Below, in pieces: positions 1 through 64,000 of a stretch of 64,000 bases of DNA; within the stretch, counting starts at the first letter, position 1; every line of letters starts with the position of its first letter. Origin of the DNA: Candidatus Hydrogenedentota bacterium. Its GTDB lineage: Bacteria; Hydrogenedentota; Hydrogenedentia; Hydrogenedentales; SLHB01. Location: positions 224,001 through 288,000 of the forward strand of contig CAVUWV010000018.1 in NCBI GenBank assembly GCA_963745075.1, given 5' to 3'. Below the pieces are notes generated by a model. That model was given only the letters and a program-made list of their open reading frames with translations. It ran no database searches and was not told where the DNA came from. The translations under genes and the position numbers were made by a program.

Positions 1-1654
1 CGGCGTCCACAAGCTGGAGATACCAATCGAGTAGCCGCTGATACTCCGGCGGCGGTTTCACGCCGGTCTTGCCGCCAGACGCCCGGTACTGGCCGAAGAG
101 GGGCGCAAAGTAGCTGGTGTTTTGCCAGGGCACGTACCACTGGGGATCGACGACCCAGTGCATGGCGCCGGTGGCGTAGGCCCAGAAGTCGCTGTTGCCG
201 TTCCGGACCTGCATCTGGCTGAGGGCCGGCGCGTCCGTCTTCACAGCAAATTGCAGGCCCACCTCCCGCCAGTAGTCGGCCACGAGCTGCCACAAGTCCA
301 AGCCGGTGCCGGTTTCCGAGGGATAGACGTTCAGAATCTGCACGAAGGGTTTTCCGTCCGGCATTCGGCGCATGCCGTTGGGGCCTTTCTTCAAACCCGC
401 TTCGTCCAACAGGCGATTGGCACGGTCGGGATCGTACTCCAGGTATTTCTCGTCGAACTCCGGGAGATAATACGGGTCAGCCGGGGTGGAGACGCCCCGG
501 CTGGGAACGGCCATTCCCGAGTAGATGATGTCGATGATTTCGGGACGATTGATGGCCACCGAAAGCGCAATCCGGAACCGGCGGTCTTGCAGAATCGGCC
601 GCAACGCCGGATCTCGGCTGTACTGATTCACATAGATCACGGTCGGTGTCGGGTTGATGTCCCGCATCACGTGATAGCCGCCCTTCTCGCGGTTCTCCAT
701 AAACAACGTGAAATTGGCGGCGTCGATATTGCGCTCCTGGAAATCCACGTCGCCGGTCATGGCTTTGAAATTGAGGATCTCGGCGCTCTGCACTTCGGTG
801 TTGGCGATCTCGTCGATGTAGGGGAGTTGGTTTCCGTTCGGATCGACCTTCCAGTAGTAGGGATTGCGTTCCGCGACCATGCGCGTGGCGGGCGGCGGAA
901 TCTTCAGCACGAAGGGTCGAATCGATGGCAGGTCGGGGTTCGAGTTGAAATCGATCTTCGCGGCAAACATCTGCACCCAGTGTTCGCGCCCTTCGGCCTT
1001 GGCCATCCGGTCGAGTTCTTCTTCCGGCGTATATTTGGGATGAAACTGTTTCAGATAATGCTTTGGCAAGATGATCTCATTGCTTCGGTACGCCATCAGT
1101 TTGAGAAAGATCCCGTGCGGACGCGGAAAGCGAAACACGACCGTGTTAGAATCGGGCGCCTGCACCGCCGCGCGCACACCGTCCAACGTCAACCAGGCGG
1201 GAAAAATCGGACTGACTTCGGAATTTCCGTAGTAGTCGTTTACGGTAAACACGATATCATCCGCCGTGAAGGGCGCGCCATCCGACCAGCGCATGCCCTT
1301 GCGAAGGTGAAAGACAAAGGTCCGGCCGCCGTCGAGCACGTCCCAGCTTTTGGCCGCGCCCGGCACGACGCGGGTCCCGGAACGATCCCACCGCACGATC
1401 GGTTCGTACCCCAGGCGATCCCGAAGACTGAGATCCGTGATGGCCACGATGACGCGACGCCAAGTGCCACCATAAGTACCAATCCGCTTCACGGGTTCCA
1501 CCACGGCCGGTACGTCAGGCAGGCGGTCTGCTATGGGCGGTAGTTCACCCGCTGCGACGCGTTTCGCCAGCATGGGGGCTTCCAGGTACTGCGCAAAGGC
1601 GGGAAGGGCAAGGCATACTAAGGCCGTTGAAATCGTGCGTCGGCTGCCACCCAT
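1..1654 (-). CDS. ABC transporter substrate-binding protein, family 5 (peptide/nickel/oligosaccharide type); 3' end runs off the window
   Basis: Not in the ORF track because it has no stop in the window. Manual translation from ATG 1654: MGGSRRTISTALVCLALPAFAQYLEAPMLAKRVAAGELPPIADRLP...GTYGGTW...FHLRKGMRWSDGAPFTADD. This gives a signal peptide plus family-5 SBP motifs. Confidence 0.88.
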   Translation of the reverse strand, partial: MGGSRRTISTALVCLALPAFAQYLEAPMLAKRVAAGELPPIADRLPDVPAVVEPVKRIGTYGGTWRRVIVAITDLSLRDRLGYEPIVRWDRSGTRVVPGAAKSWDVLDGGRTFVFHLRKGMRWSDGAPFTADDIVFTVNDYYGNSEVSPIFPAWLTLDGVRAAVQAPDSNTVVFRFPRPHGIFLKLMAYRSNEIILPKHYLKQFHPKYTPEEELDRMAKAEGREHWVQMFAAKIDFNSNPDLPSIRPFVLKIPPPATRMVAERNPYYWKVDPNGNQLPYIDEIANTEVQSAEILNFKAMTGDVDFQERNIDAANFTLFMENREKGGYHVMRDINPTPTVIYVNQYSRDPALRPILQDRRFRIALSVAINRPEIIDIIYSGMAVPSRGVSTPADPYYLPEFDEKYLEYDPDRANRLLDEAGLKKGPNGMRRMPDGKPFVQILNVYPSETGTGLDLWQLVADYWREVGLQFAVKTDAPALSQMQVRNGNSDFWAYATGAMHWVVDPQWYVPWQNTSYFAPLFGQYRASGGKTGVKPPPEYQRLLDWYLQLVDA

Positions 1655-1660
1655 CACGGG

Positions 1661-3412
1661 TCAGTACCCAATCGCGCAACCGTCTTTCCGGGGGTCGGAA
1701 CCGCCGAACCAGCGTAGGGGGTCATCGAGCCGCCAGATACCCTGGTATCCGCCGTGGTCGGAATGACCGCCCTGGATGGTATGTCCCATCTCCTCCATCT
1801 TTTGAATGACCGTGTCGGGGATGTGCCGTTCGAAGGACACCACTCCCCCATCTTTCATCTTCGACCCGGTAGGTTCGGAACTGCCGCTGTGACAGACACG
1901 CGGCTGATCGCCGGCCTGCTGGACCGACAAGCCGAAATCGATCAGGTTCATCAGGACCTGCGCGTGACCCTGCGGCTGGAAATCACCGCCCATAACGCCG
2001 AAGGAAAACACCGGGTCGCCGTTCTTCGTCACGAATGCGGGAATGATCGTGTGGAAGGGCCGCTTGTGTGGCTCCAGACGGTTGCGATGTTTGGGATCGA
2101 GCGCGAACAGTTCTCCACGGTTTTGGATGGCGAATCCCAGCGAGGGCACGGCCATGTGGGAGCCCCATCCGTAGAACGTGCTCTGAATCAGCGACACCAT
2201 GTTGCCGTATTTGTCTGCGGCGGTGAGGTAGATCGTGTCTTTCGATCCATCCCACACGCCGGGACCTACGCTGGTCGCCGCGCGTTTCGGATCGATCAGC
2301 TTCGCGCGTTCCCTGCCGTATTCTTTTGAAATGAGCCAATCCAGGGGCACGTCGGCTTTGTCCATATCGGCGTAGTAAACCGCGCGATCCTCGAACGCGA
2401 GTTTCTTGGCTTCGACAAAAAGATGAAGTTGCTCCGCCGAGTTGGGTTCGAGTGCGCCAATATCGAAGTGTTCGAGCATGTTGAGGATTTGCAGCGCGGC
2501 CGCACCTTGCCCGTTGGGCGGCAATTCCCAAACGTCGTAGCCACGGTAACTGGTGGTGATGGGATCGACCCAGTTTGCCTCGTGGTCCTCGAAGTCGCGT
2601 TTGGTGAACTTGCCGCCTACCTTCTGCGAGTAGGCCACGAATTGGTCGGCGATATCGCCCTTGTAGAAGGCGTCGGCGCCACCCTGCGCGATGGTCTCCA
2701 AGGTGTTGGCAAGGGGCTCGCATTTGAAGATATCGCCGTACTTGGGCGCTTCGCCACCGGGCATGTAGAGTGCGGCCAGATCCGGGAATTCGTTTGCCTT
2801 GAAGGGCCAGGACTCGGCGATCAACGGCGAAACGGGATATCCGTTACGCGCGTAATCGATGGCGGCCGCCAACACGTCTGCGAACGGCTTTGCGCCGAAG
2901 CGGTCAAGCAGCGCGCCCCACCCGCTCACACAGCCCGGCACGCTCCAGGCCAAGGGTTCCATGGGGGGAATCGCGGTCAGCCCCATGGACTGCGCGGCTT
3001 CGAGCGACCACGCATAGGGCGACCGGCCGCTCGCGTTGAGCCCGAACAGCTTTCGGTCCTTCTCCGACCATACGATGGCGAAGAGGTCGCCGCCGGGTCC
3101 GCAGAACATAGGTTCCACGATGCTGAGCGCCGCGTTCGCCGCGACGGCCGCATCGATGGCGTTGCCCCCGGCCTTCAAGATATCGATACCGGCCATGCTC
3201 GCGAGGGGCTGGCTGGAGCATACCATGCCGTTTTGGCTTACGACCGTAGAACGGTTTTGATTCCGCCCCTGCAAGTATTTCGCGGTTCAGCGGTGTGTAG
3301 TCCATGCCGTTCCCTTCCATATCCTCAGCGAATCGCAATGGTGTCTTGCCGGTCCAAGCAAAACCCCGGCCGAAGCCGTTCCGGTTACTTGCAGAAATGT
3401 GCGTCGCTTCAT
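1661..3412 (-). CDS. ggt: Gamma-glutamyltransferase with Tat signal; N-terminus interrupted by an in-frame TGA or compensating indels
   Basis: GGT motifs GGNAIDAAVAA, DTIYLTAADKYGNMVSL, KRPFHTIIP, GVMGGDFQPQG, GSDPRKDGCA in 1661..3274. Upstream ATG 3412 has RBS GGAGG and reads MKRRTFLQ in the same frame, separated by TGA at 3287-3289. Confidence 0.9.
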
Positions 3413-3574
3413 CTGGCTTCCTCCGATTAGATTCAGATTGAACCAGTATCTCTGTTCGGGCCCATCCAACGCAAACGCAATCAGAATCCGCGCATCGATC
3501 CTCGACGGGCATTCTTGTTAGGATCAGTACCATCATCCTTGGAAGCACTCATCCAACCATCGTGAGGTGCGCGC

Positions 3575-4564
3575 ATGCGATACACGTATTTTGGAAGGAC
3601 CGGCGTCCAGGTTTCGGAAGTCTGCCTGGGCACGATGACCTTTGGGAAAGAGGCCGACGAGAAGACTTCGGTGGCGATCATGGACCGGGCGATCGATGCG
3701 GGGGTGAACTTCTTTGACACCGCCAACATCTACAACAAGGGAGTCACGGAAGAAATCATCGGACGTTGGATACGGCCGCATCGCGACCGCATCGTGCTCG
3801 CGTCGAAGGTGCATTTTCCTACGGGGCCCGGCCCGAACGAGCGCGGCAGTTCGCGACGCCACATCGTACGGGCGGTGGAAGATAGCCTCGCGCGGCTCCA
3901 GACAGATTGGTTGGACCTGTTGTATCTGCACCATTGGGACGATAACACCGCGTTGGAGGAGACGTTGTCGGCACTGACGACGCTGGTGGAGCAGGGGAAG
4001 ATCCTGTATTGCGGCGTGTCGAACTTTTCCGCGTGGCAAACCATGAAAGCGGTCGCCATGGCGCAAGCGAACGGGTACGCGCCGGTGACCTGCATTCAGC
4101 CCATGTACAACCTCGTGAAGCGGCAGGCGGAGGTGGAGATCTTGCCCATGGCCTTGTCGGAAGGGTTGGCCGTCTGCCCGTACAGCCCCATCGCAGCCGG
4201 ACTTCTTACCGGCAAATACCAACGCGGCGAGGCCGGACGCATCAAGGAAAACGCCATGTATGCGGAACGGTACCGCAATCCCGTCTACATGGAAACCGCC
4301 GCCGATTTCGTCGCCTACGCGGGAACCAAGGGCCTCTCCCCCGCCGCCCTCGCGAACGCGTGGGTTATCAGTCATCCGGCCGTAACCGCCGCCATCATCG
4401 GCGCCCGAAACCTCGACCAGCTCAACGACGCCCTCGGCTGCGTGGAGATCGACCTAACGCCGGACCAGCGCGCAGAGATCACCGCCCTGTCCATCGACCC
4501 GCCCCTGGCCACGGACCGGGAAGACCCGAAGATCGCGCTGGATATGCTTGGGAAGAAGGGGTGA
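3575..4564 (+). CDS. Aldo/keto reductase
   Basis: VSEVCLGTMTFG, NFFDTANIY, LASKV, DLLYLHHWD, GVSNF, YSPIAAGLLTGKY, AIIGARNLDQL. Confidence 0.93.
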   Translation: MRYTYFGRTGVQVSEVCLGTMTFGKEADEKTSVAIMDRAIDAGVNFFDTANIYNKGVTEEIIGRWIRPHRDRIVLASKVHFPTGPGPNERGSSRRHIVRAVEDSLARLQTDWLDLLYLHHWDDNTALEETLSALTTLVEQGKILYCGVSNFSAWQTMKAVAMAQANGYAPVTCIQPMYNLVKRQAEVEILPMALSEGLAVCPYSPIAAGLLTGKYQRGEAGRIKENAMYAERYRNPVYMETAADFVAYAGTKGLSPAALANAWVISHPAVTAAIIGARNLDQLNDALGCVEIDLTPDQRAEITALSIDPPLATDREDPKIALDMLGKKG

Positions 4565-4607
4565 CGGGTTCTGGTGAAGGACTTAAGTCGGTGAGGTCAT
4601 GACAGGT

Positions 4608-4871
4608 TCACGCGAAGTATCGCTCGTACTCGTCGTGCCCGCCGATCCAGAACCACGTAACAGAATCGCCGTCCAACACGCCAACCGCGCGGTAGCCCCG
4701 TGTTACCCGAATCGACCAAATCGCCTCTTCAGCATTGATACACTTGAAGCGCAGTGAAGGGTGGAAAGGGTTTTCGGCCCACAGACGGTAGGCCTTCTGT
4801 GCGCGTCGCTGGATTGATTCGTCCAAATCGCGATACGCATCCCAAAAAGACGGTAAGGTGCGAGAGGTCAT
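4608..4871 (-). CDS. RelE/ParE-superfamily toxin-like protein
   Basis: 87 aa; NPFHPSLRFK, WSIRVTRGYRA, WFWIGGHDEY; 4-nt overlap with a small acidic upstream ORF. Confidence 0.7.
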   Translation of the reverse strand: MTSRTLPSFWDAYRDLDESIQRRAQKAYRLWAENPFHPSLRFKCINAEEAIWSIRVTRGYRAVGVLDGDSVTWFWIGGHDEYERYFA

Positions 4872-5098
4872 AACGCGTCGGTATCGAGTGGTGTACTCTT
4901 CCCCTCCGCGATCTCCGTCCTCGCTCGCCGGGCTGCGGCCGCCAACTGGGGCTGGGTTCTCCCAATAGTCTCGTCCCAGCGCAGTTCGTCTGCGCTATCC
5001 TCAAGATACTCGCGGAGGTGCTCTACTACTTGTTCCTGGGCGGACTCCGGCAATTCCTCCATCATCTTGATCACGGTGGCGATTGCTGTCGACAGCAT
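4868..5098 (-). CDS. Putative antitoxin
   Basis: 76 aa from ATG 5098 (GAGG upstream); acidic and helical; ends AARRARTEIAEGKSTPLD; translationally coupled to the toxin-like gene. Confidence 0.65.
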   Translation of the reverse strand: MLSTAIATVIKMMEELPESAQEQVVEHLREYLEDSADELRWDETIGRTQPQLAAAARRARTEIAEGKSTPLDTDAL

Positions 5099-5308
5099 TG
5101 GACCATATCCTCTAATTTCACGCGATAACCTCGATGGAACTACCACCAAGATTGTACCAGAACTGCTGCTATGATCTTACCCAATAGTTTCCTGCGATAC
5201 TTTAGCCCATTCTCCTGCTTTGAAACTTGGCGGTCGCTCGCCCTTTCGGAACGCAATGACGCGGAGACGCGAAGTGACTGTAGTGAGACGCGGAATTGAC
5301 AGGATAGG

Positions 5309-5629
5309 CTACAGCACTTTCCGGAGGTCGGCGCTGGTGCCGCCGAAGCGGAAGATGCGGTCGTAGAAGGCTTGGCTGATGGTGACCTCAACGACTTTGG
5401 CATTGTCGCCGGGGTGGGCTTTGTCGAGGGAAGCGGCCAAGCTGGTCTTGTAGAGATGGTTGGCGGCGTGGGCTTTGCCGGCGTTGGAACCGTGCCGCCC
5501 TTTGAGCGACCGGCGATAAACGATAACCCCTTTGGTAGCCTGACGGCGCGGGCACCCGAAAAACGGCAGGAAACTTACCGCGGCGGCGAAGCCCATGAAT
5601 GCACGGCGTGTCAACGTACGCTTGGCCAT
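5309..5629 (-). CDS. Small basic Tat-exported lipoprotein, unknown function
   Basis: MAKRTLTRRAFMG twin-arginine motif, hydrophobic stretch, lipobox-like FFG-C, 106 aa. Confidence 0.65.
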   Translation of the reverse strand: MAKRTLTRRAFMGFAAAVSFLPFFGCPRRQATKGVIVYRRSLKGRHGSNAGKAHAANHLYKTSLAASLDKAHPGDNAKVVEVTISQAFYDRIFRFGGTSADLRKVL

Positions 5630-5872
5630 ATTGGACAAACCTCGATATGAGGGCACCTTGCAATAAAGAGGCGGAGGAGCCCAGGCTTGCTCCCGTCGGT
5701 TCGTCACCTACCGTGACGGCCCGTACCCTGAGGACGACATATTGCCCGGAGTTCAGCGTTCCCTATTCGTTCTCTACGATGAGTCTCGACCTAACGCGAG
5801 TTCTTACGCTATCCCCGTCTCACTTCCTCAGACCGCAATATCCTTATAACATTAGTAACGAAATTGCGCAAG

Positions 5873-7891
5873 TTATTTCTTATATTGATAGACATACAGA
5901 GCGGAACTCTTTGGTTCGGCTAGGTTTACCGCGATCCCGTCACTCATCAATTCAGCGCCGGTGGCAGTGCGTGCCTCTCCGGAATCGAGATTGGCGATCG
6001 CATACGACGCATCGGCATCGAGGCCCAAAGGCTTTACCGTCAGGTTCGCGTCCGGGCACTCGGCGCGCCGGAACGCCTGGACCATGCCCCCACCCAGGTC
6101 CGGCCGGTCGTATTGCCACGCCATCCAAGTCTTCTCGCTCGCATCGTAGGGGGTTAAGGGGTAGAAATCGCCGTAGAAATACGGACGGACCCGCTTGTAC
6201 TCGGGAATCCGTTCCGCAAGTCCGGCCCAAAACGGGGCGTCCGGGGAGTAGTAATCGAAAGCGTACGAGGCGCAGGCACCCATGCCGCTCCGAAAATCGT
6301 AGGGGTCGACCGACACCGCGCCGAGCCCATGGTCCGGTAGCCAGAAGGAGAGTCCGTAGCTGATATTTTGCGCCCCCAAGGGGTCCCAGCAATAGTCGGT
6401 ACGCCACAGGGGTACGCAGCGCCGCATCATCTCAAAGTCCAGGCGACGTCCCCCACTCGCGCAATTGTCGATTAGAAGGCCGGGGTGCCGCTGCAACAAG
6501 GTGTCGAGGTAGGTATACAACCCTTCGATGTAGCGGATCTCGCGCATGCCTTGCCGGTCCTCGGGCTCGTCCGTGCGCCAGTAGTACAAGGGGTGCATGT
6601 TAAAATCCTGGCGGTAGATGTCGATGCCCCAGGAATCGATGTATCCGGAGAATGTATCCACCGCCCAGTCGCGTGCGTCCGGATTGCCGAGGTCGAGCAA
6701 ACGCCAATTCTTCTGGTACGCCACGGGATCGGGGAGGTTTGACGGCGTCAACAACCATTCCGGGTGCTGCATGCGTAACCAGGACCCGGGCATGACCCGC
6801 TCCGGCTCGAACCACACGAGGAACCGCAGGCCCGCCGCGTGTGCGGCCTCGGAAACCGGAGCCAAACCGTCGGGGAATCGGGCAGGGTCGGGGTCCCAAG
6901 TCCCCATGCCTTCGGGAAAGCCGCCTACCGACCAGCCGGCGTCTATCCACCAGGTATCGACCGGTAGCCCTTTGGAGTGAATCGTTTCGATGGCTTGGAT
7001 TTGATTGGCCGCGGAAACGTTGTTGAATCCGATAGTCGCGCCGGATGCCGCAACGGGCAGTTCGGCGGGACGGCCGAAGGGCGTCGGCATATAGTGGCGC
7101 AGCATGAGTTGGCGCCACTGATTCTGCCCGTGGAGGCGGTCTCCGGCATAATGCATCATCAGAATCGAGGGAGTCCGGATCTCCTCGCCGGGGTGAAGGC
7201 GTAGATGTGTCCGTTCCATCCCCGCCTGAACGTGCACATTGCCGTTCGCATCGGTCGCAAAGTTGGCGGTCCATTGCCCCGTCCAGCCGATGGCAAGAAC
7301 GACGCCGCTTTCATCTGACTGGGCCAGCGTGAAGTATGGCAAAACGCCGTCGGATGAGCGACCTCCCTGCGGCGTAAATGTGTGGTCCGTGTTCGACGGC
7401 AGTGATGTCTCTCGCGGCTGAAAGTCCGTGGGCTGCGACTGGCTCCCGTCGGCATAGTAGAGAACAGGCGCTGCATCTCCGGCGCGGGGAAGCGCGAAAT
7501 CCGCAGGCCAGATGTCCGAGAGGATGGGACTGTCCCGGTCGCCTTGATTGAAAACATACAGCACCCACTCGACGGCCGGGAAGTCGTTGTACACGGTGGT
7601 CTCGCAGGTGACAACCAATCCTGTCGATGGGTCGTTAAGGCGTATTACCTTTTGGTCGCGCTGCGCGTCGAGTGCATGCCCGGTCCGGGTCACTTCCCAG
7701 GTTCCCACGACCTCCTTCATGGAAACGCCGCCGGCTTTCCACGAGAATGGAAGTACACCGGCGTCCTCTCCAAAAACCGTCGAGCACCACGCGGCGGCGT
7801 CTTGCAGCTCTTGGTCGGACGCCGTCGCCCCGAGAGAAAGGGGCGCGAGAATCAACATGACAACGCAAAGGACAGTGACCTGCCGTTTCAT
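5873..7891 (-). CDS. Secreted alpha-galactosidase-like glycoside hydrolase (GH36)
   Basis: Signal peptide; WWIDAGW, RFPDGL, WFEPE, IYRQDFN, IDNCASGGRRLD, LWRTD. Confidence 0.85.
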   Translation of the reverse strand: MKRQVTVLCVVMLILAPLSLGATASDQELQDAAAWCSTVFGEDAGVLPFSWKAGGVSMKEVVGTWEVTRTGHALDAQRDQKVIRLNDPSTGLVVTCETTVYNDFPAVEWVLYVFNQGDRDSPILSDIWPADFALPRAGDAAPVLYYADGSQSQPTDFQPRETSLPSNTDHTFTPQGGRSSDGVLPYFTLAQSDESGVVLAIGWTGQWTANFATDANGNVHVQAGMERTHLRLHPGEEIRTPSILMMHYAGDRLHGQNQWRQLMLRHYMPTPFGRPAELPVAASGATIGFNNVSAANQIQAIETIHSKGLPVDTWWIDAGWSVGGFPEGMGTWDPDPARFPDGLAPVSEAAHAAGLRFLVWFEPERVMPGSWLRMQHPEWLLTPSNLPDPVAYQKNWRLLDLGNPDARDWAVDTFSGYIDSWGIDIYRQDFNMHPLYYWRTDEPEDRQGMREIRYIEGLYTYLDTLLQRHPGLLIDNCASGGRRLDFEMMRRCVPLWRTDYCWDPLGAQNISYGLSFWLPDHGLGAVSVDPYDFRSGMGACASYAFDYYSPDAPFWAGLAERIPEYKRVRPYFYGDFYPLTPYDASEKTWMAWQYDRPDLGGGMVQAFRRAECPDANLTVKPLGLDADASYAIANLDSGEARTATGAELMSDGIAVNLAEPKSSALYVYQYKK

Positions 7892-7975
7892 CGATTTCGC
7901 CCCCACGTTCTTCGGTACCGTTCAAGACATCAAACCCTGCTCGTATATCGGATGGTCCTTAATCTACCGGCTGTA

Positions 7976-9094
7976 TCAGAGCTTGATGATATATCCTTGG
8001 TTGTGCAGTTTCTTCGCCGCGGCCCAACAGAACCAGTAGAAGACACAGAATCCCAAAATGGCCCAACCGTAATCCGCGAAAGTGGCGGCATCCGGCTTCG
8101 TCCTCTCGAATTCTCTGCTGAAGAAGTACGACCCGCTCATTGCCAGTAGCGCATATTGCAGGATGTAGATGATCAAAGGGTTTTCCCCGAGAACAGTCAA
8201 CGTCGGAAACTTGAAGTTCCCGAGGTCGCAGCACACGTAGAAAATCAGGAAGGCAAGGAATGCCAGCCCTGTGTGCAGCAATTGAGAGGGCGCCGCGGCC
8301 CAGCGGTGCGCGTAGGACCACCATTTGCCCAGATTCGCGTAGGGCGCGTAGTCGGCGGGAGTCAGCAGGAAGGCGACCCAGCTTGCCGCGCAAAGTCCCA
8401 CCGCACATATGACGGACCACATCAGAATCTTCTTTGTGTCGCGCGTCGCCAGTAGGTCGTAGGCGATGGTCCCGAAGAGCAGGATGAAGGCGTGGCTGAA
8501 CGGCCCAAGGGGACCGCCGTTCATGCTCTTGTGCCGAAGCCAATCGCCGTACCCCGCGTATTCCTGGCCGTCGAAGGTGAAATGGGAACCCGGGCCCGTG
8601 TAGTGCAGGAAAAACGTGAATATCCCGAGATAGACAAAGGCCATGATCGCCCGGGTCGAGACCTTCTTGTCAATGAACGGAAGTGCAAGGATGCCCGCCA
8701 ACGCGATGTCGACGAGCGCGTCCCACCAATCGATTCGCATGTTGGGTCCGTAGACGGCGATACCGACGATGAACAACGTAATGTAACGTTTGAGCGCGTC
8801 CCACCGCGCGGCGCCCAAACCTTTTCGCTCGATTCGCCGTTGAAGCGAAAGACGAAACCCCATACCGACCACAAACATGAAGAGGGGCGCGATGGTATCC
8901 GCATACGACGCCCGGTCGTGGTGGTGATGCAGGATTGCCGGCATGAAATCGAATTCGCCGAGGTAATTCACCAAGATCATGCCGAATATGGCGTATCCTC
9001 GGAGCTGGTCCATGGACGCGATACGTGCCCCGGCGGACAAGATCCCGGTTGTTGGGGCCAGTGGCTCGTTTGCGCTCGCTTGTGATGCAGACAT
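7976..9094 (-). CDS. Heparan-alpha-glucosaminide N-acetyltransferase-like (DUF1624/DUF5009, NagX-like) membrane protein
   Basis: RIASMDQLRGYAIFGMILVN, ADTIAPLFMFVVG, LGENPLIIY; multiple TM helices; RBS GGAGGGA. Confidence 0.75.
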   Translation of the reverse strand: MSASQASANEPLAPTTGILSAGARIASMDQLRGYAIFGMILVNYLGEFDFMPAILHHHHDRASYADTIAPLFMFVVGMGFRLSLQRRIERKGLGAARWDALKRYITLFIVGIAVYGPNMRIDWWDALVDIALAGILALPFIDKKVSTRAIMAFVYLGIFTFFLHYTGPGSHFTFDGQEYAGYGDWLRHKSMNGGPLGPFSHAFILLFGTIAYDLLATRDTKKILMWSVICAVGLCAASWVAFLLTPADYAPYANLGKWWSYAHRWAAAPSQLLHTGLAFLAFLIFYVCCDLGNFKFPTLTVLGENPLIIYILQYALLAMSGSYFFSREFERTKPDAATFADYGWAILGFCVFYWFCWAAAKKLHNQGYIIKL

Positions 9095-9291
9095 ATTCCC
9101 TCCTTCATATGAATCCAGGGGATAGGACGAACGCGTTCCCGTTTGTAGGCACCCCGGCGTCCGTCAGATTCGATAGGCTGATAATGGTCCCACGATCGGG
9201 GGGGAGATTTCCACCAGACCGTTCCCTCTTTCATAGGATTGTGACCATCTATGGATCGGCCGCCGAAATTCGCATCTTCAATCGAGCCAGT

Positions 9292-9888
9292 TTACTCAAC
9301 GTCTTCGGTTTCCCGGAGTTGGTCTTGCAGGTCGACGGTGCTCTTCCCCGGTTTGCGCCGAATGGGCGTTTGGAAGAACGTATTGTTGGGAATTTGAATC
9401 AGACTGCCATCGTCGTCACGCAAGATGGTGAAGAGCAGATTGAAATTCACGACCTTACCTTGAAGACTTTGGGCGGGGAGTTCGACGACATCCCCCGCTT
9501 CAAACGGCCGGGAAACCATGAGCATCAGCGAGCATAGGAAATTGCTGAGCACGCTCCAGACCGCGACAAAGCCGACCGCGACCAGCCCTAGTGTGGTTGC
9601 GAGGAGGGTGCGGACGTTCTCCAGGACACCGAAGGCATGGAGGACGGCAATGATGGATGCCGCGACGGCGATCCATCGCATTACACGCACGCAAACCAGG
9701 GTTAGGTACTCGGAGAGAGTACCTTTCTTTTCCAGACGTTTGACAAGCCGCACGCCGGACCAATAAACGATGAGCACCAGAATGGTCCAGAGCACCGCGT
9801 ACCCCAGATCGGCCAAGGCCGTCTGCAAGATTGTCTCGACGACGTCCAAATGGACCGCCTCAGCGGCTGACGAAATTTGTGTTTCCAT
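9292..9888 (-). CDS. Short MscS-family mechanosensitive channel
   Basis: 3 TM segments then SNFLCSLMLMVSRPFEAGDVV...GKVVNFNLLFT...IQIPNN. Confidence 0.82.
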   Translation of the reverse strand: METQISSAAEAVHLDVVETILQTALADLGYAVLWTILVLIVYWSGVRLVKRLEKKGTLSEYLTLVCVRVMRWIAVAASIIAVLHAFGVLENVRTLLATTLGLVAVGFVAVWSVLSNFLCSLMLMVSRPFEAGDVVELPAQSLQGKVVNFNLLFTILRDDDGSLIQIPNNTFFQTPIRRKPGKSTVDLQDQLRETEDVE

Positions 9889-9986
9889 AATTGGGGCCCT
9901 TTCGAGCTATGGCAGGAACGCGGGAGAGGCATCCAGCGCAGGTTCAGGTGTGCTTTCCATTGTATAAGTACGTCGTGGGCGCATCA

Positions 9987-10041
9987 AACGGGCGACACGG
10001 GGAACGCCAAGCTGGAGCCCTGCGCTCCCCGTGTCTCCGTT
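9987..10041. repeat. Intergenic hairpin, REP-like
   Basis: GACACGGGGA (9994-10003) pairs with TCCCCGTGTC (10026-10035); extendable with AACGG/CCGTT. Confidence 0.5.
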
Positions 10042-10162
10042 ACATAATTATCCTCGGAAAAAGGACGCGATGTTCGAACCTGTGCCGCCAGACTATGATA
10101 ATTTTGAGAAGTTAGTTGGCGCGATTGCCCTGACAGCGATTTTGGGAAACACCATCGATGGT

Positions 10163-10687
10163 TCAATCGGCAAACGTCGGCGTTGTCAGCGATTGAAGGA
10201 ATTGCGATACATCGGAGGGTCGCGTCAACCGGATTGCTGTTTGCGTTCGATCCAATGCAGAAAGTGCACTTTCAATCCTGGGACGTTCATTTCGGGGAAA
10301 AGCCCAGACGTACATGAGAAACTCCCAATCGAATTGTTCGGGGCAGTTATCGGCCAGATCGGGCCGGGTTTTGCCGTAAGTCAAAACGATGCGTTTCAGA
10401 ATGCGGTACAGTGCAATTCTTCGCGGGAAGTCCAGGTAAATGACGGTATCCGCGCGGGGCAAACGGACGTGCAGGGTTGAAGAGTAGCTACCATCGACGA
10501 TCCACCGGTCGCCGTTCACAAGTTCCTGGACACGATTGCGCCACCATTCCGGGTCCGGAGTATTCCACCCCGGCTGCCAGAATTCCTGGTCCAGGTGTAC
10601 GAGAGGAAGACCAAGCCGCGATGCCAACTCGCGCGCAAGCGTGGATTTCCCCGCGCCACAGATACCGACAATCAGAATGCGTTGCAT
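10163..10687 (-). CDS. FlaR/topology-modulation-like P-loop kinase (adenylate kinase-like)
   Basis: MQRILIVGICGAGKSTLA, HLDQEFWQPGW, WIVDGSY, RADTVIYLD. Confidence 0.85.
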   Translation of the reverse strand: MQRILIVGICGAGKSTLARELASRLGLPLVHLDQEFWQPGWNTPDPEWWRNRVQELVNGDRWIVDGSYSSTLHVRLPRADTVIYLDFPRRIALYRILKRIVLTYGKTRPDLADNCPEQFDWEFLMYVWAFPRNERPRIESALSALDRTQTAIRLTRPSDVSQFLQSLTTPTFAD

Positions 10688-10712
10688 GGGCGATATCATA
10701 GCAGAGTGGATC

Positions 10713-10801
10713 GTAGACGCGGCTTCCAGCCGCGTTGATTCTTTAGCGCTACGGATGGGTCTCAGATCTGATGATCTAACGCGGCTGGAAGCCGCGTCTA
10801 C
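10713..10801. repeat. GTAG-type REP doublet (24-bp perfect inverted repeat)
   Basis: GTAGACGCGGCTTCCAGCCGCGTT (10713-10736) and its exact reverse complement (10778-10801); each arm is itself a hairpin. Confidence 0.85.
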
Positions 10802-10871
10802 ACTAAGCTTCGGTCTTCGGCTGTTTTCCGGTAGTATGGGCGTCCAGCCACGCGCGAGGAGGGAGCCCGAT

Positions 10872-11642
10872 TTGGTTATCGATTGCCACATGCACGTCCG
10901 CATGGGTGCGGACGGAAATCTCGACGAGCAATACTGCGACTGGACCATCGAGGCGGGCGACTTGCTCGGGATTGACGTGTTTTGCGTGTCGGATCTGCAA
11001 CTGACGGGCGACTTGCGTTACGAAGATTTTCACGGGGCCAATGACCGGGTCGCCGCAGCGGTGGCGCGCCATCCGGATCGGTATCGGGGGTATTGTTACG
11101 TCAACCCCGGTGATCCACGGGCGGTCGAAGAAGTGAAGCAGCGCGTGCGGGATGAAGGGTTTGTTGGGGTCAAGTTGTACAACCAGTACTTCATCGACGA
11201 CCCCGTGGTAGAGCCCATTCTGAGACTCGCGAGCGAGTGGCAAATCCCCGTGTTGGCGCATGCGGGATACCTGACCGATGCCGCCAGCAAAGCGCGTCAA
11301 CCGTATACGAGCCATTCGGGTCACTTTGCCAACGCGGCGAAACGGTTTCCGGAAGCGATGCTGATCGAAGGCCATATCGGCGGCGGGGGCGACTGGGAGT
11401 GGGCACTGAAGCATCTGCGGGAAGCGCCGTCCGTCTACCTCGACACGTCGGGCAGCGGGATCGACGAATGGATGATCGACCGGTGCGTCGAGGAGATAGG
11501 CGTCGAACGGCTGCTCTTTGCGACGGACATGACCATGGAAGGCTCGGTCGGCAAAGTGCTCGACGCGGATCTCACTAATGCGCAGCGAAAGAGAATTCTC
11601 GGCGAGAATTTTCAGGCGATACTCGATCGGAGGGCGGTCTGA
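10872..11642 (+). CDS. Amidohydrolase-family protein
   Basis: IDCHMH, GVKLY, PVLAHAG, GHIGGGG, VYLDTSGS, RLLFATD. TTG start after GGAGGGAG; ATG 10836 is an alternative start. Confidence 0.85.
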   Translation: MVIDCHMHVRMGADGNLDEQYCDWTIEAGDLLGIDVFCVSDLQLTGDLRYEDFHGANDRVAAAVARHPDRYRGYCYVNPGDPRAVEEVKQRVRDEGFVGVKLYNQYFIDDPVVEPILRLASEWQIPVLAHAGYLTDAASKARQPYTSHSGHFANAAKRFPEAMLIEGHIGGGGDWEWALKHLREAPSVYLDTSGSGIDEWMIDRCVEEIGVERLLFATDMTMEGSVGKVLDADLTNAQRKRILGENFQAILDRRAV

Positions 11643-12463
11643 TGCCGGATTATCGCCCTCTGTTCGGCAACGGCATTATCGACTGCAACACGTATCTCGG
11701 CAACTGGGCGTTCCGCCGGTTGCGCCGCAACGACGCGGCAAGCCTTATCGCGATGATGGACACGTTCGGCATCTGGCGCGCCTGCGTAGCCTCGGCTGAC
11801 GCAATTCTCTACCGGGACCCCCAGCCCGGCAACGTGAAACTGCGTGAAGACGCCGACGAATTGCGGGACCGATTGTGGCTGTACGCGACAATCAACCCCA
11901 CGTATGCGGGGTGGGAGCGGGACTTGCGCCAATGTGTGGATTGGGGTTTCAGCGCGGTGCGCCTCTATCCCATCTACCATAACTACGGGCTCGACAGTGC
12001 CGAGTGCGCACGTGCCGTCGATGCGGCGCGCGAAGCAGGGCTTCCCGTCTCTATCCCATGCCGCGTGGAGGACGTGCGGCAACGCCACTGGATGGACCGC
12101 TTTGAGGACGTGGATCCCACGGACGCGCTGCGCCTGGCGGAAGCGAACTCGGAGACGGATTTCATCCTGGCGGAAAGCCTGCTGAGTTGGCCTGCGGACA
12201 GCGACCTGTGGAAGCGCATGCGCGACACACGGATTCATGTCGAACTGAGCCGCATGACCGCCCTCATGGAACGCCCACTTCAGATCGCCGTGAACGCTCT
12301 CGACGCAGATCGTGTGCTGTTCGGCACAGGCTTCCCCTTCAAAACCCCCTCCCCCGCTTTCCTGAAGCTGCAAGTGCTGGAGGCGGACGAAAACGAGAAG
12401 GCGGCTATCGCGGGGGGAAATGCCGTCCGCTTGCTGGAAGCGCGGGAACCGACCGTCGGGTGA
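11642..12463 (+). CDS. Amidohydrolase-family protein with degenerate metal ligands
   Basis: IDCNTYLG in place of DxHxH, AVRLYPIYH, DRVLFGTGFP, IAGGNA; TGATG overlap with the previous gene. Confidence 0.8.
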   Translation: MPDYRPLFGNGIIDCNTYLGNWAFRRLRRNDAASLIAMMDTFGIWRACVASADAILYRDPQPGNVKLREDADELRDRLWLYATINPTYAGWERDLRQCVDWGFSAVRLYPIYHNYGLDSAECARAVDAAREAGLPVSIPCRVEDVRQRHWMDRFEDVDPTDALRLAEANSETDFILAESLLSWPADSDLWKRMRDTRIHVELSRMTALMERPLQIAVNALDADRVLFGTGFPFKTPSPAFLKLQVLEADENEKAAIAGGNAVRLLEAREPTVG

Positions 12464-12485
12464 CCCGAATGGGTGGTCACCTTTT
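12459..12485 (+). terminator. Possible intrinsic terminator
   Basis: GGTGACC...GGTCACC stem followed by TTTT. Confidence 0.4.
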
Positions 12486-12530
12486 GCCCCGTCAATGCCT
12501 CTATCTAACAAAGACGGGGAGGCACAAGCG

Positions 12531-15500
12531 ATGTGGTGGATATCGAAAACCAAGAGCGATAACGAGATTGTCCGGCGCGTGTTGCAGGGACGGCGCGACG
12601 AGTTTGGGTTGCTGGTCGAGCGATACTTGCCTTCGATCCGCGCCGTGGCCTACGCGCGTACCGGCAACTTTGCCGACGCCCAGGACATCGCGCAAGAGAC
12701 CTTTATCAAGGCCTACGAGCGCCTGAACACGCTCCGGGACGTGGCCTGCCTGGGCGCGTGGCTGGCGACCATGGCGCGGAATGAGGCGTCACGGCTCACC
12801 CGGCAGGCCAGCCATCGGGACGATCTCCTTCGGCGCAACGCCGCATCGCAAGAGGCCGTCATTCCCGAAGTCGAGCGCCGGGAACTCCGGGATCTCTTGC
12901 ACAGCCAAATCCAGAGCCTGCCGGAAGATCATCGGGAGGTGCTGCTCCTCCATTACTTCGCCGGGAAACGGGCCCGCGAAATCGCCGCAGTGCAGGGGAT
13001 ATCGACGGACGCCGTCAAGAAGCGGCTCCAACGTGCACGTGAAGCATTGAGCAAATCAATGACGGCACAGTTGCCGGACCTTTTGGAGACGGGGGACGCC
13101 CGAAAGCGGTCGGCGGCGAAGGTCATGGGCCTCATCGCGCTGGCCAGCCCCCCGTGGCAAGCGGCGAGTGCCACGGCCACGGGTGCGGCTGCAACGGCAG
13201 GTGGCACACTGCTAGCCATTAAGGCATCGCTAATTGCCCTGGCGATTGCCGGCATTGCCGGTCCGCTGCTGTGGTACCAGCTTGCGCCGGAATCCCCGGC
13301 ACCGACCGGGAATGCAGTCACGACGGAGGCTCTGCCCGCGACTACCCCCGTCGCGCAAACTGTGCAAGCTTCGGCCACGGAGGCCGGCTCCGATGAGCAA
13401 TCGTCCACAGCGGTGGGCAGCACGAGGACAGCCATCGGGGCGGTCGCGGTGCCCGGGACCTCGGGCGGCAGCATAACCGGTCGCGTATTCGATCGCGACA
13501 CGGACGCGGGCATCGCCGGAGTTCATGTCTGGGCAACACCGGTCGCTGATGACGGTGCCGTGGCTGGCCCGGCGGGTGGTATAAAAGCCTTGACTGGTGC
13601 CGACGGCCGCTACGTGTTGGAGGGCTTCGCGGAAGGCACGTATCGCGTCGCACGTTCGGATCCGGATGGGTACCGTTCCGAGCTGGGACGGGACGAGCAG
13701 GACCTTCTCATGGGTCCCGGAGAGATGAAAGAAGGTATCGACTTTGCCCTTGTTCGGGGCTACTCCGTTTCGGGAACAGTTGTGGACCAACACGGTAAAC
13801 CGGTCTCCAAAGCGGAACTCTACGTACAAGCGGGTGACCGGCCCATATCGATTGGGGCGAAGTCGAACAAGGACGGGAAATTCGTGGTGAAGAATCTGCC
13901 ACCGACCCACACGTTGCGCCTCCAAGCCCACACGGCAAAAGACGCCCCGGACATGCCCTTTCAGAGCGAGGTCATGGGGCCGCTGGAAATCCTAGACGCC
14001 GACTTGGAGGGGCTCGTGGTCGAGCTGAGGCAACCTTGCGACCGGCGCATTACCGGAATCGTCGTCTCTGAGGATGGCGCTCCCCTGGTAAGCATCCGCG
14101 TTTACGCGATGCCCGGGGACTATCGCTCGTTTCCATCCGGCGGTGAATCGGATCAAAACGGGCGTTTCGAAATAGAGGCTCTCGCCGCCGGCCGCTACAA
14201 ACTGGCCTTGCAACGTGCGGGGACCTCCACTTGGTCCGTCTCACCGGACACGCCGTCCTATGAGGTGCATCCCGACGCCGATCTCGAAGACGTGCGCCTC
14301 GTCCTGGATACGCAGGATCGGCTGAGTATATCCGGTCGGGTCGTGGATGCCTCGGGTAATCCGGCAACCGGTGCAGATGTTATGGTGCGGGCGCGACACC
14401 TATCCAAAAGCCAGAGGCTTGAAACCGAAAACGACGGAAGGTATTCCATCGCGGGTCTGGCAGAAGGCACCTACGAAGTCAGCGTAACCCATGAGAAACT
14501 CACTGGTCAGGAACGACAGGGCGTGCCGGCGGGAAGCACTGGCGTGGACTTCATCCTTCAGGAGCGCGGCGCAATCGCGGGCCATGTGGTTGATGCGGAC
14601 ACGGGAAAACCCATCGAGGCCTTCTCCATCAACCCGACGACGGTCATGGAATCGGCGTTTCCGGGTGGCGGTACGTCGAGCCGGTACTCCTCACCCGGGT
14701 TTCTGGAGGTCCGCAGCAAGAACGGCGAGTTCCTGCTGTTCGGCCGCGAGGCGCGCAAGACCATCGTGACCGCGCAGGCGCCGGGCTACTCGCCCGAAAA
14801 GGTCGAGGTCGTGGTTGTTCCGGGGAAAACCACTTCCGGAATATCGATTGCCCTGGAACGGGGTCAACCCTTGTCGGGCCGTGTCGTCAATGAGGCGGGG
14901 ATGCCCGTCCCCGGCGCGCTCCTGTACTGGAATAGCGTCCCCCACGATCCAGAGCGCAATGCCGCCGCTCGGACGGACAGGGATGGCCAATTCATCGTAG
15001 AGGTGCTGGCTCCGGATGTGAGGCGGATCCTGGCGTACCACCCGGACTATGCCATCGCCATAGAGGATTTCCCCGCGCACGAAGTCCGGCCGTTGGAGAT
15101 TGTGCTGCAAAGCGGCGCCACGGTTCAGGGATTCGTGCGCCTCGATGGCGAAGGGGTCGCCAATGCGCGCCTCTCCCTGACCTATTGGAGGATCGGTGGT
15201 TTCCTCAGCGACCTCACGACGCAATCCGGGCCTGATGGAAGCTACGCGTTTACCCACGTCAACGAGACAGACGTTCGCGTCACCGCCAGCATCCCGGTTA
15301 CAGGAGGCCAAGGCGCGCAAAGGTCGTTCTTCCGCGAGGCCGTCGCCAATCCCGAAGCGCCGGTTATCTTGGACTTCGATTTTGGAGCGCTGACCGCGAG
15401 TCTGGAGGGAACGGTCACCTTGCACGGTACGGTGCCGATAAAGACTTGGATATCCCTGGCCATGCATGATGACGGCGCGAAAGAGTATTTTCGAACGAGC

Positions 15501-15956
15501 GCGGATGCCGCAGGGTACTATGTGATTGAGAATATCCCTTCGGGTCCCGGGGAACTAGAAGTGTGGGCCGAAGACGGCGATCTGCGCAGCCGCAAGATCG
15601 TGCCGGTCATCGTCCCGTCCGGCCAATCGTCGCGGTTGGATGTTGATCTGGCCGGAAGCGCATCGCTCCTGATCAACATGTTGAGTGCCAACACGGGAGC
15701 CTCGCCCACGATCTATCTGTTACCTTACGAAACGCAGCTTCCCCCCGATCCCATCTCGCCGAACATCATGCAGAACTGGGATGCCGTAGCCACCAGCGTC
15801 TGGGAAGCGGGCGACGCGCGCACGATTCGCATCGACCGGCTGGAACGCGGCACCTACACAGCGGTGGCCGTCTGGGACCTCAGCGCCGACACCATGCTCG
15901 CAAGCGCCGCGACCGTGACCTTGGAGGACGGCGAGTCCCAAGAGATAGATCTTTAA
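12531..15956 (+). CDS. ECF sigma-70 factor fused to a TM helix and tandem carboxypeptidase-regulatory-like domains
   Basis: Sigma2 (DAQDIAQETFIKAY...AWL) and sigma4 (LPEDHREVLLLHY...AVKKRLQRAR); TM ASLIALAIAGIAGPLLW; repeated ITG/ISG-x-V-x-D...DG-x-F/Y...L-x-x-G-x-Y units; RBS GGGGAGG. Confidence 0.85.
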   Translation: MWWISKTKSDNEIVRRVLQGRRDEFGLLVERYLPSIRAVAYARTGNFADAQDIAQETFIKAYERLNTLRDVACLGAWLATMARNEASRLTRQASHRDDLLRRNAASQEAVIPEVERRELRDLLHSQIQSLPEDHREVLLLHYFAGKRAREIAAVQGISTDAVKKRLQRAREALSKSMTAQLPDLLETGDARKRSAAKVMGLIALASPPWQAASATATGAAATAGGTLLAIKASLIALAIAGIAGPLLWYQLAPESPAPTGNAVTTEALPATTPVAQTVQASATEAGSDEQSSTAVGSTRTAIGAVAVPGTSGGSITGRVFDRDTDAGIAGVHVWATPVADDGAVAGPAGGIKALTGADGRYVLEGFAEGTYRVARSDPDGYRSELGRDEQDLLMGPGEMKEGIDFALVRGYSVSGTVVDQHGKPVSKAELYVQAGDRPISIGAKSNKDGKFVVKNLPPTHTLRLQAHTAKDAPDMPFQSEVMGPLEILDADLEGLVVELRQPCDRRITGIVVSEDGAPLVSIRVYAMPGDYRSFPSGGESDQNGRFEIEALAAGRYKLALQRAGTSTWSVSPDTPSYEVHPDADLEDVRLVLDTQDRLSISGRVVDASGNPATGADVMVRARHLSKSQRLETENDGRYSIAGLAEGTYEVSVTHEKLTGQERQGVPAGSTGVDFILQERGAIAGHVVDADTGKPIEAFSINPTTVMESAFPGGGTSSRYSSPGFLEVRSKNGEFLLFGREARKTIVTAQAPGYSPEKVEVVVVPGKTTSGISIALERGQPLSGRVVNEAGMPVPGALLYWNSVPHDPERNAAARTDRDGQFIVEVLAPDVRRILAYHPDYAIAIEDFPAHEVRPLEIVLQSGATVQGFVRLDGEGVANARLSLTYWRIGGFLSDLTTQSGPDGSYAFTHVNETDVRVTASIPVTGGQGAQRSFFREAVANPEAPVILDFDFGALTASLEGTVTLHGTVPIKTWISLAMHDDGAKEYFRTSADAAGYYVIENIPSGPGELEVWAEDGDLRSRKIVPVIVPSGQSSRLDVDLAGSASLLINMLSANTGASPTIYLLPYETQLPPDPISPNIMQNWDAVATSVWEAGDARTIRIDRLERGTYTAVAVWDLSADTMLASAATVTLEDGESQEIDL

Positions 15957-15966
15957 CTCACAATGT

Positions 15967-15998
15967 GAAGCGCCGGGCTCCGAAGAACCCGGCGCTTC
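15967..15998. terminator. Hairpin between convergent genes, probably a bidirectional terminator
   Basis: GAAGCGCCGGG / CCCGGCGCTTC, 11-bp stem. Confidence 0.6.
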
Positions 15999-16021
15999 GC
16001 GCGTGCAAGGGCGTCCGGCAA

Positions 16022-16802
16022 CTACGCCATGGTCGAGTCCGTCTGCGCCGTCCCCGTCTCCGTCGTGGCTTTCCCAGTCATCCGCGGGACGAACATCGGC
16101 GTCCGCTTCCGCCACTGCATGTAGGACCGGCCGTGCTCGTTCATGAGGTCGCGCTCTTCGAATTGGATGGCGACCAGGATGTACGCGGTGGTCATGACGG
16201 CGAACACAAAGTGGGCCGCGGTCATGGTCGGCGTGCCCCAGAAGGCGCAGAACCAACCCACGTACAACGGATGCCGAATGTACTTGTAGAAGAACGGCGT
16301 CCGAAACTTTCAACGGGGTGTACTCTTTGCCACGCAGGTGCAACCACACCTGACGCATGCCGAAGAGATCGAAATGGTTGATCATAAAGGTCGATGCCAA
16401 CACCATCAGCCATCCCAACGCGAACACGCCGTACATCAAGACCTTGCCAACGGGATGTTCGATGTGCCACACGGTGCCGCCCATGGGCTGCCACTGCCAG
16501 AACATCAAGGCCAACGCGGCATTCGTGAAGAGCACGTAGGTGCTCCGCTCGGCGGGTTTCGGAACGATCCGGGTCCACATCCGCTTGAATGCGGGCCGGG
16601 CCATGACGCTGTGTTGCAGCGCAAACACCGTCAGCAGTCCGACATTGACCGCCAGGGCCGCCCAGAACGTCATGCGCGGTTCCGCGTCGAGCGAATTCGA
16701 CACGATGGTGTTGCCGATGAATCCGACCGCGTACACAAACACGACCAGAAACATGACGTAACAGAACGTGCCATACAGAAAAACCATGATCCTACCTGAC
16801 AT
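16022..16802 (-). CDS. mddA: Methanethiol S-methyltransferase (MddA-like, ICMT family); +1 frameshift near 16308
   Basis: FALQHSVMARPAFK, ERSTYVL, INHFDLFGMRQV; after the shift FRTPFFYKYIRHPLYVGW...TPTMTAAH...YILVAIQFEERDL. Confidence 0.82.
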
Positions 16803-17016
16803 TGTTCTCGTGCCTCCCTCTCTTGGTGAAGGCCATCCAGAGCAACCGGTCCAGCAACCGCTGGGCCCGAACCAAGGCTTCCGGCGAACCGTCGCCGTTC
16901 CCTGAAGTTTCGATCTGCCCCTTCACCGGCACATCCCTTCCGATGATCGGGTCGAACACTTGCTCCTTCTGGGCCTTCGCATTCACCTTGCTTGAATTGT
17001 CTCTGTTCAATTTCAT
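16792..17016 (-). CDS. Small hypothetical protein upstream of mddA
   Basis: 74 aa; RBS GAAGGGG; stop overlaps the mddA start region; lies just downstream of the sigma54-like promoter. Confidence 0.5.
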   Translation of the reverse strand: MKLNRDNSSKVNAKAQKEQVFDPIIGRDVPVKGQIETSGNGDGSPEALVRAQRLLDRLLWMAFTKRGRHENNVR

Positions 17017-17078
17017 GTCCCCTTCGATACTGCTGTCGGGCCCCACGTGCCCGCGACTGGCGAGCACGTATGGAAGAA

Positions 17079-17095
17079 AACAAGTGGCGTGCCAA
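17079..17095 (-). promoter_or_regulatory. Sigma54 (-24/-12) promoter
   Basis: Minus strand TTGGCACGCCACTTGTT versus consensus TGGCACG-N4-TTGC, one deviation at -12; adjacent to a sigma54 activator gene. Confidence 0.7.
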
Positions 17096-17177
17096 GAAAA
17101 CGATCAACGACTATCATGCTGGGAGACAGAGATTTACAGAGACAACAGAGACAACCGGGACAGCAATAACAGATGGG

Positions 17178-17207
17178 GAGATTTCGCGACTTATGAGATC
17201 TCGCGAC
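17178..17207. promoter_or_regulatory. Candidate enhancer (UAS) direct repeat
   Basis: GAGATTTCGCGAC and GAGATCTCGCGAC, 17-nt period, about 85-110 nt upstream of the -24 box. Confidence 0.45.
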
Positions 17208-17275
17208 GGGCAGTCGAACGATTGCAGGCGAGACACCTGCGCTACATAAGCGCGTCCGTGCAGGTCCGTGTTCTT

Positions 17276-19209
17276 CTACGACACCCGTGGCCGCTGGATC
17301 CCCAGGGCTTTCATTCGTGAACTCAGCGTCGACGGATTCATTCCGAGCAGGCGTGCCGCGCCATTGTCTCCTGAGACGCGCCAGTCGACCGCGTCAAGCG
17401 CCCGGATAATGTTGGCCCGTTCGAGTTCCTGGAGTTCGGCGACAGTTTTGATCGAACCGTTGTCGGCGGAATTTATCGTGGTCGGCGTTATGACCTCACC
17501 AACGCCATCCGGCAGGGCGCGGGAAAGGTTTAACCTGCCGTCGCGCGCCGTGATAACCGCGCGCTCAATGACGTTCTGCAATTCGCGCACGTTGCCCGGC
17601 CACGAATAGGCTTTTAACCGACGTGCTTCTTCCGTCGTCAGCGGCTCGACGGTACGGCCGATTTCCTTGCCGTATTTCTCTGCGAAGGTCTTGGCGAGTA
17701 AGACGACATCATCGCCGCGGTCACGGAGCGGCGGGATTTCGAGGGGGAATACGTTCAGCCGATAGTACAAATCTTCGCGGAAAGTACCTTCGTCAATCGC
17801 CTGTTGCAGGCCCCGGTTCGTGGCGGCGATGACACGCACGTCAACTTTCCGGGTGTGGGCACTGCCGACCGGCTCGAATTCGCCTTCCTGCAACACGCGA
17901 AGCAATTTGGACTGCAAGTCGATGGGCAACTCCCCCACTTCGTCCAGGAAAATGGTTCCACCATCGGCGAGGGCGAACCGGCCATCGCGTTTCTGGGTCG
18001 CGCCCGTGAACGCACCTTTTTCGTGACCGAAGAATTCGCTTTCTATCAAGGTTGCCGGAATCGCGGCGCAGTTGACACGAATCAGCGGTTTGTCTTGCGC
18101 TTGCTGCGGCCGTGGATGGCACGCGCGATCAATTCCTTGCCCGTGCCCGTCTCGCCGAGAATCAGGACGGTAGCGTCGGTCCCCGCGACCTGCTCGATAT
18201 CCTGCGTGACGCGAAGGACCGGGTCGCTGTTGCCTATAATCTCGCCGAAATTGTGGAGCGCGCGAATTTCTTCACGGAGATATTCGGTCTGATTCGTGAG
18301 AACCTGGATACGGCGCTCGGCTTCGAGGCGGTCGTTGACATTGCGCAGAATGAGGGTATGGAAGGCTGCACCATGCATTTCGTAGCGCGACAACGTGGCT
18401 TCCGCTGCGAAGGATTCGCCCTGCACGTTGCGCGCGTCCAGTCCGCCTGCGATCCAAAGAAAGCGCTGGCCGTGGGGCCGCGCATCGAGTTCCTCGACTA
18501 ACGCACACAGCTTGTCTTTGCACTCGGTGGTAAGGAAACGCGCGAAGTTACTCCCTACCACATCATCGGAAGGCGCACCAAGGATCTTCTCAGCGGCCGG
18601 ATTCATCATGGTGATGGTGCAGTCGGCGTCGAGGTCGATGATGGCGTCCAGGGCGCTGTCGACGAGGCGGCCCAGCTTCTCCTCGCGCTCGCGCAAGTCG
18701 GCCTCGGCGCGCAACCGGCGGAGTTCCGCCCCCGCCCGGGCTGCAAAGATGCGGAAGAGCGCCTGAGCCTTCGGTTCCTTCGGCATGGGCCGGATGTCCA
18801 TGACGGCAACGTGCCCTAAGACCTTGCCGTCGATATCCAATAACGGCGCACCCATGTAACTGACGGCGCCGATCTTCTTCACGTCGGGATCGTCCGGGTA
18901 GAGTTCGAGAACATTCTCCTCGTAATGGACCAGCCGCGCTTCTTCGACGACCACCGCGCAGGGCGTGCCGTCGATCTTGTGCTCGTAGCCGTCGAGCCAT
19001 TCGCCGTTCATCCAGAAGGCCAGCGCGCGCAATTTACGGGACTCTTCGAGATATTCGGTGACCCATGCGCCGTACGTGTTCAATGCCTTGGCGAGATTCT
19101 CGACGAGCGCCGCGAAGAATCGGTCCCCGGTGGCAGTCGCCGTGCCTTCGAGGATCGTCTTCAGCGCTTCGTGTTCGTCGAGACCATGCAGGGGCGGCTG
19201 TTCAATCAT
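17276..19209 (-). CDS. Sigma54-dependent enhancer-binding protein (GAF-PAS-AAA+-HTH); frameshift near 18095
   Basis: [11 protein letters not shown]; after the shift [47 protein letters not shown]-terminal HTH; N-terminal GAF and PAS. Confidence 0.9.
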
Positions 19210-19396
19210 AAGCCGGACACTCCACCTTGTCCTCTCACCAGTGAGGACACCACACGGGACAGACCCTTATGATACACCACAGAAGCGACAATATCGCAAC
19301 CGGTTGTACTGACCCTGACCCACGCTCTTCGGGGCTCATTTCGCTATACTCAAAATGCAAGGCGTTTGGCTGAAGGCGGAGGAGGACATCGTTTCC

Positions 19397-20749
19397 ATGG
19401 ACACTATCCGGGGGAGAATCATCATAGTCGGCGCCGGACTCGCCGGCCTAACCGCTGCGCGCGAACTCGTTCGACGCGGGGTCGACGTGCGGGTTGTCGA
19501 AGCCAGGGATCGGGTTGGGGGACGCACGCTTGCGCAGCAGACGTTTATGGGCGACGCGCTGGACCTGGGCGGCCAATGGATCGGGCCGACGCAGGACAAG
19601 ATGGCCGCATTGATCGACGAGTTTGGGCTAAGGTCGTATCGGCAGTACAACCAGGGCATCAAGTTATTGCGGGTGTGCGGGCGTAATCGTCAGTACAAGG
19701 GATCGATTCCGTCCATGCCGTTGCTGAGTCTGGTCGACTTCCAACTCCTGCTGAATCGTTTGGACGCATTGAGCAATACAATACCGTTGGACGCTCCGCA
19801 CACGGCCCCCCGCGCCCGGGAATGGGACGCGATGACGGTCGAGACTTGGAAGCAACGTCAGGTGAAGACGGCTGGCGTACGCGCGGCGTTCGACACGGCC
19901 GTGGCCGCCATTTTCGGGGTGGACCCACCGGACCTGTCTTTTCTTTACTTTCTCTTCTACTTGCGGTCCGGCGGCGGGTTTCTCCGTCTGGCGGAGGTGG
20001 ACAACGGCGCGCAGGAAACGCGGGTACACGGTGGGATGCAAGCCGTTTCGGAACATCTTGCCGCGGGGTTGGGCGATCGCGTGCGACTGGAATTGCCGGT
20101 CCGCGCCATCGTGCAGTCCGAGTCCGGCGTAACCGTGGTGACGGAAAAAGAAACGCTCGAGGGCGACCGTGTCATCGTCGCGATCCCGCCGACGCTGGCA
20201 GGCCACATCGACTATTCACCGGAATTGCCGCCGCAGCGCGTCCAACTGATGCAACGTATGCCCATGGGATCGGTCATCAAGTGCATCGCGATATACGACA
20301 CTCCCTTCTGGCGCGACGCCGGGTTGTCCGGTGAAGTCGTAACGGACGTAGGACCGGTCAAGTTCACGTTCGACGATACGCCCGAAGGCAGTACGCGCGG
20401 CGCCATCATCGGGTTCATCTCGGGCGCGGACGCGCGGATGTGGGCCGAGCGCGACGAGGCTGAACGGCGCGTCGCCGTATTAAACCAGTTCAAGGATTTC
20501 TTTGGCGCGTACGCGGTGCCCCCTATCGAGTACATCGACAAGGTCTGGGCAGCCGAACGCTGGTCCGGGGGATGCTACGTGGGACTCATGCCGCCGGGGG
20601 TCATAACGACCTTGGGGACAGCGCTGCGCGAACCCGTCGGGCGCATCCATTGGGCCGGGACCGAAACTGCGACTGAGTGGAACGGCTACATGGAAGGCGC
20701 CGTGCGTTCCGGAGAACGCACGGCCGCGGAAGTGTTAGAACGGTTATAG
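19397..20749 (+). CDS. Flavin-containing monoamine oxidase family protein
   Basis: VGAGLAGL, EARDRVGGR, DLGGQWIG, RIHWAGTETA...GYMEGAVRSG; RBS GGAGGA. Confidence 0.92.
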   Translation: MDTIRGRIIIVGAGLAGLTAARELVRRGVDVRVVEARDRVGGRTLAQQTFMGDALDLGGQWIGPTQDKMAALIDEFGLRSYRQYNQGIKLLRVCGRNRQYKGSIPSMPLLSLVDFQLLLNRLDALSNTIPLDAPHTAPRAREWDAMTVETWKQRQVKTAGVRAAFDTAVAAIFGVDPPDLSFLYFLFYLRSGGGFLRLAEVDNGAQETRVHGGMQAVSEHLAAGLGDRVRLELPVRAIVQSESGVTVVTEKETLEGDRVIVAIPPTLAGHIDYSPELPPQRVQLMQRMPMGSVIKCIAIYDTPFWRDAGLSGEVVTDVGPVKFTFDDTPEGSTRGAIIGFISGADARMWAERDEAERRVAVLNQFKDFFGAYAVPPIEYIDKVWAAERWSGGCYVGLMPPGVITTLGTALREPVGRIHWAGTETATEWNGYMEGAVRSGERTAAEVLERL

Positions 20750-20824
20750 CAGGAAGCACGGACCTGCACGGACGCACACGGACTAGCGCAATTTACAATC
20801 CAATCTGCAATCCGCGCCTCCAGC

Positions 20825-21931
20825 CTACTTCTGCTGATTCTTCGGCCAGAGGGAGTCCAGGATGGCCGCCTCATCAAACGAAATGTGCAGGATGGTCGTG
20901 CGATGGTTCGTGGTGCACACGATGTGGATCTTGCCGTCTTTCGTCTGGATGGCGTAGGGATACGCGTATGAATTCTCCCCGCCCATGATGTCCCGGCAAT
21001 GCGGATAGGTCTTGTCGTCATCCGTTGAAACCGCCACCGTCAGGGGCGTGCGCTCGTTCATGTCGTCGTTGTAAATCAACATCAAGTGCCCGTTCTGTAG
21101 ACGAAGAAACGCGACGGCGGAATTGGGGTTCGGGAATTGCGTATCAACCGCGTCCGACCACGTGTTCCCGCCGTCGTTCGATTCCGCACGCAGCAAATAC
21201 CCGGTCGTGGTGGGCTCGAAACTACCGCCGCGCCGGATATAGGCCACGAGATGCGTGTCGGATAACTGGGCCGGTTCGGCTTGCAGATTGCCCGTGGGCG
21301 AGTGGATTGTGTTCGTCTTGGTCCATGTCTTTTCCGTGGGGTTATACCGCATGAAGAAGGAGCCGGTGTCTTCCGCCGTGCGCTCGGTGTCTTCCCCGCG
21401 CTCCATGTACATGGGAACCAGATAGTCGCCGTTGTTCAGGACGATGGGTTTGCCGCGCGCCATGGATCCCTCTTCCATGAGGAACATGAACGAATCCGAC
21501 CACGTTTTGGCGCCGTCTTTCGAGATCTTCGCCTTCACGCGGGCGTTGGACCACGTGTCGCCGTAACGGTTCACGTAGAAAAGCCACACGATGCCGTCAG
21601 GCGCCTGCCAGACGACCGGATTCCCTTCGCCGCGGTCCGGCGTATCGGCAATGACTTCCGGGAAAGTCCAGTGCGTGTCACCCTTCACCAAACGCGAACC
21701 GTAAACGGCTGTATCGGCTTCGTATTCGCCGGACCCGCCATAGTAGGCGATGTAGAGGTCGCCGTTGTCCAATTCGGTGATTGACGCCGGGTGTTTATAC
21801 GGTCCCGGATGCTCGGGACCAAACACGCGCTCGCAGGTGATGCTCACTTTTAAGCGTTCCGCAATAGTCGGGTCTGCGTGAGCCGCGCACGCAACCAATA
21901 CACTCAAGACGAATACTGACACGGTCTTCAT
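20825..21931 (-). CDS. Secreted sialidase-like BNR/Asp-box protein
   Basis: Signal peptide; Asp boxes SKDGAKTW, SNDGGNTW, STDDDKTY; PNPNS; YAYPYAIQ. Confidence 0.82.
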   Translation of the reverse strand: MKTVSVFVLSVLVACAAHADPTIAERLKVSITCERVFGPEHPGPYKHPASITELDNGDLYIAYYGGSGEYEADTAVYGSRLVKGDTHWTFPEVIADTPDRGEGNPVVWQAPDGIVWLFYVNRYGDTWSNARVKAKISKDGAKTWSDSFMFLMEEGSMARGKPIVLNNGDYLVPMYMERGEDTERTAEDTGSFFMRYNPTEKTWTKTNTIHSPTGNLQAEPAQLSDTHLVAYIRRGGSFEPTTTGYLLRAESNDGGNTWSDAVDTQFPNPNSAVAFLRLQNGHLMLIYNDDMNERTPLTVAVSTDDDKTYPHCRDIMGGENSYAYPYAIQTKDGKIHIVCTTNHRTTILHISFDEAAILDSLWPKNQQK

Positions 21932-22078
21932 TCGGTGACTCCTTTAGAGGTTTTCAATTTAATGAATGCATCCGTAAAGCATAGCGAGTTTCGGGTGCAA
22001 CGAGCAAGCCGAAAGCAGGCTGGAGACGGGAGATCGGAGGCTGGAGCAACGGAAATCCAACGTCCGTGTATGTCCGTG

Positions 22079-23617
22079 TCAGTCCGTGGCTACTATCGAT
22101 CGGCCTGGCTCCGCAATCGGCTCGGGCTCGGGATCCTGCCACGGTTCATCCGCATCGAGCCGCCATGCGGCCAGCGCGTCGCACCAATGACGCCAGCGAC
22201 CGGCGAGATTCGCCTGCGTTTCCGCGTAGCGCAGTTCGCCCGCGTGATTGCGGTCTTCAAGCGGGTTCTCGGCCAAGTCATAGAGTTCAGCATACCGCGG
22301 CTGCGGATCCACGTACCGGATATACTTCCACCGTTCCGTGCGAATGCCGTCGCTCGCGGGAATGACGGGTTCGCGCACGACGCCGAAATGATGTTCGAAG
22401 AAGCACTCCTGGCGCCAACGCGGATTGTGGCCATGCACCCACGGAGACAGGTCCCGGCCCTGGATGGCATTCGGGGTCGAAACCCCGGCCAACGTCAGCA
22501 TCGTCGGCGACATATCAATGTTGAGCGACATAGCGTCGCAGCGGCGTCCTTTCTTCCGGCTCGATACGCGCGGATCGCGGACGATGAGCGGCGCGCGGAT
22601 GGACTCTTCGTGTAATAGCCACTTTCCGGCCAAACCGCGTTCACCGTTGAAGACGCCCTGGTCGGAGGTAAAAATGACTATTGTGTTGTCGTCCACCCCC
22701 TTCTCGGCGAGGGTGTCCATAATGCGGCCCACTTCGCGGTCCACTCCGGAGATGAGGCGATAGTACCCCTTGACGGATCGTTGGTACGCTTCCGGCGTGG
22801 CAAATCGCATGTGCCAGCGGCGGCGTCCCTCCGAATCGCGGATGAATGCGGGGAAACGATTGTAGTAATAGGGCGCGTCCTTCGGCGGCGGTGGAATCTC
22901 GTCGTCGCGGTACATGGCATCCAACGCGGGATCGTACAGATACTGCCGAGGGTCCTGGTCCTGCACGTGGGACGCCTTGAAACTGACGGAGAGGCAGAAG
23001 GGCCCGTCTCCCGAGGATTGGATGAAATCCAGGGCCTTCCCGCCGAGCTTGGCGGTCAGGTGGGGGCTGCCATCCTCGCCATGGGCGTATTCGCCGGTCG
23101 CGTCCTTCTGAAAGTAGAATCCTTGCCCGGTAAACCCATCGAAGAAATCGAATTTGTCGACGGGAAGATCGCCCCCCAGTCCCCATTTCCCAATAAAGGC
23201 GGTGCGATATCCCGACTGCCGAAGCATGGCGGGATAGGTGATCCGGAAGAGATCGTCGGAGAGTGGCGTGGCGAAATCTTCGAGCCCATGACAGCGCGTG
23301 TGCAAGCCGGTAAAGATGCTGGCGCGGCTGGCGTAGCAAATCGGCGTCGTTGCGAAGTGGTTCATAAACAACGTGCCTTCGGCGGCGAGTATGTCCAGAT
23401 TCGGCGTCTGGATGATGGGATTGCCCATGCAGCCCAAGGCGTCCCAGCGCTGGTCGTCGGTCAGGAGGAACACGATGTTTGGACGTTTGTCCCCGGACCC
23501 AGCCATGCGTTGGGGCATCCCGGCACAGCCGAGTCCCATCGCGGCGGCGCCAAGCGCGGCGCTCTTGAGCACGTCGCGCCTTGTAATCTCCCCAGTTTTG
23601 CAATTCTTCTCCGCCAT
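22079..23617 (-). CDS. Tat-exported Cys-type sulfatase
   Basis: TRRDVLK signal; RPNIVFLLTDDQR; CYASRASIFTG; GKWGLG; FTSDQG. Confidence 0.9.
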   Translation of the reverse strand: MAEKNCKTGEITRRDVLKSAALGAAAMGLGCAGMPQRMAGSGDKRPNIVFLLTDDQRWDALGCMGNPIIQTPNLDILAAEGTLFMNHFATTPICYASRASIFTGLHTRCHGLEDFATPLSDDLFRITYPAMLRQSGYRTAFIGKWGLGGDLPVDKFDFFDGFTGQGFYFQKDATGEYAHGEDGSPHLTAKLGGKALDFIQSSGDGPFCLSVSFKASHVQDQDPRQYLYDPALDAMYRDDEIPPPPKDAPYYYNRFPAFIRDSEGRRRWHMRFATPEAYQRSVKGYYRLISGVDREVGRIMDTLAEKGVDDNTIVIFTSDQGVFNGERGLAGKWLLHEESIRAPLIVRDPRVSSRKKGRRCDAMSLNIDMSPTMLTLAGVSTPNAIQGRDLSPWVHGHNPRWRQECFFEHHFGVVREPVIPASDGIRTERWKYIRYVDPQPRYAELYDLAENPLEDRNHAGELRYAETQANLAGRWRHWCDALAAWRLDADEPWQDPEPEPIAEPGRSIVATD

Positions 23618-23631
23618 GCGTCTCCCCCTTC

Positions 23632-24219
23632 TTACTTCAGTTCGTTGAGTTCGCGCTCGTAGTCCTCGGGGGTATCCATATCTCGAAGCACTCCCGGCAA
23701 TTCCACCGGCAACCGGTGCACGCGCTCCGGGTGGCCGTAGATAAGCCCACGTAATCCTGTGTCGTCGAAATTCGTCAAGACTTCATCGCGATATGCCGTC
23801 GAGATCACAATCGGATGCCCGGTGTCGTCGTCGTAGAGCGGGACGACGATGCCCTTCTCGACCGCCCGGAAACCATCGATCAAGTGATTGACGAGCGCAC
23901 TGCTAATCGAAGGCTGATCGCCGAGCACCACCATGAAGCCTTTCGCTTCGGCCGGCACGGACTGCAACCCGGCACGTATCGACGTCAGCATGCCATCCTT
24001 ATATTGCCTATTCTCCACCAAGGTCACCGGTTTGCCCAGCACCGCGGCCTCCACAGCCTGTACGTCGTGGCCGGTGACGACAATCGTCTGGGCCACTTCG
24101 CTCGCAAGCACTTCGCTCACGATGCGATCGATGACCGTCGTGTCGCCGTAGGGTAACAGAAGCTTTTGACGGCCCATGCGGCGTGATTCACCGGCAGCCA
24201 AGACAATCGCGGATATCAT
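23632..24219 (-). CDS. mocA: Molybdenum cofactor cytidylyltransferase (MocA-like)
   Basis: VLAAGESRRMGRQKLLL, LGDQP, GHP, DMDTPEDY; next to xdhC and a Mo-enzyme operon. Confidence 0.8.
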   Translation of the reverse strand: MISAIVLAAGESRRMGRQKLLLPYGDTTVIDRIVSEVLASEVAQTIVVTGHDVQAVEAAVLGKPVTLVENRQYKDGMLTSIRAGLQSVPAEAKGFMVVLGDQPSISSALVNHLIDGFRAVEKGIVVPLYDDDTGHPIVISTAYRDEVLTNFDDTGLRGLIYGHPERVHRLPVELPGVLRDMDTPEDYERELNELK

Positions 24220-25271
24220 GACGGCACAAACTCCGCCATGGGTTTGACCGGACCGGATTTCTTCCGCCGGACCGCAACGAGTTCCGCCGCGATGCTCACC
24301 GCGATCTCTTCGACAGACAAGGCGCCGATATTGAGTCCCACCGGTGCATGCACCCGCTCGAAATCTGCCACCGTGGCGATTCCGTCATCGATGAATCCTT
24401 TGCGGATGACGTGCACTTTCCGGCGGCTGCCGATCATGCCGATGTAGGCCGCTGGGGAATGAATGCATTCCTTCAAGACAACGCCATCGTGCCGGTGTCC
24501 GCGCGTGACAATAAGGATATAGGTCATCGAATTGATGGGGAACGCGGCAACTTCTTTAGGGATGTCGCCGCAGACGGTGCGCACCCCGTCGGGATAGAGC
24601 AACGCCTGAGTAAACGCGGGCCGGTCATCCACAACGACCACCTCGAAGCCCAGCCACGACGCAAGCCGCGCGGTTGCCTGTCCCACGTGGCCGCCACCCG
24701 CAATGAGCAGGGTTGGCGTTCGCTCGATGGGTTCGAGATAGTAGGAGTGATCGTCGACTGCAACAAGCTGGGGACGGCCCTTGTCCAGGCACGCCTGCAC
24801 TTGATCCGCGCTGAGGCCAATCTCGCCCGGGACGGCAGCGCCCTCTTCCCAGCATCGCGCGATTCCGAGGTTTTCGGCCGGCCCCTGCGCGAGAATGATA
24901 AGCACGCCGCGTCGGCTTTCGTTAATGAGCGAGGCTGCTTGCCCGAACGCCTCCCGGTTCTTCGCGGGTGCGGGATCGATGAAGACTTGGACATTGCCGC
25001 CGCAAATGAGGCCGTCATCCCAGCCGTAATCGTCGTCGAGTCGCAAGTCGAAGAGGAGCGGTAGAGCGCTGTCCAACGCATCCAGCGCCCGCTTGCGCGA
25101 CTCGGCCTCGAGGCAGCCGCCGCCCAGCGTTCCGTGAATCGCACCGGTCGGCTCGAAGATCGCCTTTGCGCCGGCCTTCTGCGGCGTCGACCCCGTGGCG
25201 GTGACCACGGCGGCAAATGCGAAGGGGGCGTCGGCGTGGATGAGGGTGGTTAGTTTTGAATAGAAGTTCAT
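24216..25271 (-). CDS. xdhC: XdhC/CoxI-family Moco chaperone
   Basis: GSTPQKAGA, GTLGGGCLE, GLICGG, GGGHVG, TRGH, YIGMIGSRRK, APVGLNIG. Confidence 0.88.
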   Translation of the reverse strand: MNFYSKLTTLIHADAPFAFAAVVTATGSTPQKAGAKAIFEPTGAIHGTLGGGCLEAESRKRALDALDSALPLLFDLRLDDDYGWDDGLICGGNVQVFIDPAPAKNREAFGQAASLINESRRGVLIILAQGPAENLGIARCWEEGAAVPGEIGLSADQVQACLDKGRPQLVAVDDHSYYLEPIERTPTLLIAGGGHVGQATARLASWLGFEVVVVDDRPAFTQALLYPDGVRTVCGDIPKEVAAFPINSMTYILIVTRGHRHDGVVLKECIHSPAAYIGMIGSRRKVHVIRKGFIDDGIATVADFERVHAPVGLNIGALSVEEIAVSIAAELVAVRRKKSGPVKPMAEFVPS

Positions 25272-25338
25272 GTATGGGCCTGTTTGTTTACGCGATCATC
25301 AGTCTACGGGCGATTGGGCGCGGTATCAAGGGGGATTG

Positions 25339-25409
25339 ATGGACTATTGGACTATATGGACTATATGGACTATATGGACTATATGGACAGTATGGACGGA
25401 ATGGACAAG
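25339..25409 (+). repeat. Tandem 9-bp array (ATGGACnnn)x8
   Basis: ATGGACTAT x5 (one unit 1 nt short), then ATGGACAGT, ATGGACGGA, ATGGACAAG. Confidence 0.92.
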
Positions 25410-25487
25410 GTAAGGCTGAGGCAGCAACTACTGGAAAACCGCAATGGTTTGGCATTTTGTGCTAGACTTGGGCGGAAGGGTGAGAAT

Positions 25488-26163
25488 ATGCACAGGGACG
25501 AACCGCTGATTCCCAAACATGGCGGCTACCGGAAGCTCAAGAGTTTTCAGGTTGCTCAGTTGGTTTACGACGTGACGGTACGCTTTTGCGATCGGTACGT
25601 GGATGGCCGAAGCCGAACGCGGGATCAGATGACACAGGCGGCACGATCGGGTGTGCAGAACATCGCGGAGGGATCGCAGGCGTCCGGGACTTCCAAGAAG
25701 ACCGAACTGAAGCTCACGGGCGTGGCTAGGGCAAGCTTGGAGGAGTTGAGGCTAGATTATGAGGACTTCTTGCGGCAGCGAGGACTGCCGTTGTGGCTAG
25801 AAGACGACCCACGACGTTCGATCCCTTGTAGACGAGCGATGCGCGTCGGCGGATGAAGTGGCCGAGTGGGTAAAGCAAGTACACCACGGCACACTGCCAG
25901 GACCAAGTGTGGACCTCACGCAATCCACTGCAACCCGCCAAGAGTCTATGTCGTCCAGATCGTCCATTCCGTCCATATCGTCTATACCGTCCATCAAGTC
26001 CACCTACCCCGAAATCGCTGCCAACGCCACACTTATCCTCATCGGCGTTGCGTGCAGTCTGCTGGACCGCCAACTACAGGCTCAAGGCGACGCCTTCAAG
26101 ACCCAGGGCGGCTTCACCGAGCACCTCTATCGCACCCGAAAACGCGCGAAAGACGACGATTAA
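25488..26163 (+). CDS. Four-helix-bundle protein with suffix domain (TIGR02436/TIGR04258-like); +1 frameshift at CCC 25823-25825
   Basis: HGGYRKLKSFQ, RTRDQMTQAARSGVQNIAEGS, KLTGVARASLEELRLDYEDFLRQR; second half PEIAANA...LLDRQL...GGFTEHLY. Confidence 0.85.
25944..26006 (-). repeat. Tandem 9-bp array (GTCCAT-like x7), reverse complement of the 25339 array, inside the four-helix ORF
   Basis: GTCTATGTC GTCCAGATC GTCCATTCC GTCCATATC GTCTATACC GTCCATCAA GTCCACCTA; encodes SMSSRSSIPSISSIPSIKST. Confidence 0.85.
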
Positions 26164-26315
26164 TCCCAGTTGCAGAAACCCGTGCCGGATGCTAAGGTGA
26201 ATGGCGCAGTCAGGGTCTAGCGGTAGGTGCTATAGGGTGCGCAGTTCTTCCGAAGTGCGTATCCCCATTCTTTTGACCGCTGTACCCACAATTCGCAACG
26301 CTGGAGGGTTTTCGT

Positions 26316-26945
26316 ATGCCGACTCATGACAAGCCGGAGGGGCGGTCGGGATTGTCCCGGCGCGGATTCCTCAAGACGGTCGGAGCCGGTACGGTCGCCG
26401 GCGGCCTGGTCCGTGAACAGGCCGGTCCCGCTACCGTGGCCGCACAGGGTCCCGAGGTCGCCGGACCCGGAGCCGTCTCGATCAAACTCACCATCAATGG
26501 AAAGGTCCAATCGCTGAAGGTGGAACCGCGCGTGACGCTTTTGGATGCGCTCCGGAACCACCTGGACCTTACGGGCAGCAAGAAAGTCTGCGACCGCGGC
26601 ACCTGTGGCGCGTGCACGGTGTTACTCGACGGCAAGCCGGTGTACGCCTGTACACTGTTGGCCGTCGAAGCGGTGGGACACCAGATCACGACCATCGAAG
26701 GGTTGGGCACGCCGGAAGCGTTGAGTCCTTTGCAGAGCGCGTTCGTGGAGCACGATGCCCAACAGTGCGGGTTCTGCACGCCCGGCTTCGTCGTAGCGTG
26801 CACGGCCTTTGTCCAAGACCATCCGAATGCGACGCTGGACGAAGTCCGCCAGGGGCTCGGCGGCAATCTGTGCCGGTGTGGGACGTACCACGGCATCACC
26901 GAAGCCGTGCTGGAAGTCGCCAAGGGCGCGAAAGGAGGTGCGTGA
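26316..26945 (+). CDS. Xanthine-dehydrogenase-family 2x[2Fe-2S] subunit with Tat signal (PaoA/YagT-like)
   Basis: SRRGFLK; KKVCDRGTCGACTV; QCGFCTPG; GNLCRCGTY. Confidence 0.93.
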   Translation: MPTHDKPEGRSGLSRRGFLKTVGAGTVAGGLVREQAGPATVAAQGPEVAGPGAVSIKLTINGKVQSLKVEPRVTLLDALRNHLDLTGSKKVCDRGTCGACTVLLDGKPVYACTLLAVEAVGHQITTIEGLGTPEALSPLQSAFVEHDAQQCGFCTPGFVVACTAFVQDHPNATLDEVRQGLGGNLCRCGTYHGITEAVLEVAKGAKGGA

Positions 26946-29083
26946 TGGCAAAGAACGCATGGCCTCCAGCGGATAGGCGCGAACTCATCGGGGATCGGAT
27001 CAGCCGCCTCGACGGTCCCGCCAAAGCTACTGGACACGCCAAATACGCGTACGACATGAATCGTCCGGGAATACTCTACGTGCGGCTCGTTTGGGCTCCC
27101 TACGGCGCGGCCACGATCCAATCCATCGACAGCAACGCGGCAAAAGCGATACCCGGTGTCGTGGGCATTTGGAATGAGATGAATGAGGGCGACGAGATCA
27201 AGTACGCGGGCCAGATCATCGCTTCAGTCGCCGCAACGTCCGAAGAAGTCGCACACGAGGCCGCCCGCGCCGTCAAGATCGCCTACGACGTGCAGCAGCC
27301 GCAGATGGACGACACAAAACTCGCCAACGCCGAAGATAAAGAGCAACGGGACGAGATCCCGGACGCGGCAACGGTCGATAAAGCGTATGCGGACGCCGAG
27401 GTGAAGAGCGAGGGCCATTACGGTCTCGCGCCCATCACCCATTGCTGCATGGAATCACACGGTCAAACCGCCGAGATGAAAGATGGCGACATGAATGTCT
27501 GGCCGTCGACGCAGAACGTGTCCTCCTATGCCGCGGGGATCACGGACGCAGCCGGCTTGCCCGCCAGCCAGATCCATGTGGACTGCCAATACATGGGCGG
27601 CGGATTCGGTTCCAAGTTTTCGTCGGACCAGTGGGGCAGCATCTGCTCGCGCATCACGAAGGAGACCGGCAAGGCCGTCAAGCTGATGCTCGAACGCGAC
27701 CAGGATCTGATGGTCGCGGGCGCACGCCCGTCGGCCTTCGCGAATGTGAAAGCCGGTGCGTCGAAAGACGGAAAGATTACCGTTTTCGATGCGACCTCGT
27801 GGGGTTCCGGCGGTATGGGAACATCGCGCGGACTCGGTATCCCGTACGTTTTCGAGAATGTGCCGAACATTCGCCGGGTGGCGCGCAGCGTGCGCACCAA
27901 TCGCGGTTCCCAGCGTGCCTGGCGCGCTCCGGGTCATCCCCAGGCCTGCCTCGTTACGATGGCGGCGCTGGACGATCTGGCCGCGGCCGCGGGAGTGGAC
28001 GCGCTCGAATTCTTCCTGAAGAATCTCGATCTCACGGACCAGCCCAATGTCTACCGTGAGGAGCTGCAGATTGCCGCGGACACGATCGACTACAAGAACA
28101 AGGCGCATATGCGCGGCGACCCCACCCCCGGACCGCTCAAGCGCGGGCTGGGCATTTCGATGCACAAATGGGGCGGCGGCGGGCACAAGTCCGAGTGCAA
28201 CTGCGCGATCAATCCCGACGGTTCGGTCTCCGTTTCGCTAGGTACGCAGGATCTCGGTACCGGAACGCGCACCGTCGTGGGAATCGTCACGGCCGAAACG
28301 CTAGGCCTTCCGCTGGAACGGATTCAGGTCAATATCGGCCGGAATGCGTATCCCCCATCCGGCGCTTCGGGCGGCAGTACGACCGTGGGCGGCGTGTCGT
28401 CGTCATCGCGGGATGCAGCCACTAACGCTTTGAATATGCTGTTGGAGAAGGCGGCGCCGGTGCTCGGCGTATCGGTCGGCGAACTCGAAGCGCGGGACGG
28501 CAAGATTCAGGTTATCGCCGACCCGAGCAAATCCATGACCTGGGAGAAAGCGTGCAGTCTGCTCGGGCAGATTCCGATTACCGGCAAGGGCAGCAAGCCC
28601 ACGTCGGACGGTACGCAGTTGGACAACAGCGGCGTCGGCGGTGTGCAGATGGCAGATGTGACGGTGGACACGGAAACGGGCCGCGTCACCATGAACGAAT
28701 TCGTCGCGGTGCAGGATTGCGGTCTGATCATCGACCTCAAGACCGCCGAGAGCCAGGTCTACGGGGCCATGATCATGGGCGTCACGTATGCGCTTCACGA
28801 AGAGTGCATCTACGACCCGGTGACGGGACGCATGCTCAATCCGGACATGGAATTCTACAAGCTGGCCGGCCTGGCTGACGTGGGCACGTTGAAGGTCCAT
28901 ATGATGACCGGACCCGGCTACGACGAGCGCGGCGTGATTGGGTTGGGCGAACCGCCGGTGATTTCGCCCGGTGCGGCGATTTCCAATGCGGTCGCGAACG
29001 CGTGCGGTGTGCGCGTATCGACACTCCCGTTGACGCCGGACAAGGTCATCGCCGCCCTGGAGCAAGGAGGTAAACTCGCATGA
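26945..29083 (+). CDS. Xanthine-dehydrogenase-family molybdopterin-binding subunit (PaoC/YagR-like)
   Basis: KATGHAKYAYD, GGGFGSK, WRAPG, QDLGTG, SGGSTT, GLGEPP with the catalytic Glu; TGATG coupling at 26945. Confidence 0.92.
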   Translation: MAKNAWPPADRRELIGDRISRLDGPAKATGHAKYAYDMNRPGILYVRLVWAPYGAATIQSIDSNAAKAIPGVVGIWNEMNEGDEIKYAGQIIASVAATSEEVAHEAARAVKIAYDVQQPQMDDTKLANAEDKEQRDEIPDAATVDKAYADAEVKSEGHYGLAPITHCCMESHGQTAEMKDGDMNVWPSTQNVSSYAAGITDAAGLPASQIHVDCQYMGGGFGSKFSSDQWGSICSRITKETGKAVKLMLERDQDLMVAGARPSAFANVKAGASKDGKITVFDATSWGSGGMGTSRGLGIPYVFENVPNIRRVARSVRTNRGSQRAWRAPGHPQACLVTMAALDDLAAAAGVDALEFFLKNLDLTDQPNVYREELQIAADTIDYKNKAHMRGDPTPGPLKRGLGISMHKWGGGGHKSECNCAINPDGSVSVSLGTQDLGTGTRTVVGIVTAETLGLPLERIQVNIGRNAYPPSGASGGSTTVGGVSSSSRDAATNALNMLLEKAAPVLGVSVGELEARDGKIQVIADPSKSMTWEKACSLLGQIPITGKGSKPTSDGTQLDNSGVGGVQMADVTVDTETGRVTMNEFVAVQDCGLIIDLKTAESQVYGAMIMGVTYALHEECIYDPVTGRMLNPDMEFYKLAGLADVGTLKVHMMTGPGYDERGVIGLGEPPVISPGAAISNAVANACGVRVSTLPLTPDKVIAALEQGGKLA

Positions 29084-30057
29084 AATCCTTTGAATATGCG
29101 ACCCCGGAACGTCTGGACGACGCGCTGACCCTGCTCTCCTCCGGTTCGGAAAAGGCCGTCGTGCTTGCGGGCGGTACGGATCTCGTCACGTCCATGAAGC
29201 AGGGCATCATGGCACCGACCCGCGTAGTCAGTCTTAAGGCCATCAACGAACTACAAGGTATCGAGAAGAACGGCGACACCGTCAAAGTCGGCGCGATGAC
29301 GTTGCTGGCGGATTTGGCGTCCGACGACACCGTCGCAAAACTCTACCCGGCGCTGGTGACGGCGGTGAAGAAGATCGGCAGCCACCAGATCATAAACATG
29401 GGCACGGTCGGCGGCGATTTGTGCCAGTATCCGCGTTGCTGGTACTACCGCAACGGTTTCGGGCTGTTCGGCATGGAGAACGGCCAGGAACTGATTCCCG
29501 GCGGCGAGAACAAGTATCACGCCATCTTCGGGAACGACGGACCGGCAAAGTATGTCAGCGCGTCGAGTCTTGGCCCGGTATTGGTGGCACTTGGCGCGAC
29601 TGTAACCGTCCGGGGGGCCGATAACCAGTCCCGCGACATCCCTGCCAACGAGTTCTTCAAAACACCAAAGGCGGTCGAAGATGGAATCACGGCAGCCAGA
29701 CCCACCGAAATCGTGACGCATATCAACTTCCCGGAAAAAGCGACCAGCAACGCCACTTACGAGGTCCGCGAACGGGAAGGGCTGGATTGGCCATTGGTGA
29801 CCGCCACAGTCGTCTATACGGACGACGGTGGAAAGGCATCGGATACGCGCGTGGTGCTGGGTCATGTCGCGCCGGTTCCGTGGATCGCCACCGGTGCGGC
29901 ACAGGCGCTGGAAGGGAACGCGGTGGACGAGTCTACCGCTGCTGCTGCGGGTGCTGCGGCGACACAAGGCGCCACACCGTTGAGCAAGAACGGATACAAA
30001 GTCCAACTCGTGAAAGTTGCCGTGAAGCGTGCCGCGCTGGCGGCGGCAAACGCCTGA
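29080..30057 (+). CDS. Xanthine-dehydrogenase-family FAD subunit (PaoB/YagS-like)
   Basis: LAGGTDLV, QIINMGTVGGDLCQYPRCWYYR, VLGHVAPVPW, PLSKNGYK. Confidence 0.9.
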   Translation: MKSFEYATPERLDDALTLLSSGSEKAVVLAGGTDLVTSMKQGIMAPTRVVSLKAINELQGIEKNGDTVKVGAMTLLADLASDDTVAKLYPALVTAVKKIGSHQIINMGTVGGDLCQYPRCWYYRNGFGLFGMENGQELIPGGENKYHAIFGNDGPAKYVSASSLGPVLVALGATVTVRGADNQSRDIPANEFFKTPKAVEDGITAARPTEIVTHINFPEKATSNATYEVREREGLDWPLVTATVVYTDDGGKASDTRVVLGHVAPVPWIATGAAQALEGNAVDESTAAAAGAAATQGATPLSKNGYKVQLVKVAVKRAALAAANA

Positions 30058-30082
30058 CCGGGCAATTCGGGAGGTACCCACG

Positions 30083-30286
30083 ATGTCGAACGCAGGGCCG
30101 GGAAATCAATTCCCCTGTAAACATATACGCTCCAAAGAGATGTACTATCAGGCCGACCAGACTGATGGAGATCAGTACTCCGGCGGAATCTACTGGTGCG
30201 CAAAGAGCCATGAGACCTTCGGGCCGGACGGTGAGCCGGTGGACCGGTCGGAATGTACGCCAAGCCGCGCGTGTTTCGAGGAGTAG
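30083..30286 (+). CDS. Small Cys4 protein (C-x26-C-x18-C-x5-C), possible metal or Fe-S binding
   Basis: 67 aa; RBS GGGAGG; 25 nt after the FAD-subunit stop; PCKHIRSK...YWC...FGPDG...EC...RACFE. Confidence 0.72.
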   Translation: MSNAGPGNQFPCKHIRSKEMYYQADQTDGDQYSGGIYWCAKSHETFGPDGEPVDRSECTPSRACFEE

Positions 30287-30349
30287 CTGCAAGTGTAACC
30301 GCGCACGCCGCGCGGGGGTATGCGTACTCACCGAAATGGAGGCTCTGTC

Positions 30350-31030
30350 ATGAAATTCACGGCAATCGTTGCCGCTTTGGCTTTGGTGCTGTTCACCAGT
30401 GTAACGCTGGACACCACCGGTGACGATGCGGTCCAGGGAAAATATGTCGAGACCCGCTCGTGCGACGTGTACACGGGGCCGTGCTTCGCGAACGGCGAAG
30501 TGGGCGTTACGGGAACGGAAGCGATCCTGACGTGGTCGGTCGATCGCGGGAAATGGGACGGCGTTTCGTTGGATGGATTGAACGTAATCGCTGTTATTCA
30601 TTCGACCAACACGCTGGGCAATCCGTATCAAACGCCGCTGCCCGCGAAGTCGGTGCTGATCGTCGATTCTCACGCGACCAAGACACAGCGGGAAGCCTTG
30701 ACGGACATGGCCAAGGATCTCAGCGGCAATCTGACCGAAGACGTTGTCGAGGTAAAGATCGCTCCGATCACGACGAGCATCGGTACCTGCGATAAGTCCG
30801 GTTGTGCGCGCGTTAAAGCGGATGGACTGGTCGAAGTTGCGACGCGCTGCCTCGCCAGCAAGGACGAGATCTGTGGCAATGAGAACACGTTCTATCCTCC
30901 GTTGACCGCGGTAGACCATGCGATGCCCGCGTACACGAACGTGGCCAGCTACGAGGGTAACGGGCTGGGCATCACGTTCAAGAACCTGGATCGGCGCAGC
31001 GCATTCCTTGCCACGTTCTCGCACTCGTAA
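30350..31030 (+). CDS. Secreted DUF1326-like Cys-containing protein
   Basis: Signal peptide; GKYVETRSCDVYTGPCFANGE; G-x-x-DGVSLDGL; six Cys; RBS GGAGG. Confidence 0.7.
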   Translation: MKFTAIVAALALVLFTSVTLDTTGDDAVQGKYVETRSCDVYTGPCFANGEVGVTGTEAILTWSVDRGKWDGVSLDGLNVIAVIHSTNTLGNPYQTPLPAKSVLIVDSHATKTQREALTDMAKDLSGNLTEDVVEVKIAPITTSIGTCDKSGCARVKADGLVEVATRCLASKDEICGNENTFYPPLTAVDHAMPAYTNVASYEGNGLGITFKNLDRRSAFLATFSHS

Positions 31031-31061
31031 TCGACGGATTGAGCCTGTATTCTGGGAGTTT

Positions 31062-31093
31062 GGAGGCCCGCAGGGGCGCCGGGCTCCTTTTTT
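31062..31093 (+). terminator. Intrinsic terminator
   Basis: GGAG(G)CCCG...CGGGCTCC followed by T6. Confidence 0.7.
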
Positions 31094-31150
31094 GTCCGGA
31101 ACACCCTTGAATGGACAACGCAGAACGCAGTGACGAAAGGAGATAGTGTA

Positions 31151-31843
31151 GTGAAGCGGAGAGGATTTCTTGGTGCGGTATTCGGCCTGTGTGTTGCGGC
31201 AGCCCTGTCGATACCGGCGGCCGGTCAAGAACTCGCGCTGAAACAAGCCCAAGTCGATCCCCCGGACACGGTCGCCGCGGAGATGCGCGGTTTGCTCGAT
31301 ACGAACGCCGTTCAGCTCCTGGACGGAGACAAGCCCGTTTTCGAATTCTGGTTCCGGAAAGACGTGCCGCTGTCCGGGAAACCTGGCGACGGCACATCCG
31401 CCCTGTCCCTGCTGAAAGAAGTCACCTATATCGGCGTCGTGAATGTGCACGAGCGGCGCAAGGACTTCCGCAACGACGACGTCGAGCCCGGTGTGTACAC
31501 GATGCGTTTGGGCATTCTGCCAACGGACGGCAACCATCTTGGCGTAGCGCCCTTTCCCTACATGGCGATTCTGGTACCGGCCAAGTACGACAAAGGGCTC
31601 GACGCCATTCCCGACCACGATACCCTCGCGGATTTGAGCGGACAGGACACCTACGCCGAACACCCCAGCACGCTGAGTCTCCAACCGCTCGGCGATGACG
31701 AGGCCAAAGGCGATTTTCCACGAACCGGCGAAGGCGGGGACGACTGGAAGTTTCTCTTCGTAAAACTCTCCGCAAAAGTCAACGGCGACGGCGCAGCCGA
31801 ACTGCCGTTCAAAATGGTCTACGAGGGCCACGGGCAAATCTGA
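31151..31843 (+). CDS. Exported hypothetical protein, possibly Tat-dependent
   Basis: GTG start after AAAGGAG; KRRGFL motif plus hydrophobic core; conserved-looking DFR...PGVYTMR...PTDGNHLGV...HP. Confidence 0.75.
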   Translation: MKRRGFLGAVFGLCVAAALSIPAAGQELALKQAQVDPPDTVAAEMRGLLDTNAVQLLDGDKPVFEFWFRKDVPLSGKPGDGTSALSLLKEVTYIGVVNVHERRKDFRNDDVEPGVYTMRLGILPTDGNHLGVAPFPYMAILVPAKYDKGLDAIPDHDTLADLSGQDTYAEHPSTLSLQPLGDDEAKGDFPRTGEGGDDWKFLFVKLSAKVNGDGAAELPFKMVYEGHGQI

Positions 31844-31898
31844 CGACACACCAGATTCCAGGGTTCCGGCGCGATCGTGCGGGCCGATTCCGCAGACG

Positions 31899-32056
31899 AC
31901 ATCCCCCTTGATCCCCCTTCAAAGGGGGAAATGCGCACCCCTCATTCGTGGTGGTAGATATTGTCACTCGCGTTGATACGAAGTCGTCGTTTGCCCCAAA
32001 CGCAATGCGAATCGTTGCGAAGAATTCCCCCTTTGAAGGGGGATCAAGGGGGATGT
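31899..32056. repeat. 32-bp perfect inverted repeat, REP doublet or MITE-like
   Basis: ACATCCCCCTTGATCCCCCTTCAAAGGGGGAA (31899-31930) and its exact reverse complement (32025-32056); 94-bp spacer. Confidence 0.88.
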
Positions 32057-32119
32057 TCTTCTCGGTCTGGCAGGGTTCCGAGAATGAACTCTAATTCTCA
32101 GGATAATGCAATAAACGCG

Positions 32120-32816
32120 TTACGGCGCCGCTTTGAATGCGTAAAGCTTGATGTTCCGGACGGCGGAAGCGGTACGCCACGTTGCAATACCCAGAGGCAC
32201 TGAGGGCTGGACCTCCCACCGGATGCCGATCTCGCGGCCCTTGGTTTCCACATCCACCAACTTCTCGTCGTCGATCCACGCTTCGATCTTCTCCGGCGTA
32301 ACGCGTACCCGAATATGGTACCAGCGGTCCATCTCAAAATCGCGGAACCGCGCCGTCTCGTTGTTGTAGGCGTCGTAGAAATCAAGCGATGAGATGCCGA
32401 CGCAGGTGCCGCCCCAGCCGCCGACGATGAACGAGCACGGGTCGTCTCCGTAAGGAAAGGTGAGCCCGCAAAAGAAATCGCTGCCTTCGGTGCGTTTGGC
32501 GTCGAGGGAAATCTCGTAGTTCATCCGGACAAGCGGGCCGTGCCACGTGATACCGGTCATGTCGTTGCCGACGCCGAGATTGCAGGTGCCGTCCTTGGCC
32601 GTCACGTCACCGCCGTAGGTGAAATCCGAGACTTTCCATCCTTTGGAGTCATGGAACTCGGTCTTGTGGTTCCCCGTTCTCGCCTATATTGTTCGTGAGC
32701 ACGAGATCCACGTCGGGAAGATCCTTGTCTTTGGCCTTGGCGCTCTTGCCCTCTTGACCGGTGCTGGCGCAAGCGCCTAAGGTCAGCACGATTAAAAGAG
32801 CACAGCCATACCTCAT
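32120..32816 (-). CDS. DUF1080 (3-keto-disaccharide hydrolase-like) lipoprotein; frameshift near 32672
   Basis: Lipobox LGAC; after removing one G: WKVSDFTYGGDV...MTGITW...NYEISLDAKR...DFFCGLTFP...GGWGG...WYHIRVRV. Confidence 0.7.
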
Positions 32817-32984
32817 CGCATTGAAGCGATCCCGCGTTATCATTCCAAATCCTCCAGGCGAAACGTTTCTATTGGGATTTCTTCCGGTGCCGGTTTGGTG
32901 TCAACAGGCGGCACGAACACTATCGTATGCGCAACCGGACGTAGCAATCCAGTCGGCGACTCTTACGCATTTGTGAACTCCGGA

Positions 32985-34703
32985 TCACACACGGCTCAAC
33001 ACCTGATACCGAAGTGCCAGGCGCACAAAGGCGTACATGGCGAAAAAGAGGACCACGGAATACACGACCCCGATCTTGGACGGCCAGATCGAGAAGGCGC
33101 CCACAATCCCCACGAGCATGATCATGTTGCCGATGTGCACCGAGAGACGATCCATCGGAAGACTCACGAGCGTTGCGCGCGATATCTTGCCAATGTGATA
33201 AAGCGTGACCGCAACCGTTGCTATGACAAAGGGCATCAACAGCCATATCCGTTCGGGCGGGAATTGGTATTGGTCCACGGCACTATCGTCGTAGAGTTCC
33301 AGAATCACGCCCATCCGGTTGGTGACCCCGTGAAACGCGAAGAACAGGAAATAGAACACGCAGAAGTGGAGCGCCAAACTCTGCTGCCGGTCGCGGATGA
33401 ATGACGGATCATGCCTCCGCGTGCCCACGATGCAGATCCAAGTTACGGCCGCCACGTAGAACGCGCCGACAGGCCAACCCGCAACCCTTCCGTCCTCGTA
33501 GTAGATATACAAGAACACCAAGAGGACGCCGGCAGCCGACGCGAGCGGCCTGCACCACGCATCCACGAAGGTCCACGACTTGGCGGGGCGATCGAGGGGC
33601 GTACCCGCGCGGCGAAGGGCCCAGCACATCGCAAGTACGTAGACAATGCCCAGGTTAAACCCGGCGTTGAGTTCCCACATTTTCCACCAATCGATGTACT
33701 GCGGGTTTACCCCGTACCCGAGGCACCAGAGTGCGCTGAGGACCATGCCGACGCCGAATCCGAAGCCAAGCAGAGAGCCCATGACTAACGTTGTCTTGTC
33801 CCGCTGCAGCGCGGCTACGAGCAGCGCACCAACCCACCACGCAATGACGATGGCGTTCTGCGCGTTCGTGTAGACGGTGCGGCCAAGGTGCTTGCCCAGT
33901 TCGCCGGTAAATAAGCCGAGGCTGTCGTTCGGGAAGAACAGCCACAGTCCCATCCAATACAGGAGACCTGCCGTGTAGGCGACGCTCAATATGGAAAGTA
34001 TCCAACCAACGACGCGGGCCACTCCGGCCCTACGGCTCACGATCCAACTGACGGCAATAAGCGCCATCGCCACGCACCACGCGCCGATCATGAACGTCGA
34101 GGTATGAATGAACGAGACGGGCGGAAGCTCGGTCCCTGGTTGCGGCACGTAGATTCCCAGACTGTAGTTGGGGAAGAACCAGCCGGGCTGAATCTGGATG
34201 AGCATTCGGCCCAACAGGGCCACGCCCAAGGGTGCGACAATGCGCGTCAACCAGCGATGTAGCGATTCCGTGCCGCCGAGGAGCCATCCGAGCGCGATGC
34301 CGCCCGGCGCGGCCCAGGCGACTCCGATCAGAACGAACCAAAAATAGCCGTGCGCCGACGCCACGTGAATGGTCTCGTCGCCAACTTCGAAGATACCGCG
34401 AATCCATCCGACGTATTGACCGTAGCCCCACTCACCGCCGATGGAGACCCCCATTCCCAACCATAGCCCGATGCCGCGCGCGTCGACCCCCCGGCATCGG
34501 CACACCCAGTACCAGAGGATGCCCCAGGCCATTCCCGGCACGATGACGCCATCAATCCCGCCCCAGCCGGAGGTTCCGCGAATGGCCCAGGCGATCGCCC
34601 CGACGCAACCAAACAAAAGCGCCAGCAGAATAAACTCCGCATTCGCGCCGACACGCAACGGTGTGTGCCGCGCATGAAGCGACTCATCGGAAATGGCGAG
34701 CAT
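32985..34703 (-). CDS. Hypothetical polytopic membrane protein
   Basis: 572-aa ORF with many hydrophobic helices; Gly/Trp-rich N-terminus (WAIRG..GWGG, GYGQY). Confidence 0.7.
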   Translation of the reverse strand: MLAISDESLHARHTPLRVGANAEFILLALLFGCVGAIAWAIRGTSGWGGIDGVIVPGMAWGILWYWVCRCRGVDARGIGLWLGMGVSIGGEWGYGQYVGWIRGIFEVGDETIHVASAHGYFWFVLIGVAWAAPGGIALGWLLGGTESLHRWLTRIVAPLGVALLGRMLIQIQPGWFFPNYSLGIYVPQPGTELPPVSFIHTSTFMIGAWCVAMALIAVSWIVSRRAGVARVVGWILSILSVAYTAGLLYWMGLWLFFPNDSLGLFTGELGKHLGRTVYTNAQNAIVIAWWVGALLVAALQRDKTTLVMGSLLGFGFGVGMVLSALWCLGYGVNPQYIDWWKMWELNAGFNLGIVYVLAMCWALRRAGTPLDRPAKSWTFVDAWCRPLASAAGVLLVFLYIYYEDGRVAGWPVGAFYVAAVTWICIVGTRRHDPSFIRDRQQSLALHFCVFYFLFFAFHGVTNRMGVILELYDDSAVDQYQFPPERIWLLMPFVIATVAVTLYHIGKISRATLVSLPMDRLSVHIGNMIMLVGIVGAFSIWPSKIGVVYSVVLFFAMYAFVRLALRYQVLSRV

Positions 34704-34810
34704 GAACGTCCCCCGTTTACCCCAATTTCAGGCCCGATTGCTTTCGGTGGGCGGTAGTGTCCCATGGTTTGGCCGAGATATCAAGACTGCCGGGAAAGTA
34801 GCGGCAAAAC

Positions 34811-34844
34811 AAAAAAAAGAGGCCAACCCATACCGGTTGGCCCC
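34811..34844 (-). terminator. Intrinsic terminator of tRNA-Leu
   Basis: Minus strand GGCCAACC...GGTTGGCC followed by T8. Confidence 0.85.
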
Positions 34845-34855
34845 GAGTTTTCAGA

Positions 34856-34942
34856 TGGTGCCGGGGAAGGGAATCGAACCCCCACTCCCTTGCGGGAACC
34901 GGATTTTGAGTCCGGCGCGTCTGCCAGTTTCGCCACCCCGGC
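34856..34942 (-). tRNA. tRNA-Leu(CAA)
   Basis: GCCGGGG acceptor stem, CCGGA-CTCAAAA-TCCGG anticodon arm, long variable arm, GTTCGATT T-loop, encoded CCA. Confidence 0.96.
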
Positions 34943-34952
34943 AAGAAGCGGG

Positions 34953-34982
34953 AGTATAGCGAATAGACCAGAGGCGATGCAA
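34953..34982 (-). promoter_or_regulatory. Sigma70-type promoter of tRNA-Leu
   Basis: TTGCAT-N18-TATACT ending 10 nt before the tRNA 5' end. Confidence 0.6.
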
Positions 34983-35140
34983 TCTGGGGTCGGGTCGGTT
35001 GCCATTTTGTCCATTAATGGTCCAGCCATCGAGAGGAGCCGATTCGGATCATTGGAATATCGAGCATGATCAACATCGGTCGACGCGGAAGGAATCTGCT
35101 ACACTGAACTCCGGCCCGGGCACGCACGAGGAGAACTGTC

Positions 35141-35704
35141 TTGGAACTGGACCGAATCACGGATGCCTGGACGGTGTACGAGGACGAGAAGGGTCGTACA
35201 CACGTCACTCGACATAAGATTCCGGAACCGGACCACTACGCTTCGAATGGGTCCTCTCAAATCGAAGCCTATGTGACGAAGGTGGTTCACTCGACAGAGA
35301 GTTTCTCCTCGCTCATTGTTTCCACACCCGATGGAGAGGTCGCTCTCCTTCTTCTGAAACAAGATAGCAACCTACAGATCACGCTATCGATAGATGTCAC
35401 GAGTAAACCTGATGAAGAACAGGCACTGAGGAGATTCTTTGCGTGCCGAGGAATCGGACCCATCGACGACTACCTTGCTCAGAACGGGGATGTCCCTGAC
35501 GCCACTCGAATGCTGAGTTTCCCCTTACCGTCTGACATAGAATTCGTGACGGTCCTTAGCAAGGAACTGCTTGTACAAGTCTACGGGGTGAATGAGCGCG
35601 CGGCGTTAGATTTCAGCTTTGAAGAATCGACTACGCGACCTCGTATGTCGCTACGTTCGCGGATATTGGGCATTATCTTCGGATGGTTCGTTGGAGGGGC
35701 TTAA
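35141..35704 (+). CDS. Hypothetical protein
   Basis: 187-aa ORF; GAGGAG upstream of TTG; visibly less GC-rich than its neighbours. Confidence 0.55.
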   Translation: MELDRITDAWTVYEDEKGRTHVTRHKIPEPDHYASNGSSQIEAYVTKVVHSTESFSSLIVSTPDGEVALLLLKQDSNLQITLSIDVTSKPDEEQALRRFFACRGIGPIDDYLAQNGDVPDATRMLSFPLPSDIEFVTVLSKELLVQVYGVNERAALDFSFEESTTRPRMSLRSRILGIIFGWFVGGA

Positions 35705-35791
35705 GGTCCCATTGAGCGCGGGAGAATAACAGGGAACCCAGCGAACCTAAGAACCCGATCAGACCGAAAACAAGCGCGGTGGCTCAAAGAC

Positions 35792-36016
35792 CTACGTTGT
35801 CGAAAGGGGACGGAGTTCGAAGATGCGCCCGAAGTGGGCAGCCGCTTTCGGGTCGCCACGCCGAAGGGCTTCACGGGCATCGTCCAATCGATGGGCGTCT
35901 TCCACGCTCAAGCAAGGCGACCATCCACTTTCCTTGTCCAGAAGTTCCACTTCCACATCTGCTACATAGGACCCTTCATGCACGTATTTGGTCTTCTTTC
36001 GCCTTTGCATGGACAT
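35792..36016 (-). CDS. Small hypothetical protein, possibly an orphan antitoxin-like gene
   Basis: 74 aa; KYVHEGSYVADVEVEL...WSPCLSVEDAHRLDDAREALRRGD; 9 nt after the GNAT stop. Confidence 0.6.
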   Translation of the reverse strand: MSMQRRKKTKYVHEGSYVADVEVELLDKESGWSPCLSVEDAHRLDDAREALRRGDPKAAAHFGRIFELRPLSTT

Positions 36017-36025
36017 CGCTTTTCG

Positions 36026-37232
36026 CTAAAATCGGTCAAACATCCACACATACGGCGCACGCTTTGGGAAGATGGTGGTAAACAAAGCCCGCGCTTCGGG
36101 GGAAATCAGGCAGCGGCGTTCGTCGAGCAGGTCTTCGGCGTAACGGTAGCCGGTGACGAGATGCATGAGATCGCCGTGGGTGAGGCTAATCTTGGAGGCG
36201 CCCACTCCGGTTGCGATATCGACGGCGCCGTGATTGGAACGGATACGGTAGGCGCTTCCATTTACGAGCAGCGTGAATTCGGTGCGCAATTCCCTGACCG
36301 CGCTGCGGCCGATCAATGACTCCCACTCCGGAATCATGGATTCAAGTGTCTCGCCGACGTTCGACAAAGGCCATCATGCCGCCGCCGTCGCGATCGACGC
36401 GCATTTCGTGCACGGAACGGAACTGCGAGAGGAAACGTCCGAAGGCGTTGGACGGCGGCACGTGGAACCGCACCCGCGCCAATCCTTCCTGCTCGGCGAA
36501 ATGTCCGGCGGCGGACACCACGGCGGCGCAGATTCCGGGATGATCCACCCCCACTTCACAGATTTGCAAGGACTCGCCATCCGGCCGGGCCAGGTAGTAG
36601 GCGACGAGTTTGCCGCGTTCGTCTTTCAACACGCGCCACTCGCTCCATCGGCTCCACTTGTTGCGGATGTGCCCGGCGGAACGAATGAGCGAGCAGACAG
36701 ATGTGCGGTCGTTGGCATTATGGATCTTTTGGATCGCGGCCACGTCGCCCGGCTTGGCGGGGTGTTCGCGGAACGGGTTCTCAAAGGACAAGGCCTCCAT
36801 CGTATCGAGCCAGACCGAATAGTCAGCAAGCGTCGTCACGTAGCCGAATCGTTGATAGAAGTCGACGATGCCGAACAGCATGGACACGTGATACCCGTGT
36901 TCACGCATGTAGTGCATGGTGTCTTCGATGAGTTGGCGACTGACACCCCGCCGCTGGTAATGCGCGGCGGTCGCGACCCACCCAAGTCCGCCCATTTTCA
37001 GACGGGCTTCCCCAAGTCGAATGGTGTCCGTGGTGAGGCGCAATGCGCCCAGAACTTCGTGCTTGCGGACGGCGATACGCGTGTGTTCGCGACGGTAACC
37101 CGGGTACTGAGCGGCACAGGATTCCAGCCACCGGGTAGCGAGATCATCGCCTTCGGTGTGCGCCTTGGCCATCAAGTCGATGGCCATGCGCAGTTCGTCG
37201 CTGGATTCCACCGGTTTTACTGCAATCTCCAT
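36026..37232 (-). CDS. Eis-like GNAT acetyltransferase with SCP2-like C-terminus; frameshift near 36362
   Basis: GGLGWVAT...YQRRGVS, SMLFGIVDFYQRFGY; second ORF continues NVGETLE...LMHLVTGYR. Confidence 0.8.
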
Positions 37233-37354
37233 CGTTCACACGTCCGTTAGGATTCCCCAATTCTGGGTGAATTGTACCACAGAACATGCGGGGGACATGG
37301 AGCGGGAATACGAAAATGCACGGGGATTTCGCCCGCCGGGAATTCGGCGGGAAC

Positions 37355-38707
37355 CTACTCGTGCCGCAGGGCTTCCACGGGATCCATATTGGCGGCGCGC
37401 ATGGCGGGATAGATGCCGAAAACGATCCCCACGATGGCCGATATACTGAAGGCAATCATGGGCGACCACGGGGTTACGATCGTTTTGAGGTCCGCGAAGT
37501 ACTGGATGAAATAGGGTATCGCCAGTCCCAGCGCGACCCCGATAATCCCGCCCGTGGCGGAGAGCAGTACGGTCTCGATCAGAAATTGAAGCACGATGTC
37601 CTTTTTCTTGGCGCCGAGCGCGCGCCGGATACCGATTTCGCGGGTTCGTTCCGTGACGGTCGCCAACATAATATTCATGATTCCGATACCGCCAACGAGG
37701 AGGGAAATCGCGGCGATCGCACCCAACACAATGTTGAAGATGCGCTTGGTCCGTTCCGCTTGGCGTAGCAGATCGAGGGGAACGATGATCTCGTAGTCTA
37801 TCTTCTTATGGGTAGAGGCCAGAAGGTCGGCGATGATGTGCCACGTCTCGACGACGTCATCGATATTGTCTACCTTTACCGTCGCTTCGTGCAGTTGCAC
37901 GCGTTCGGCATTAAAGCTGCCGCTGCTCCGCTGGACGATCAGCTCGCCGAATCGGTTTTTCGATGCCGTCAGCGGAATGTACATTTCAAACGGAGCGCCG
38001 GTCGAGTGGCCGCCGTTTCCCAGGCCGCCGTTGGTGGGCGAAGCCATGGTGTTCCGCTCCGACTCCGGTTCCATCATTCCGATAACCTGATAGTAGTCGC
38101 CGTCCACCCGCACCATCTTGCCGATGGGATCGTCGATGGGAAACAACCGCGGGGCCATGCCATCGCCGAGCACACAAACGTTCACATTGTTTTCCAGTTC
38201 CTCTTCCGTGAAAAAGCGGCCGCTCGACACGTAGTGGTTGCGCATTGCAGGGTATTCGGGAACGGTGCCGATGATGTCGCAATCGATCCGGTTCGGCCCG
38301 TTCCACACGTCCTTCCGAACGATTCGGGAAGGGATGATGGTATCCACGGTAGGGATGGTGGCTTCCATGCGGTCAACGTCGTCGTAGGTGACACCGTACT
38401 CGACGACAAAGTTCCGTTCCGCAGTGCTGCTCCGATCTTCGGGAGGTTTGACGCTGCGGATGATTATGTTGTTGCTGCCAAGGCGGCGAATCTGTTGCTG
38501 GGCTTCAAAGCTCAACCCTTCGCCGATGGCGAGCATGGCGATCACGGAACATACGCCGAAGACGATACCGAGACCGGTCAGCAACGAGCGCAGACGATGC
38601 AGCCACAGACTTTTCAGACCCAGGCGTATGGAACGCCGGATACGCTCGGCGTCGCCCGCCCAGCGGGACCAGGAGAATCCGGATGCCTGGCTAGTTGCGG
38701 CGGTCAT
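37355..38707 (-). CDS. ABC transporter permease (MacB/FtsX type)
   Basis: LRSLLTGLGIVFGV, ISLLVGGIGIMNIMLATVTERTREIGIRRALGA, YPAMRAANMDPVEALRHE. Confidence 0.93.
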   Translation of the reverse strand: MTAATSQASGFSWSRWAGDAERIRRSIRLGLKSLWLHRLRSLLTGLGIVFGVCSVIAMLAIGEGLSFEAQQQIRRLGSNNIIIRSVKPPEDRSSTAERNFVVEYGVTYDDVDRMEATIPTVDTIIPSRIVRKDVWNGPNRIDCDIIGTVPEYPAMRNHYVSSGRFFTEEELENNVNVCVLGDGMAPRLFPIDDPIGKMVRVDGDYYQVIGMMEPESERNTMASPTNGGLGNGGHSTGAPFEMYIPLTASKNRFGELIVQRSSGSFNAERVQLHEATVKVDNIDDVVETWHIIADLLASTHKKIDYEIIVPLDLLRQAERTKRIFNIVLGAIAAISLLVGGIGIMNIMLATVTERTREIGIRRALGAKKKDIVLQFLIETVLLSATGGIIGVALGLAIPYFIQYFADLKTIVTPWSPMIAFSISAIVGIVFGIYPAMRAANMDPVEALRHE

Positions 38708-39380
38708 CGCTCTCCACCTGTCCATCGCGCAGACGAATGACACGGCCAGCACGCTCGGAGATCTCGTCGGAGTGGGTCACCATGATGATGGTCTTGCCCT
38801 GATTGTGCAAGTCGTCAAACACGCCGAGTATGTCCGAGCCGGACGATGAATCGAGGTTACCGGTGGGTTCGTCGGCCAGGATGATCAGCGGATCGTTGGC
38901 CAGGGCCCGCGCCACGGCAACACGTTGCTGCTGTCCGCCGGACAACTCGAACGGTTTGTGATCCATGCGGTCACCCAGCCCCACGCGTTCCGCCAATTGC
39001 ATCGAGACGATATGACTTTCGTGCTGGGGGCGACCCTGGTAATACAACGGAACCTCGATGTTTTCGAGCACGTTCAGTTGCTGGATGAGATTGTAGGACT
39101 GAAAGACGAAACCAATCCGGGTACCCCGAATGGTCGACAGTTCGTCATCGTCAAGTGTCGAGACATCATCGGTGCCGAGGATGTAGGTGCCTTTGCTCGG
39201 ACGATCGAGGCACCCCAGGATATTCAACAAGGTCGACTTGCCGCACCCGGAGGGGCCCATGATCGTAATGTATTCACCGGGGAAGAAGTCCAGCGATACG
39301 CCGCGCAGGGCTTCCACCATGATCGAACCCATCAGATATTGCTTGCGAACCTCATCTATTTTTGCGATGGCGTCTTGCAC
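38691..39380 (-). CDS. ABC transporter ATP-binding protein (LolD/MacB type)
   Basis: [34 protein letters not shown]. Confidence 0.94.
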
Positions 39381-39389
39381 TGTTCCATG

Positions 39390-41411
39390 TCAACCTTGCT
39401 GCGGACCGCGTCCTGCGCCGGAATCATCACCGCCTCGTTGTCCGCCACCTTGGTCGTCGCCTCCGTCCGGTTGCTGCTTCTTCTCTTCACCGCCGGGTCC
39501 GGACTTCTCCGTGGTTGAGTGTCCCTGGGGGGCGCGCAACAACACGCGCTCACCCTCTTTCAAGCCATTGTTGATGGCGATGAACTCCCTGTTGAAGTCT
39601 CCAGTTTCGACGATCCGCCGTTCCGTGCGCCCACTCGACGTTTCTACGTAGCAAACGCGCTGGTCTTTTTCCGCCTGCACGGCCTGAATCGGCACGTATA
39701 CCACATCGGCAAGCTGCGCGACTTCGATTTCTACCTGGGCGCTCATTCCCGGCTTCAACCAATCGTAGGTGCCACCGATGCTCACCATCGTGGGGTAGAG
39801 TTTCAAGTCCGGATTCATCCATCGCGACGTGGAGTCCGGAATCACGCTCACCTTGATGACCTCTCCCGTCAATTCCTCATCTTTGTACGTATCCAAATGG
39901 ATGCGCGCCCTTTGCCCCTTCTTGATCTTCTTGATCGACGATTCGTGAATCTTGACCTTCACGGCCATCTGGGTCATATCGGGAATGGTAATGATCTCTT
40001 GCCGTTCGTAGACCGCCGCGCCTTCTTCGATCTGATCGCGGTTTCGCCAAGGCTCGTCGCTACCCGCGTAAACTACGAGTCCGGGTCGTTCCGCACGGAT
40101 GGTGCACGCGTCCAACTGGTCCTGCAACTCTTTCATGCGGGCTTCGCGCAGCTTGAAATTGGCTTCGCTCGATTTCCATTTGGCTTCCGCTTGCGCTTCG
40201 GTGGCGACGCCCTTCTTGATGGTCCGTTCGAGTTTGCGAATCGCCTCCTCGTAATCGGAGAGGAGCTTTTCCGCCTGCTTGGGAAATTCGTACTTGATGA
40301 AAAGTTCTTCGGCCGTCTCGGCCGATTCAAGGCTGATCGTGTTCTTTTTGACACTCATTTCGTCGCCGTCCAATTCCTGCTTGGTGACGAAATTCTTCTC
40401 GGCCAGCCGGCGCGTCCCTTCCAGTTTCACTTTGGCGAGGGCGAGTTCCTCTTCCGAGATCAACCGATCGCTCTGCAACGTGCGCAAGGTTTGCTCGGCT
40501 TCGCCATCACCCAGCTTTTCGGGCGACGCATATTGGGAGAAATCCACATCGGGCCGGTTCAAGTCCGTCACCGATGAGCTGGCCATTTGTACCGCTTCGT
40601 CTGAACCCGGCTCGACGACGGTCGCCGGATCGACTTCGGGCGGATCGCTGGAGGTGCCGGTCGTTGCGACGGGTACCTTGTCGCCAGCCATTTCGGCGGG
40701 AAGGTCGCCACCCTCCAAGTCCGATTCGGCTTTCGACCCATCGAGTTCGATCGAGGCGGCATCAGGGTTCTCCTCGACCGTGACGGTGGCATCCGCGGCA
40801 ATGCTTTCTTCCGATGCCTCGCGCGTCTCCTCGACCATGGCATCGATGTCGACCGCAAGATCGAGATTGTCCACGATGTCGTCAGCCAACTGGTCGCCCA
40901 TATACTTCTTGAAATCCATCAACGCGAATTTCACTTCGAGTTCCGACGCCTTGATATCGCTTTCATTCTGCTTGACCTGGATCTCGTACTGTTCGCGGGC
41001 GTCCGTAAAGTTGGCGTATGCGCTCTGAAACTCGATGGTCTGCTGGGTGATCTTCTCGAGCAGTTCGGAGTCGTCCAAGGTGACGAGGATTTTGCCTTCG
41101 TCCACGTCCTGCTGGGTCACGAGGTACCCTTCTTCCACGATGGAGAGGATTTTGGTCTCGCCCTTAATCTCCGACTTAATCGTCTGCGATTCCCGGGCTT
41201 CTACATTGCCTCCCTCCACCACGGAGATGGTAAGGGGTCCCCGCCGCGCGGCAAAGGTGGTGCGCAGTCCGCTCTCCTCTCCCCCTCCTCGGAAGTACAG
41301 AACAATCGCCGCCAATATGACCACCGCAGCGGCAATTCGCACGTAGCGATTGCGCAGGAGCGCACGGAACTTACTTTTCCGCGGTTTGGTCTGAGGTCTC
41401 TGTTGGGACAT
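39390..41411 (-). CDS. Periplasmic adaptor subunit (MacA/HlyD type) with a long acidic insertion
   Basis: N-terminal TM, coiled coil, IRAERPGLVVY, LKPGMSAQVEI, VPIQAV, GLKEGE. Confidence 0.88.
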   Translation of the reverse strand: MSQQRPQTKPRKSKFRALLRNRYVRIAAAVVILAAIVLYFRGGGEESGLRTTFAARRGPLTISVVEGGNVEARESQTIKSEIKGETKILSIVEEGYLVTQQDVDEGKILVTLDDSELLEKITQQTIEFQSAYANFTDAREQYEIQVKQNESDIKASELEVKFALMDFKKYMGDQLADDIVDNLDLAVDIDAMVEETREASEESIAADATVTVEENPDAASIELDGSKAESDLEGGDLPAEMAGDKVPVATTGTSSDPPEVDPATVVEPGSDEAVQMASSSVTDLNRPDVDFSQYASPEKLGDGEAEQTLRTLQSDRLISEEELALAKVKLEGTRRLAEKNFVTKQELDGDEMSVKKNTISLESAETAEELFIKYEFPKQAEKLLSDYEEAIRKLERTIKKGVATEAQAEAKWKSSEANFKLREARMKELQDQLDACTIRAERPGLVVYAGSDEPWRNRDQIEEGAAVYERQEIITIPDMTQMAVKVKIHESSIKKIKKGQRARIHLDTYKDEELTGEVIKVSVIPDSTSRWMNPDLKLYPTMVSIGGTYDWLKPGMSAQVEIEVAQLADVVYVPIQAVQAEKDQRVCYVETSSGRTERRIVETGDFNREFIAINNGLKEGERVLLRAPQGHSTTEKSGPGGEEKKQQPDGGDDQGGGQRGGDDSGAGRGPQQG

Positions 41412-43320
41412 CAGAAATGTCCTCCCACTGTCCGTTCTCCTTAATAAATAGGATCCCCATATCGCGCCAGAATTGAAGGCGTGAGATCGTGTGTCGAATC
41501 AATGCGTCCGTCAACTCGTTCTGGGCATCCGTATAGGCGTTTTGCGCGTCGATCTGGTCGAGCGGAATCGCGATGCCGAGTTCGGAACGAAGGTCTTGCT
41601 CCTCGACGCGCCGTTTCGCGAGATCCAGGGCCAGTTTGCGGTTTTCGTAGTCCCAGCGCGCCTGATCCAAATCGCGCCACGCATTGCGCACGTCCAGTGT
41701 AACATTATCCTCTGCAAGCGACAATTCCCGGAACGCCCGCTCGTAGGAAATCAGACTGGTCCGGTAGGTATTCCGTTCGGACTTGCGATCCAGGGGCAAA
41801 TCCACGTCAAACCCCGCGCTCCACCGGGCGCGCTGAAAGTCCAACGTATTGAACGTGTCCTGACCGGGATCGCTGTCCACATTGCCGGAAACGACCAGAT
41901 CGAGGTCCGGTTTCAGGTTGTTCGCGGCGACCTTGATCTTGCGTTCGGCGTCATCAACTTCGTCTCGTACGTTGTACAAATCCAACCGCGCGACGCGGGC
42001 CACGGCGACGGCGTCTTCACTGGCGATATCGGGGTGGATGATCCCCCGAGCCATCAGCCGGGTAAGTTCCTCGTCATCCAACACGATCGGCGTTTCGGTG
42101 GAGAGACCGAGCAGAATCTTGAATTGGTCGAGACTTTGCTTGTAGGCACGTACCGAATTCACCCAGGTGTTCTCAGCGTTCAATTCCGATTGCTCGATTC
42201 GTCCGAGACCGGCCTGGGTCGTGCGCCCCTCGTCTGCAAGGGCCCGCGTCAATTCGGCTTGGCGGCGAAACGCCTGATAGCCTTGCCAGTTGTTGCGCAC
42301 GGCGTCCCGCCGTTGCAGGACTTCGTAGTAGTTAGAAGCCACCTGCACGGCGAATTCCTTGCGGTACCGTGTGAAGGACCGCAATTGGTACAGCACGTCC
42401 CGCTCGGACTGGGTCAACACTTCCGCCGCCACGTCACTTCCACGTCCCCGGAGAAGCGGCTGCGTAATGCTGCCGACAAGTGCTGACGACGTGGAAACGT
42501 CGGGATTCCCGGTCAAGAAACGAAGGAAGTTCGAGGTCAGGCCGATGGCAATCTGGCCGCCCCCCTTGAGCAACATCCCCACGCCGATTCTGGATTGACC
42601 GGATACGCTGCGTTCGTTGCGGATTTCGTTGTCCGGCTGATTGGCCCCGGAAACGGTGAAAGCCTCATCGACGACGTTCGCATAGGAGTTGAGCAACTGA
42701 GCGGGCGTGCCGGAGAGGGCCGCGATGCCTTCCAGCGTCGCGATGGAGACGTTATTCGGCGCCACGCCGAACAACTCCAGATACCCGGCCGCCGTCGAGG
42801 CGTTGCCCAAGCTGGTGGACGCATTGTTTCCGGCCTGGCTCAGCCACCCCGGAATCGCCTGCGCGAGTTCTGCCGAGCCGGAGAGCTTGGAGACATCCGT
42901 CGTGGAACGATTGTACTCCGATGATCCTTGCGCGGAGAAGATGGGTGCATATCGATGACGGTCGAGTGTCAACGAAAGAGCCTGAAGGTACAGTAATTCC
43001 TTCTGATTCTGGTAGGTGCGGTTGTGATTCACAGCGATCCGAAGTGCATCTTCGAGTGAAATAATGTGGGCGCCGATTTCAAACGATCCCGCGTCGCCCA
43101 AATAATCGTCGGTTTCGCTGGATACGGGCAAGCTTTCCAGGGGGTCCGTCTTTACTTCGTCAATGGTGAAGTCCAACGTCATGCCCGGAACGGCGGGACT
43201 CTTCTGGTCGATGATCTTGTACGCCTCGCGGTCCGCGCTTTCGCGATAGTGGGTGGTCGTACAGCCCACGGCAAAGATTAATCCCAGCGAGAGAATCAGT
43301 GTGATACGAGAAGCATTCAT
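41371..43320 (-). CDS. TolC-family outer-membrane lipoprotein
   Basis: Lipobox AVGC; SLEDALRIAV, ITQPLLRG, helical repeats; first gene of the exporter operon. Confidence 0.85.
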   Translation of the reverse strand: MNASRITLILSLGLIFAVGCTTTHYRESADREAYKIIDQKSPAVPGMTLDFTIDEVKTDPLESLPVSSETDDYLGDAGSFEIGAHIISLEDALRIAVNHNRTYQNQKELLYLQALSLTLDRHRYAPIFSAQGSSEYNRSTTDVSKLSGSAELAQAIPGWLSQAGNNASTSLGNASTAAGYLELFGVAPNNVSIATLEGIAALSGTPAQLLNSYANVVDEAFTVSGANQPDNEIRNERSVSGQSRIGVGMLLKGGGQIAIGLTSNFLRFLTGNPDVSTSSALVGSITQPLLRGRGSDVAAEVLTQSERDVLYQLRSFTRYRKEFAVQVASNYYEVLQRRDAVRNNWQGYQAFRRQAELTRALADEGRTTQAGLGRIEQSELNAENTWVNSVRAYKQSLDQFKILLGLSTETPIVLDDEELTRLMARGIIHPDIASEDAVAVARVARLDLYNVRDEVDDAERKIKVAANNLKPDLDLVVSGNVDSDPGQDTFNTLDFQRARWSAGFDVDLPLDRKSERNTYRTSLISYERAFRELSLAEDNVTLDVRNAWRDLDQARWDYENRKLALDLAKRRVEEQDLRSELGIAIPLDQIDAQNAYTDAQNELTDALIRHTISRLQFWRDMGILFIKENGQWEDISDVPTETSDQTAEK

Positions 43321-43636
43321 GGAGTAACTGCGTGGCCCCGGCCCAACGAACCCGTTCGGCTTTAACAACTTACCAACAATTCGAACATTAACAATTGACA
43401 TCAAAAGACATACTCTATCACAAGATGGAACCCGAAAGGACGCAAAAAGTTCCACGAGCCGGATTCGCGCCGCGACTGCCCACCCCACCCATCGCCGGGA
43501 GAACGCAGTAGTAATAACCCACCGAGTCTATTTCGTGTCTTCAGTTCTATGCACCCGATCGCCGGTATCGATCACGAGGACGGCTCGATCAAGGCCAGAA
43601 ATGGGAAGAGGACTCGGTGGCAGAGCAAGGCCGAAT

Positions 43637-44572
43637 TCACAAGGGATGTGTGTCAAAGAATGCCCGAACTTCCTCCACGTCGCGGCCGATCTGGGCAATC
43701 AATTCGGTAACGGAGGGAAACTTGAGTTCAGACCGGAGCCGGCGAAGAAAGGTAATTTCGATTTCGTGCCCTTCTAAGTCGCCCTCAAAATCCAGGAGAA
43801 AGGCCTCGATCGCCACATCTTCATTACGGATGGTCGGCGCTACCCCGATGTTCACGGCTGCCGGGTAGGCGGCATCGTCGACGTCCGCGCGGGCGACATA
43901 GACGCCCTGCGCGGGGATCGCACTATGGTGCGGCTCGATGTTGGCGGTCGGAAACCCGAGTGTTGTGCCCACTTTGCGCCCCGACACGACCTCGCCCACG
44001 ATGGAGTAGGGCCGGCCCAGAAAGGTCTCCGCCTTTTCCAGGTCGCCCAGGAGCAATCGCTCCCGGATGAGCGTGCTGCTGACGCGTTCCCCGTCACGGA
44101 GAAGGGGCGGAACCTGGGTGACCGAAAACCCGTATTCTGGTGCGAGTTCTTTGAGAAGTTCGAAATCGCCACGGGCGTCGTGGCCAAACCGGAAGTCGTG
44201 ACCGACGACGATGGCCTGCACGTTGCAGCGATCCACGAGAATCGTCTTTACAAAGTCTTCGGGTTCGAGTGCCGCCACACTGGCGTCGAACGGGAGAATG
44301 AAAACTGCGTCAATCCCGGCTTCGGCAAACAGACGCCATTTCTTACTTTCGTTTGTGAGGAGACTGGGCGCGTGCTCCGGGGCAAAGAATTCGCGGGGAT
44401 GGGGTTTCAATGTGAGCACGGCGCCGGCGCCGCCCCGCGCCATCGCCTGGTCGTTCACGGCACTGAGAATCTTGCGATGTCCCAGATGAACGCCGTCAAA
44501 ACTGCCGACCGTCAACACAAGATTCGGGAAGTGGCAGTCCGAAACGAGAATATTCTCAATAACCTCAATCAC
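43637..44572 (-). CDS. ribF: Bifunctional riboflavin kinase/FAD synthetase
   Basis: GSFDGVHLGH, VGHDFRFG, VSSTLIR, LGFPTAN, NIGVAPT; GTG start overlaps the truB stop. Confidence 0.95.
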   Translation of the reverse strand: MIEVIENILVSDCHFPNLVLTVGSFDGVHLGHRKILSAVNDQAMARGGAGAVLTLKPHPREFFAPEHAPSLLTNESKKWRLFAEAGIDAVFILPFDASVAALEPEDFVKTILVDRCNVQAIVVGHDFRFGHDARGDFELLKELAPEYGFSVTQVPPLLRDGERVSSTLIRERLLLGDLEKAETFLGRPYSIVGEVVSGRKVGTTLGFPTANIEPHHSAIPAQGVYVARADVDDAAYPAAVNIGVAPTIRNEDVAIEAFLLDFEGDLEGHEIEITFLRRLRSELKFPSVTELIAQIGRDVEEVRAFFDTHPL

Positions 44573-45462
44573 CGTCCGCACAACACCCGCTTCGGCAGGA
44601 TTCTCCGAACCCCCATGTTCGACTCGACGAGTCCCAGTGCCAGTAGCTCCCCGTCCTCCGACTTCACCTGGATCCATCCGTGATCCACCGGACAGACTTG
44701 CCGCAGATCCGGCGCTTCAATTGTACCGCCAGCGGCAACGACTTTTCGAGATGCGCTGCGCACGACCACCTCGGGAAGATCCAGCGCCTGGCCGAGCGGA
44801 AGAAGTCGCGAGGATACGGTTTCCAGGGACGTAAAGCCGTCCACGGCGAGGGCATCTGCAACGGTATACTTGCCGACGGCCGTCCGCCGAAGTCCCGAAA
44901 GGCAGGCGCCGCACCCCATCTTCTGGCCAACGTCGTGGCATAGACTCCGCGCGTATGTCCCCCGCGTGCAGCACAAACGAAACGTCGCCGTCGGCGGCGT
45001 GCAGTCCAGAATACGGAACTCCTTGACGGTGACCGGCCGGGATTCCCGATGCACGGTTTCACCCTTGCGCGCGCGCTTATACAAACGCTCCCCCCCGACT
45101 TTGACGGCGCTGACCATGGGGGGAACTTGCATGATCGTGCCCACGAAAGCGTCGCAAACCGACTGCAATTCCGCTTGGGACACCAACGGGACTTCTCGCT
45201 CCTCCAAAACGGCGCCATCCAGGTCGTAGGAGTCGGTCGTCGTTCCCAGAAGAATGGCGCCTTCGTACGTCTTGTCGAGGCCGGTGAGAAACTCGGACAG
45301 GCGCGTCGCCGACCCAAGGCAGAGCACCAGCAATCCGGTGGCAGCGGGATCCAGGGTACCCGTATGCCCGATCCGGCGCATGCCTGCCGCCCGGCGGATA
45401 TGGTCCACCACGTCGTGGGACGTCATCCCCGCGGGCTTATCGACCAGCAAGAGTCCGTTCAC
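44569..45462 (-). CDS. truB: tRNA pseudouridine(55) synthase
   Basis: VDKPAGMTSHDVV, GHTGTLDP, QVPPMVSA, GTYARSL. It appears fused to nrnA in the ORF track only because of the nrnA frameshift. Confidence 0.95.
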   Translation of the reverse strand: MNGLLLVDKPAGMTSHDVVDHIRRAAGMRRIGHTGTLDPAATGLLVLCLGSATRLSEFLTGLDKTYEGAILLGTTTDSYDLDGAVLEEREVPLVSQAELQSVCDAFVGTIMQVPPMVSAVKVGGERLYKRARKGETVHRESRPVTVKEFRILDCTPPTATFRLCCTRGTYARSLCHDVGQKMGCGACLSGLRRTAVGKYTVADALAVDGFTSLETVSSRLLPLGQALDLPEVVVRSASRKVVAAGGTIEAPDLRQVCPVDHGWIQVKSEDGELLALGLVESNMGVRRILPKRVLCGR

Positions 45463-46440
45463 AGATCGACTCGCAAGGTATCGCGCAGATACTGGAAAAG
45501 GTGCTCCCGGGCCTCGTCGAGGGGCCAGGGCAGCGAGGCGCCCGCGGCCATCGCGTGTCCTCCGCCACCAAAATGCTGCGCGATTTCGGCGGAGTTGATG
45601 GCGGGTTGCGACCGGAAACTGACCTTGGTCACCTGCGGCTCGGTCTGCCGGAACAGCATGGCCAAGTGCACGCCCTCGAGATTGCGCAGGTAGTTGATTA
45701 GTCCGTCCACGTCCTCCGGGAGTGCCCCCGTTTCGCGCAAATCTTCCTGGGTGATGTAGCCGTGGGCGATGCGGCCGCCGTCGCACATCGCAGCCCGTTC
45801 CAGCAACCGCCGGAGTAGATGAAACTTCCCGACGGACATGGTGTCGATAACGCGCGAGGTAATTTCGCGGAACGTTGATCCCGGTCTCGATGAGCCGGGC
45901 CGCCACCCGGTGCGAATGGGAGGTTGTATTCGCGTAACGGAAATTTCCGGTGTCGGTCGACAATGCCACGTAAAGGCATTCCGCGACGAGCCGGTCCAGG
46001 GGCACTTCGGCCGCGTCAAACAGGTCGACGACGATCTCTCCGGTCGCCGCGTAGCTGGGCGCGATGAAATGCACGGTGCCGTTGCGCTCGTCGGTAATGT
46101 GATGATCCACGATGGCGATCGGCGTATCGGGGGGAATCGACGCGGATACGGCCCCGACCCGTTCGAGGGAGTTCGCGTCGGCGATCAGCACCAGGTCGAA
46201 GGGTCCTTCGATGCGGTCGGCCGCGACGATATCGCCGGCTCCCGGGAGCCAGTCGTATACGCGGGGGACGGGATCGTGAAGGCACGTCGTGACCGCTTCA
46301 ACGCCGAGTGACCGCGCCAAAGACGCCAGCGCAAGAATGGACCCCACGGCGTCGCCATCGGGGTTGACATGGCTGGTAATCAGTACTCGGGAAGCGCCTC
46401 GAATGGCGTCAACGATGGAGGCTGCATTACTCTTGGGCAT
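45459..46440 (-). CDS. nrnA: DHH-family nanoRNase/pAp phosphatase; frameshift near 45870
   Basis: HVNPDGDAVGS, VDHH, TDTGNFRY; after the shift KVSFRS, FGGGGHAMAAG. Confidence 0.88.
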
Positions 46441-46801
46441 TGTCGTCTTGTTCTTGTTCCGCATGGATTTCCCTGAAACGGTCTTCGAGACTGTAGACAT
46501 CGTCCAGCGTGGTGTCCTCAAAAAAGCGAATCTCCGGTGTGACCCGGAGCCGAAGCCGTCTCCCGATTTCACGCCGGATCCATCCGGCCGATTGCTGAAG
46601 TCCGATGAGCGAACTCTTCCGTTCCGCCTCCGAACCGAACACGCTGACGTACACGTTGGCGTAGTGGAGGTCGGGCGACATTTTTACACTCATAACGGAT
46701 ACGAACCCGATACGTGGATCTTTCACGTCCTTGGCGAGAAGATCGGCGACCTCCTTGCGAACTTGCTCGCCTACGCGTTTGGGTCTGGCTTTTTCCATCA
46801 C
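46427..46801 (-). CDS. rbfA: Ribosome-binding factor A
   Basis: VKDPRIG, SPDLHYANVY, LRVTPEIRF. Confidence 0.95.
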   Translation of the reverse strand: MMEKARPKRVGEQVRKEVADLLAKDVKDPRIGFVSVMSVKMSPDLHYANVYVSVFGSEAERKSSLIGLQQSAGWIRREIGRRLRLRVTPEIRFFEDTTLDDVYSLEDRFREIHAEQEQDDNAQE

Positions 46802-47079
46802 ATCATCTCAATGCGGTAATCGACCACCTCGGCGCCCCCTTTGTTGCAGGCGAATCGGGCGATCTCGTTGAGTTGGGTATTCACGAAGCGGCTGTCATCA
46901 CCCACGACGCAGGCCGCGAGACGCGCGCGGCTCCAGTGATCTTTGGGTTCGACCTCCGCAATCGAACAGTTGTACCGGCTGCGCAATTGTTCTTTCAGGC
47001 TCTTAACGACCCGGCGCTTGTCCTTGAGAGACCGGGAACCGGAAACGAGCAGATCGATCGTAAGCAGACCGATGGTCAT
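46798..47079 (-). CDS. DUF503 (YlxP-like) protein
   Basis: SRSLKDKRRVVKSL...YNCSIAEV; typical position between infB and rbfA. Confidence 0.9.
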   Translation of the reverse strand: MTIGLLTIDLLVSGSRSLKDKRRVVKSLKEQLRSRYNCSIAEVEPKDHWSRARLAACVVGDDSRFVNTQLNEIARFACNKGGAEVVDYRIEMM

Positions 47080-47234
47080 TCCGCACGTCCTATCCCGGAA
47101 TTCTCGCACGCACGAGACGCTGGATCGGCAATCCCAATTCGCGCTGAGCTATTACGTTTTCTCGGGAGCATTTCTCACCGCCTCCTGAGACACCGGTCCG
47201 CGAGGGAAGGTCTTCAAGCCGTGCGAAATGTGGG

Positions 47235-50060
47235 CTATGCCAAGGTCTTGGCTACCGATTCGATTCGATAGGTTTCAATGATATCGCCAACCTTGATGTC
47301 CTCGAAGGAATCCAACTTGATACCGCATTCGTATCCGGTGGCGACCGTCCGTGCGTCGTCCTTTTCCCGGCGCAAGGTGGCGACCTTCCCTTCGTAAACG
47401 ATGGCGTCGTCGCGCAGGATCCGGGCGAGCGATCCGCGCTGGACCTCGCCGTCCAACACGTAGCACCCGGCAATGTTGCCGAGCGACGAGGACCGGAATA
47501 CCTGGCGGATTTCGACGTGCCCGGAAACGACTTCCTTCGACTCGGGCGTCAACATCCCTTCCAGCGCCAGGCGGACGTCTTCGATCGCCTCGTAGATGAC
47601 GCGGTAGGTCCGGATATCCACCCCTTCCTGTTCCGCGAGCTTCTGGGCACGCGGACTGGCGCTCACGTGGAACCCCATGATCACGGCGTCGCTCGCGCTC
47701 GCCAGCAGGATGTCGGACTCGTTGATTCCGCCCACGCCGGTGTGAACCAGTTTGACTTCCACTTCCTGGTTGCCCAATTTGGAGAGGCTCGACTCGAGCA
47801 CGTCCACCGAACCTTGCACGTCGGCTTTGACCAGCACGTTCAAGATGTTCTTTTCGCCGGCCATCATCTGCTCGTGGAAGTCTTCGAGCGTGACACGGCG
47901 CAGGGCCCGCCCTTGCTTTTGCTTCGACAAGTCCGCGCGTTTCTCCGCGATGGCCCGCGCCGCGCGCTCTTCTTCAACCGCAGCGAATTGATCGCCCGCA
48001 GCCGGTGGCGCACTGAACCCGGTCACCACGATTGGCGTAGCGGGTCCGGCTTCGGTCAATGACTCGCCGCGGGCATTGTGCATCGTACGCACCCGCCCGA
48101 AGGTCTCCCCGGCGAGGAAGACATCGCCCGCGCGCAACGTCCCTTTCTGGACTAGAATCCACGCCACGGGGCCTTGACCGCGGGAAATCTCGGATTCGAT
48201 GACCACGCCACGCGCGCGCCGGTCGGGGTTCGCTTTCAGTTCGAGCAGTTCCGCCTGCAGCACCAGGAGTTCGAGGAGTTCGTCGATGCCCTCGCCGGTC
48301 TTCGCGGAAATGTTCCGCATGATCGTTTTCCCGCCCCAGGCTTCGTCGACCAATTCGAACCGGGTCAATTCCTGGCGAATGCGGTCGGGCTGCGCATCGG
48401 GTTTGTCGCATTTGTTCACCGCGACCACAATGGGGACCTCGGCGGCCTTGGCGTGATCGATAGCCTCGATCGTTTGCGGCATGACGCCGTCATCGGCCGC
48501 AACCACCAATACCACGATGTCGGTGGCCTGGGCGCCGCGCGAACGCATTTGCGTGAAGGCTTCGTGACCGGGCGTATCGAGGAAGACTACGCGCCCGTCG
48601 CCGATGGGAACGTCGTACGCCGCAATGTGCTGCGTGATACCGCCCGCCTCGCCTTCGGCGACGTTGGCCGCGCGAACGCGGTCCAGGAAGGTGGTCTTCC
48701 CGTGGTCGACGTGCCCCATCACGGTGATGACGGGCGCGCGCGGCTTCAGCGATTCGGGGGCGTCCGGTTCCTGGGCGAGGATTTGGTCCTCTTCCGGGAT
48801 GACGGAACGGACCTCCATTCCCTTGGGCTCGGCGATTTTGCGGATCAAGTCCATCCCGAGCGTCTGGTTCTTCGTAGCCAGGACTTCAAGATCCATCAAG
48901 TCCAGGATAATGTCGTTCACCGAAACATCCATCTGCGACGCCAGCTCCTCGACGGTCATCGTGTCTTCGACTTCGATGACCTTGGGCGACGCATACTGTT
49001 CAATAGCCTCCATATCTCCGCCTTCATCGCGACCTTTCCGCCGCTTTTTCTTGCGCCCCCCGGGACCCATAAGACCACCGCCGGCGTATTCGCGAACGGT
49101 GGCCGCGGCGTCGCGGCGTAGATTCTCTTCAGCGCGCAACCGTTCCGCGCGTTTTTGACGCTTGCGTGCGGTTTTTCCAGTGCCGCCCTTCCGCTGATCG
49201 ATCACGCGTTGGGCCTGGAGTTTCTTCATGCGTTCGGCGGCTTTGCGCTGCACTTCCGCCACAACGGCAGGGTCGGGCTTCACCGCGGGCCGACCCGAAG
49301 TCTTCACGCGGCGGGCTTCTTCCTCTTCCTGCCGCTGTTCGGCTTCCTTCAACAACGGCGAGGACTCGTCCTCCTCCGTCTCGGCGGCCTCGTCGGATTC
49401 GACGATCTCCAGCTCTTTCGCTTCGACGTGGGTGCCATCGGCGCGTACAACTTCAACGGCGGGCTCCGCCTTTTCAACGGCGGCACCGATAATGATGCCG
49501 GGCTCCTTACGCTCTTCCTTCGCTTTCTTGGCTGTCTCCGCTTTCTTCTTCTTCTTCGGCTTGGCCTCGACTGGTTCAGCCTGGAGAACTTCACCCGAAA
49601 CTACCGACTCCGCGGTCTCGCCTCGAATGATCTCGACTACCGGCGCGGATTCTTCGGATTCGGCAGCCTCGGCAGCGGGCGCCATCGGCTCTTCTACTTC
49701 CTCGGCGTCCGTTTCGGCAGTCTTCTTCTTGGCGGGCGCCTTCTTCTTGGCGGCGGGCTTCTTTTTCGCTGCGGCCGCTTTCTTCTTGGCAGCGGCCTTC
49801 TTTCGCGTTTCCGCGCTCTTTTTGGCGGCCTGCCGGAGCTTTTCCTTCTTCTTCTTTTCTTTTTCGATCTCTTTCAATTTCTCATCACGAACCCGCTCGG
49901 CGACGGAAGGATCGTCTGCCACTTCGATAAGCAAGTCACACGCCTCGTCGCCAATGACGGATTCCACGTCATGGACGTCGATAAACATGTAGCGCAGCCG
50001 CTCGATCGCCCATTCGGGCTTGACGTCAAGACGATCGGCTAAGCTGGAAACAGTCTGCAT
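47235..50060 (-). CDS. infB: Translation initiation factor IF-2
   Basis: [42 protein letters not shown]. Confidence 0.98.
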
Positions 50061-50116
50061 GTACTCGTACTCCCGGGTTCCCGTAGTTCCTGAAATTCAG
50101 ATCAAAACATGCGCAG

Positions 50117-51344
50117 TTACTCCGCGCTTTCTTCCTGGTTGGTCGGTACTTCCTCTGCGGAATCGGCATCCGCCGACTCCGGCGTATCCAATTCCTCCGA
50201 CAGTTTCTCCGGCGCGTCGCCGGCGCTCGTTGGATCGGCCTCTTCGCTCGCGGTGTCCGCGCCCTCGACAGGTGCATCGGCCGCTGCCTGTGGCGGTCCG
50301 CCGGCCAATTCCACATCGCTCTTGATGTCGATATTCCACCCCATGAGCTTAGACGCGAGCCGGGCGTTCTGGCCCCGCTTGCCAATCGCCAGCGACAACT
50401 GATCGTGCGGAACGATCACAAGAATGGACTTTGCCGACTCGTCGACGGTAATGTCCAGAATGTCGGCCGGGTTCAAGGCATTTCCGCACAGCTCGACGGG
50501 GTCGTCACTCCACCGCACAATATCGATTTTCTCGCCGCAGAGTTCTTCCACGACGGCGCGTACGCGCGACCCTTTCATGCCGACGCAGGCGCCAACGGCG
50601 TCCACGTTCGGGTCGTTCGACAACACGGCAATCTTCGTTCGGCTTCCGGGCTCGCGTGCGATTCCGCGTATGACGATCGTGCCGTCGTAGATTTCCGGAA
50701 CCTCTCAGATCGAACAGCGCCCGGACCAGTTCCGGCGACGTGCGGGACAGGACGATCTGTGGTCCTCGCGGGCTCTTCTCGACTTCGAGCAAATGCGCGC
50801 GAATGCGGTCGCCGGGCTTGAAGTTCTCGCGCGGAGACTGCTCGCGGATGGGCAGAATGGCTTCCGCCCGCCCCACGGACACAATCAGGTTCCCGTGACT
50901 ACCGCGCTTCACGACGCCGGTCACGAGTTCGCCCTCGCGTTTTTTGAATTCGTCGTAGACGTTTTCGCGCTCGGCATCCTTGATCTTCTGGATAATGACT
51001 TGTTTGGCGGTCTGTGCGGCGATGCGGCCGAAATCCTTGGGCTCGGTCGGCAGTTTGAGCATGTCCCCGACCTGGGCTTCGGGATTCAGCGTTTTGGCTT
51101 CGTCGAGTGCCATCTCTTTGCTCTTGTCCGCGACTTCCTCAACTACCGTTCGAATCTCGAATACTTGAAACGCCAAGGTGCGGGGATCCATGTCGACCGT
51201 GATCGTGGCTGTAACCGGAAAGCTTTTTCGTGCGGCGGTTTCGATGGCAGTCCGGATAGCCTCCAGTAACGTATTGCGATCGATGCTCTTTTCGGCCTGA
51301 AGCTGCTGCAAGATAACTTGCAAATTCGGGTCCTTTGGCTCCAC
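50117..51344 (-). CDS. nusA: Transcription factor NusA; frameshift near 50705
   Basis: FGRIAAQTAKQVI, S1 domain; after the shift EVPEIYDG, VGACVGMKGSRV, SLAIGKRGQNARLA. Confidence 0.95.
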
Positions 51345-51369
51345 GTGTTCACCTCGTTTCCCAAACCGG

Positions 51370-51825
51370 CTATCGGTCCAGGTTGGCCCGTTGAATATTG
51401 TCGATACAAATGTCGAAGTGCTCGCCGTCGCAGTCTACCGTCACCATATCTTCCACAATGCCCGTGAGGACGCCCGTAAACCGTTTGCGTCCCTGGACCG
51501 GAAGATGCGCGCGAATCTTAATGCGCTCGCCGGCAAACCGTCTAAAGTCTTCGGGCTTTCGAACCGGCCGTTCGAATCCCGGCGACGAAACCTCCAGCAT
51601 GTAGCTGCCGTCGATAAGGTCGGAGGCATCCAGCAGCGGGTTCAGCAACTGCGAAACCGCGGTGCAGTCGTCCAGGGTGATGCCGCCTTCCCGATCTACG
51701 AAAATGCGGAGAATCCAGTGATGACCGTGCTGACCGAACTCGACCTCGACCAACTCGTAACCCTGTTCTTCGAGATGTGGCTCAAGTTCGCGCCAAGCGC
51801 GCTGAATTACTTGTTCTTTAGCCAC
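51370..51825 (-). CDS. rimP: Ribosome maturation factor RimP
   Basis: LRIFVDREGGITLDDC, YMLEVSSPGFERP. Confidence 0.95.
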   Translation of the reverse strand: MAKEQVIQRAWRELEPHLEEQGYELVEVEFGQHGHHWILRIFVDREGGITLDDCTAVSQLLNPLLDASDLIDGSYMLEVSSPGFERPVRKPEDFRRFAGERIKIRAHLPVQGRKRFTGVLTGIVEDMVTVDCDGEHFDICIDNIQRANLDR

Positions 51826-51847
51826 TGGAATCCTCTCGCATACAACC

Positions 51848-51876
51848 AAAAAGAGTGGGTGCTAACCCACTCTTCC
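51848..51876 (-). promoter_or_regulatory. rimP leader hairpin or attenuator
   Basis: AAGAGTGGG...CCCACTCTTTTT just upstream of rimP; resembles the hairpin commonly seen before rimP-nusA operons. Confidence 0.7.
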
Positions 51877-51901
51877 GTCAAATCGCACATTGACGAGCAA
51901 C

Positions 51902-51931
51902 AGTTTAGCACAAAGCCGCTTCCAGGTGCAA
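51902..51931 (-). promoter_or_regulatory. Sigma70-type promoter of the rimP operon
   Basis: TTGCAC-N18-TAAACT with extended -10 TG. Confidence 0.55.
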
Positions 51932-52106
51932 CCGACGGACGGAGCGCAAACGCGGCGGGTGCAATCAGTCGAGGTTTTCCAGTTTTCCGTACTCACCGCG
52001 CAATGGTAAACTGCATTAACGGTAATTGAAAGGTTTCGCAGAAGTCTCACGGCTATGACCTACCGCTACGAGAACCCGGTCGACACCAGACCGCGAGGAG
52101 GCGATT

Positions 52107-53000
52107 TTGGACGTTTTACGGACCCCGGATGAACGGTTTAACCAACTGGAATCATTCAGCTTTGAGCCACAGTACACCCGCGTGAACGGGCTTCGGGTTC
52201 ATTATATTGATGAGGGACCCATCACGAGTGCCCCGGTTCTCATGCTGCATGGAGAACCCACATGGTCCTATCTCTACCGCCGGATGGTTCCGATTCTGGC
52301 GGCAGCCGGGCACCGCGTGATCGTCCCGGACCTGGTCGGTTTCGGCCGGTCGGACAAGCCCGTGCGGCAGGAAGAGTACACCTATCAGCGCCATGTCGAC
52401 TGGATTCTGGGCGTGGTTGAGAACCTGGACCTCCAGGCGATCACGCTCGTTTGCCAGGATTGGGGCGGGCTGATCGGGTTGCGAATCGCGGCGGAACACG
52501 CTGCAAGATTCGCACGAATCGTTGCCGCGAACACGTTTCTGCCAACCGGCGACCAGGACCTGGGCGAGGCGTTCCACCGGTGGCGCGCGTACTCCCAGGA
52601 CGTGCCCGAATTCCCCATCGGCCGAATTCTGCAACGCGGAACCGTCCGCGACCTGGAATCCGCTGTTGTCGCGGCCTACGAAGCTCCGTTCCCGGACGAG
52701 TCATACAAAGCCGGCGCCCGCATCTTCCCCATGCTGGTACCGTGCACGCCAGAGGATCCTGCCTGCCGCCCAAACCGGGCGGCGTGGGACGTTCTGAGTC
52801 GTTGGGACAAGCCATTCCTGACGGCATTCAGCGACCAGGACCCGATCACTCGCGGAGGGGACAAGGTGTTCCAAGCGGTGGTACCCGGGGCTGCCGGCCG
52901 ACCCCACGCTACGATTGCCGGTGCGGGTCACTTCCTGCAGGAAGACAAAGGGACAGAGTTGGCAGCGATCGTGGCGCGTTTCATCCAGACTACCGCCTGA
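52107..53000 (+). CDS. Haloalkane dehalogenase family alpha/beta hydrolase
   Basis: LRTPDERF, LHGEPTWSYLY, GFGRSDKP, nucleophile QDWGG, AGHFLQED; RBS GGAGG before TTG. Confidence 0.9.
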   Translation: MDVLRTPDERFNQLESFSFEPQYTRVNGLRVHYIDEGPITSAPVLMLHGEPTWSYLYRRMVPILAAAGHRVIVPDLVGFGRSDKPVRQEEYTYQRHVDWILGVVENLDLQAITLVCQDWGGLIGLRIAAEHAARFARIVAANTFLPTGDQDLGEAFHRWRAYSQDVPEFPIGRILQRGTVRDLESAVVAAYEAPFPDESYKAGARIFPMLVPCTPEDPACRPNRAAWDVLSRWDKPFLTAFSDQDPITRGGDKVFQAVVPGAAGRPHATIAGAGHFLQEDKGTELAAIVARFIQTTA

Positions 53001-53030
53001 ATGACGGGAGACCACGCCGTTGGAATGGCG

Positions 53031-54302
53031 TCAGAAGCCCACAGCTACATCGACGTGATTGTCGGTATACACGAAGCTCTCGACGCGAAGGTCTTCTTCT
53101 TCAATTAGATTTCGCATTTCCGGCGCCGAACGGCATTGCCCTTGCGGATTCACCAGTACACTGACCACGGGCCGATCGAAGGCGTCGCCGTTGGTATGGA
53201 CGACTTTGCCAATCTCGCCGGTGGTCAGACGCACAAAACTCCCGACGGGGAAGAGGGATAAGTAGCGCAAGAGGCCGCGGACGATTTCGCTATTGAAGAG
53301 GCCGCGGTTCGCTTGTTTGATCACCGATTCCATAGCCAGGTACGGCGCGCAGGCCTTGCGCCAGGGACGGGTCGAGGTCAAGGCATCGTACACATCCGCG
53401 ACGGCGGAAATCTGCGCGAACTTGTGGATCCAAAGGCGTTCCCGGCGCTGCGTGTATCCGGAACCATCCGCGCGCTCGTGATGCTGGTACATGGCCAGCC
53501 GAACCGTTGCTGGCAAGCTCTTAATCTGCTCCAGCACGTACAGACCAAGCATCGTGTGCTTCTGGATGTCGATGAATTCCACGGAATCGAGCCGGCGCGG
53601 CGCCCGCACCAATTCCTGCGGCACCATCGCCATTCCCAGATCCTGGAACAACGCGGCAATGCCCACTTCCTGGACCTGCTCCACGTTATATCCCATGGCG
53701 GTGGCAATATTGATGGCGAGAACTGCCGTATTGAATGCGTGTTGGTGGTGGTACTCGGACGCGAGACGCAGATTCGTCAGATTGGTCAATAGGCTTCGGT
53801 CTTTGGCGAAGATTTCGACGATCCGCGCCACCAAAGCGACCGCTGCATCCGCAGTTGCATCCGATTCGACCTCGCCGCGAACCAAATTCTCCACGAACGA
53901 AACGCCCTCGTGGCAAATGGCACGCCACTCCCGCAGTCGCGTGCTGGGCCGGCGATATTGCACCGAGTCGTCGATTGAAGAGGCAAAAGGCTTGCCGACG
54001 GGCAACACATTCAGGGAATCCAGGGATTCGACCCTCGAATCGAGTTCCGCAGACAGGGCATCCATGACCGACACGGCTTCGTGGCGGTAGTCCATGACGG
54101 CCCGGGCGCTCTCCATCTCCTCGACTTCGTCCGGGTCCCATTCCCCCACATAGGCAAAGCGCGTCCCGCTGTTTAGAAGGGAAGAAATCATGTCCCGCGT
54201 GAGCACATTCCGTGCGGCGAGCAGCAGCCGCCCCCTTCTATCGAAGAGGGGGCCATCCAAGACCTTGCCGGGGATGAGCGCTTTGACGGCGACTCGTTCC
54301 AT
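53031..54302 (-). CDS. HD-GYP-domain protein with degenerate motifs
   Basis: HHERADGSGY, VADVYDALTSTRPW, FPVGSFVRL; HD replaced by QD, GYP by GYT. Confidence 0.85.
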   Translation of the reverse strand: MERVAVKALIPGKVLDGPLFDRRGRLLLAARNVLTRDMISSLLNSGTRFAYVGEWDPDEVEEMESARAVMDYRHEAVSVMDALSAELDSRVESLDSLNVLPVGKPFASSIDDSVQYRRPSTRLREWRAICHEGVSFVENLVRGEVESDATADAAVALVARIVEIFAKDRSLLTNLTNLRLASEYHHQHAFNTAVLAINIATAMGYNVEQVQEVGIAALFQDLGMAMVPQELVRAPRRLDSVEFIDIQKHTMLGLYVLEQIKSLPATVRLAMYQHHERADGSGYTQRRERLWIHKFAQISAVADVYDALTSTRPWRKACAPYLAMESVIKQANRGLFNSEIVRGLLRYLSLFPVGSFVRLTTGEIGKVVHTNGDAFDRPVVSVLVNPQGQCRSAPEMRNLIEEEDLRVESFVYTDNHVDVAVGF

Positions 54303-54599
54303 AGCTTATCCGCGACGGCTCAGGGCAACAAACACATGGGCCGCCCCTACGAATCGCCCACAACTCTCCCACATCTGGAAATCACTCCTTGGCATCGGCC
54401 CCCGTACTCGACTGCAGCATCGATAGGTTTCGATTCCCCTGAAACGGGTCGACACCCGTACTACCCCAGTTCGAACGAACGCTATTATACAGCATACGAC
54501 TCATTAGTCCGGAATTCTAACGACCTCTAAACATTTGGGTGAGAAATGCGGATTGGAAGAGCGCGCATTCAACGAGGCGACCCGACCTATTCCACGCGG

Positions 54600-56114
54600 T
54601 TATCGGGTCCGATCGGCCGGAGCCGCCAAATCCCAAATATAAACGTCCCATCGTCCGGGATAATGATAGCGCTTTGCCGGCAGACCATTTTCCTTCAGCG
54701 CCGCGTCGACCTGGCGGGCCTCGTAGAGGTCAGGTACTTCGAAGAATGCGATTGCCGTTGGCTGGCCCGAACGGGCATTTTCCACAGCCTCTTCAATGAA
54801 TTGCTCGGAATGTTCGAGCCGGGATTGGTCCACCCCGCCATAGAATACGAGAGTCGGCTCGAAATTGTTCGGGGGAGAATAAACGGTAGCGTCCTTGTCA
54901 GCCAGTTCCGCGAGTACGGGCCGTGCCGACTTCCAGTCCGGCCGCATGGGTCGCCACAAATCCACCAGGTTTCCCGCCATGAGTAATAGTAGGAGCGCCA
55001 GAGCACTGTTGCGCCACGCCGCACTCGGGAGCTTGGCCACGCCCGCCCCCACCAACAGGTAAAGCGCGAAACACGAATAGAGTGTGTACCGTTCCACGAA
55101 GCACGGTTTGACGGTGTACGTGAGAAAGAACAACGTGAACGGTGGAAGAATCAGCCAAAACAGGACAAACAAGGTGCGATCGTCGACCATCGGAATCACG
55201 TGGCTTCCGACCTTCCAGCGGTTCGAGATAACGTTCCGGAGGACAAAAAACGCGGCAACCGCGAGCAGAAACCCACCGAGCAGATAATGAACCGGAATTC
55301 CCAAGGGCAAGTGGCGAACTAGGTCCAACGCATCCAGTTTGCTTCCGGCATAGACGAAATAATAGGCATCAAACAGACGCTTCAAGCCGGGTTTGTAGAT
55401 CCATGCCACGTGATCTTCGAGGGTTTTGAAGTCCGTGGTTAAGAACCAGGCCATCGCAAACCCGCCGACAATCGCATGGGCCAGAGCCCAAGAGCCGAGA
55501 AGACGGAACTTTCGCGGCCGGGTCACGAGAAGAAAGACGAATTGCATGCCAATGAAGAGAACGGCAAACAGATGCGTCGACATCGCAAGGGCGTTGGCGA
55601 TGAAATTGCAGATCCACCACCGCTTCTTGTTGGTGTCAAGGGCATTGACGAACCCATACGCGGACACGACGGCAAACAAGAGCACGAAGGCATACATCCG
55701 AATCTCTTGCGATTGGTAAATCAGGAGTTTAGAGAACGCAACACAGAGCGCCGCCGTGCAGCCGGCCCAGTGCCCGTACAAGCGGCGTCCGAGAAGGTAC
55801 ATGACGAGGATCGTGGCCATCCCGGACAATAAGGACAGCAACCGGACGGCAAGAACGGAATCGCCGACCAATCGAGCCCAGTAGTATTCGGTGGTGAAGT
55901 AGACGGGCAGCATGGCCGAATCGAGTTGCCGTTCAAGTTGGAAAAACTGTTGAATCGTAGGCGAATCCAGGAACTCGAAGCTCGAAATCTCGTCGTACCA
56001 GACCGGCTCATAGTCTATTCGATAAATCCGCAGCGCAAATCCGACAAGCAGAATGGCGCAAATGGCGGCGACCTGTCGATAGGTCCATTCCTGTTTGACG
56101 TCATCCAGATTCAT
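54600..56114 (-). CDS. GT-C membrane glycosyltransferase (GT39/ArnT-PMT-like)
   Basis: WYDE, PVYF, VRLLS, SQEIRMY; multiple TM helices. Confidence 0.82.
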   Translation of the reverse strand: MNLDDVKQEWTYRQVAAICAILLVGFALRIYRIDYEPVWYDEISSFEFLDSPTIQQFFQLERQLDSAMLPVYFTTEYYWARLVGDSVLAVRLLSLLSGMATILVMYLLGRRLYGHWAGCTAALCVAFSKLLIYQSQEIRMYAFVLLFAVVSAYGFVNALDTNKKRWWICNFIANALAMSTHLFAVLFIGMQFVFLLVTRPRKFRLLGSWALAHAIVGGFAMAWFLTTDFKTLEDHVAWIYKPGLKRLFDAYYFVYAGSKLDALDLVRHLPLGIPVHYLLGGFLLAVAAFFVLRNVISNRWKVGSHVIPMVDDRTLFVLFWLILPPFTLFFLTYTVKPCFVERYTLYSCFALYLLVGAGVAKLPSAAWRNSALALLLLLMAGNLVDLWRPMRPDWKSARPVLAELADKDATVYSPPNNFEPTLVFYGGVDQSRLEHSEQFIEEAVENARSGQPTAIAFFEVPDLYEARQVDAALKENGLPAKRYHYPGRWDVYIWDLAAPADRTR

Positions 56115-56438
56115 CGTATACTCCGAGTCTTGAATGCGCTCCCCATGAGGACGAACGTCACAGCAATTCTCGCCATGCAAAAGCGCGCTAGTCCGCGTTT
56201 CTACCCGCCCCGGAAGTCGTCGTTTTGCCGACCGGTACCTTGGGCGCGGGGAGAAATGCTTTCGAGAAAAACCGAAGGCTTACAGTCGAGAAGTTCTCGC
56301 ACACACTCTATGAACCCAATAAGCTCGGACAGACACGCGAAGCTCCGGAAGCTTCGAGTTACAAATTCGACGTTTGGTGCGTGTGAGAATTCCCGGCTAG
56401 TGTAGCGGATCGCACGCAGCATTTAACAGAAAAATCCG

Positions 56439-56467
56439 TTGACAAACCCACGTCCCGAAGGTAGGTT
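56439..56467 (+). promoter_or_regulatory. Sigma70-type promoter
   Basis: TTGACA-N17-TAGGTT about 100 nt upstream of the leader ORF. Confidence 0.6.
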
Positions 56468-56564
56468 AAATGTATGGCGTTCGGTGATGGTTTTGTTCCA
56501 GGCGGAAAACATTTACCTACGCCAATACCGTGAGACCAAGGCGTTCTTGGGGAACCTCGATTTC

Positions 56565-56903
56565 ATGAATCGAAAATGGTTAAGACTCGGCGCGTGCGCC
56601 GCGCTGGTGCTTTTCGCGTGTGCGGAATTGCACACGGTGGTGCCGTTTGTCTTTTCCGAATTCCATCACGATAGCCCCGAAAACGCGCCATTCGACGGAT
56701 CGACCGGCAATGACTCCCGTCAGCCCTGTGCGCTGTGCCTGCTAATCCACTCGGCAACACTCGTCCCTTCTGCGGATGCTGTTCAAGGTCCGCCTGATGT
56801 CACCCCGGAACAACCCGTTCCAGAAGACAACGCCATCGTCTGGTGCGATACCTCCTGGAGACCCGAGTCCCGCCGGGGTCCTCCCTCCTTACACACTTCC
56901 TAA
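56565..56903 (+). CDS. DUF2946/CruR/CutF-like leader peptide (signal-like N-terminus, HH, CxxC, C-terminal RGPP)
   Basis: 112 aa: MNRKWLRLGACAALVLFAC...EFHHD...PCALC...RRGPPSLHTS. Confidence 0.75.
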   Translation: MNRKWLRLGACAALVLFACAELHTVVPFVFSEFHHDSPENAPFDGSTGNDSRQPCALCLLIHSATLVPSADAVQGPPDVTPEQPVPEDNAIVWCDTSWRPESRRGPPSLHTS

Positions 56904-57002
56904 TCGCAGAACTCCCCGTGTGAATCGTCGAGCGTAAAGACGTTTATCGCTTACGCACGACGCCGTGTTGTGACGTGTGTAAACCAATAAGGAGTTATCC
57001 CT

Positions 57003-57908
57003 ATGCGTACCAAGGGTTTTACATTGATCGAACTGTTGGTGGTCATCGCCATCATTGGCATTCTCGCGGCAATCCTGCTCCCGGCGCTCGCACGGGCAAG
57101 GGAAGCAGCCCGTCGCGCGAGCTGCCAGAACAATCTGAAGCAAATGGGTCTCGTGTTGAAGATGTACAGCAACGAGAGCGCGGGGGAGAAATACCCTCCG
57201 ATGAAGTCCGTCGATTGCAACGGAAATCCGGCGCCGGGCGCCACGATATTCCGCGTGGAGTCCATGGATCCCGAGTATCTGACGGACCTGAATGTGCTGG
57301 TGTGCCCGAGTGCGTCTTCGGGCTCGACCGCCCTGGAACTTTGGGACCAAGGCGAAACAACGTCGACCCTGTGGGGCGGGAATGGCGCCATCGTTCAGCC
57401 CTTTGCGAACAACGGAATCGTTGAGCCGTGTGAAGTCTACGAACACCCTTATATCTACCTGGGCTGGGTGATTGAGAAACGGTTGTCCGCCGACCAGACC
57501 GCGCTGGACGCGTTGGCGGTCAACGTGGACGATCTGTTCGCCGCATTGAACACCACGGCCGCGGATGCGGAACAGGTCGCCGACAGCGACTGGGACGTCG
57601 TGGACGGAACCGGAAACGGCGGCGGCGACAAGATCAATCGGATGCGCGAGGGTATCGAGCGTTTCCTGATCACGGATATCAACAATCCGGCGGGAAGCGC
57701 GATGAGCCAAACCGAACTTCCGGTCATGTGGGACGAGATTTCCGGTGACAACGCAACACACTTCAACCACGTTCCCGGCGGCTGCAATGTGTTGTACATG
57801 GACGGCCACGTCAAGTTCTTGAAGTACGACGGCCCTTTCGGTTCGGACTTTCCGGTTAACGGCGGCGGCCTCGTGTTCCACGAGATGAGTCACCTCCTGT
57901 ACCCGTAA
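57003..57908 (+). CDS. DUF1559 prepilin-type protein with H-X9-DG C-terminal motif
   Basis: [59 protein letters not shown]. Confidence 0.93.
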
Positions 57909-57936
57909 GTCGTGTATTCGTAGGTTTTGCATGGAA

Positions 57937-57961
57937 GCGGGGCGGCCACGTGCCGCCCCGC
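57937..57961. terminator. GC-rich hairpin after the DUF1559 gene
   Basis: GCGGGGCGGC / GCCGCCCCGC 10-bp stem, no U-tract. Confidence 0.45.
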
Positions 57962-58104
57962 ACGTGATCCGCCGTCCGGTCGCAATTCTTGAGTGCTTCT
58001 GGTATAGTCGTGGGAGGCTGGAATTGGGTGTCACCGCTCAATCCACCTCGACTGCACGTCGCACGTGCGGTTCGATCAAGTATGGCTGTCCGGAGGTTAT
58101 CTCA

Positions 58105-59541
58105 ATGAAGAGTCACCGTTCCCAGTTTCTGGGTCTGTTTTTCTTTCTCGCCGCGACGTTGCTCGTTCTCTCCAATGGCTTTGTTGGGCGAATCTTCGCT
58201 CAGGAGAATGGCGCCCAAATTGTCACAAAAATCGAGCCCATCGCCGTCGTGCTGGACGAGATCATGAAGCACTACGTCGAGACTCCCAATGCCGACAAAG
58301 TAATCGAGGGCGCGCTCGTTGGAATGATGAATTCGCTGGACGATCATAGTTCCTACGTTCCACCGCAGGCGTATCAGACGATCACGGAGGAAACGGAGGG
58401 CGAGTTCGACGGCATCGGCGTGCAGATCAAACTGGATGACGACAAGAATATCGTGATTTTCCATCCGCTTCCCGGATCGCCGGCGGCCAAGGCCGGGCTC
58501 GTGGGCAATGACGTAATCGTGAAGATCGATGACATCGCGACGCAGGGCATGAGCCTGGACGAAGCCAAAGACTTGATCCGCGGCGCCCGGGGCACGGACG
58601 TTCATCTTACCGTGTTTCGCGAGTACCCCAATACGGATAAACGCCCGGAATTGCTGGAGTTCGACGTAACACGCGGCCGTATTCCGTTGGAAAGCGTCAT
58701 GGAATCCCGGGTTTTGGACGGCGGCATCGGATATATCCGGATCAGCGACTTCAAAAAGACTACGGCAAGCGAAATCGCCTCGCATTTGAAGGAACTGGAA
58801 AAGGAAGGGATGCGGTCCCTCATTCTCGACCTGCGCTGGAATCCCGGAGGTTTGTTGACGGCGGCGAAGGACGTGTCCGAGTTGTTCCTGCCCAAAGGCA
58901 CCAAGGTCACCTACACCAAGGGCCGGCACCAATCGGACGGGACGATCAGTGAAGAAATCACGCTGTACACGGAGCGGGATCCGGTGTTGCCGGAAAGTTT
59001 CCCGATGGTGTTGCTGGTCAACGAACAGACGGCCAGTTCGTCGGAAATCGTCACGGGGGCACTGCAATTCTACAAGCGCGCGATCGTCGTGGGCATGAAG
59101 ACCTACGGCAAAGGCAGCGTGCAGACGATCATTCCCTTGCGGCGACCCAAGGACGCGGCGCTGCGACTCACCACCGCGCTGTATTACACGCCGGCCGACG
59201 TGACGATTAACAAGCATGGAATTCTCCCGGATGTGGAAGTCCCATTTCCGATGGAGAAGTGGCGCGACCTTTTCCTGCAAATGCGCGAATCGTGGGAAGA
59301 AGACCCCGGCATGCAGAATCAACAGAATCACGGCAGCGTCACCGACGACAAGGTAGGTGAGAACACGGTGGAAGACGTGCAGTTGCAGCGGGCCGTGAAA
59401 ATACTGAACGAGGACCCGGTCTGGGAAGACCTCGTCAAGCAGTATCACAAAGACACCGCAGAGACGCAGGTTGCCGCGGCGGATTCACTCAGCGGCGATC
59501 GCCACGAGGAATCCGGAAACGTGGAGGCGGCTTCCCAGTAA
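58105..59541 (+). CDS. ctpA: S41 carboxyl-terminal processing protease (CtpA/Prc family)
   Basis: LDDHSSY, PDZ (GIGV...GSPAAKAG), [31 protein letters not shown]. Confidence 0.92.
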
Positions 59542-60251
59542 TGCGGCCGGACGGTCGACTCCCTGACGCGTTACGCCCCATCGAGATCGTACGCAACTAC
59601 ACGCAGTATGCCGAAGGCTCGGTTTTGGTCAGCTTCGGCAACACCCGCGTATTGTGCACGGCTTCCCTCGATGAGCGCGTCCCTCCCTTTTTGCGCGAAA
59701 CCGGCACGGGGTGGGTAACGGCCGAATACGCCATGCTCCCGGGCTCGGCACATGGGCGTATTTCCCGCGATGCCGCCAAGAAAGGGCGCGCGCTGGAAAT
59801 CAGCCGTCTGATTGGGCGGTCGCTCCGATGTGTCGTCGACCTCGCCGCGATGGGCGAGCGGCAAATCATTCTGGATTGCGACGTGCTTCAAGCCGACGGA
59901 GGTACGCGCACCGCTGCCATTACGGGCGCCTATGTCGCCCTCCACGACGCGTGTAGCTGGCTTGTTGGCGAGGGCATTTTGGAAAGGTCGCCACTTATAA
60001 GCGGTTGCGCAGCCGTAAGTGTCGGCATCGTTAATGGCGAACCGCGGCTCGACCTCTGTTACGACGAAGACTCCGTCGCGGAAGTTGACATGAATGTGGT
60101 GATGCAGTCGGACGGGCGGCTCATCGAGATTCAGGGATCCGCCGAGGGCGAAGCGTTCACCCGGAAAATGATGAACGAATTACTGGACCAAGGCGAGAAA
60201 GGAATCCGGGAACTTCTTGCGCTGCAGAAGAAAGCACTCGATGAAAGCTGA
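59541..60251 (+). CDS. rph: Ribonuclease PH
   Basis: [40 protein letters not shown]. Confidence 0.96.
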
Positions 60252-60840
60252 GTCGCTGGTCATTGCCACGGGCAACGCGCATAAGTTCACGGAGATCGCC
60301 AGGTTCCTGGACGGTATATCGAGACCCCTCGTGAGCCTCTCGGACTGTTCGCCGGTTGACCCGCCCGAAGAAACGGGCGTCACCTTTGAAGAAAATGCGC
60401 TTTTGAAAGCGCGGTATTACTGCGACCGCTTGGGCGCCTCGTGTATCGCGGACGATTCCGGTCTGGTGATTGATGCGCTCAATGGCGGGCCCGGCGTGTT
60501 TTCGGCGCGATACGCTGGCGATGGGTGTGCCGACGCGGACAACAACGCCAAAGTGTTGGCGGCGCTCCACGATGTCCCCGAGCCGGATCGGACGGCGCGC
60601 TTTGTGTGCGTTGCCGCGATCGCAGACCCCGATGGCCGAGAACACAGCGTGGCGGGAACCGTTGAAGGCCGGATCGCTTTCGAACTTCGCGGGCGCAATG
60701 GTTTTGGATACGACCCGATGTTCATACCCGATGGGCATACGAAAACCTTCGGAGAACTGGACCCTGCGGTCAAAGCCGGGATCAGCCACCGTTCCCGCGC
60801 GTTCACGAAGCTCCGCGACTTCTTGGAGTCGATGACATGA
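60241..60840 (+). CDS. rdgB: Non-canonical purine NTP pyrophosphatase
   Basis: ATGNAHK, ENALLKA, ADDSGL, GFGYDP, ISHR. Confidence 0.95.
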
Positions 60841-61439
60841 GGGTGGTTCCCGCGACAACGGAAGGTATCGCCGAGGCGGCGGACGCGATTCGGGAAGGGC
60901 TCGTGGTCGCATACCCCACCGACACGGTGTACGGATTGGGCGCCGATCCCTTTTCCGTAGTGGCATTGGAGCGGCTATACGTGTGCAAGGGAAGACCTCA
61001 GAACGCGCCGCTGCTCCTGGTAGCGGCGGATCTGGATCAGGTCGCGGAAGTCGTGGAAGTGATGGACCCCGCCGCCCGGCGGTATGCCGAGCAATTCTGG
61101 CCCGGGCCGCTGAGCCTGCTGCTGCCCAAGTCCGGCAAGGTGCCGGCCATGGTGACCGCCGGAAATCCTAAAGTATGCGTGCGTGTTCCCGATCATGCGA
61201 CTACGCGCGCGCTATGTACAGCGGTCGGGCATCCCATAGTCTCTACGTCGGCAAACGTCAGCGGGGCGCCGCCCGCACGTTCGCTGGACGACTTGGCGCT
61301 GCCGGGTATCGCGCTAGGTATAGACGGTGGGGCGCTTCCGGACCAACCGCCTTCGACGATTTTCGACCCCGAATCGGGCGCCGTACTCCGGGAAGGCTCG
61401 ATCACGGCGGACATGCTCACCGATGCGGCTGCGGACTAA
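60837..61439 (+). CDS. tsaC: L-threonylcarbamoyladenylate synthase (TsaC/YrdC type)
   Basis: YPTDTVYGLG, KGRP, WPGPLS, STSANVSG, LREG. Confidence 0.92.
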   Translation: MRVVPATTEGIAEAADAIREGLVVAYPTDTVYGLGADPFSVVALERLYVCKGRPQNAPLLLVAADLDQVAEVVEVMDPAARRYAEQFWPGPLSLLLPKSGKVPAMVTAGNPKVCVRVPDHATTRALCTAVGHPIVSTSANVSGAPPARSLDDLALPGIALGIDGGALPDQPPSTIFDPESGAVLREGSITADMLTDAAAD

Positions 61440-61509
61440 GCGCTTGTTCGAGCGGCGGTAAGAACCTACAATACGTATTCCACGAAATGAAGATATAGGG
61501 ACTTTACAC

Positions 61510-61953
61510 ATGAAGATTGCAGTCGGCAGCGACCATGCCGGATTTGAAGGACCTCCCCCCCACTATAAACCGGCGATCGTAGACCACGTGAAAGCGCTGG
61601 GACACGAAGTCCTGGATTGCGGCACAAACGGTCCGGAATCGGTGGATTATCCGGATTTTGCGGGCCGCGTCTGCAACGCGATTCAATCGGGTGAAGCCGA
61701 ACGAGGCGTGCTGATTTGCGGCACCGGCATCGGGATCTGCATGGCCGCCAACCGGTACAAGGGCATTCGCGGCGCCCCCTGCGCGACGCCGGAAATGGCG
61801 CGCTTGAGCCGAACCCACAACAATTCCAACGTTATCTGCGTCGGCACACGGATTCTCTCGCTGGAAACGTGCCTCCAACTTATCGACATCTGGTTGGACA
61901 CGCCCTTCAGCGAGGGAGAACGGCACATCCGACGCATCCAAAAGATGGGCTGA
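61510..61953 (+). CDS. rpiB: Ribose-5-phosphate isomerase B
   Basis: GSDHAG, VDYPD, ICGTGIG, HNNSN, RHIRR. Confidence 0.93.
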
Positions 61954-62000
61954 CCGCTGGGATTTCCGCACGATTCAGTCCACGCAGGAGTATTTTATCC

Positions 62001-63394
62001 ATGAGCGTGTTGACTCCACGACAAATCGTAGACGAACTCGACAAGTACATCATCGGACAACACAGTGCCAAGCGAAAGGTTGCCGTGGCGTTGCGCAACC
62101 GCTGGCGCAGGCAACAGTTATCCGACGAGATGCGCGACGAAGTCATGCCGAAGAACATCATCATGATCGGTCCGACCGGCGTTGGAAAGACGGAGATTGC
62201 ACGCCGTCTCGCCAAGCTCGCCGACGCGCCCTTCGTAAAGGTGGAAGCCTCCAAGTTCACGGAAGTGGGTTACGTGGGCCGGGACTGCGAGTCGATGATT
62301 CGAGAACTGACCGAGGTTGCCCTGTCCATGGTGCGCGGCGAGATGGAAAAGGAACTCGAAGAACCCGCCAAGCGAGCCGCAGAGAACCGGCTTCTGGATC
62401 TTCTGCTCCCCCCCAGTCCGCGCAACGCGGACCCGAACGGGTGTACCGGCCCGGCGATCCGAGAGCCGGCGATGAAGCTCCCGCACCGACGCAAGAAGAC
62501 CAAGGTGAGGCACGGACTCGCGAAATCCTGCGTAAGAAGCTCGAAGCCGGGGATTTGGACGATCGGCAGATCGAGGTCGACGTTCGGGAGGCCGGAAAAA
62601 CGTCCATGATGCAGGTATTCTCGAACTCGGGCCTGGAAGAAATGGGCGTCAACATTCAGGAAATGTTCGGGCGGCTCATGCCTCAAAAGACGAAGCGCCG
62701 CAAGACAACGGTCGCCGAGGCACGCAAACTGCTTGAAGCGGAAGAACTCGACAACCTCATCGACATGGATGTGGTCGTCAAGCGGGCGGTGGAGCGCACG
62801 GAAAACTCGGGCATCGTGTTCCTGGACGAGATCGACAAGATCGCGGGCCGGGGTTCCGGCGGCCACGGCCCGGATGTTTCGCGGGAAGGCGTGCAGCGCG
62901 ACATCCTGCCCATCGTCGAAGGCAGCACGGTCACAACCAAGTACGGGCCGGTGAAGACGGACCATATCCTGTTCATTGCGGCCGGCGCGTTTCATATGAC
63001 CAAGGTGTCCGATCTGATTCCCGAACTGCAGGGCCGCTTCCCGATTCGCGTGGAACTCGACAGTCTCTTGGCGGGCGATTTCGTCCGCATTCTGCGCGAG
63101 CCGAAGAACTCGCTGGTCAAACAATACGAAGCCATGCTGGCCACGGAAGGCATCACCCTCGATTTTACGGACGACGCCGTGGAAGCGATCGCCCGCATCG
63201 CGGAGCAGGCGAATCTCGAAACGGAGAATATCGGCGCGCGCCGCTTGCACACCATCATGGAGTATCTCCTCGAGGAGCTCTCTTTTGAAGCCCCCGAGTC
63301 GCAGGACGGCCCGGTGCGGCTCGATGCAAAGCTGGTTGAAGATCGTTTGAAAGAAATCATCGAGAATCGCGACCTCAGCAAATACATCATATGA
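62001..63394 (+). CDS. hslU: ATP-dependent protease ATPase HslU; frameshift between about 62408 and 62440
   Basis: [32 protein letters not shown]; second half [39 protein letters not shown]. Confidence 0.94.
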
Positions 63395-64000
63395 TCCACA
63401 TTCCGGAACTGGAGCGACTCGGTCTCGCAGTCGCGGCCATGTCGGACCGTAGCGACGGCGACTGCCGAAACCACGATCCGGCGGGAGATGCCGGCCGCCA
63501 AGCTTTTTGCGAGTCCCTTGGTATCCGCGCCGACGATCTCGTGTGCGCGCGGCAGGTTCACGGCGTAACAGTTGCACGTGCGACATCCTCGGATCGCGGC
63601 CGCGGCATTCTTCCCGACACGTCTGCCTTTCCCGAGACGGACGCTATCGTCACGGACGTGGCGGGGCTTCCCCTTGGCGTAACGGTTGCCGACTGCGTTC
63701 CGGTGTGGTTGTTCGATCCGGTTACGCGCAGCGCGGGTATCGTTCATGCGGGACGCGTGGGGACCTACCGGAATATCGTACGGGCAGCGATCGATGAACT
63801 GCGGTCGGCTTACGGGGTCAAACCGGAAGACGTTTACGCGGGGATTGGTCCATCGGCCGGGCCGGATTCGTACGAGGTGTCCGAGGAGATCGCGCAAGAG
63901 TTCGCGGCGGCGGGCTTGCCCACTCGAGGGAGGCGTCTTGACCTCTGGGAAGCGAATGTTCAGCAACTGGAGCAAATCGGCCTCCTGCGAAAGAACATTT
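63391..64000 (+). CDS. YfiH/PgeF (polyphenol oxidase/laccase-domain) protein; runs off the window
   Basis: Manual translation from ATG 63391: [11 protein letters not shown]...RQVHG...DAIVT...VADCVPV...VHAGR...GIGPSAG..SYEV. Confidence 0.88.

Follow-up and report, generated by a model that had tools for sequence, protein, structure and literature searches.

The closest described systems are exported nascent-chain leaders of the DUF2946 kind. Their prototype, CruR (Bp2923) of Bordetella pertussis, is encoded by a small first gene of its operon and carries an export signal, as does the leader described here. According to the available text of PMC9426467, CruR harbors CXXC at residues 90-93 and RAPP at residues 139-142, and the 45-residue spacing between them is conserved and required for function. 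In DUF2946 proteins generally, the CXXC-RxPP spacing is ~45 and is kept within one or two residues, and more than 95% of the family have a signal peptide or an N-in/C-out transmembrane segment (PMC9426467). The lineages named in that text are mostly Proteobacteria with "a few" Planctomycetes, and the DNA analysed here is from a Candidatus Hydrogenedentota bacterium. In a second system, CutF of Rhodobacter capsulatus (cutFOG), an exported DUF2946-like leader is combined with a stem-loop that shields the target gene's Shine-Dalgarno (SD) sequence, and stalling at the C-terminal proline motif has been proposed to melt this stem-loop (accessible parts of PMC9973294 and 10.1101/2025.02.05.636593). 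With respect to the arrest motif itself, the accessible portion of PMC12992588 describes RGPP as refractory to EF-P and as the arrest motif of greatest robustness, with RDPP and RSPP partly permissive, and maps the CruR arrest by toeprinting to ribosomes whose P and A sites hold the two proline codons. On the basis of its motif, the leader described below would belong beside the RAPP/RGPP arrest peptides ApdA, ApdP and SecM covered in that portion (PMC12992588).

Within the window, the 64,000-nucleotide stretch of DNA that was analysed, an ORF of 112 codons plus stop (56565..56903, plus strand, as are all features below unless otherwise stated) encodes a DUF2946-like exported arrest-peptide candidate that reads MNRKW...CALC...RGPPSLHTS*. 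Its N terminus has a K/R-rich start followed by LGACAALVLFACA (best 12-mer mean Kyte-Doolittle value, 2.52), and a hydrophobic, export-signal-like segment at residues 8-20 (...ALVLFACA) leads into E-L-H23 (56586..56633). Residues 34-35 are HH, the CxxC motif CALC spans residues 55-58 (56727..56738), and RGPP, the presumed arrest site, spans residues 104-107 (codons CGG GGT CCT CCC, 56874..56885), 45 residues after CxxC. The preliminary description of this DNA had made RGPP terminal, which is wrong, as five residues separate it from the stop codon; the coordinates and pairings that it gave for the leader/RBS region are otherwise all correct. The leader's stop codon has its last base at 56903 and the following ATG lies at 57003, leaving a spacer of 99 nt.

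Leader orthologues, 37-44% identical, are present in all five of five same-genus genomes, and nine leader relatives were found among 1.84 billion representatives searched. In the leader alignment, A1, the residues C, C, S, R, P and P are invariant (including C55 and C58, in 9/9 aligned sequences, and R104, P106 and P107), as are A20 and H23 at the end of the export-signal-like region, while identity outside the motifs is poor (28-40% in A1). A word-indexed protein search with the window leader as query found nothing, and one with the A1 profile found four proteins, all already in A1. Likewise, a related-locus search with the single leader protein confirmed 0 of 169 pattern matches, and with a narrower alignment, A2, it gave three same-genus loci and one spurious match. 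Using a pattern that allowed any second motif residue, put the motif no more than 9 residues from the stop and set the CxxC spacing at 38-50, 51 distinct leaders were gathered across the phylum Hydrogenedentota, in which the motif is RGPP (31), RAPP (11), RDPP (6) or RSPP (3), lies 43 (14 leaders), 44 (21), 45 (12) or 47 (4) residues from CxxC, and is followed by a tail of 1-8 residues. The first proline codon of the motif is CCT in 18/32 leaders compared with 65/292 other proline codons of the same ORFs. A hydrophobic 12-mer with a mean Kyte-Doolittle value of at least 1.8 occurs in 50/51 leaders, and in 39/51 a small-x-small pattern stands two residues ahead of the first histidine, suggesting that the signal may be cleaved there. 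Cleavage at this site would leave an X-X-His start, which would be an ATCUN-type Cu/Ni site.

Profile comparison upholds the earlier proposal that the leader is DUF2946 kin, and places it at a distance. Against Pfam DUF2946 (PF11162) the window leader reaches 16.2 bits (E = 0.018), short of the gathering cut-off of 23.7, over profile positions 40-117 of 117. Eight of the nine relatives match PF11162 at E <= 1, and two of the nine exceed the cut-off, the same-genus orthologue P0001 (24.3 bits) and the relative P0008 (27.7 bits), which carries a precomputed PF11162 label; the remainder score 12.3-21.3 bits, with one showing no match. The family hallmarks, namely an export-type N terminus, CxxC, a C-proximal RxPP and the 45-residue spacing, are all present in the window leader, and the layout also fits, with the leader first in its operon, a same-strand target and the 99-nt spacer. 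To judge by profile and motif likeness, the 112-aa leader is thus a peripheral, distant relative of DUF2946, the family of CruR and CutF. The putative promoter reported earlier, TTGACA (56439-56444), 17 nt and TAGGTT (56462-56467), is present ahead of the leader (56439..56467), and its hexamers are conserved at 6/6 same-genus loci as TTGACA-N17/18-TAG(G/A)nT. A consensus promoter scan listed no site at the leader because the −10 hexamer fits TATAAT in 3/6 positions only. The gene upstream is divergent (54600-56180, minus strand), and no metal-homeostasis gene or recognisable operator was seen adjoining the leader module. The genome holds one Fur-family, one CobW-type and one ZnuA gene, and no motif common to their upstream regions and the leader promoter was seen by eye. 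The region 56150-57100 gave no Rfam match at E <= 1.

The target gene (57003..57908) encodes a 301-aa prepilin-type N-methyl/DUF1559 protein that matches the Pfam families DUF1559/SBP_bac_10 (PF07596; 57.2 bits, cut-off 23.3) and N_methyl (PF07963; 33.7 bits, cut-off 21.2). The source genome contains 29 DUF1559 matches as well as a prepilin peptidase gene. The pairing of leader and DUF1559 gene noted earlier is kept among orthologues. A prepilin-type/DUF1559 gene follows 31/32 leader ORFs of the main set (30 loci), and at further loci picked by target similarity, of which 20 were inspected directly and 18 were evaluable, an RxPP uORF lies 87-256 nt upstream in 16/18. Leader-to-target spacers in relatives measure 41-256 nt, plus one tandem-leader case, and beyond these two genes the 30 loci have none that is conserved across genera. 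Because target homologues at E <= 1e-60 occur in 131/135 genomes, phyletic co-occurrence by target similarity is uninformative.

Target orthologues are 51-75% identical (alignment A3), and their C-terminal motif contains HEMSH in the window protein (residues 293-297, 57879..57893), with H293 and E294 conserved at 90% or more in A3. Of 23 aligned leader-linked target proteins, 19 carry HExxH, which in the window protein lies within a predicted helix at residues 287-299, and most leader-linked targets end FPVNxGGxxxHExxH, often with an added His-rich tail. The metal link that the preliminary description drew for the DUF1559 target gains support from this conserved motif and these tails. In the AF2 model of the target (pLDDT 76.6), residues 8-58 form a long N-terminal helix. 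Nothing reached E <= 0.001 in Foldseek, and VIA-align gave weak pilin matches only (Z <= 4.3), the best being 6xxd_A (Z 4.3, rmsd 3.5, 122 residues aligned), with EpsG, 4lw9_A, at Z 3.9; no known metal-binding fold was indicated among the fold matches. The model suggests a pilin-like core, the Z scores being too low to prove more.

The last codons of the leader provide the 5′ arm of an RNA pairing (56885..56899), which consists of the anti-SD CTCCTTA (56885-56891) and TTACACACTTC (56889-56899). The 3′ arm and RBS (56972..56994) comprise GACGTGTGTAA (56972-56982) and the Shine-Dalgarno sequence TAAGGAG (56988-56994), located 8 nt before the ATG. All three pairings described earlier exist. CTCCTTA is the exact complement of TAAGGAG; TTACACAC (56889-56896) pairs with GTGTGTAA (56975-56982), a pair that the repeat search extends to 11 nt at 91%; and the inner hairpin 56926-56937/56951-56962 (56926..56962; 12 nt at 92%) is present in MFE structures. 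In the MFE structure a CUCC at 56881-56884, inside the RGPP codons, pairs with the SD; in the folding calculations the GGAG of the SD has 56885-56888 as its partner at p about 0.47, and the window SD pairs with the ORF tail with a probability of 0.66. Taken alone, neither the window hairpin nor SD occlusion goes beyond the chance range of generic genes. Region 56860-57010 folds with an MFE of −41.2 kcal/mol (z = −1.79), which 9/200 shuffles equal or better; a duplex of tail and RBS at −20.2 kcal/mol or lower occurs at the same upstream distance in 8.4% of 490 generic genes of the same genome, and a P(SD unpaired) of 0.24 or less in 28% of 250 generic genes.

Across genera, leader-tail/RBS complementarity co-varies beyond chance, extending the complementarity of leader 3′ end and downstream SD that was first noted, correctly, in the window. 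The cognate tail/RBS duplex is stronger than non-cognate ones in 13/14 genera (Wilcoxon p = 0.0012), and a double-centred permutation test attains the observed value in 21/20,000 permutations or, for 14 other loci that served as replication, in 3/20,000. Native tails pair only modestly better with the SD than dinucleotide-shuffled tails do (0.61 vs. 0.45, 9/13 genera, p = 0.047). Comparative covariation evidence points to arrest-site codons and leader tail that themselves serve as anti-SD.

The preliminary description held, in addition, that a ribosome stalled at RGPP would free the SD, and folding of the window does not bear this out. With the footprint of the stalled ribosome kept free of pairing, GGAG is predicted to re-pair (p = 0.95) with a third CUCC located 9 nt past the leader stop (56912..56915; p = 0.94-0.95 as the SD partner under the footprint). 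With the ribosome at the leader stop, the window model pairs GGAG only with a neighbouring CCU (p 0.86-0.89). The window mean P(SD free), taken over the AAGGAG core, is 0.24 in free mRNA, 0.34 with the ribosome stalled and 0.39 with the ribosome at the stop codon. Across relatives, imposing the stalled footprint in calculations that model equilibrium folding only raises mean P(SD free) from 0.14 to 0.35, with a rise in 12/13 genera; within the window's own genus it drops, from a mean of 0.36 to one of 0.21. Modelled stalling thus frees the SD partly only.

A leader that combines CxxC and RGPP and whose last codons pair with the RBS of a histidine-tailed target is therefore most likely a metal-responsive switch, and we think it probable that it is a cis-acting one of the CruR/CutF kind, in which dwelling on RGPP would set tail/SD pairing and the output of the pilin-like protein. 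The exported nascent chain would carry a metal site made of CxxC and histidine, 45 residues ahead of the RGPP arrest motif. The last leader codons, from Pro-Pro to the stop, would pair with the Shine-Dalgarno region of the DUF1559 gene, and the dwell time of the ribosome on RGPP would decide whether this pairing stands and hence how much pilin-like protein is made. Binding of metal to the emerging chain would set the dwell time, which is the CutF/SecM principle. By analogy with published RGPP/RAPP work, arrest at RGPP is to be expected, and metal sensing by the leader is suggested by its family likeness and the His-rich target.

The same arrest leader might instead act chiefly on transcription, as CruR does, with tail/SD pairing secondary, which we regard as rather unlikely. 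A ribosome on RGPP would then shield a C-rich loading site for Rho past the stop, and its release would lead to termination before the DUF1559 gene. The genome has a Rho gene, the spacers are ~100 nt long, as for cruR homologues, and CruR itself works by Rho-dependent termination (available text of PMC9426467). Moreover, the first 30 nt past the leader stop are C-rich and G-poor at 29 loci (mean C 0.35, G 0.15, vs. C 0.27, G 0.29 in the remaining spacer). However, this tract is weak in the window (first 30 nt, C 0.33, G 0.27) and is open to another reading, as additional anti-SD copies, and the co-varying tail/RBS complementarity would be superfluous if Rho did the work.

To a similar degree we doubt that the small ORF is a working exported metal-binding chaperone or partner whose hairpin merely couples translation, so that any ribosome finishing the leader would open the SD, with no ligand-controlled arrest. 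Such a protein would account for the export signal, the conserved cysteines and histidine and the constant co-location with the partner gene, and the window SD is indeed most accessible with the ribosome at the stop (0.39, vs. 0.24 and 0.34). It would not account for a leader that is 28-40% identical outside its motifs next to a target that is 51-75% identical, nor for conserved residues that are those of an arrest leader, R-x-P-P (x = G, A, D, S) at a fixed spacing. RGPP is, moreover, reported to be the most avoided tetrapeptide in 10/17 of the major bacterial groups examined unless used for arrest (accessible portion of PMC12992588), and CruR and CutF went undetected as stable proteins (available texts of PMC9426467 and PMC9973294). 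That leader ORF and hairpin are chance features before an ordinary DUF1559 gene would suit the unremarkable window-only statistics but is extremely improbable, being refuted for practical purposes by conservation, with orthologues in 5/5 same-genus genomes and many other genera, the invariant C, C, S, R, P, P, 51 distinct leaders collected and covariation replicated on independent loci.

The association of such leaders with DUF1559 genes, which the preliminary description had taken to be undescribed, is already to be found among the source data of a 2025 paper in EMBO J (PMC12992588), where it goes undiscussed in the parts available. In the source table for Fig. 4B, "DUF1559 domain-containing protein" is the class downstream of 112 RAPP compared with 68 AAPP uORFs (6.46-fold, adjusted p 1.05E-31). 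DUF1559 has 0 occurrences in the main text of that paper, its accessible parts show no analysis of the leader family, the RNA pairing or the His-tailed target, and "Hydrogenedent" is absent from the portion of its supplement text that was searched. The searched supplement text of PMC9426467 and PMC9973294 contains none of DUF1559, SBP_bac_10 or N_methyl, their neighbour tables possibly lying outside it. The kind of switch is thus already known and the kind of target unstudied. A bolder reading, which we offer tentatively and consider doubtful, is that Hydrogenedentota (and, going by the available part of the PMC12992588 catalogue, also planctomycetes) may make a pseudopilin that has a histidine tail and is regulated by metal. 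Its HExxH/His-rich C terminus would capture Cu, Ni or Zn outside the cytoplasm, and a nascent exported sensor with an X-X-His start after cleavage and CxxC 45 residues before RGPP would gate the pseudopilin's synthesis co-translationally. DUF1559 is among the largest protein families without a function and is seldom mentioned in the literature searched. If true, this reading would give a first function for a member of this very large family and a pilus-based metal-handling route that replaces the TonB-dependent receptor. A CruR/CutF-type leader in front of one His-tailed paralogue provides a concrete, testable handle on DUF1559, and, as far as sequence can tell, metal-sensing arrest leaders would now extend to an uncultured phylum.

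Comparison with known systems places the locus between these precedents. The target shares the prepilin methylation motif and long N-terminal helix with type IV pilins and type II secretion pseudopilins but, at 301 aa, differs from them in its large insertions, its DUF1559 signature and its C-terminal HExxH/His-rich tail, this tail not being seen in the pilin matches. Both CruR and the window leader have CXXC 45 residues before R-x-P-P, few residues from there to the stop and a long intergenic region. In contrast to CruR, however, the window motif is RGPP rather than RAPP, the target is a prepilin-type DUF1559 protein rather than a TonB-dependent transporter, and the leader tail pairs with the target SD, whereas the CruR model invokes Rho-dependent termination instead. 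CutF, as described in the available texts, has CxxxC, PPP (PEPEGPPPRL) and EF-P dependence and controls a multicopper oxidase, whereas the window leader has CxxC and RGPP and precedes a DUF1559 protein. Finally, unlike in CutF, the anti-SD in the window lies inside the leader's own last codons, with a further CUCC past the stop.

The leader is a 112-aa ORF at 56565–56903 of the forward strand, reading MNRKWLRLGACAALVLFACAELH...HH...CALC...RGPPSLHTS*, and its stop codon is separated by 99 nt from the ATG (position 57003) of a prepilin-type gene on the same strand. This target gene (57003–57908) encodes a 301-aa protein that matches DUF1559/SBP_bac_10 at 57.2 bits, above the cut-off of 23.3, and, at 33.7 bits, the N-methyl profile of prepilins. 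Putative promoter hexamers, TTGACA (56439–56444) and, after 17 nt, TAGGTT (56462–56467), can be read in the forward strand ahead of the leader; a consensus promoter scan of this upstream region listed no site. The ORF, hexamers, spacer, CTCCTTA/TAAGGAG complementarity and two stems of the preliminary description were all located as it had placed them. The RGPP motif, regarded there as the leader's terminus, occupies residues 104–107 and is followed by five further residues before the stop. Two inverted repeats, 56420–56427/56465–56472 (8 nt at 100%) and 56461–56469/56512–56520 (9 nt at 89%), overlap the putative −10 hexamer/leader 5′ UTR region; neither matched Rfam, and neither was seen by eye in the same-genus loci.

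By sequence comparison, the leader is a genuine gene that has been conserved, and it is related to DUF2946. Among 1.84 billion representatives searched, nine proteins matched it at E ≤ 0.001; eight of these are small (112–132 aa), and their alignment with the leader revealed nine invariant positions, A20, H23, C55, C58, L60, S102, R104, P106, and P107. The relationship to DUF2946 is a distant one: eight of the nine aligned proteins match PF11162 at E ≤ 1, and two, the same-genus orthologue P0001 (24.3 bits) and the relative P0008 (27.7 bits), exceed its cut-off of 23.7, but the window leader itself stays below it, matching profile positions 40–117 of 117 with 16.2 bits (E = 0.018). Orthologues of the leader are present in all five other genomes of the genus (37–44% identity, whole-genome search) and, at E ≤ 1e-3, across the order in 40 of 133 genomes, representing 24 of 64 genera.

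The survey pattern was a hydrophobic N terminus followed by CxxC-(38–50 aa)-R-x-P-P-(0–9 aa)-stop, and 51 distinct leader ORFs were collected from all loci fetched. A strongly hydrophobic N-terminal segment is present in 50 of these. Small residues occupy positions −5 and −3 from the first histidine past this segment in 39/51 leaders (A-C-A|E-L-H in the window), and signal-peptidase cleavage there would give mature leaders an X-X-His N terminus, the ATCUN Cu(II)/Ni(II) motif. The spacing between CxxC and RxPP is 43 (14 leaders), 44 (21), 45 (12), or 47 residues (4), and the tail after RxPP measures 1–8 residues (2–5 in 46/51). Although x was left free, only glycine (31), alanine (11), aspartic acid (6), and serine (3) were found there. 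PMC12992588 ranks RGPP as the most robust arrest motif, refractory to EF-P, with RAPP also robust and RDPP and RSPP partly permissive, and the residues found at x agree with this set. The same paper reports that CruR of Bordetella pertussis arrests in vitro with its two proline codons occupying the P and A sites. According to Roy et al. (2022, PMC9426467), DUF2946 is defined by CXXC and RAPP, which in CruR lie at residues 90–93 and 139–142 with 45 residues between them; CALC and RGPP in the window leader are likewise exactly 45 residues apart.

The leader is also conserved in its position upstream of DUF1559 orthologues. In the main set of 30 loci with 32 leader ORFs, pattern searches and inspection identified a prepilin-type gene 41–230 nt downstream of 31 leaders. 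The sole exception (L057, G020:C16; leader 6353–6988, minus strand) precedes two unannotated ORFs (220 and 424 aa). Because target homologues are very common, with matches at E ≤ 1e-60 in 131 of 135 genomes, the reverse test starting from the target was made by direct inspection of 20 further loci, two of which could not be evaluated, one being unparsed and the other having just 153 nt of upstream sequence. Among the 18 evaluable loci, 16 carry a CxxC...R(G/A/D/S)PP uORF ending 87–256 nt before the start codon, and many of these leaders had escaped the leader profile search. No third gene common to the module across genera was found, and the unit therefore consists of two genes. Variants of the arrangement were also observed. 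Locus L051 (G072:C153) has tandem leaders (5710–6234 and 6343–6795), the second only 41 nt from the pilin start codon, ahead of one DUF1559 gene (6837–7811) whose product lacks HExxH, and locus L056 (G015:C2) contains two full leader/DUF1559 modules within 3.6 kb, with leaders at 6540–7001 and 8735–9118, both on the minus strand.

The targets are much better kept than the leaders, with 51–75% versus 28–40% identity in the respective alignments, and share a C-terminal motif, FP(V/M)NxGGxxxHExxH. By manual count, 19 of 23 aligned targets and 15 of 19 further ones have HExxH, and in many the chain continues into a His-rich tail, e.g., HGHGHGHGHD or HHHHHH. Both evaluable loci without a uORF carry HAxSH in place of HExxH. 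These DUF1559 homologues (L065, G041:C198; L072, G042:C67) are 62–67% identical to the window target, end in HA(L/M)SHKKY, and lack a PP-tailed uORF in the 400 nt upstream, which fits the idea that leader and HExxH travel as a pair. The window genome harbors 25 prepilin-type genes by pattern search and 29 PF07596 matches, and only the window's target has HExxH. Its closest paralogue (L070, G000:C8:69300-71250) is a 306-aa protein, 55% identical, that ends in FHRSNH (C terminus FPLNQAGLQFHRSNH) and has its own RDPP leader (PF11162 E = 0.0009, 20.4 bits), which ends 256 nt upstream of the pilin start (approximately L070:1016). Judged from these sequence features, the leader-linked target is a special DUF1559 paralogue. 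The AF2 model of the target (pLDDT 76.6) places HEMSH on a predicted C-terminal helix, 287–299; Foldseek returned no match to this model at E ≤ 0.001, and a VIA fold search gave weak pilin-like matches only (best Z 4.3).

The genome encodes a prepilin peptidase and Rho and has two TonB-dependent receptor matches. In the window, the surroundings of the module showed no metal-specific gene. A MacB-type ABC efflux set (FtsX/MacB_PCD permease, ABC ATPase, HlyD adaptor, and outer-membrane factor; 37358–43488, minus strand) is located 13 kb away from the module and separated from it by nusA-infB-truB. Elsewhere, a 1178-aa open frame (12420–15953, forward strand) combines N-terminal ECF sigma-70 regions 2 and 4 with several CarboxypepD_reg repeats; it could be a fusion protein, or crude ORF picking may have merged two genes.

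On the forward strand of the window, CTCCTTA (56885–56891) is the exact complement of the SD sequence TAAGGAG (56988–56994). The leader tail TTACACAC (56889–56896) faces the RBS arm GTGTGTAA (56975–56982), a pair that the repeat search extends to 11 nt at 91%, and an inner stem is formed by 56926–56937/56951–56962 (12 nt at 92%). In the predicted MFE structure GGAG (56991–56994) pairs with CUCC 56881–56884 inside the Pro-Pro codons, and CUCC 56885–56888, the partner originally proposed, is a roughly equal alternative in the ensemble. Within the Arg-Gly codons, GGGGU has AUCCC, immediately upstream of the AUG, as its partner, and UUACACAC pairs with GUGUGUAA. By themselves, these window features do not exceed chance expectation: 56860–57010 has an MFE with z = −1.79, with 9 of 200 shuffles as stable; a duplex as good as the tail/RBS one (−20.2 kcal/mol) is found equally far upstream in 8.4% of 490 generic genes from the same genome; and the SD, with a P free of 0.24, is equally occluded in 28% of 250 generic genes.

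Comparison across relatives is more informative. Between each leader's tail, taken from the Arg codon through the stop, and the RBS-proximal 30 nt, cognate duplex energies lie below noncognate ones in 13/14 genera (Wilcoxon p = 0.0012), as exemplified by ...CCTGTCCCTCGTTCTGA and TCAGAACGATAAGGACAGG. When one locus per genus was used and row and column effects were removed, 21 of 20,000 permutations reached the observed value, with 11/14 diagonal terms negative; replication on 14 other loci gathered afterwards gave 3 of 20,000, again with 11/14 terms negative. CCT, which creates CCUCC, is the first Pro codon in 18/32 leaders versus 65/292 among the remaining Pro codons of these ORFs and 70/496 in targets, a contrast that relatedness inflates. 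On this evidence, the final codons of the leader are under selection to pair with the target RBS. That the ORF and hairpin are chance features is very improbable. Native tails showed only a modest gain in SD pairing over dinucleotide-shuffled ones (0.61 vs. 0.45; 9/13 genera, p = 0.047; 2 of 29 loci, without an SD-like word, were dropped).

The preliminary description had a ribosome stalled on the leader freeing the SD. When the stalled footprint was kept unpaired in the fold, mean P(SD free) across relatives rose from 0.14 to 0.35, with an increase in 12/13 genera; in the window's genus the mean dropped from 0.36 to 0.21. In the window the rise was small, from 0.24 to 0.34, because GGAG re-pairs with a third CUCC at 56912–56915 (p = 0.95), and the fold model holds the SD least strongly with the ribosome on the leader stop codon. 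Simple stall-unmasking is thus not what equilibrium folding predicts for the window.

Collectively, the observed conservation, motif architecture, gene pair, and co-varying complementarity form the basis for our view that this is probably an exported, metal-sensing arrest leader of the CruR/CutF type acting in cis on a His-tailed DUF1559 gene, mainly via the leader-tail/SD helix. The nascent exported chain would sense metal, the ribosome would arrest on the R-x-P-P motif, and arrest would control the helix and hence the target; for the window leader we infer arrest, metal sensing, and the direction of the switch. The same leader might instead act through Rho, as in CruR. The first 30 nt past the leader stop (window 56904–56933 and 28 other loci) contain C at 0.35 and G at 0.15 versus 0.27 and 0.29 in the remaining spacer, and this C-rich, G-poor tract fits a Rho loading site; it could equally provide spare anti-SD copies, and we regard the Rho route as unlikely. 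It is similarly doubtful that a small exported metal-binding protein is at work with plain translational coupling.

The leader–DUF1559 pairing, of which the preliminary description knew no earlier account, is already a row in a source-data table of PMC12992588: in the source file of Fig. 4B, “DUF1559 domain-containing protein” appears downstream of 112 RAPP versus 68 AAPP uORFs (6.46-fold, adjusted p 1.05E-31). The term DUF1559 does not occur in that paper's main text, nor was it found in the supplements accessible for the CruR and CutF studies, and a full-text literature search gave no overlap between papers mentioning DUF1559 and those on DUF2946 or RGPP. To this the window contributes its phylum, Hydrogenedentota, a covariation test, with replication, of an anti-SD inside arrest and tail codons, an HExxH/His-tail signature marking the regulated DUF1559 paralogue, and the caveat that equilibrium folding does not predict simple stall-unmasking at this locus. 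The kind of leader is itself known, from CruR (2022), CutF of Rhodobacter capsulatus (2021–2025), and the RAPP/RGPP arrest peptides, and the control proposed here, through a leader-tail/SD helix, would follow the CutF/SecM principle.
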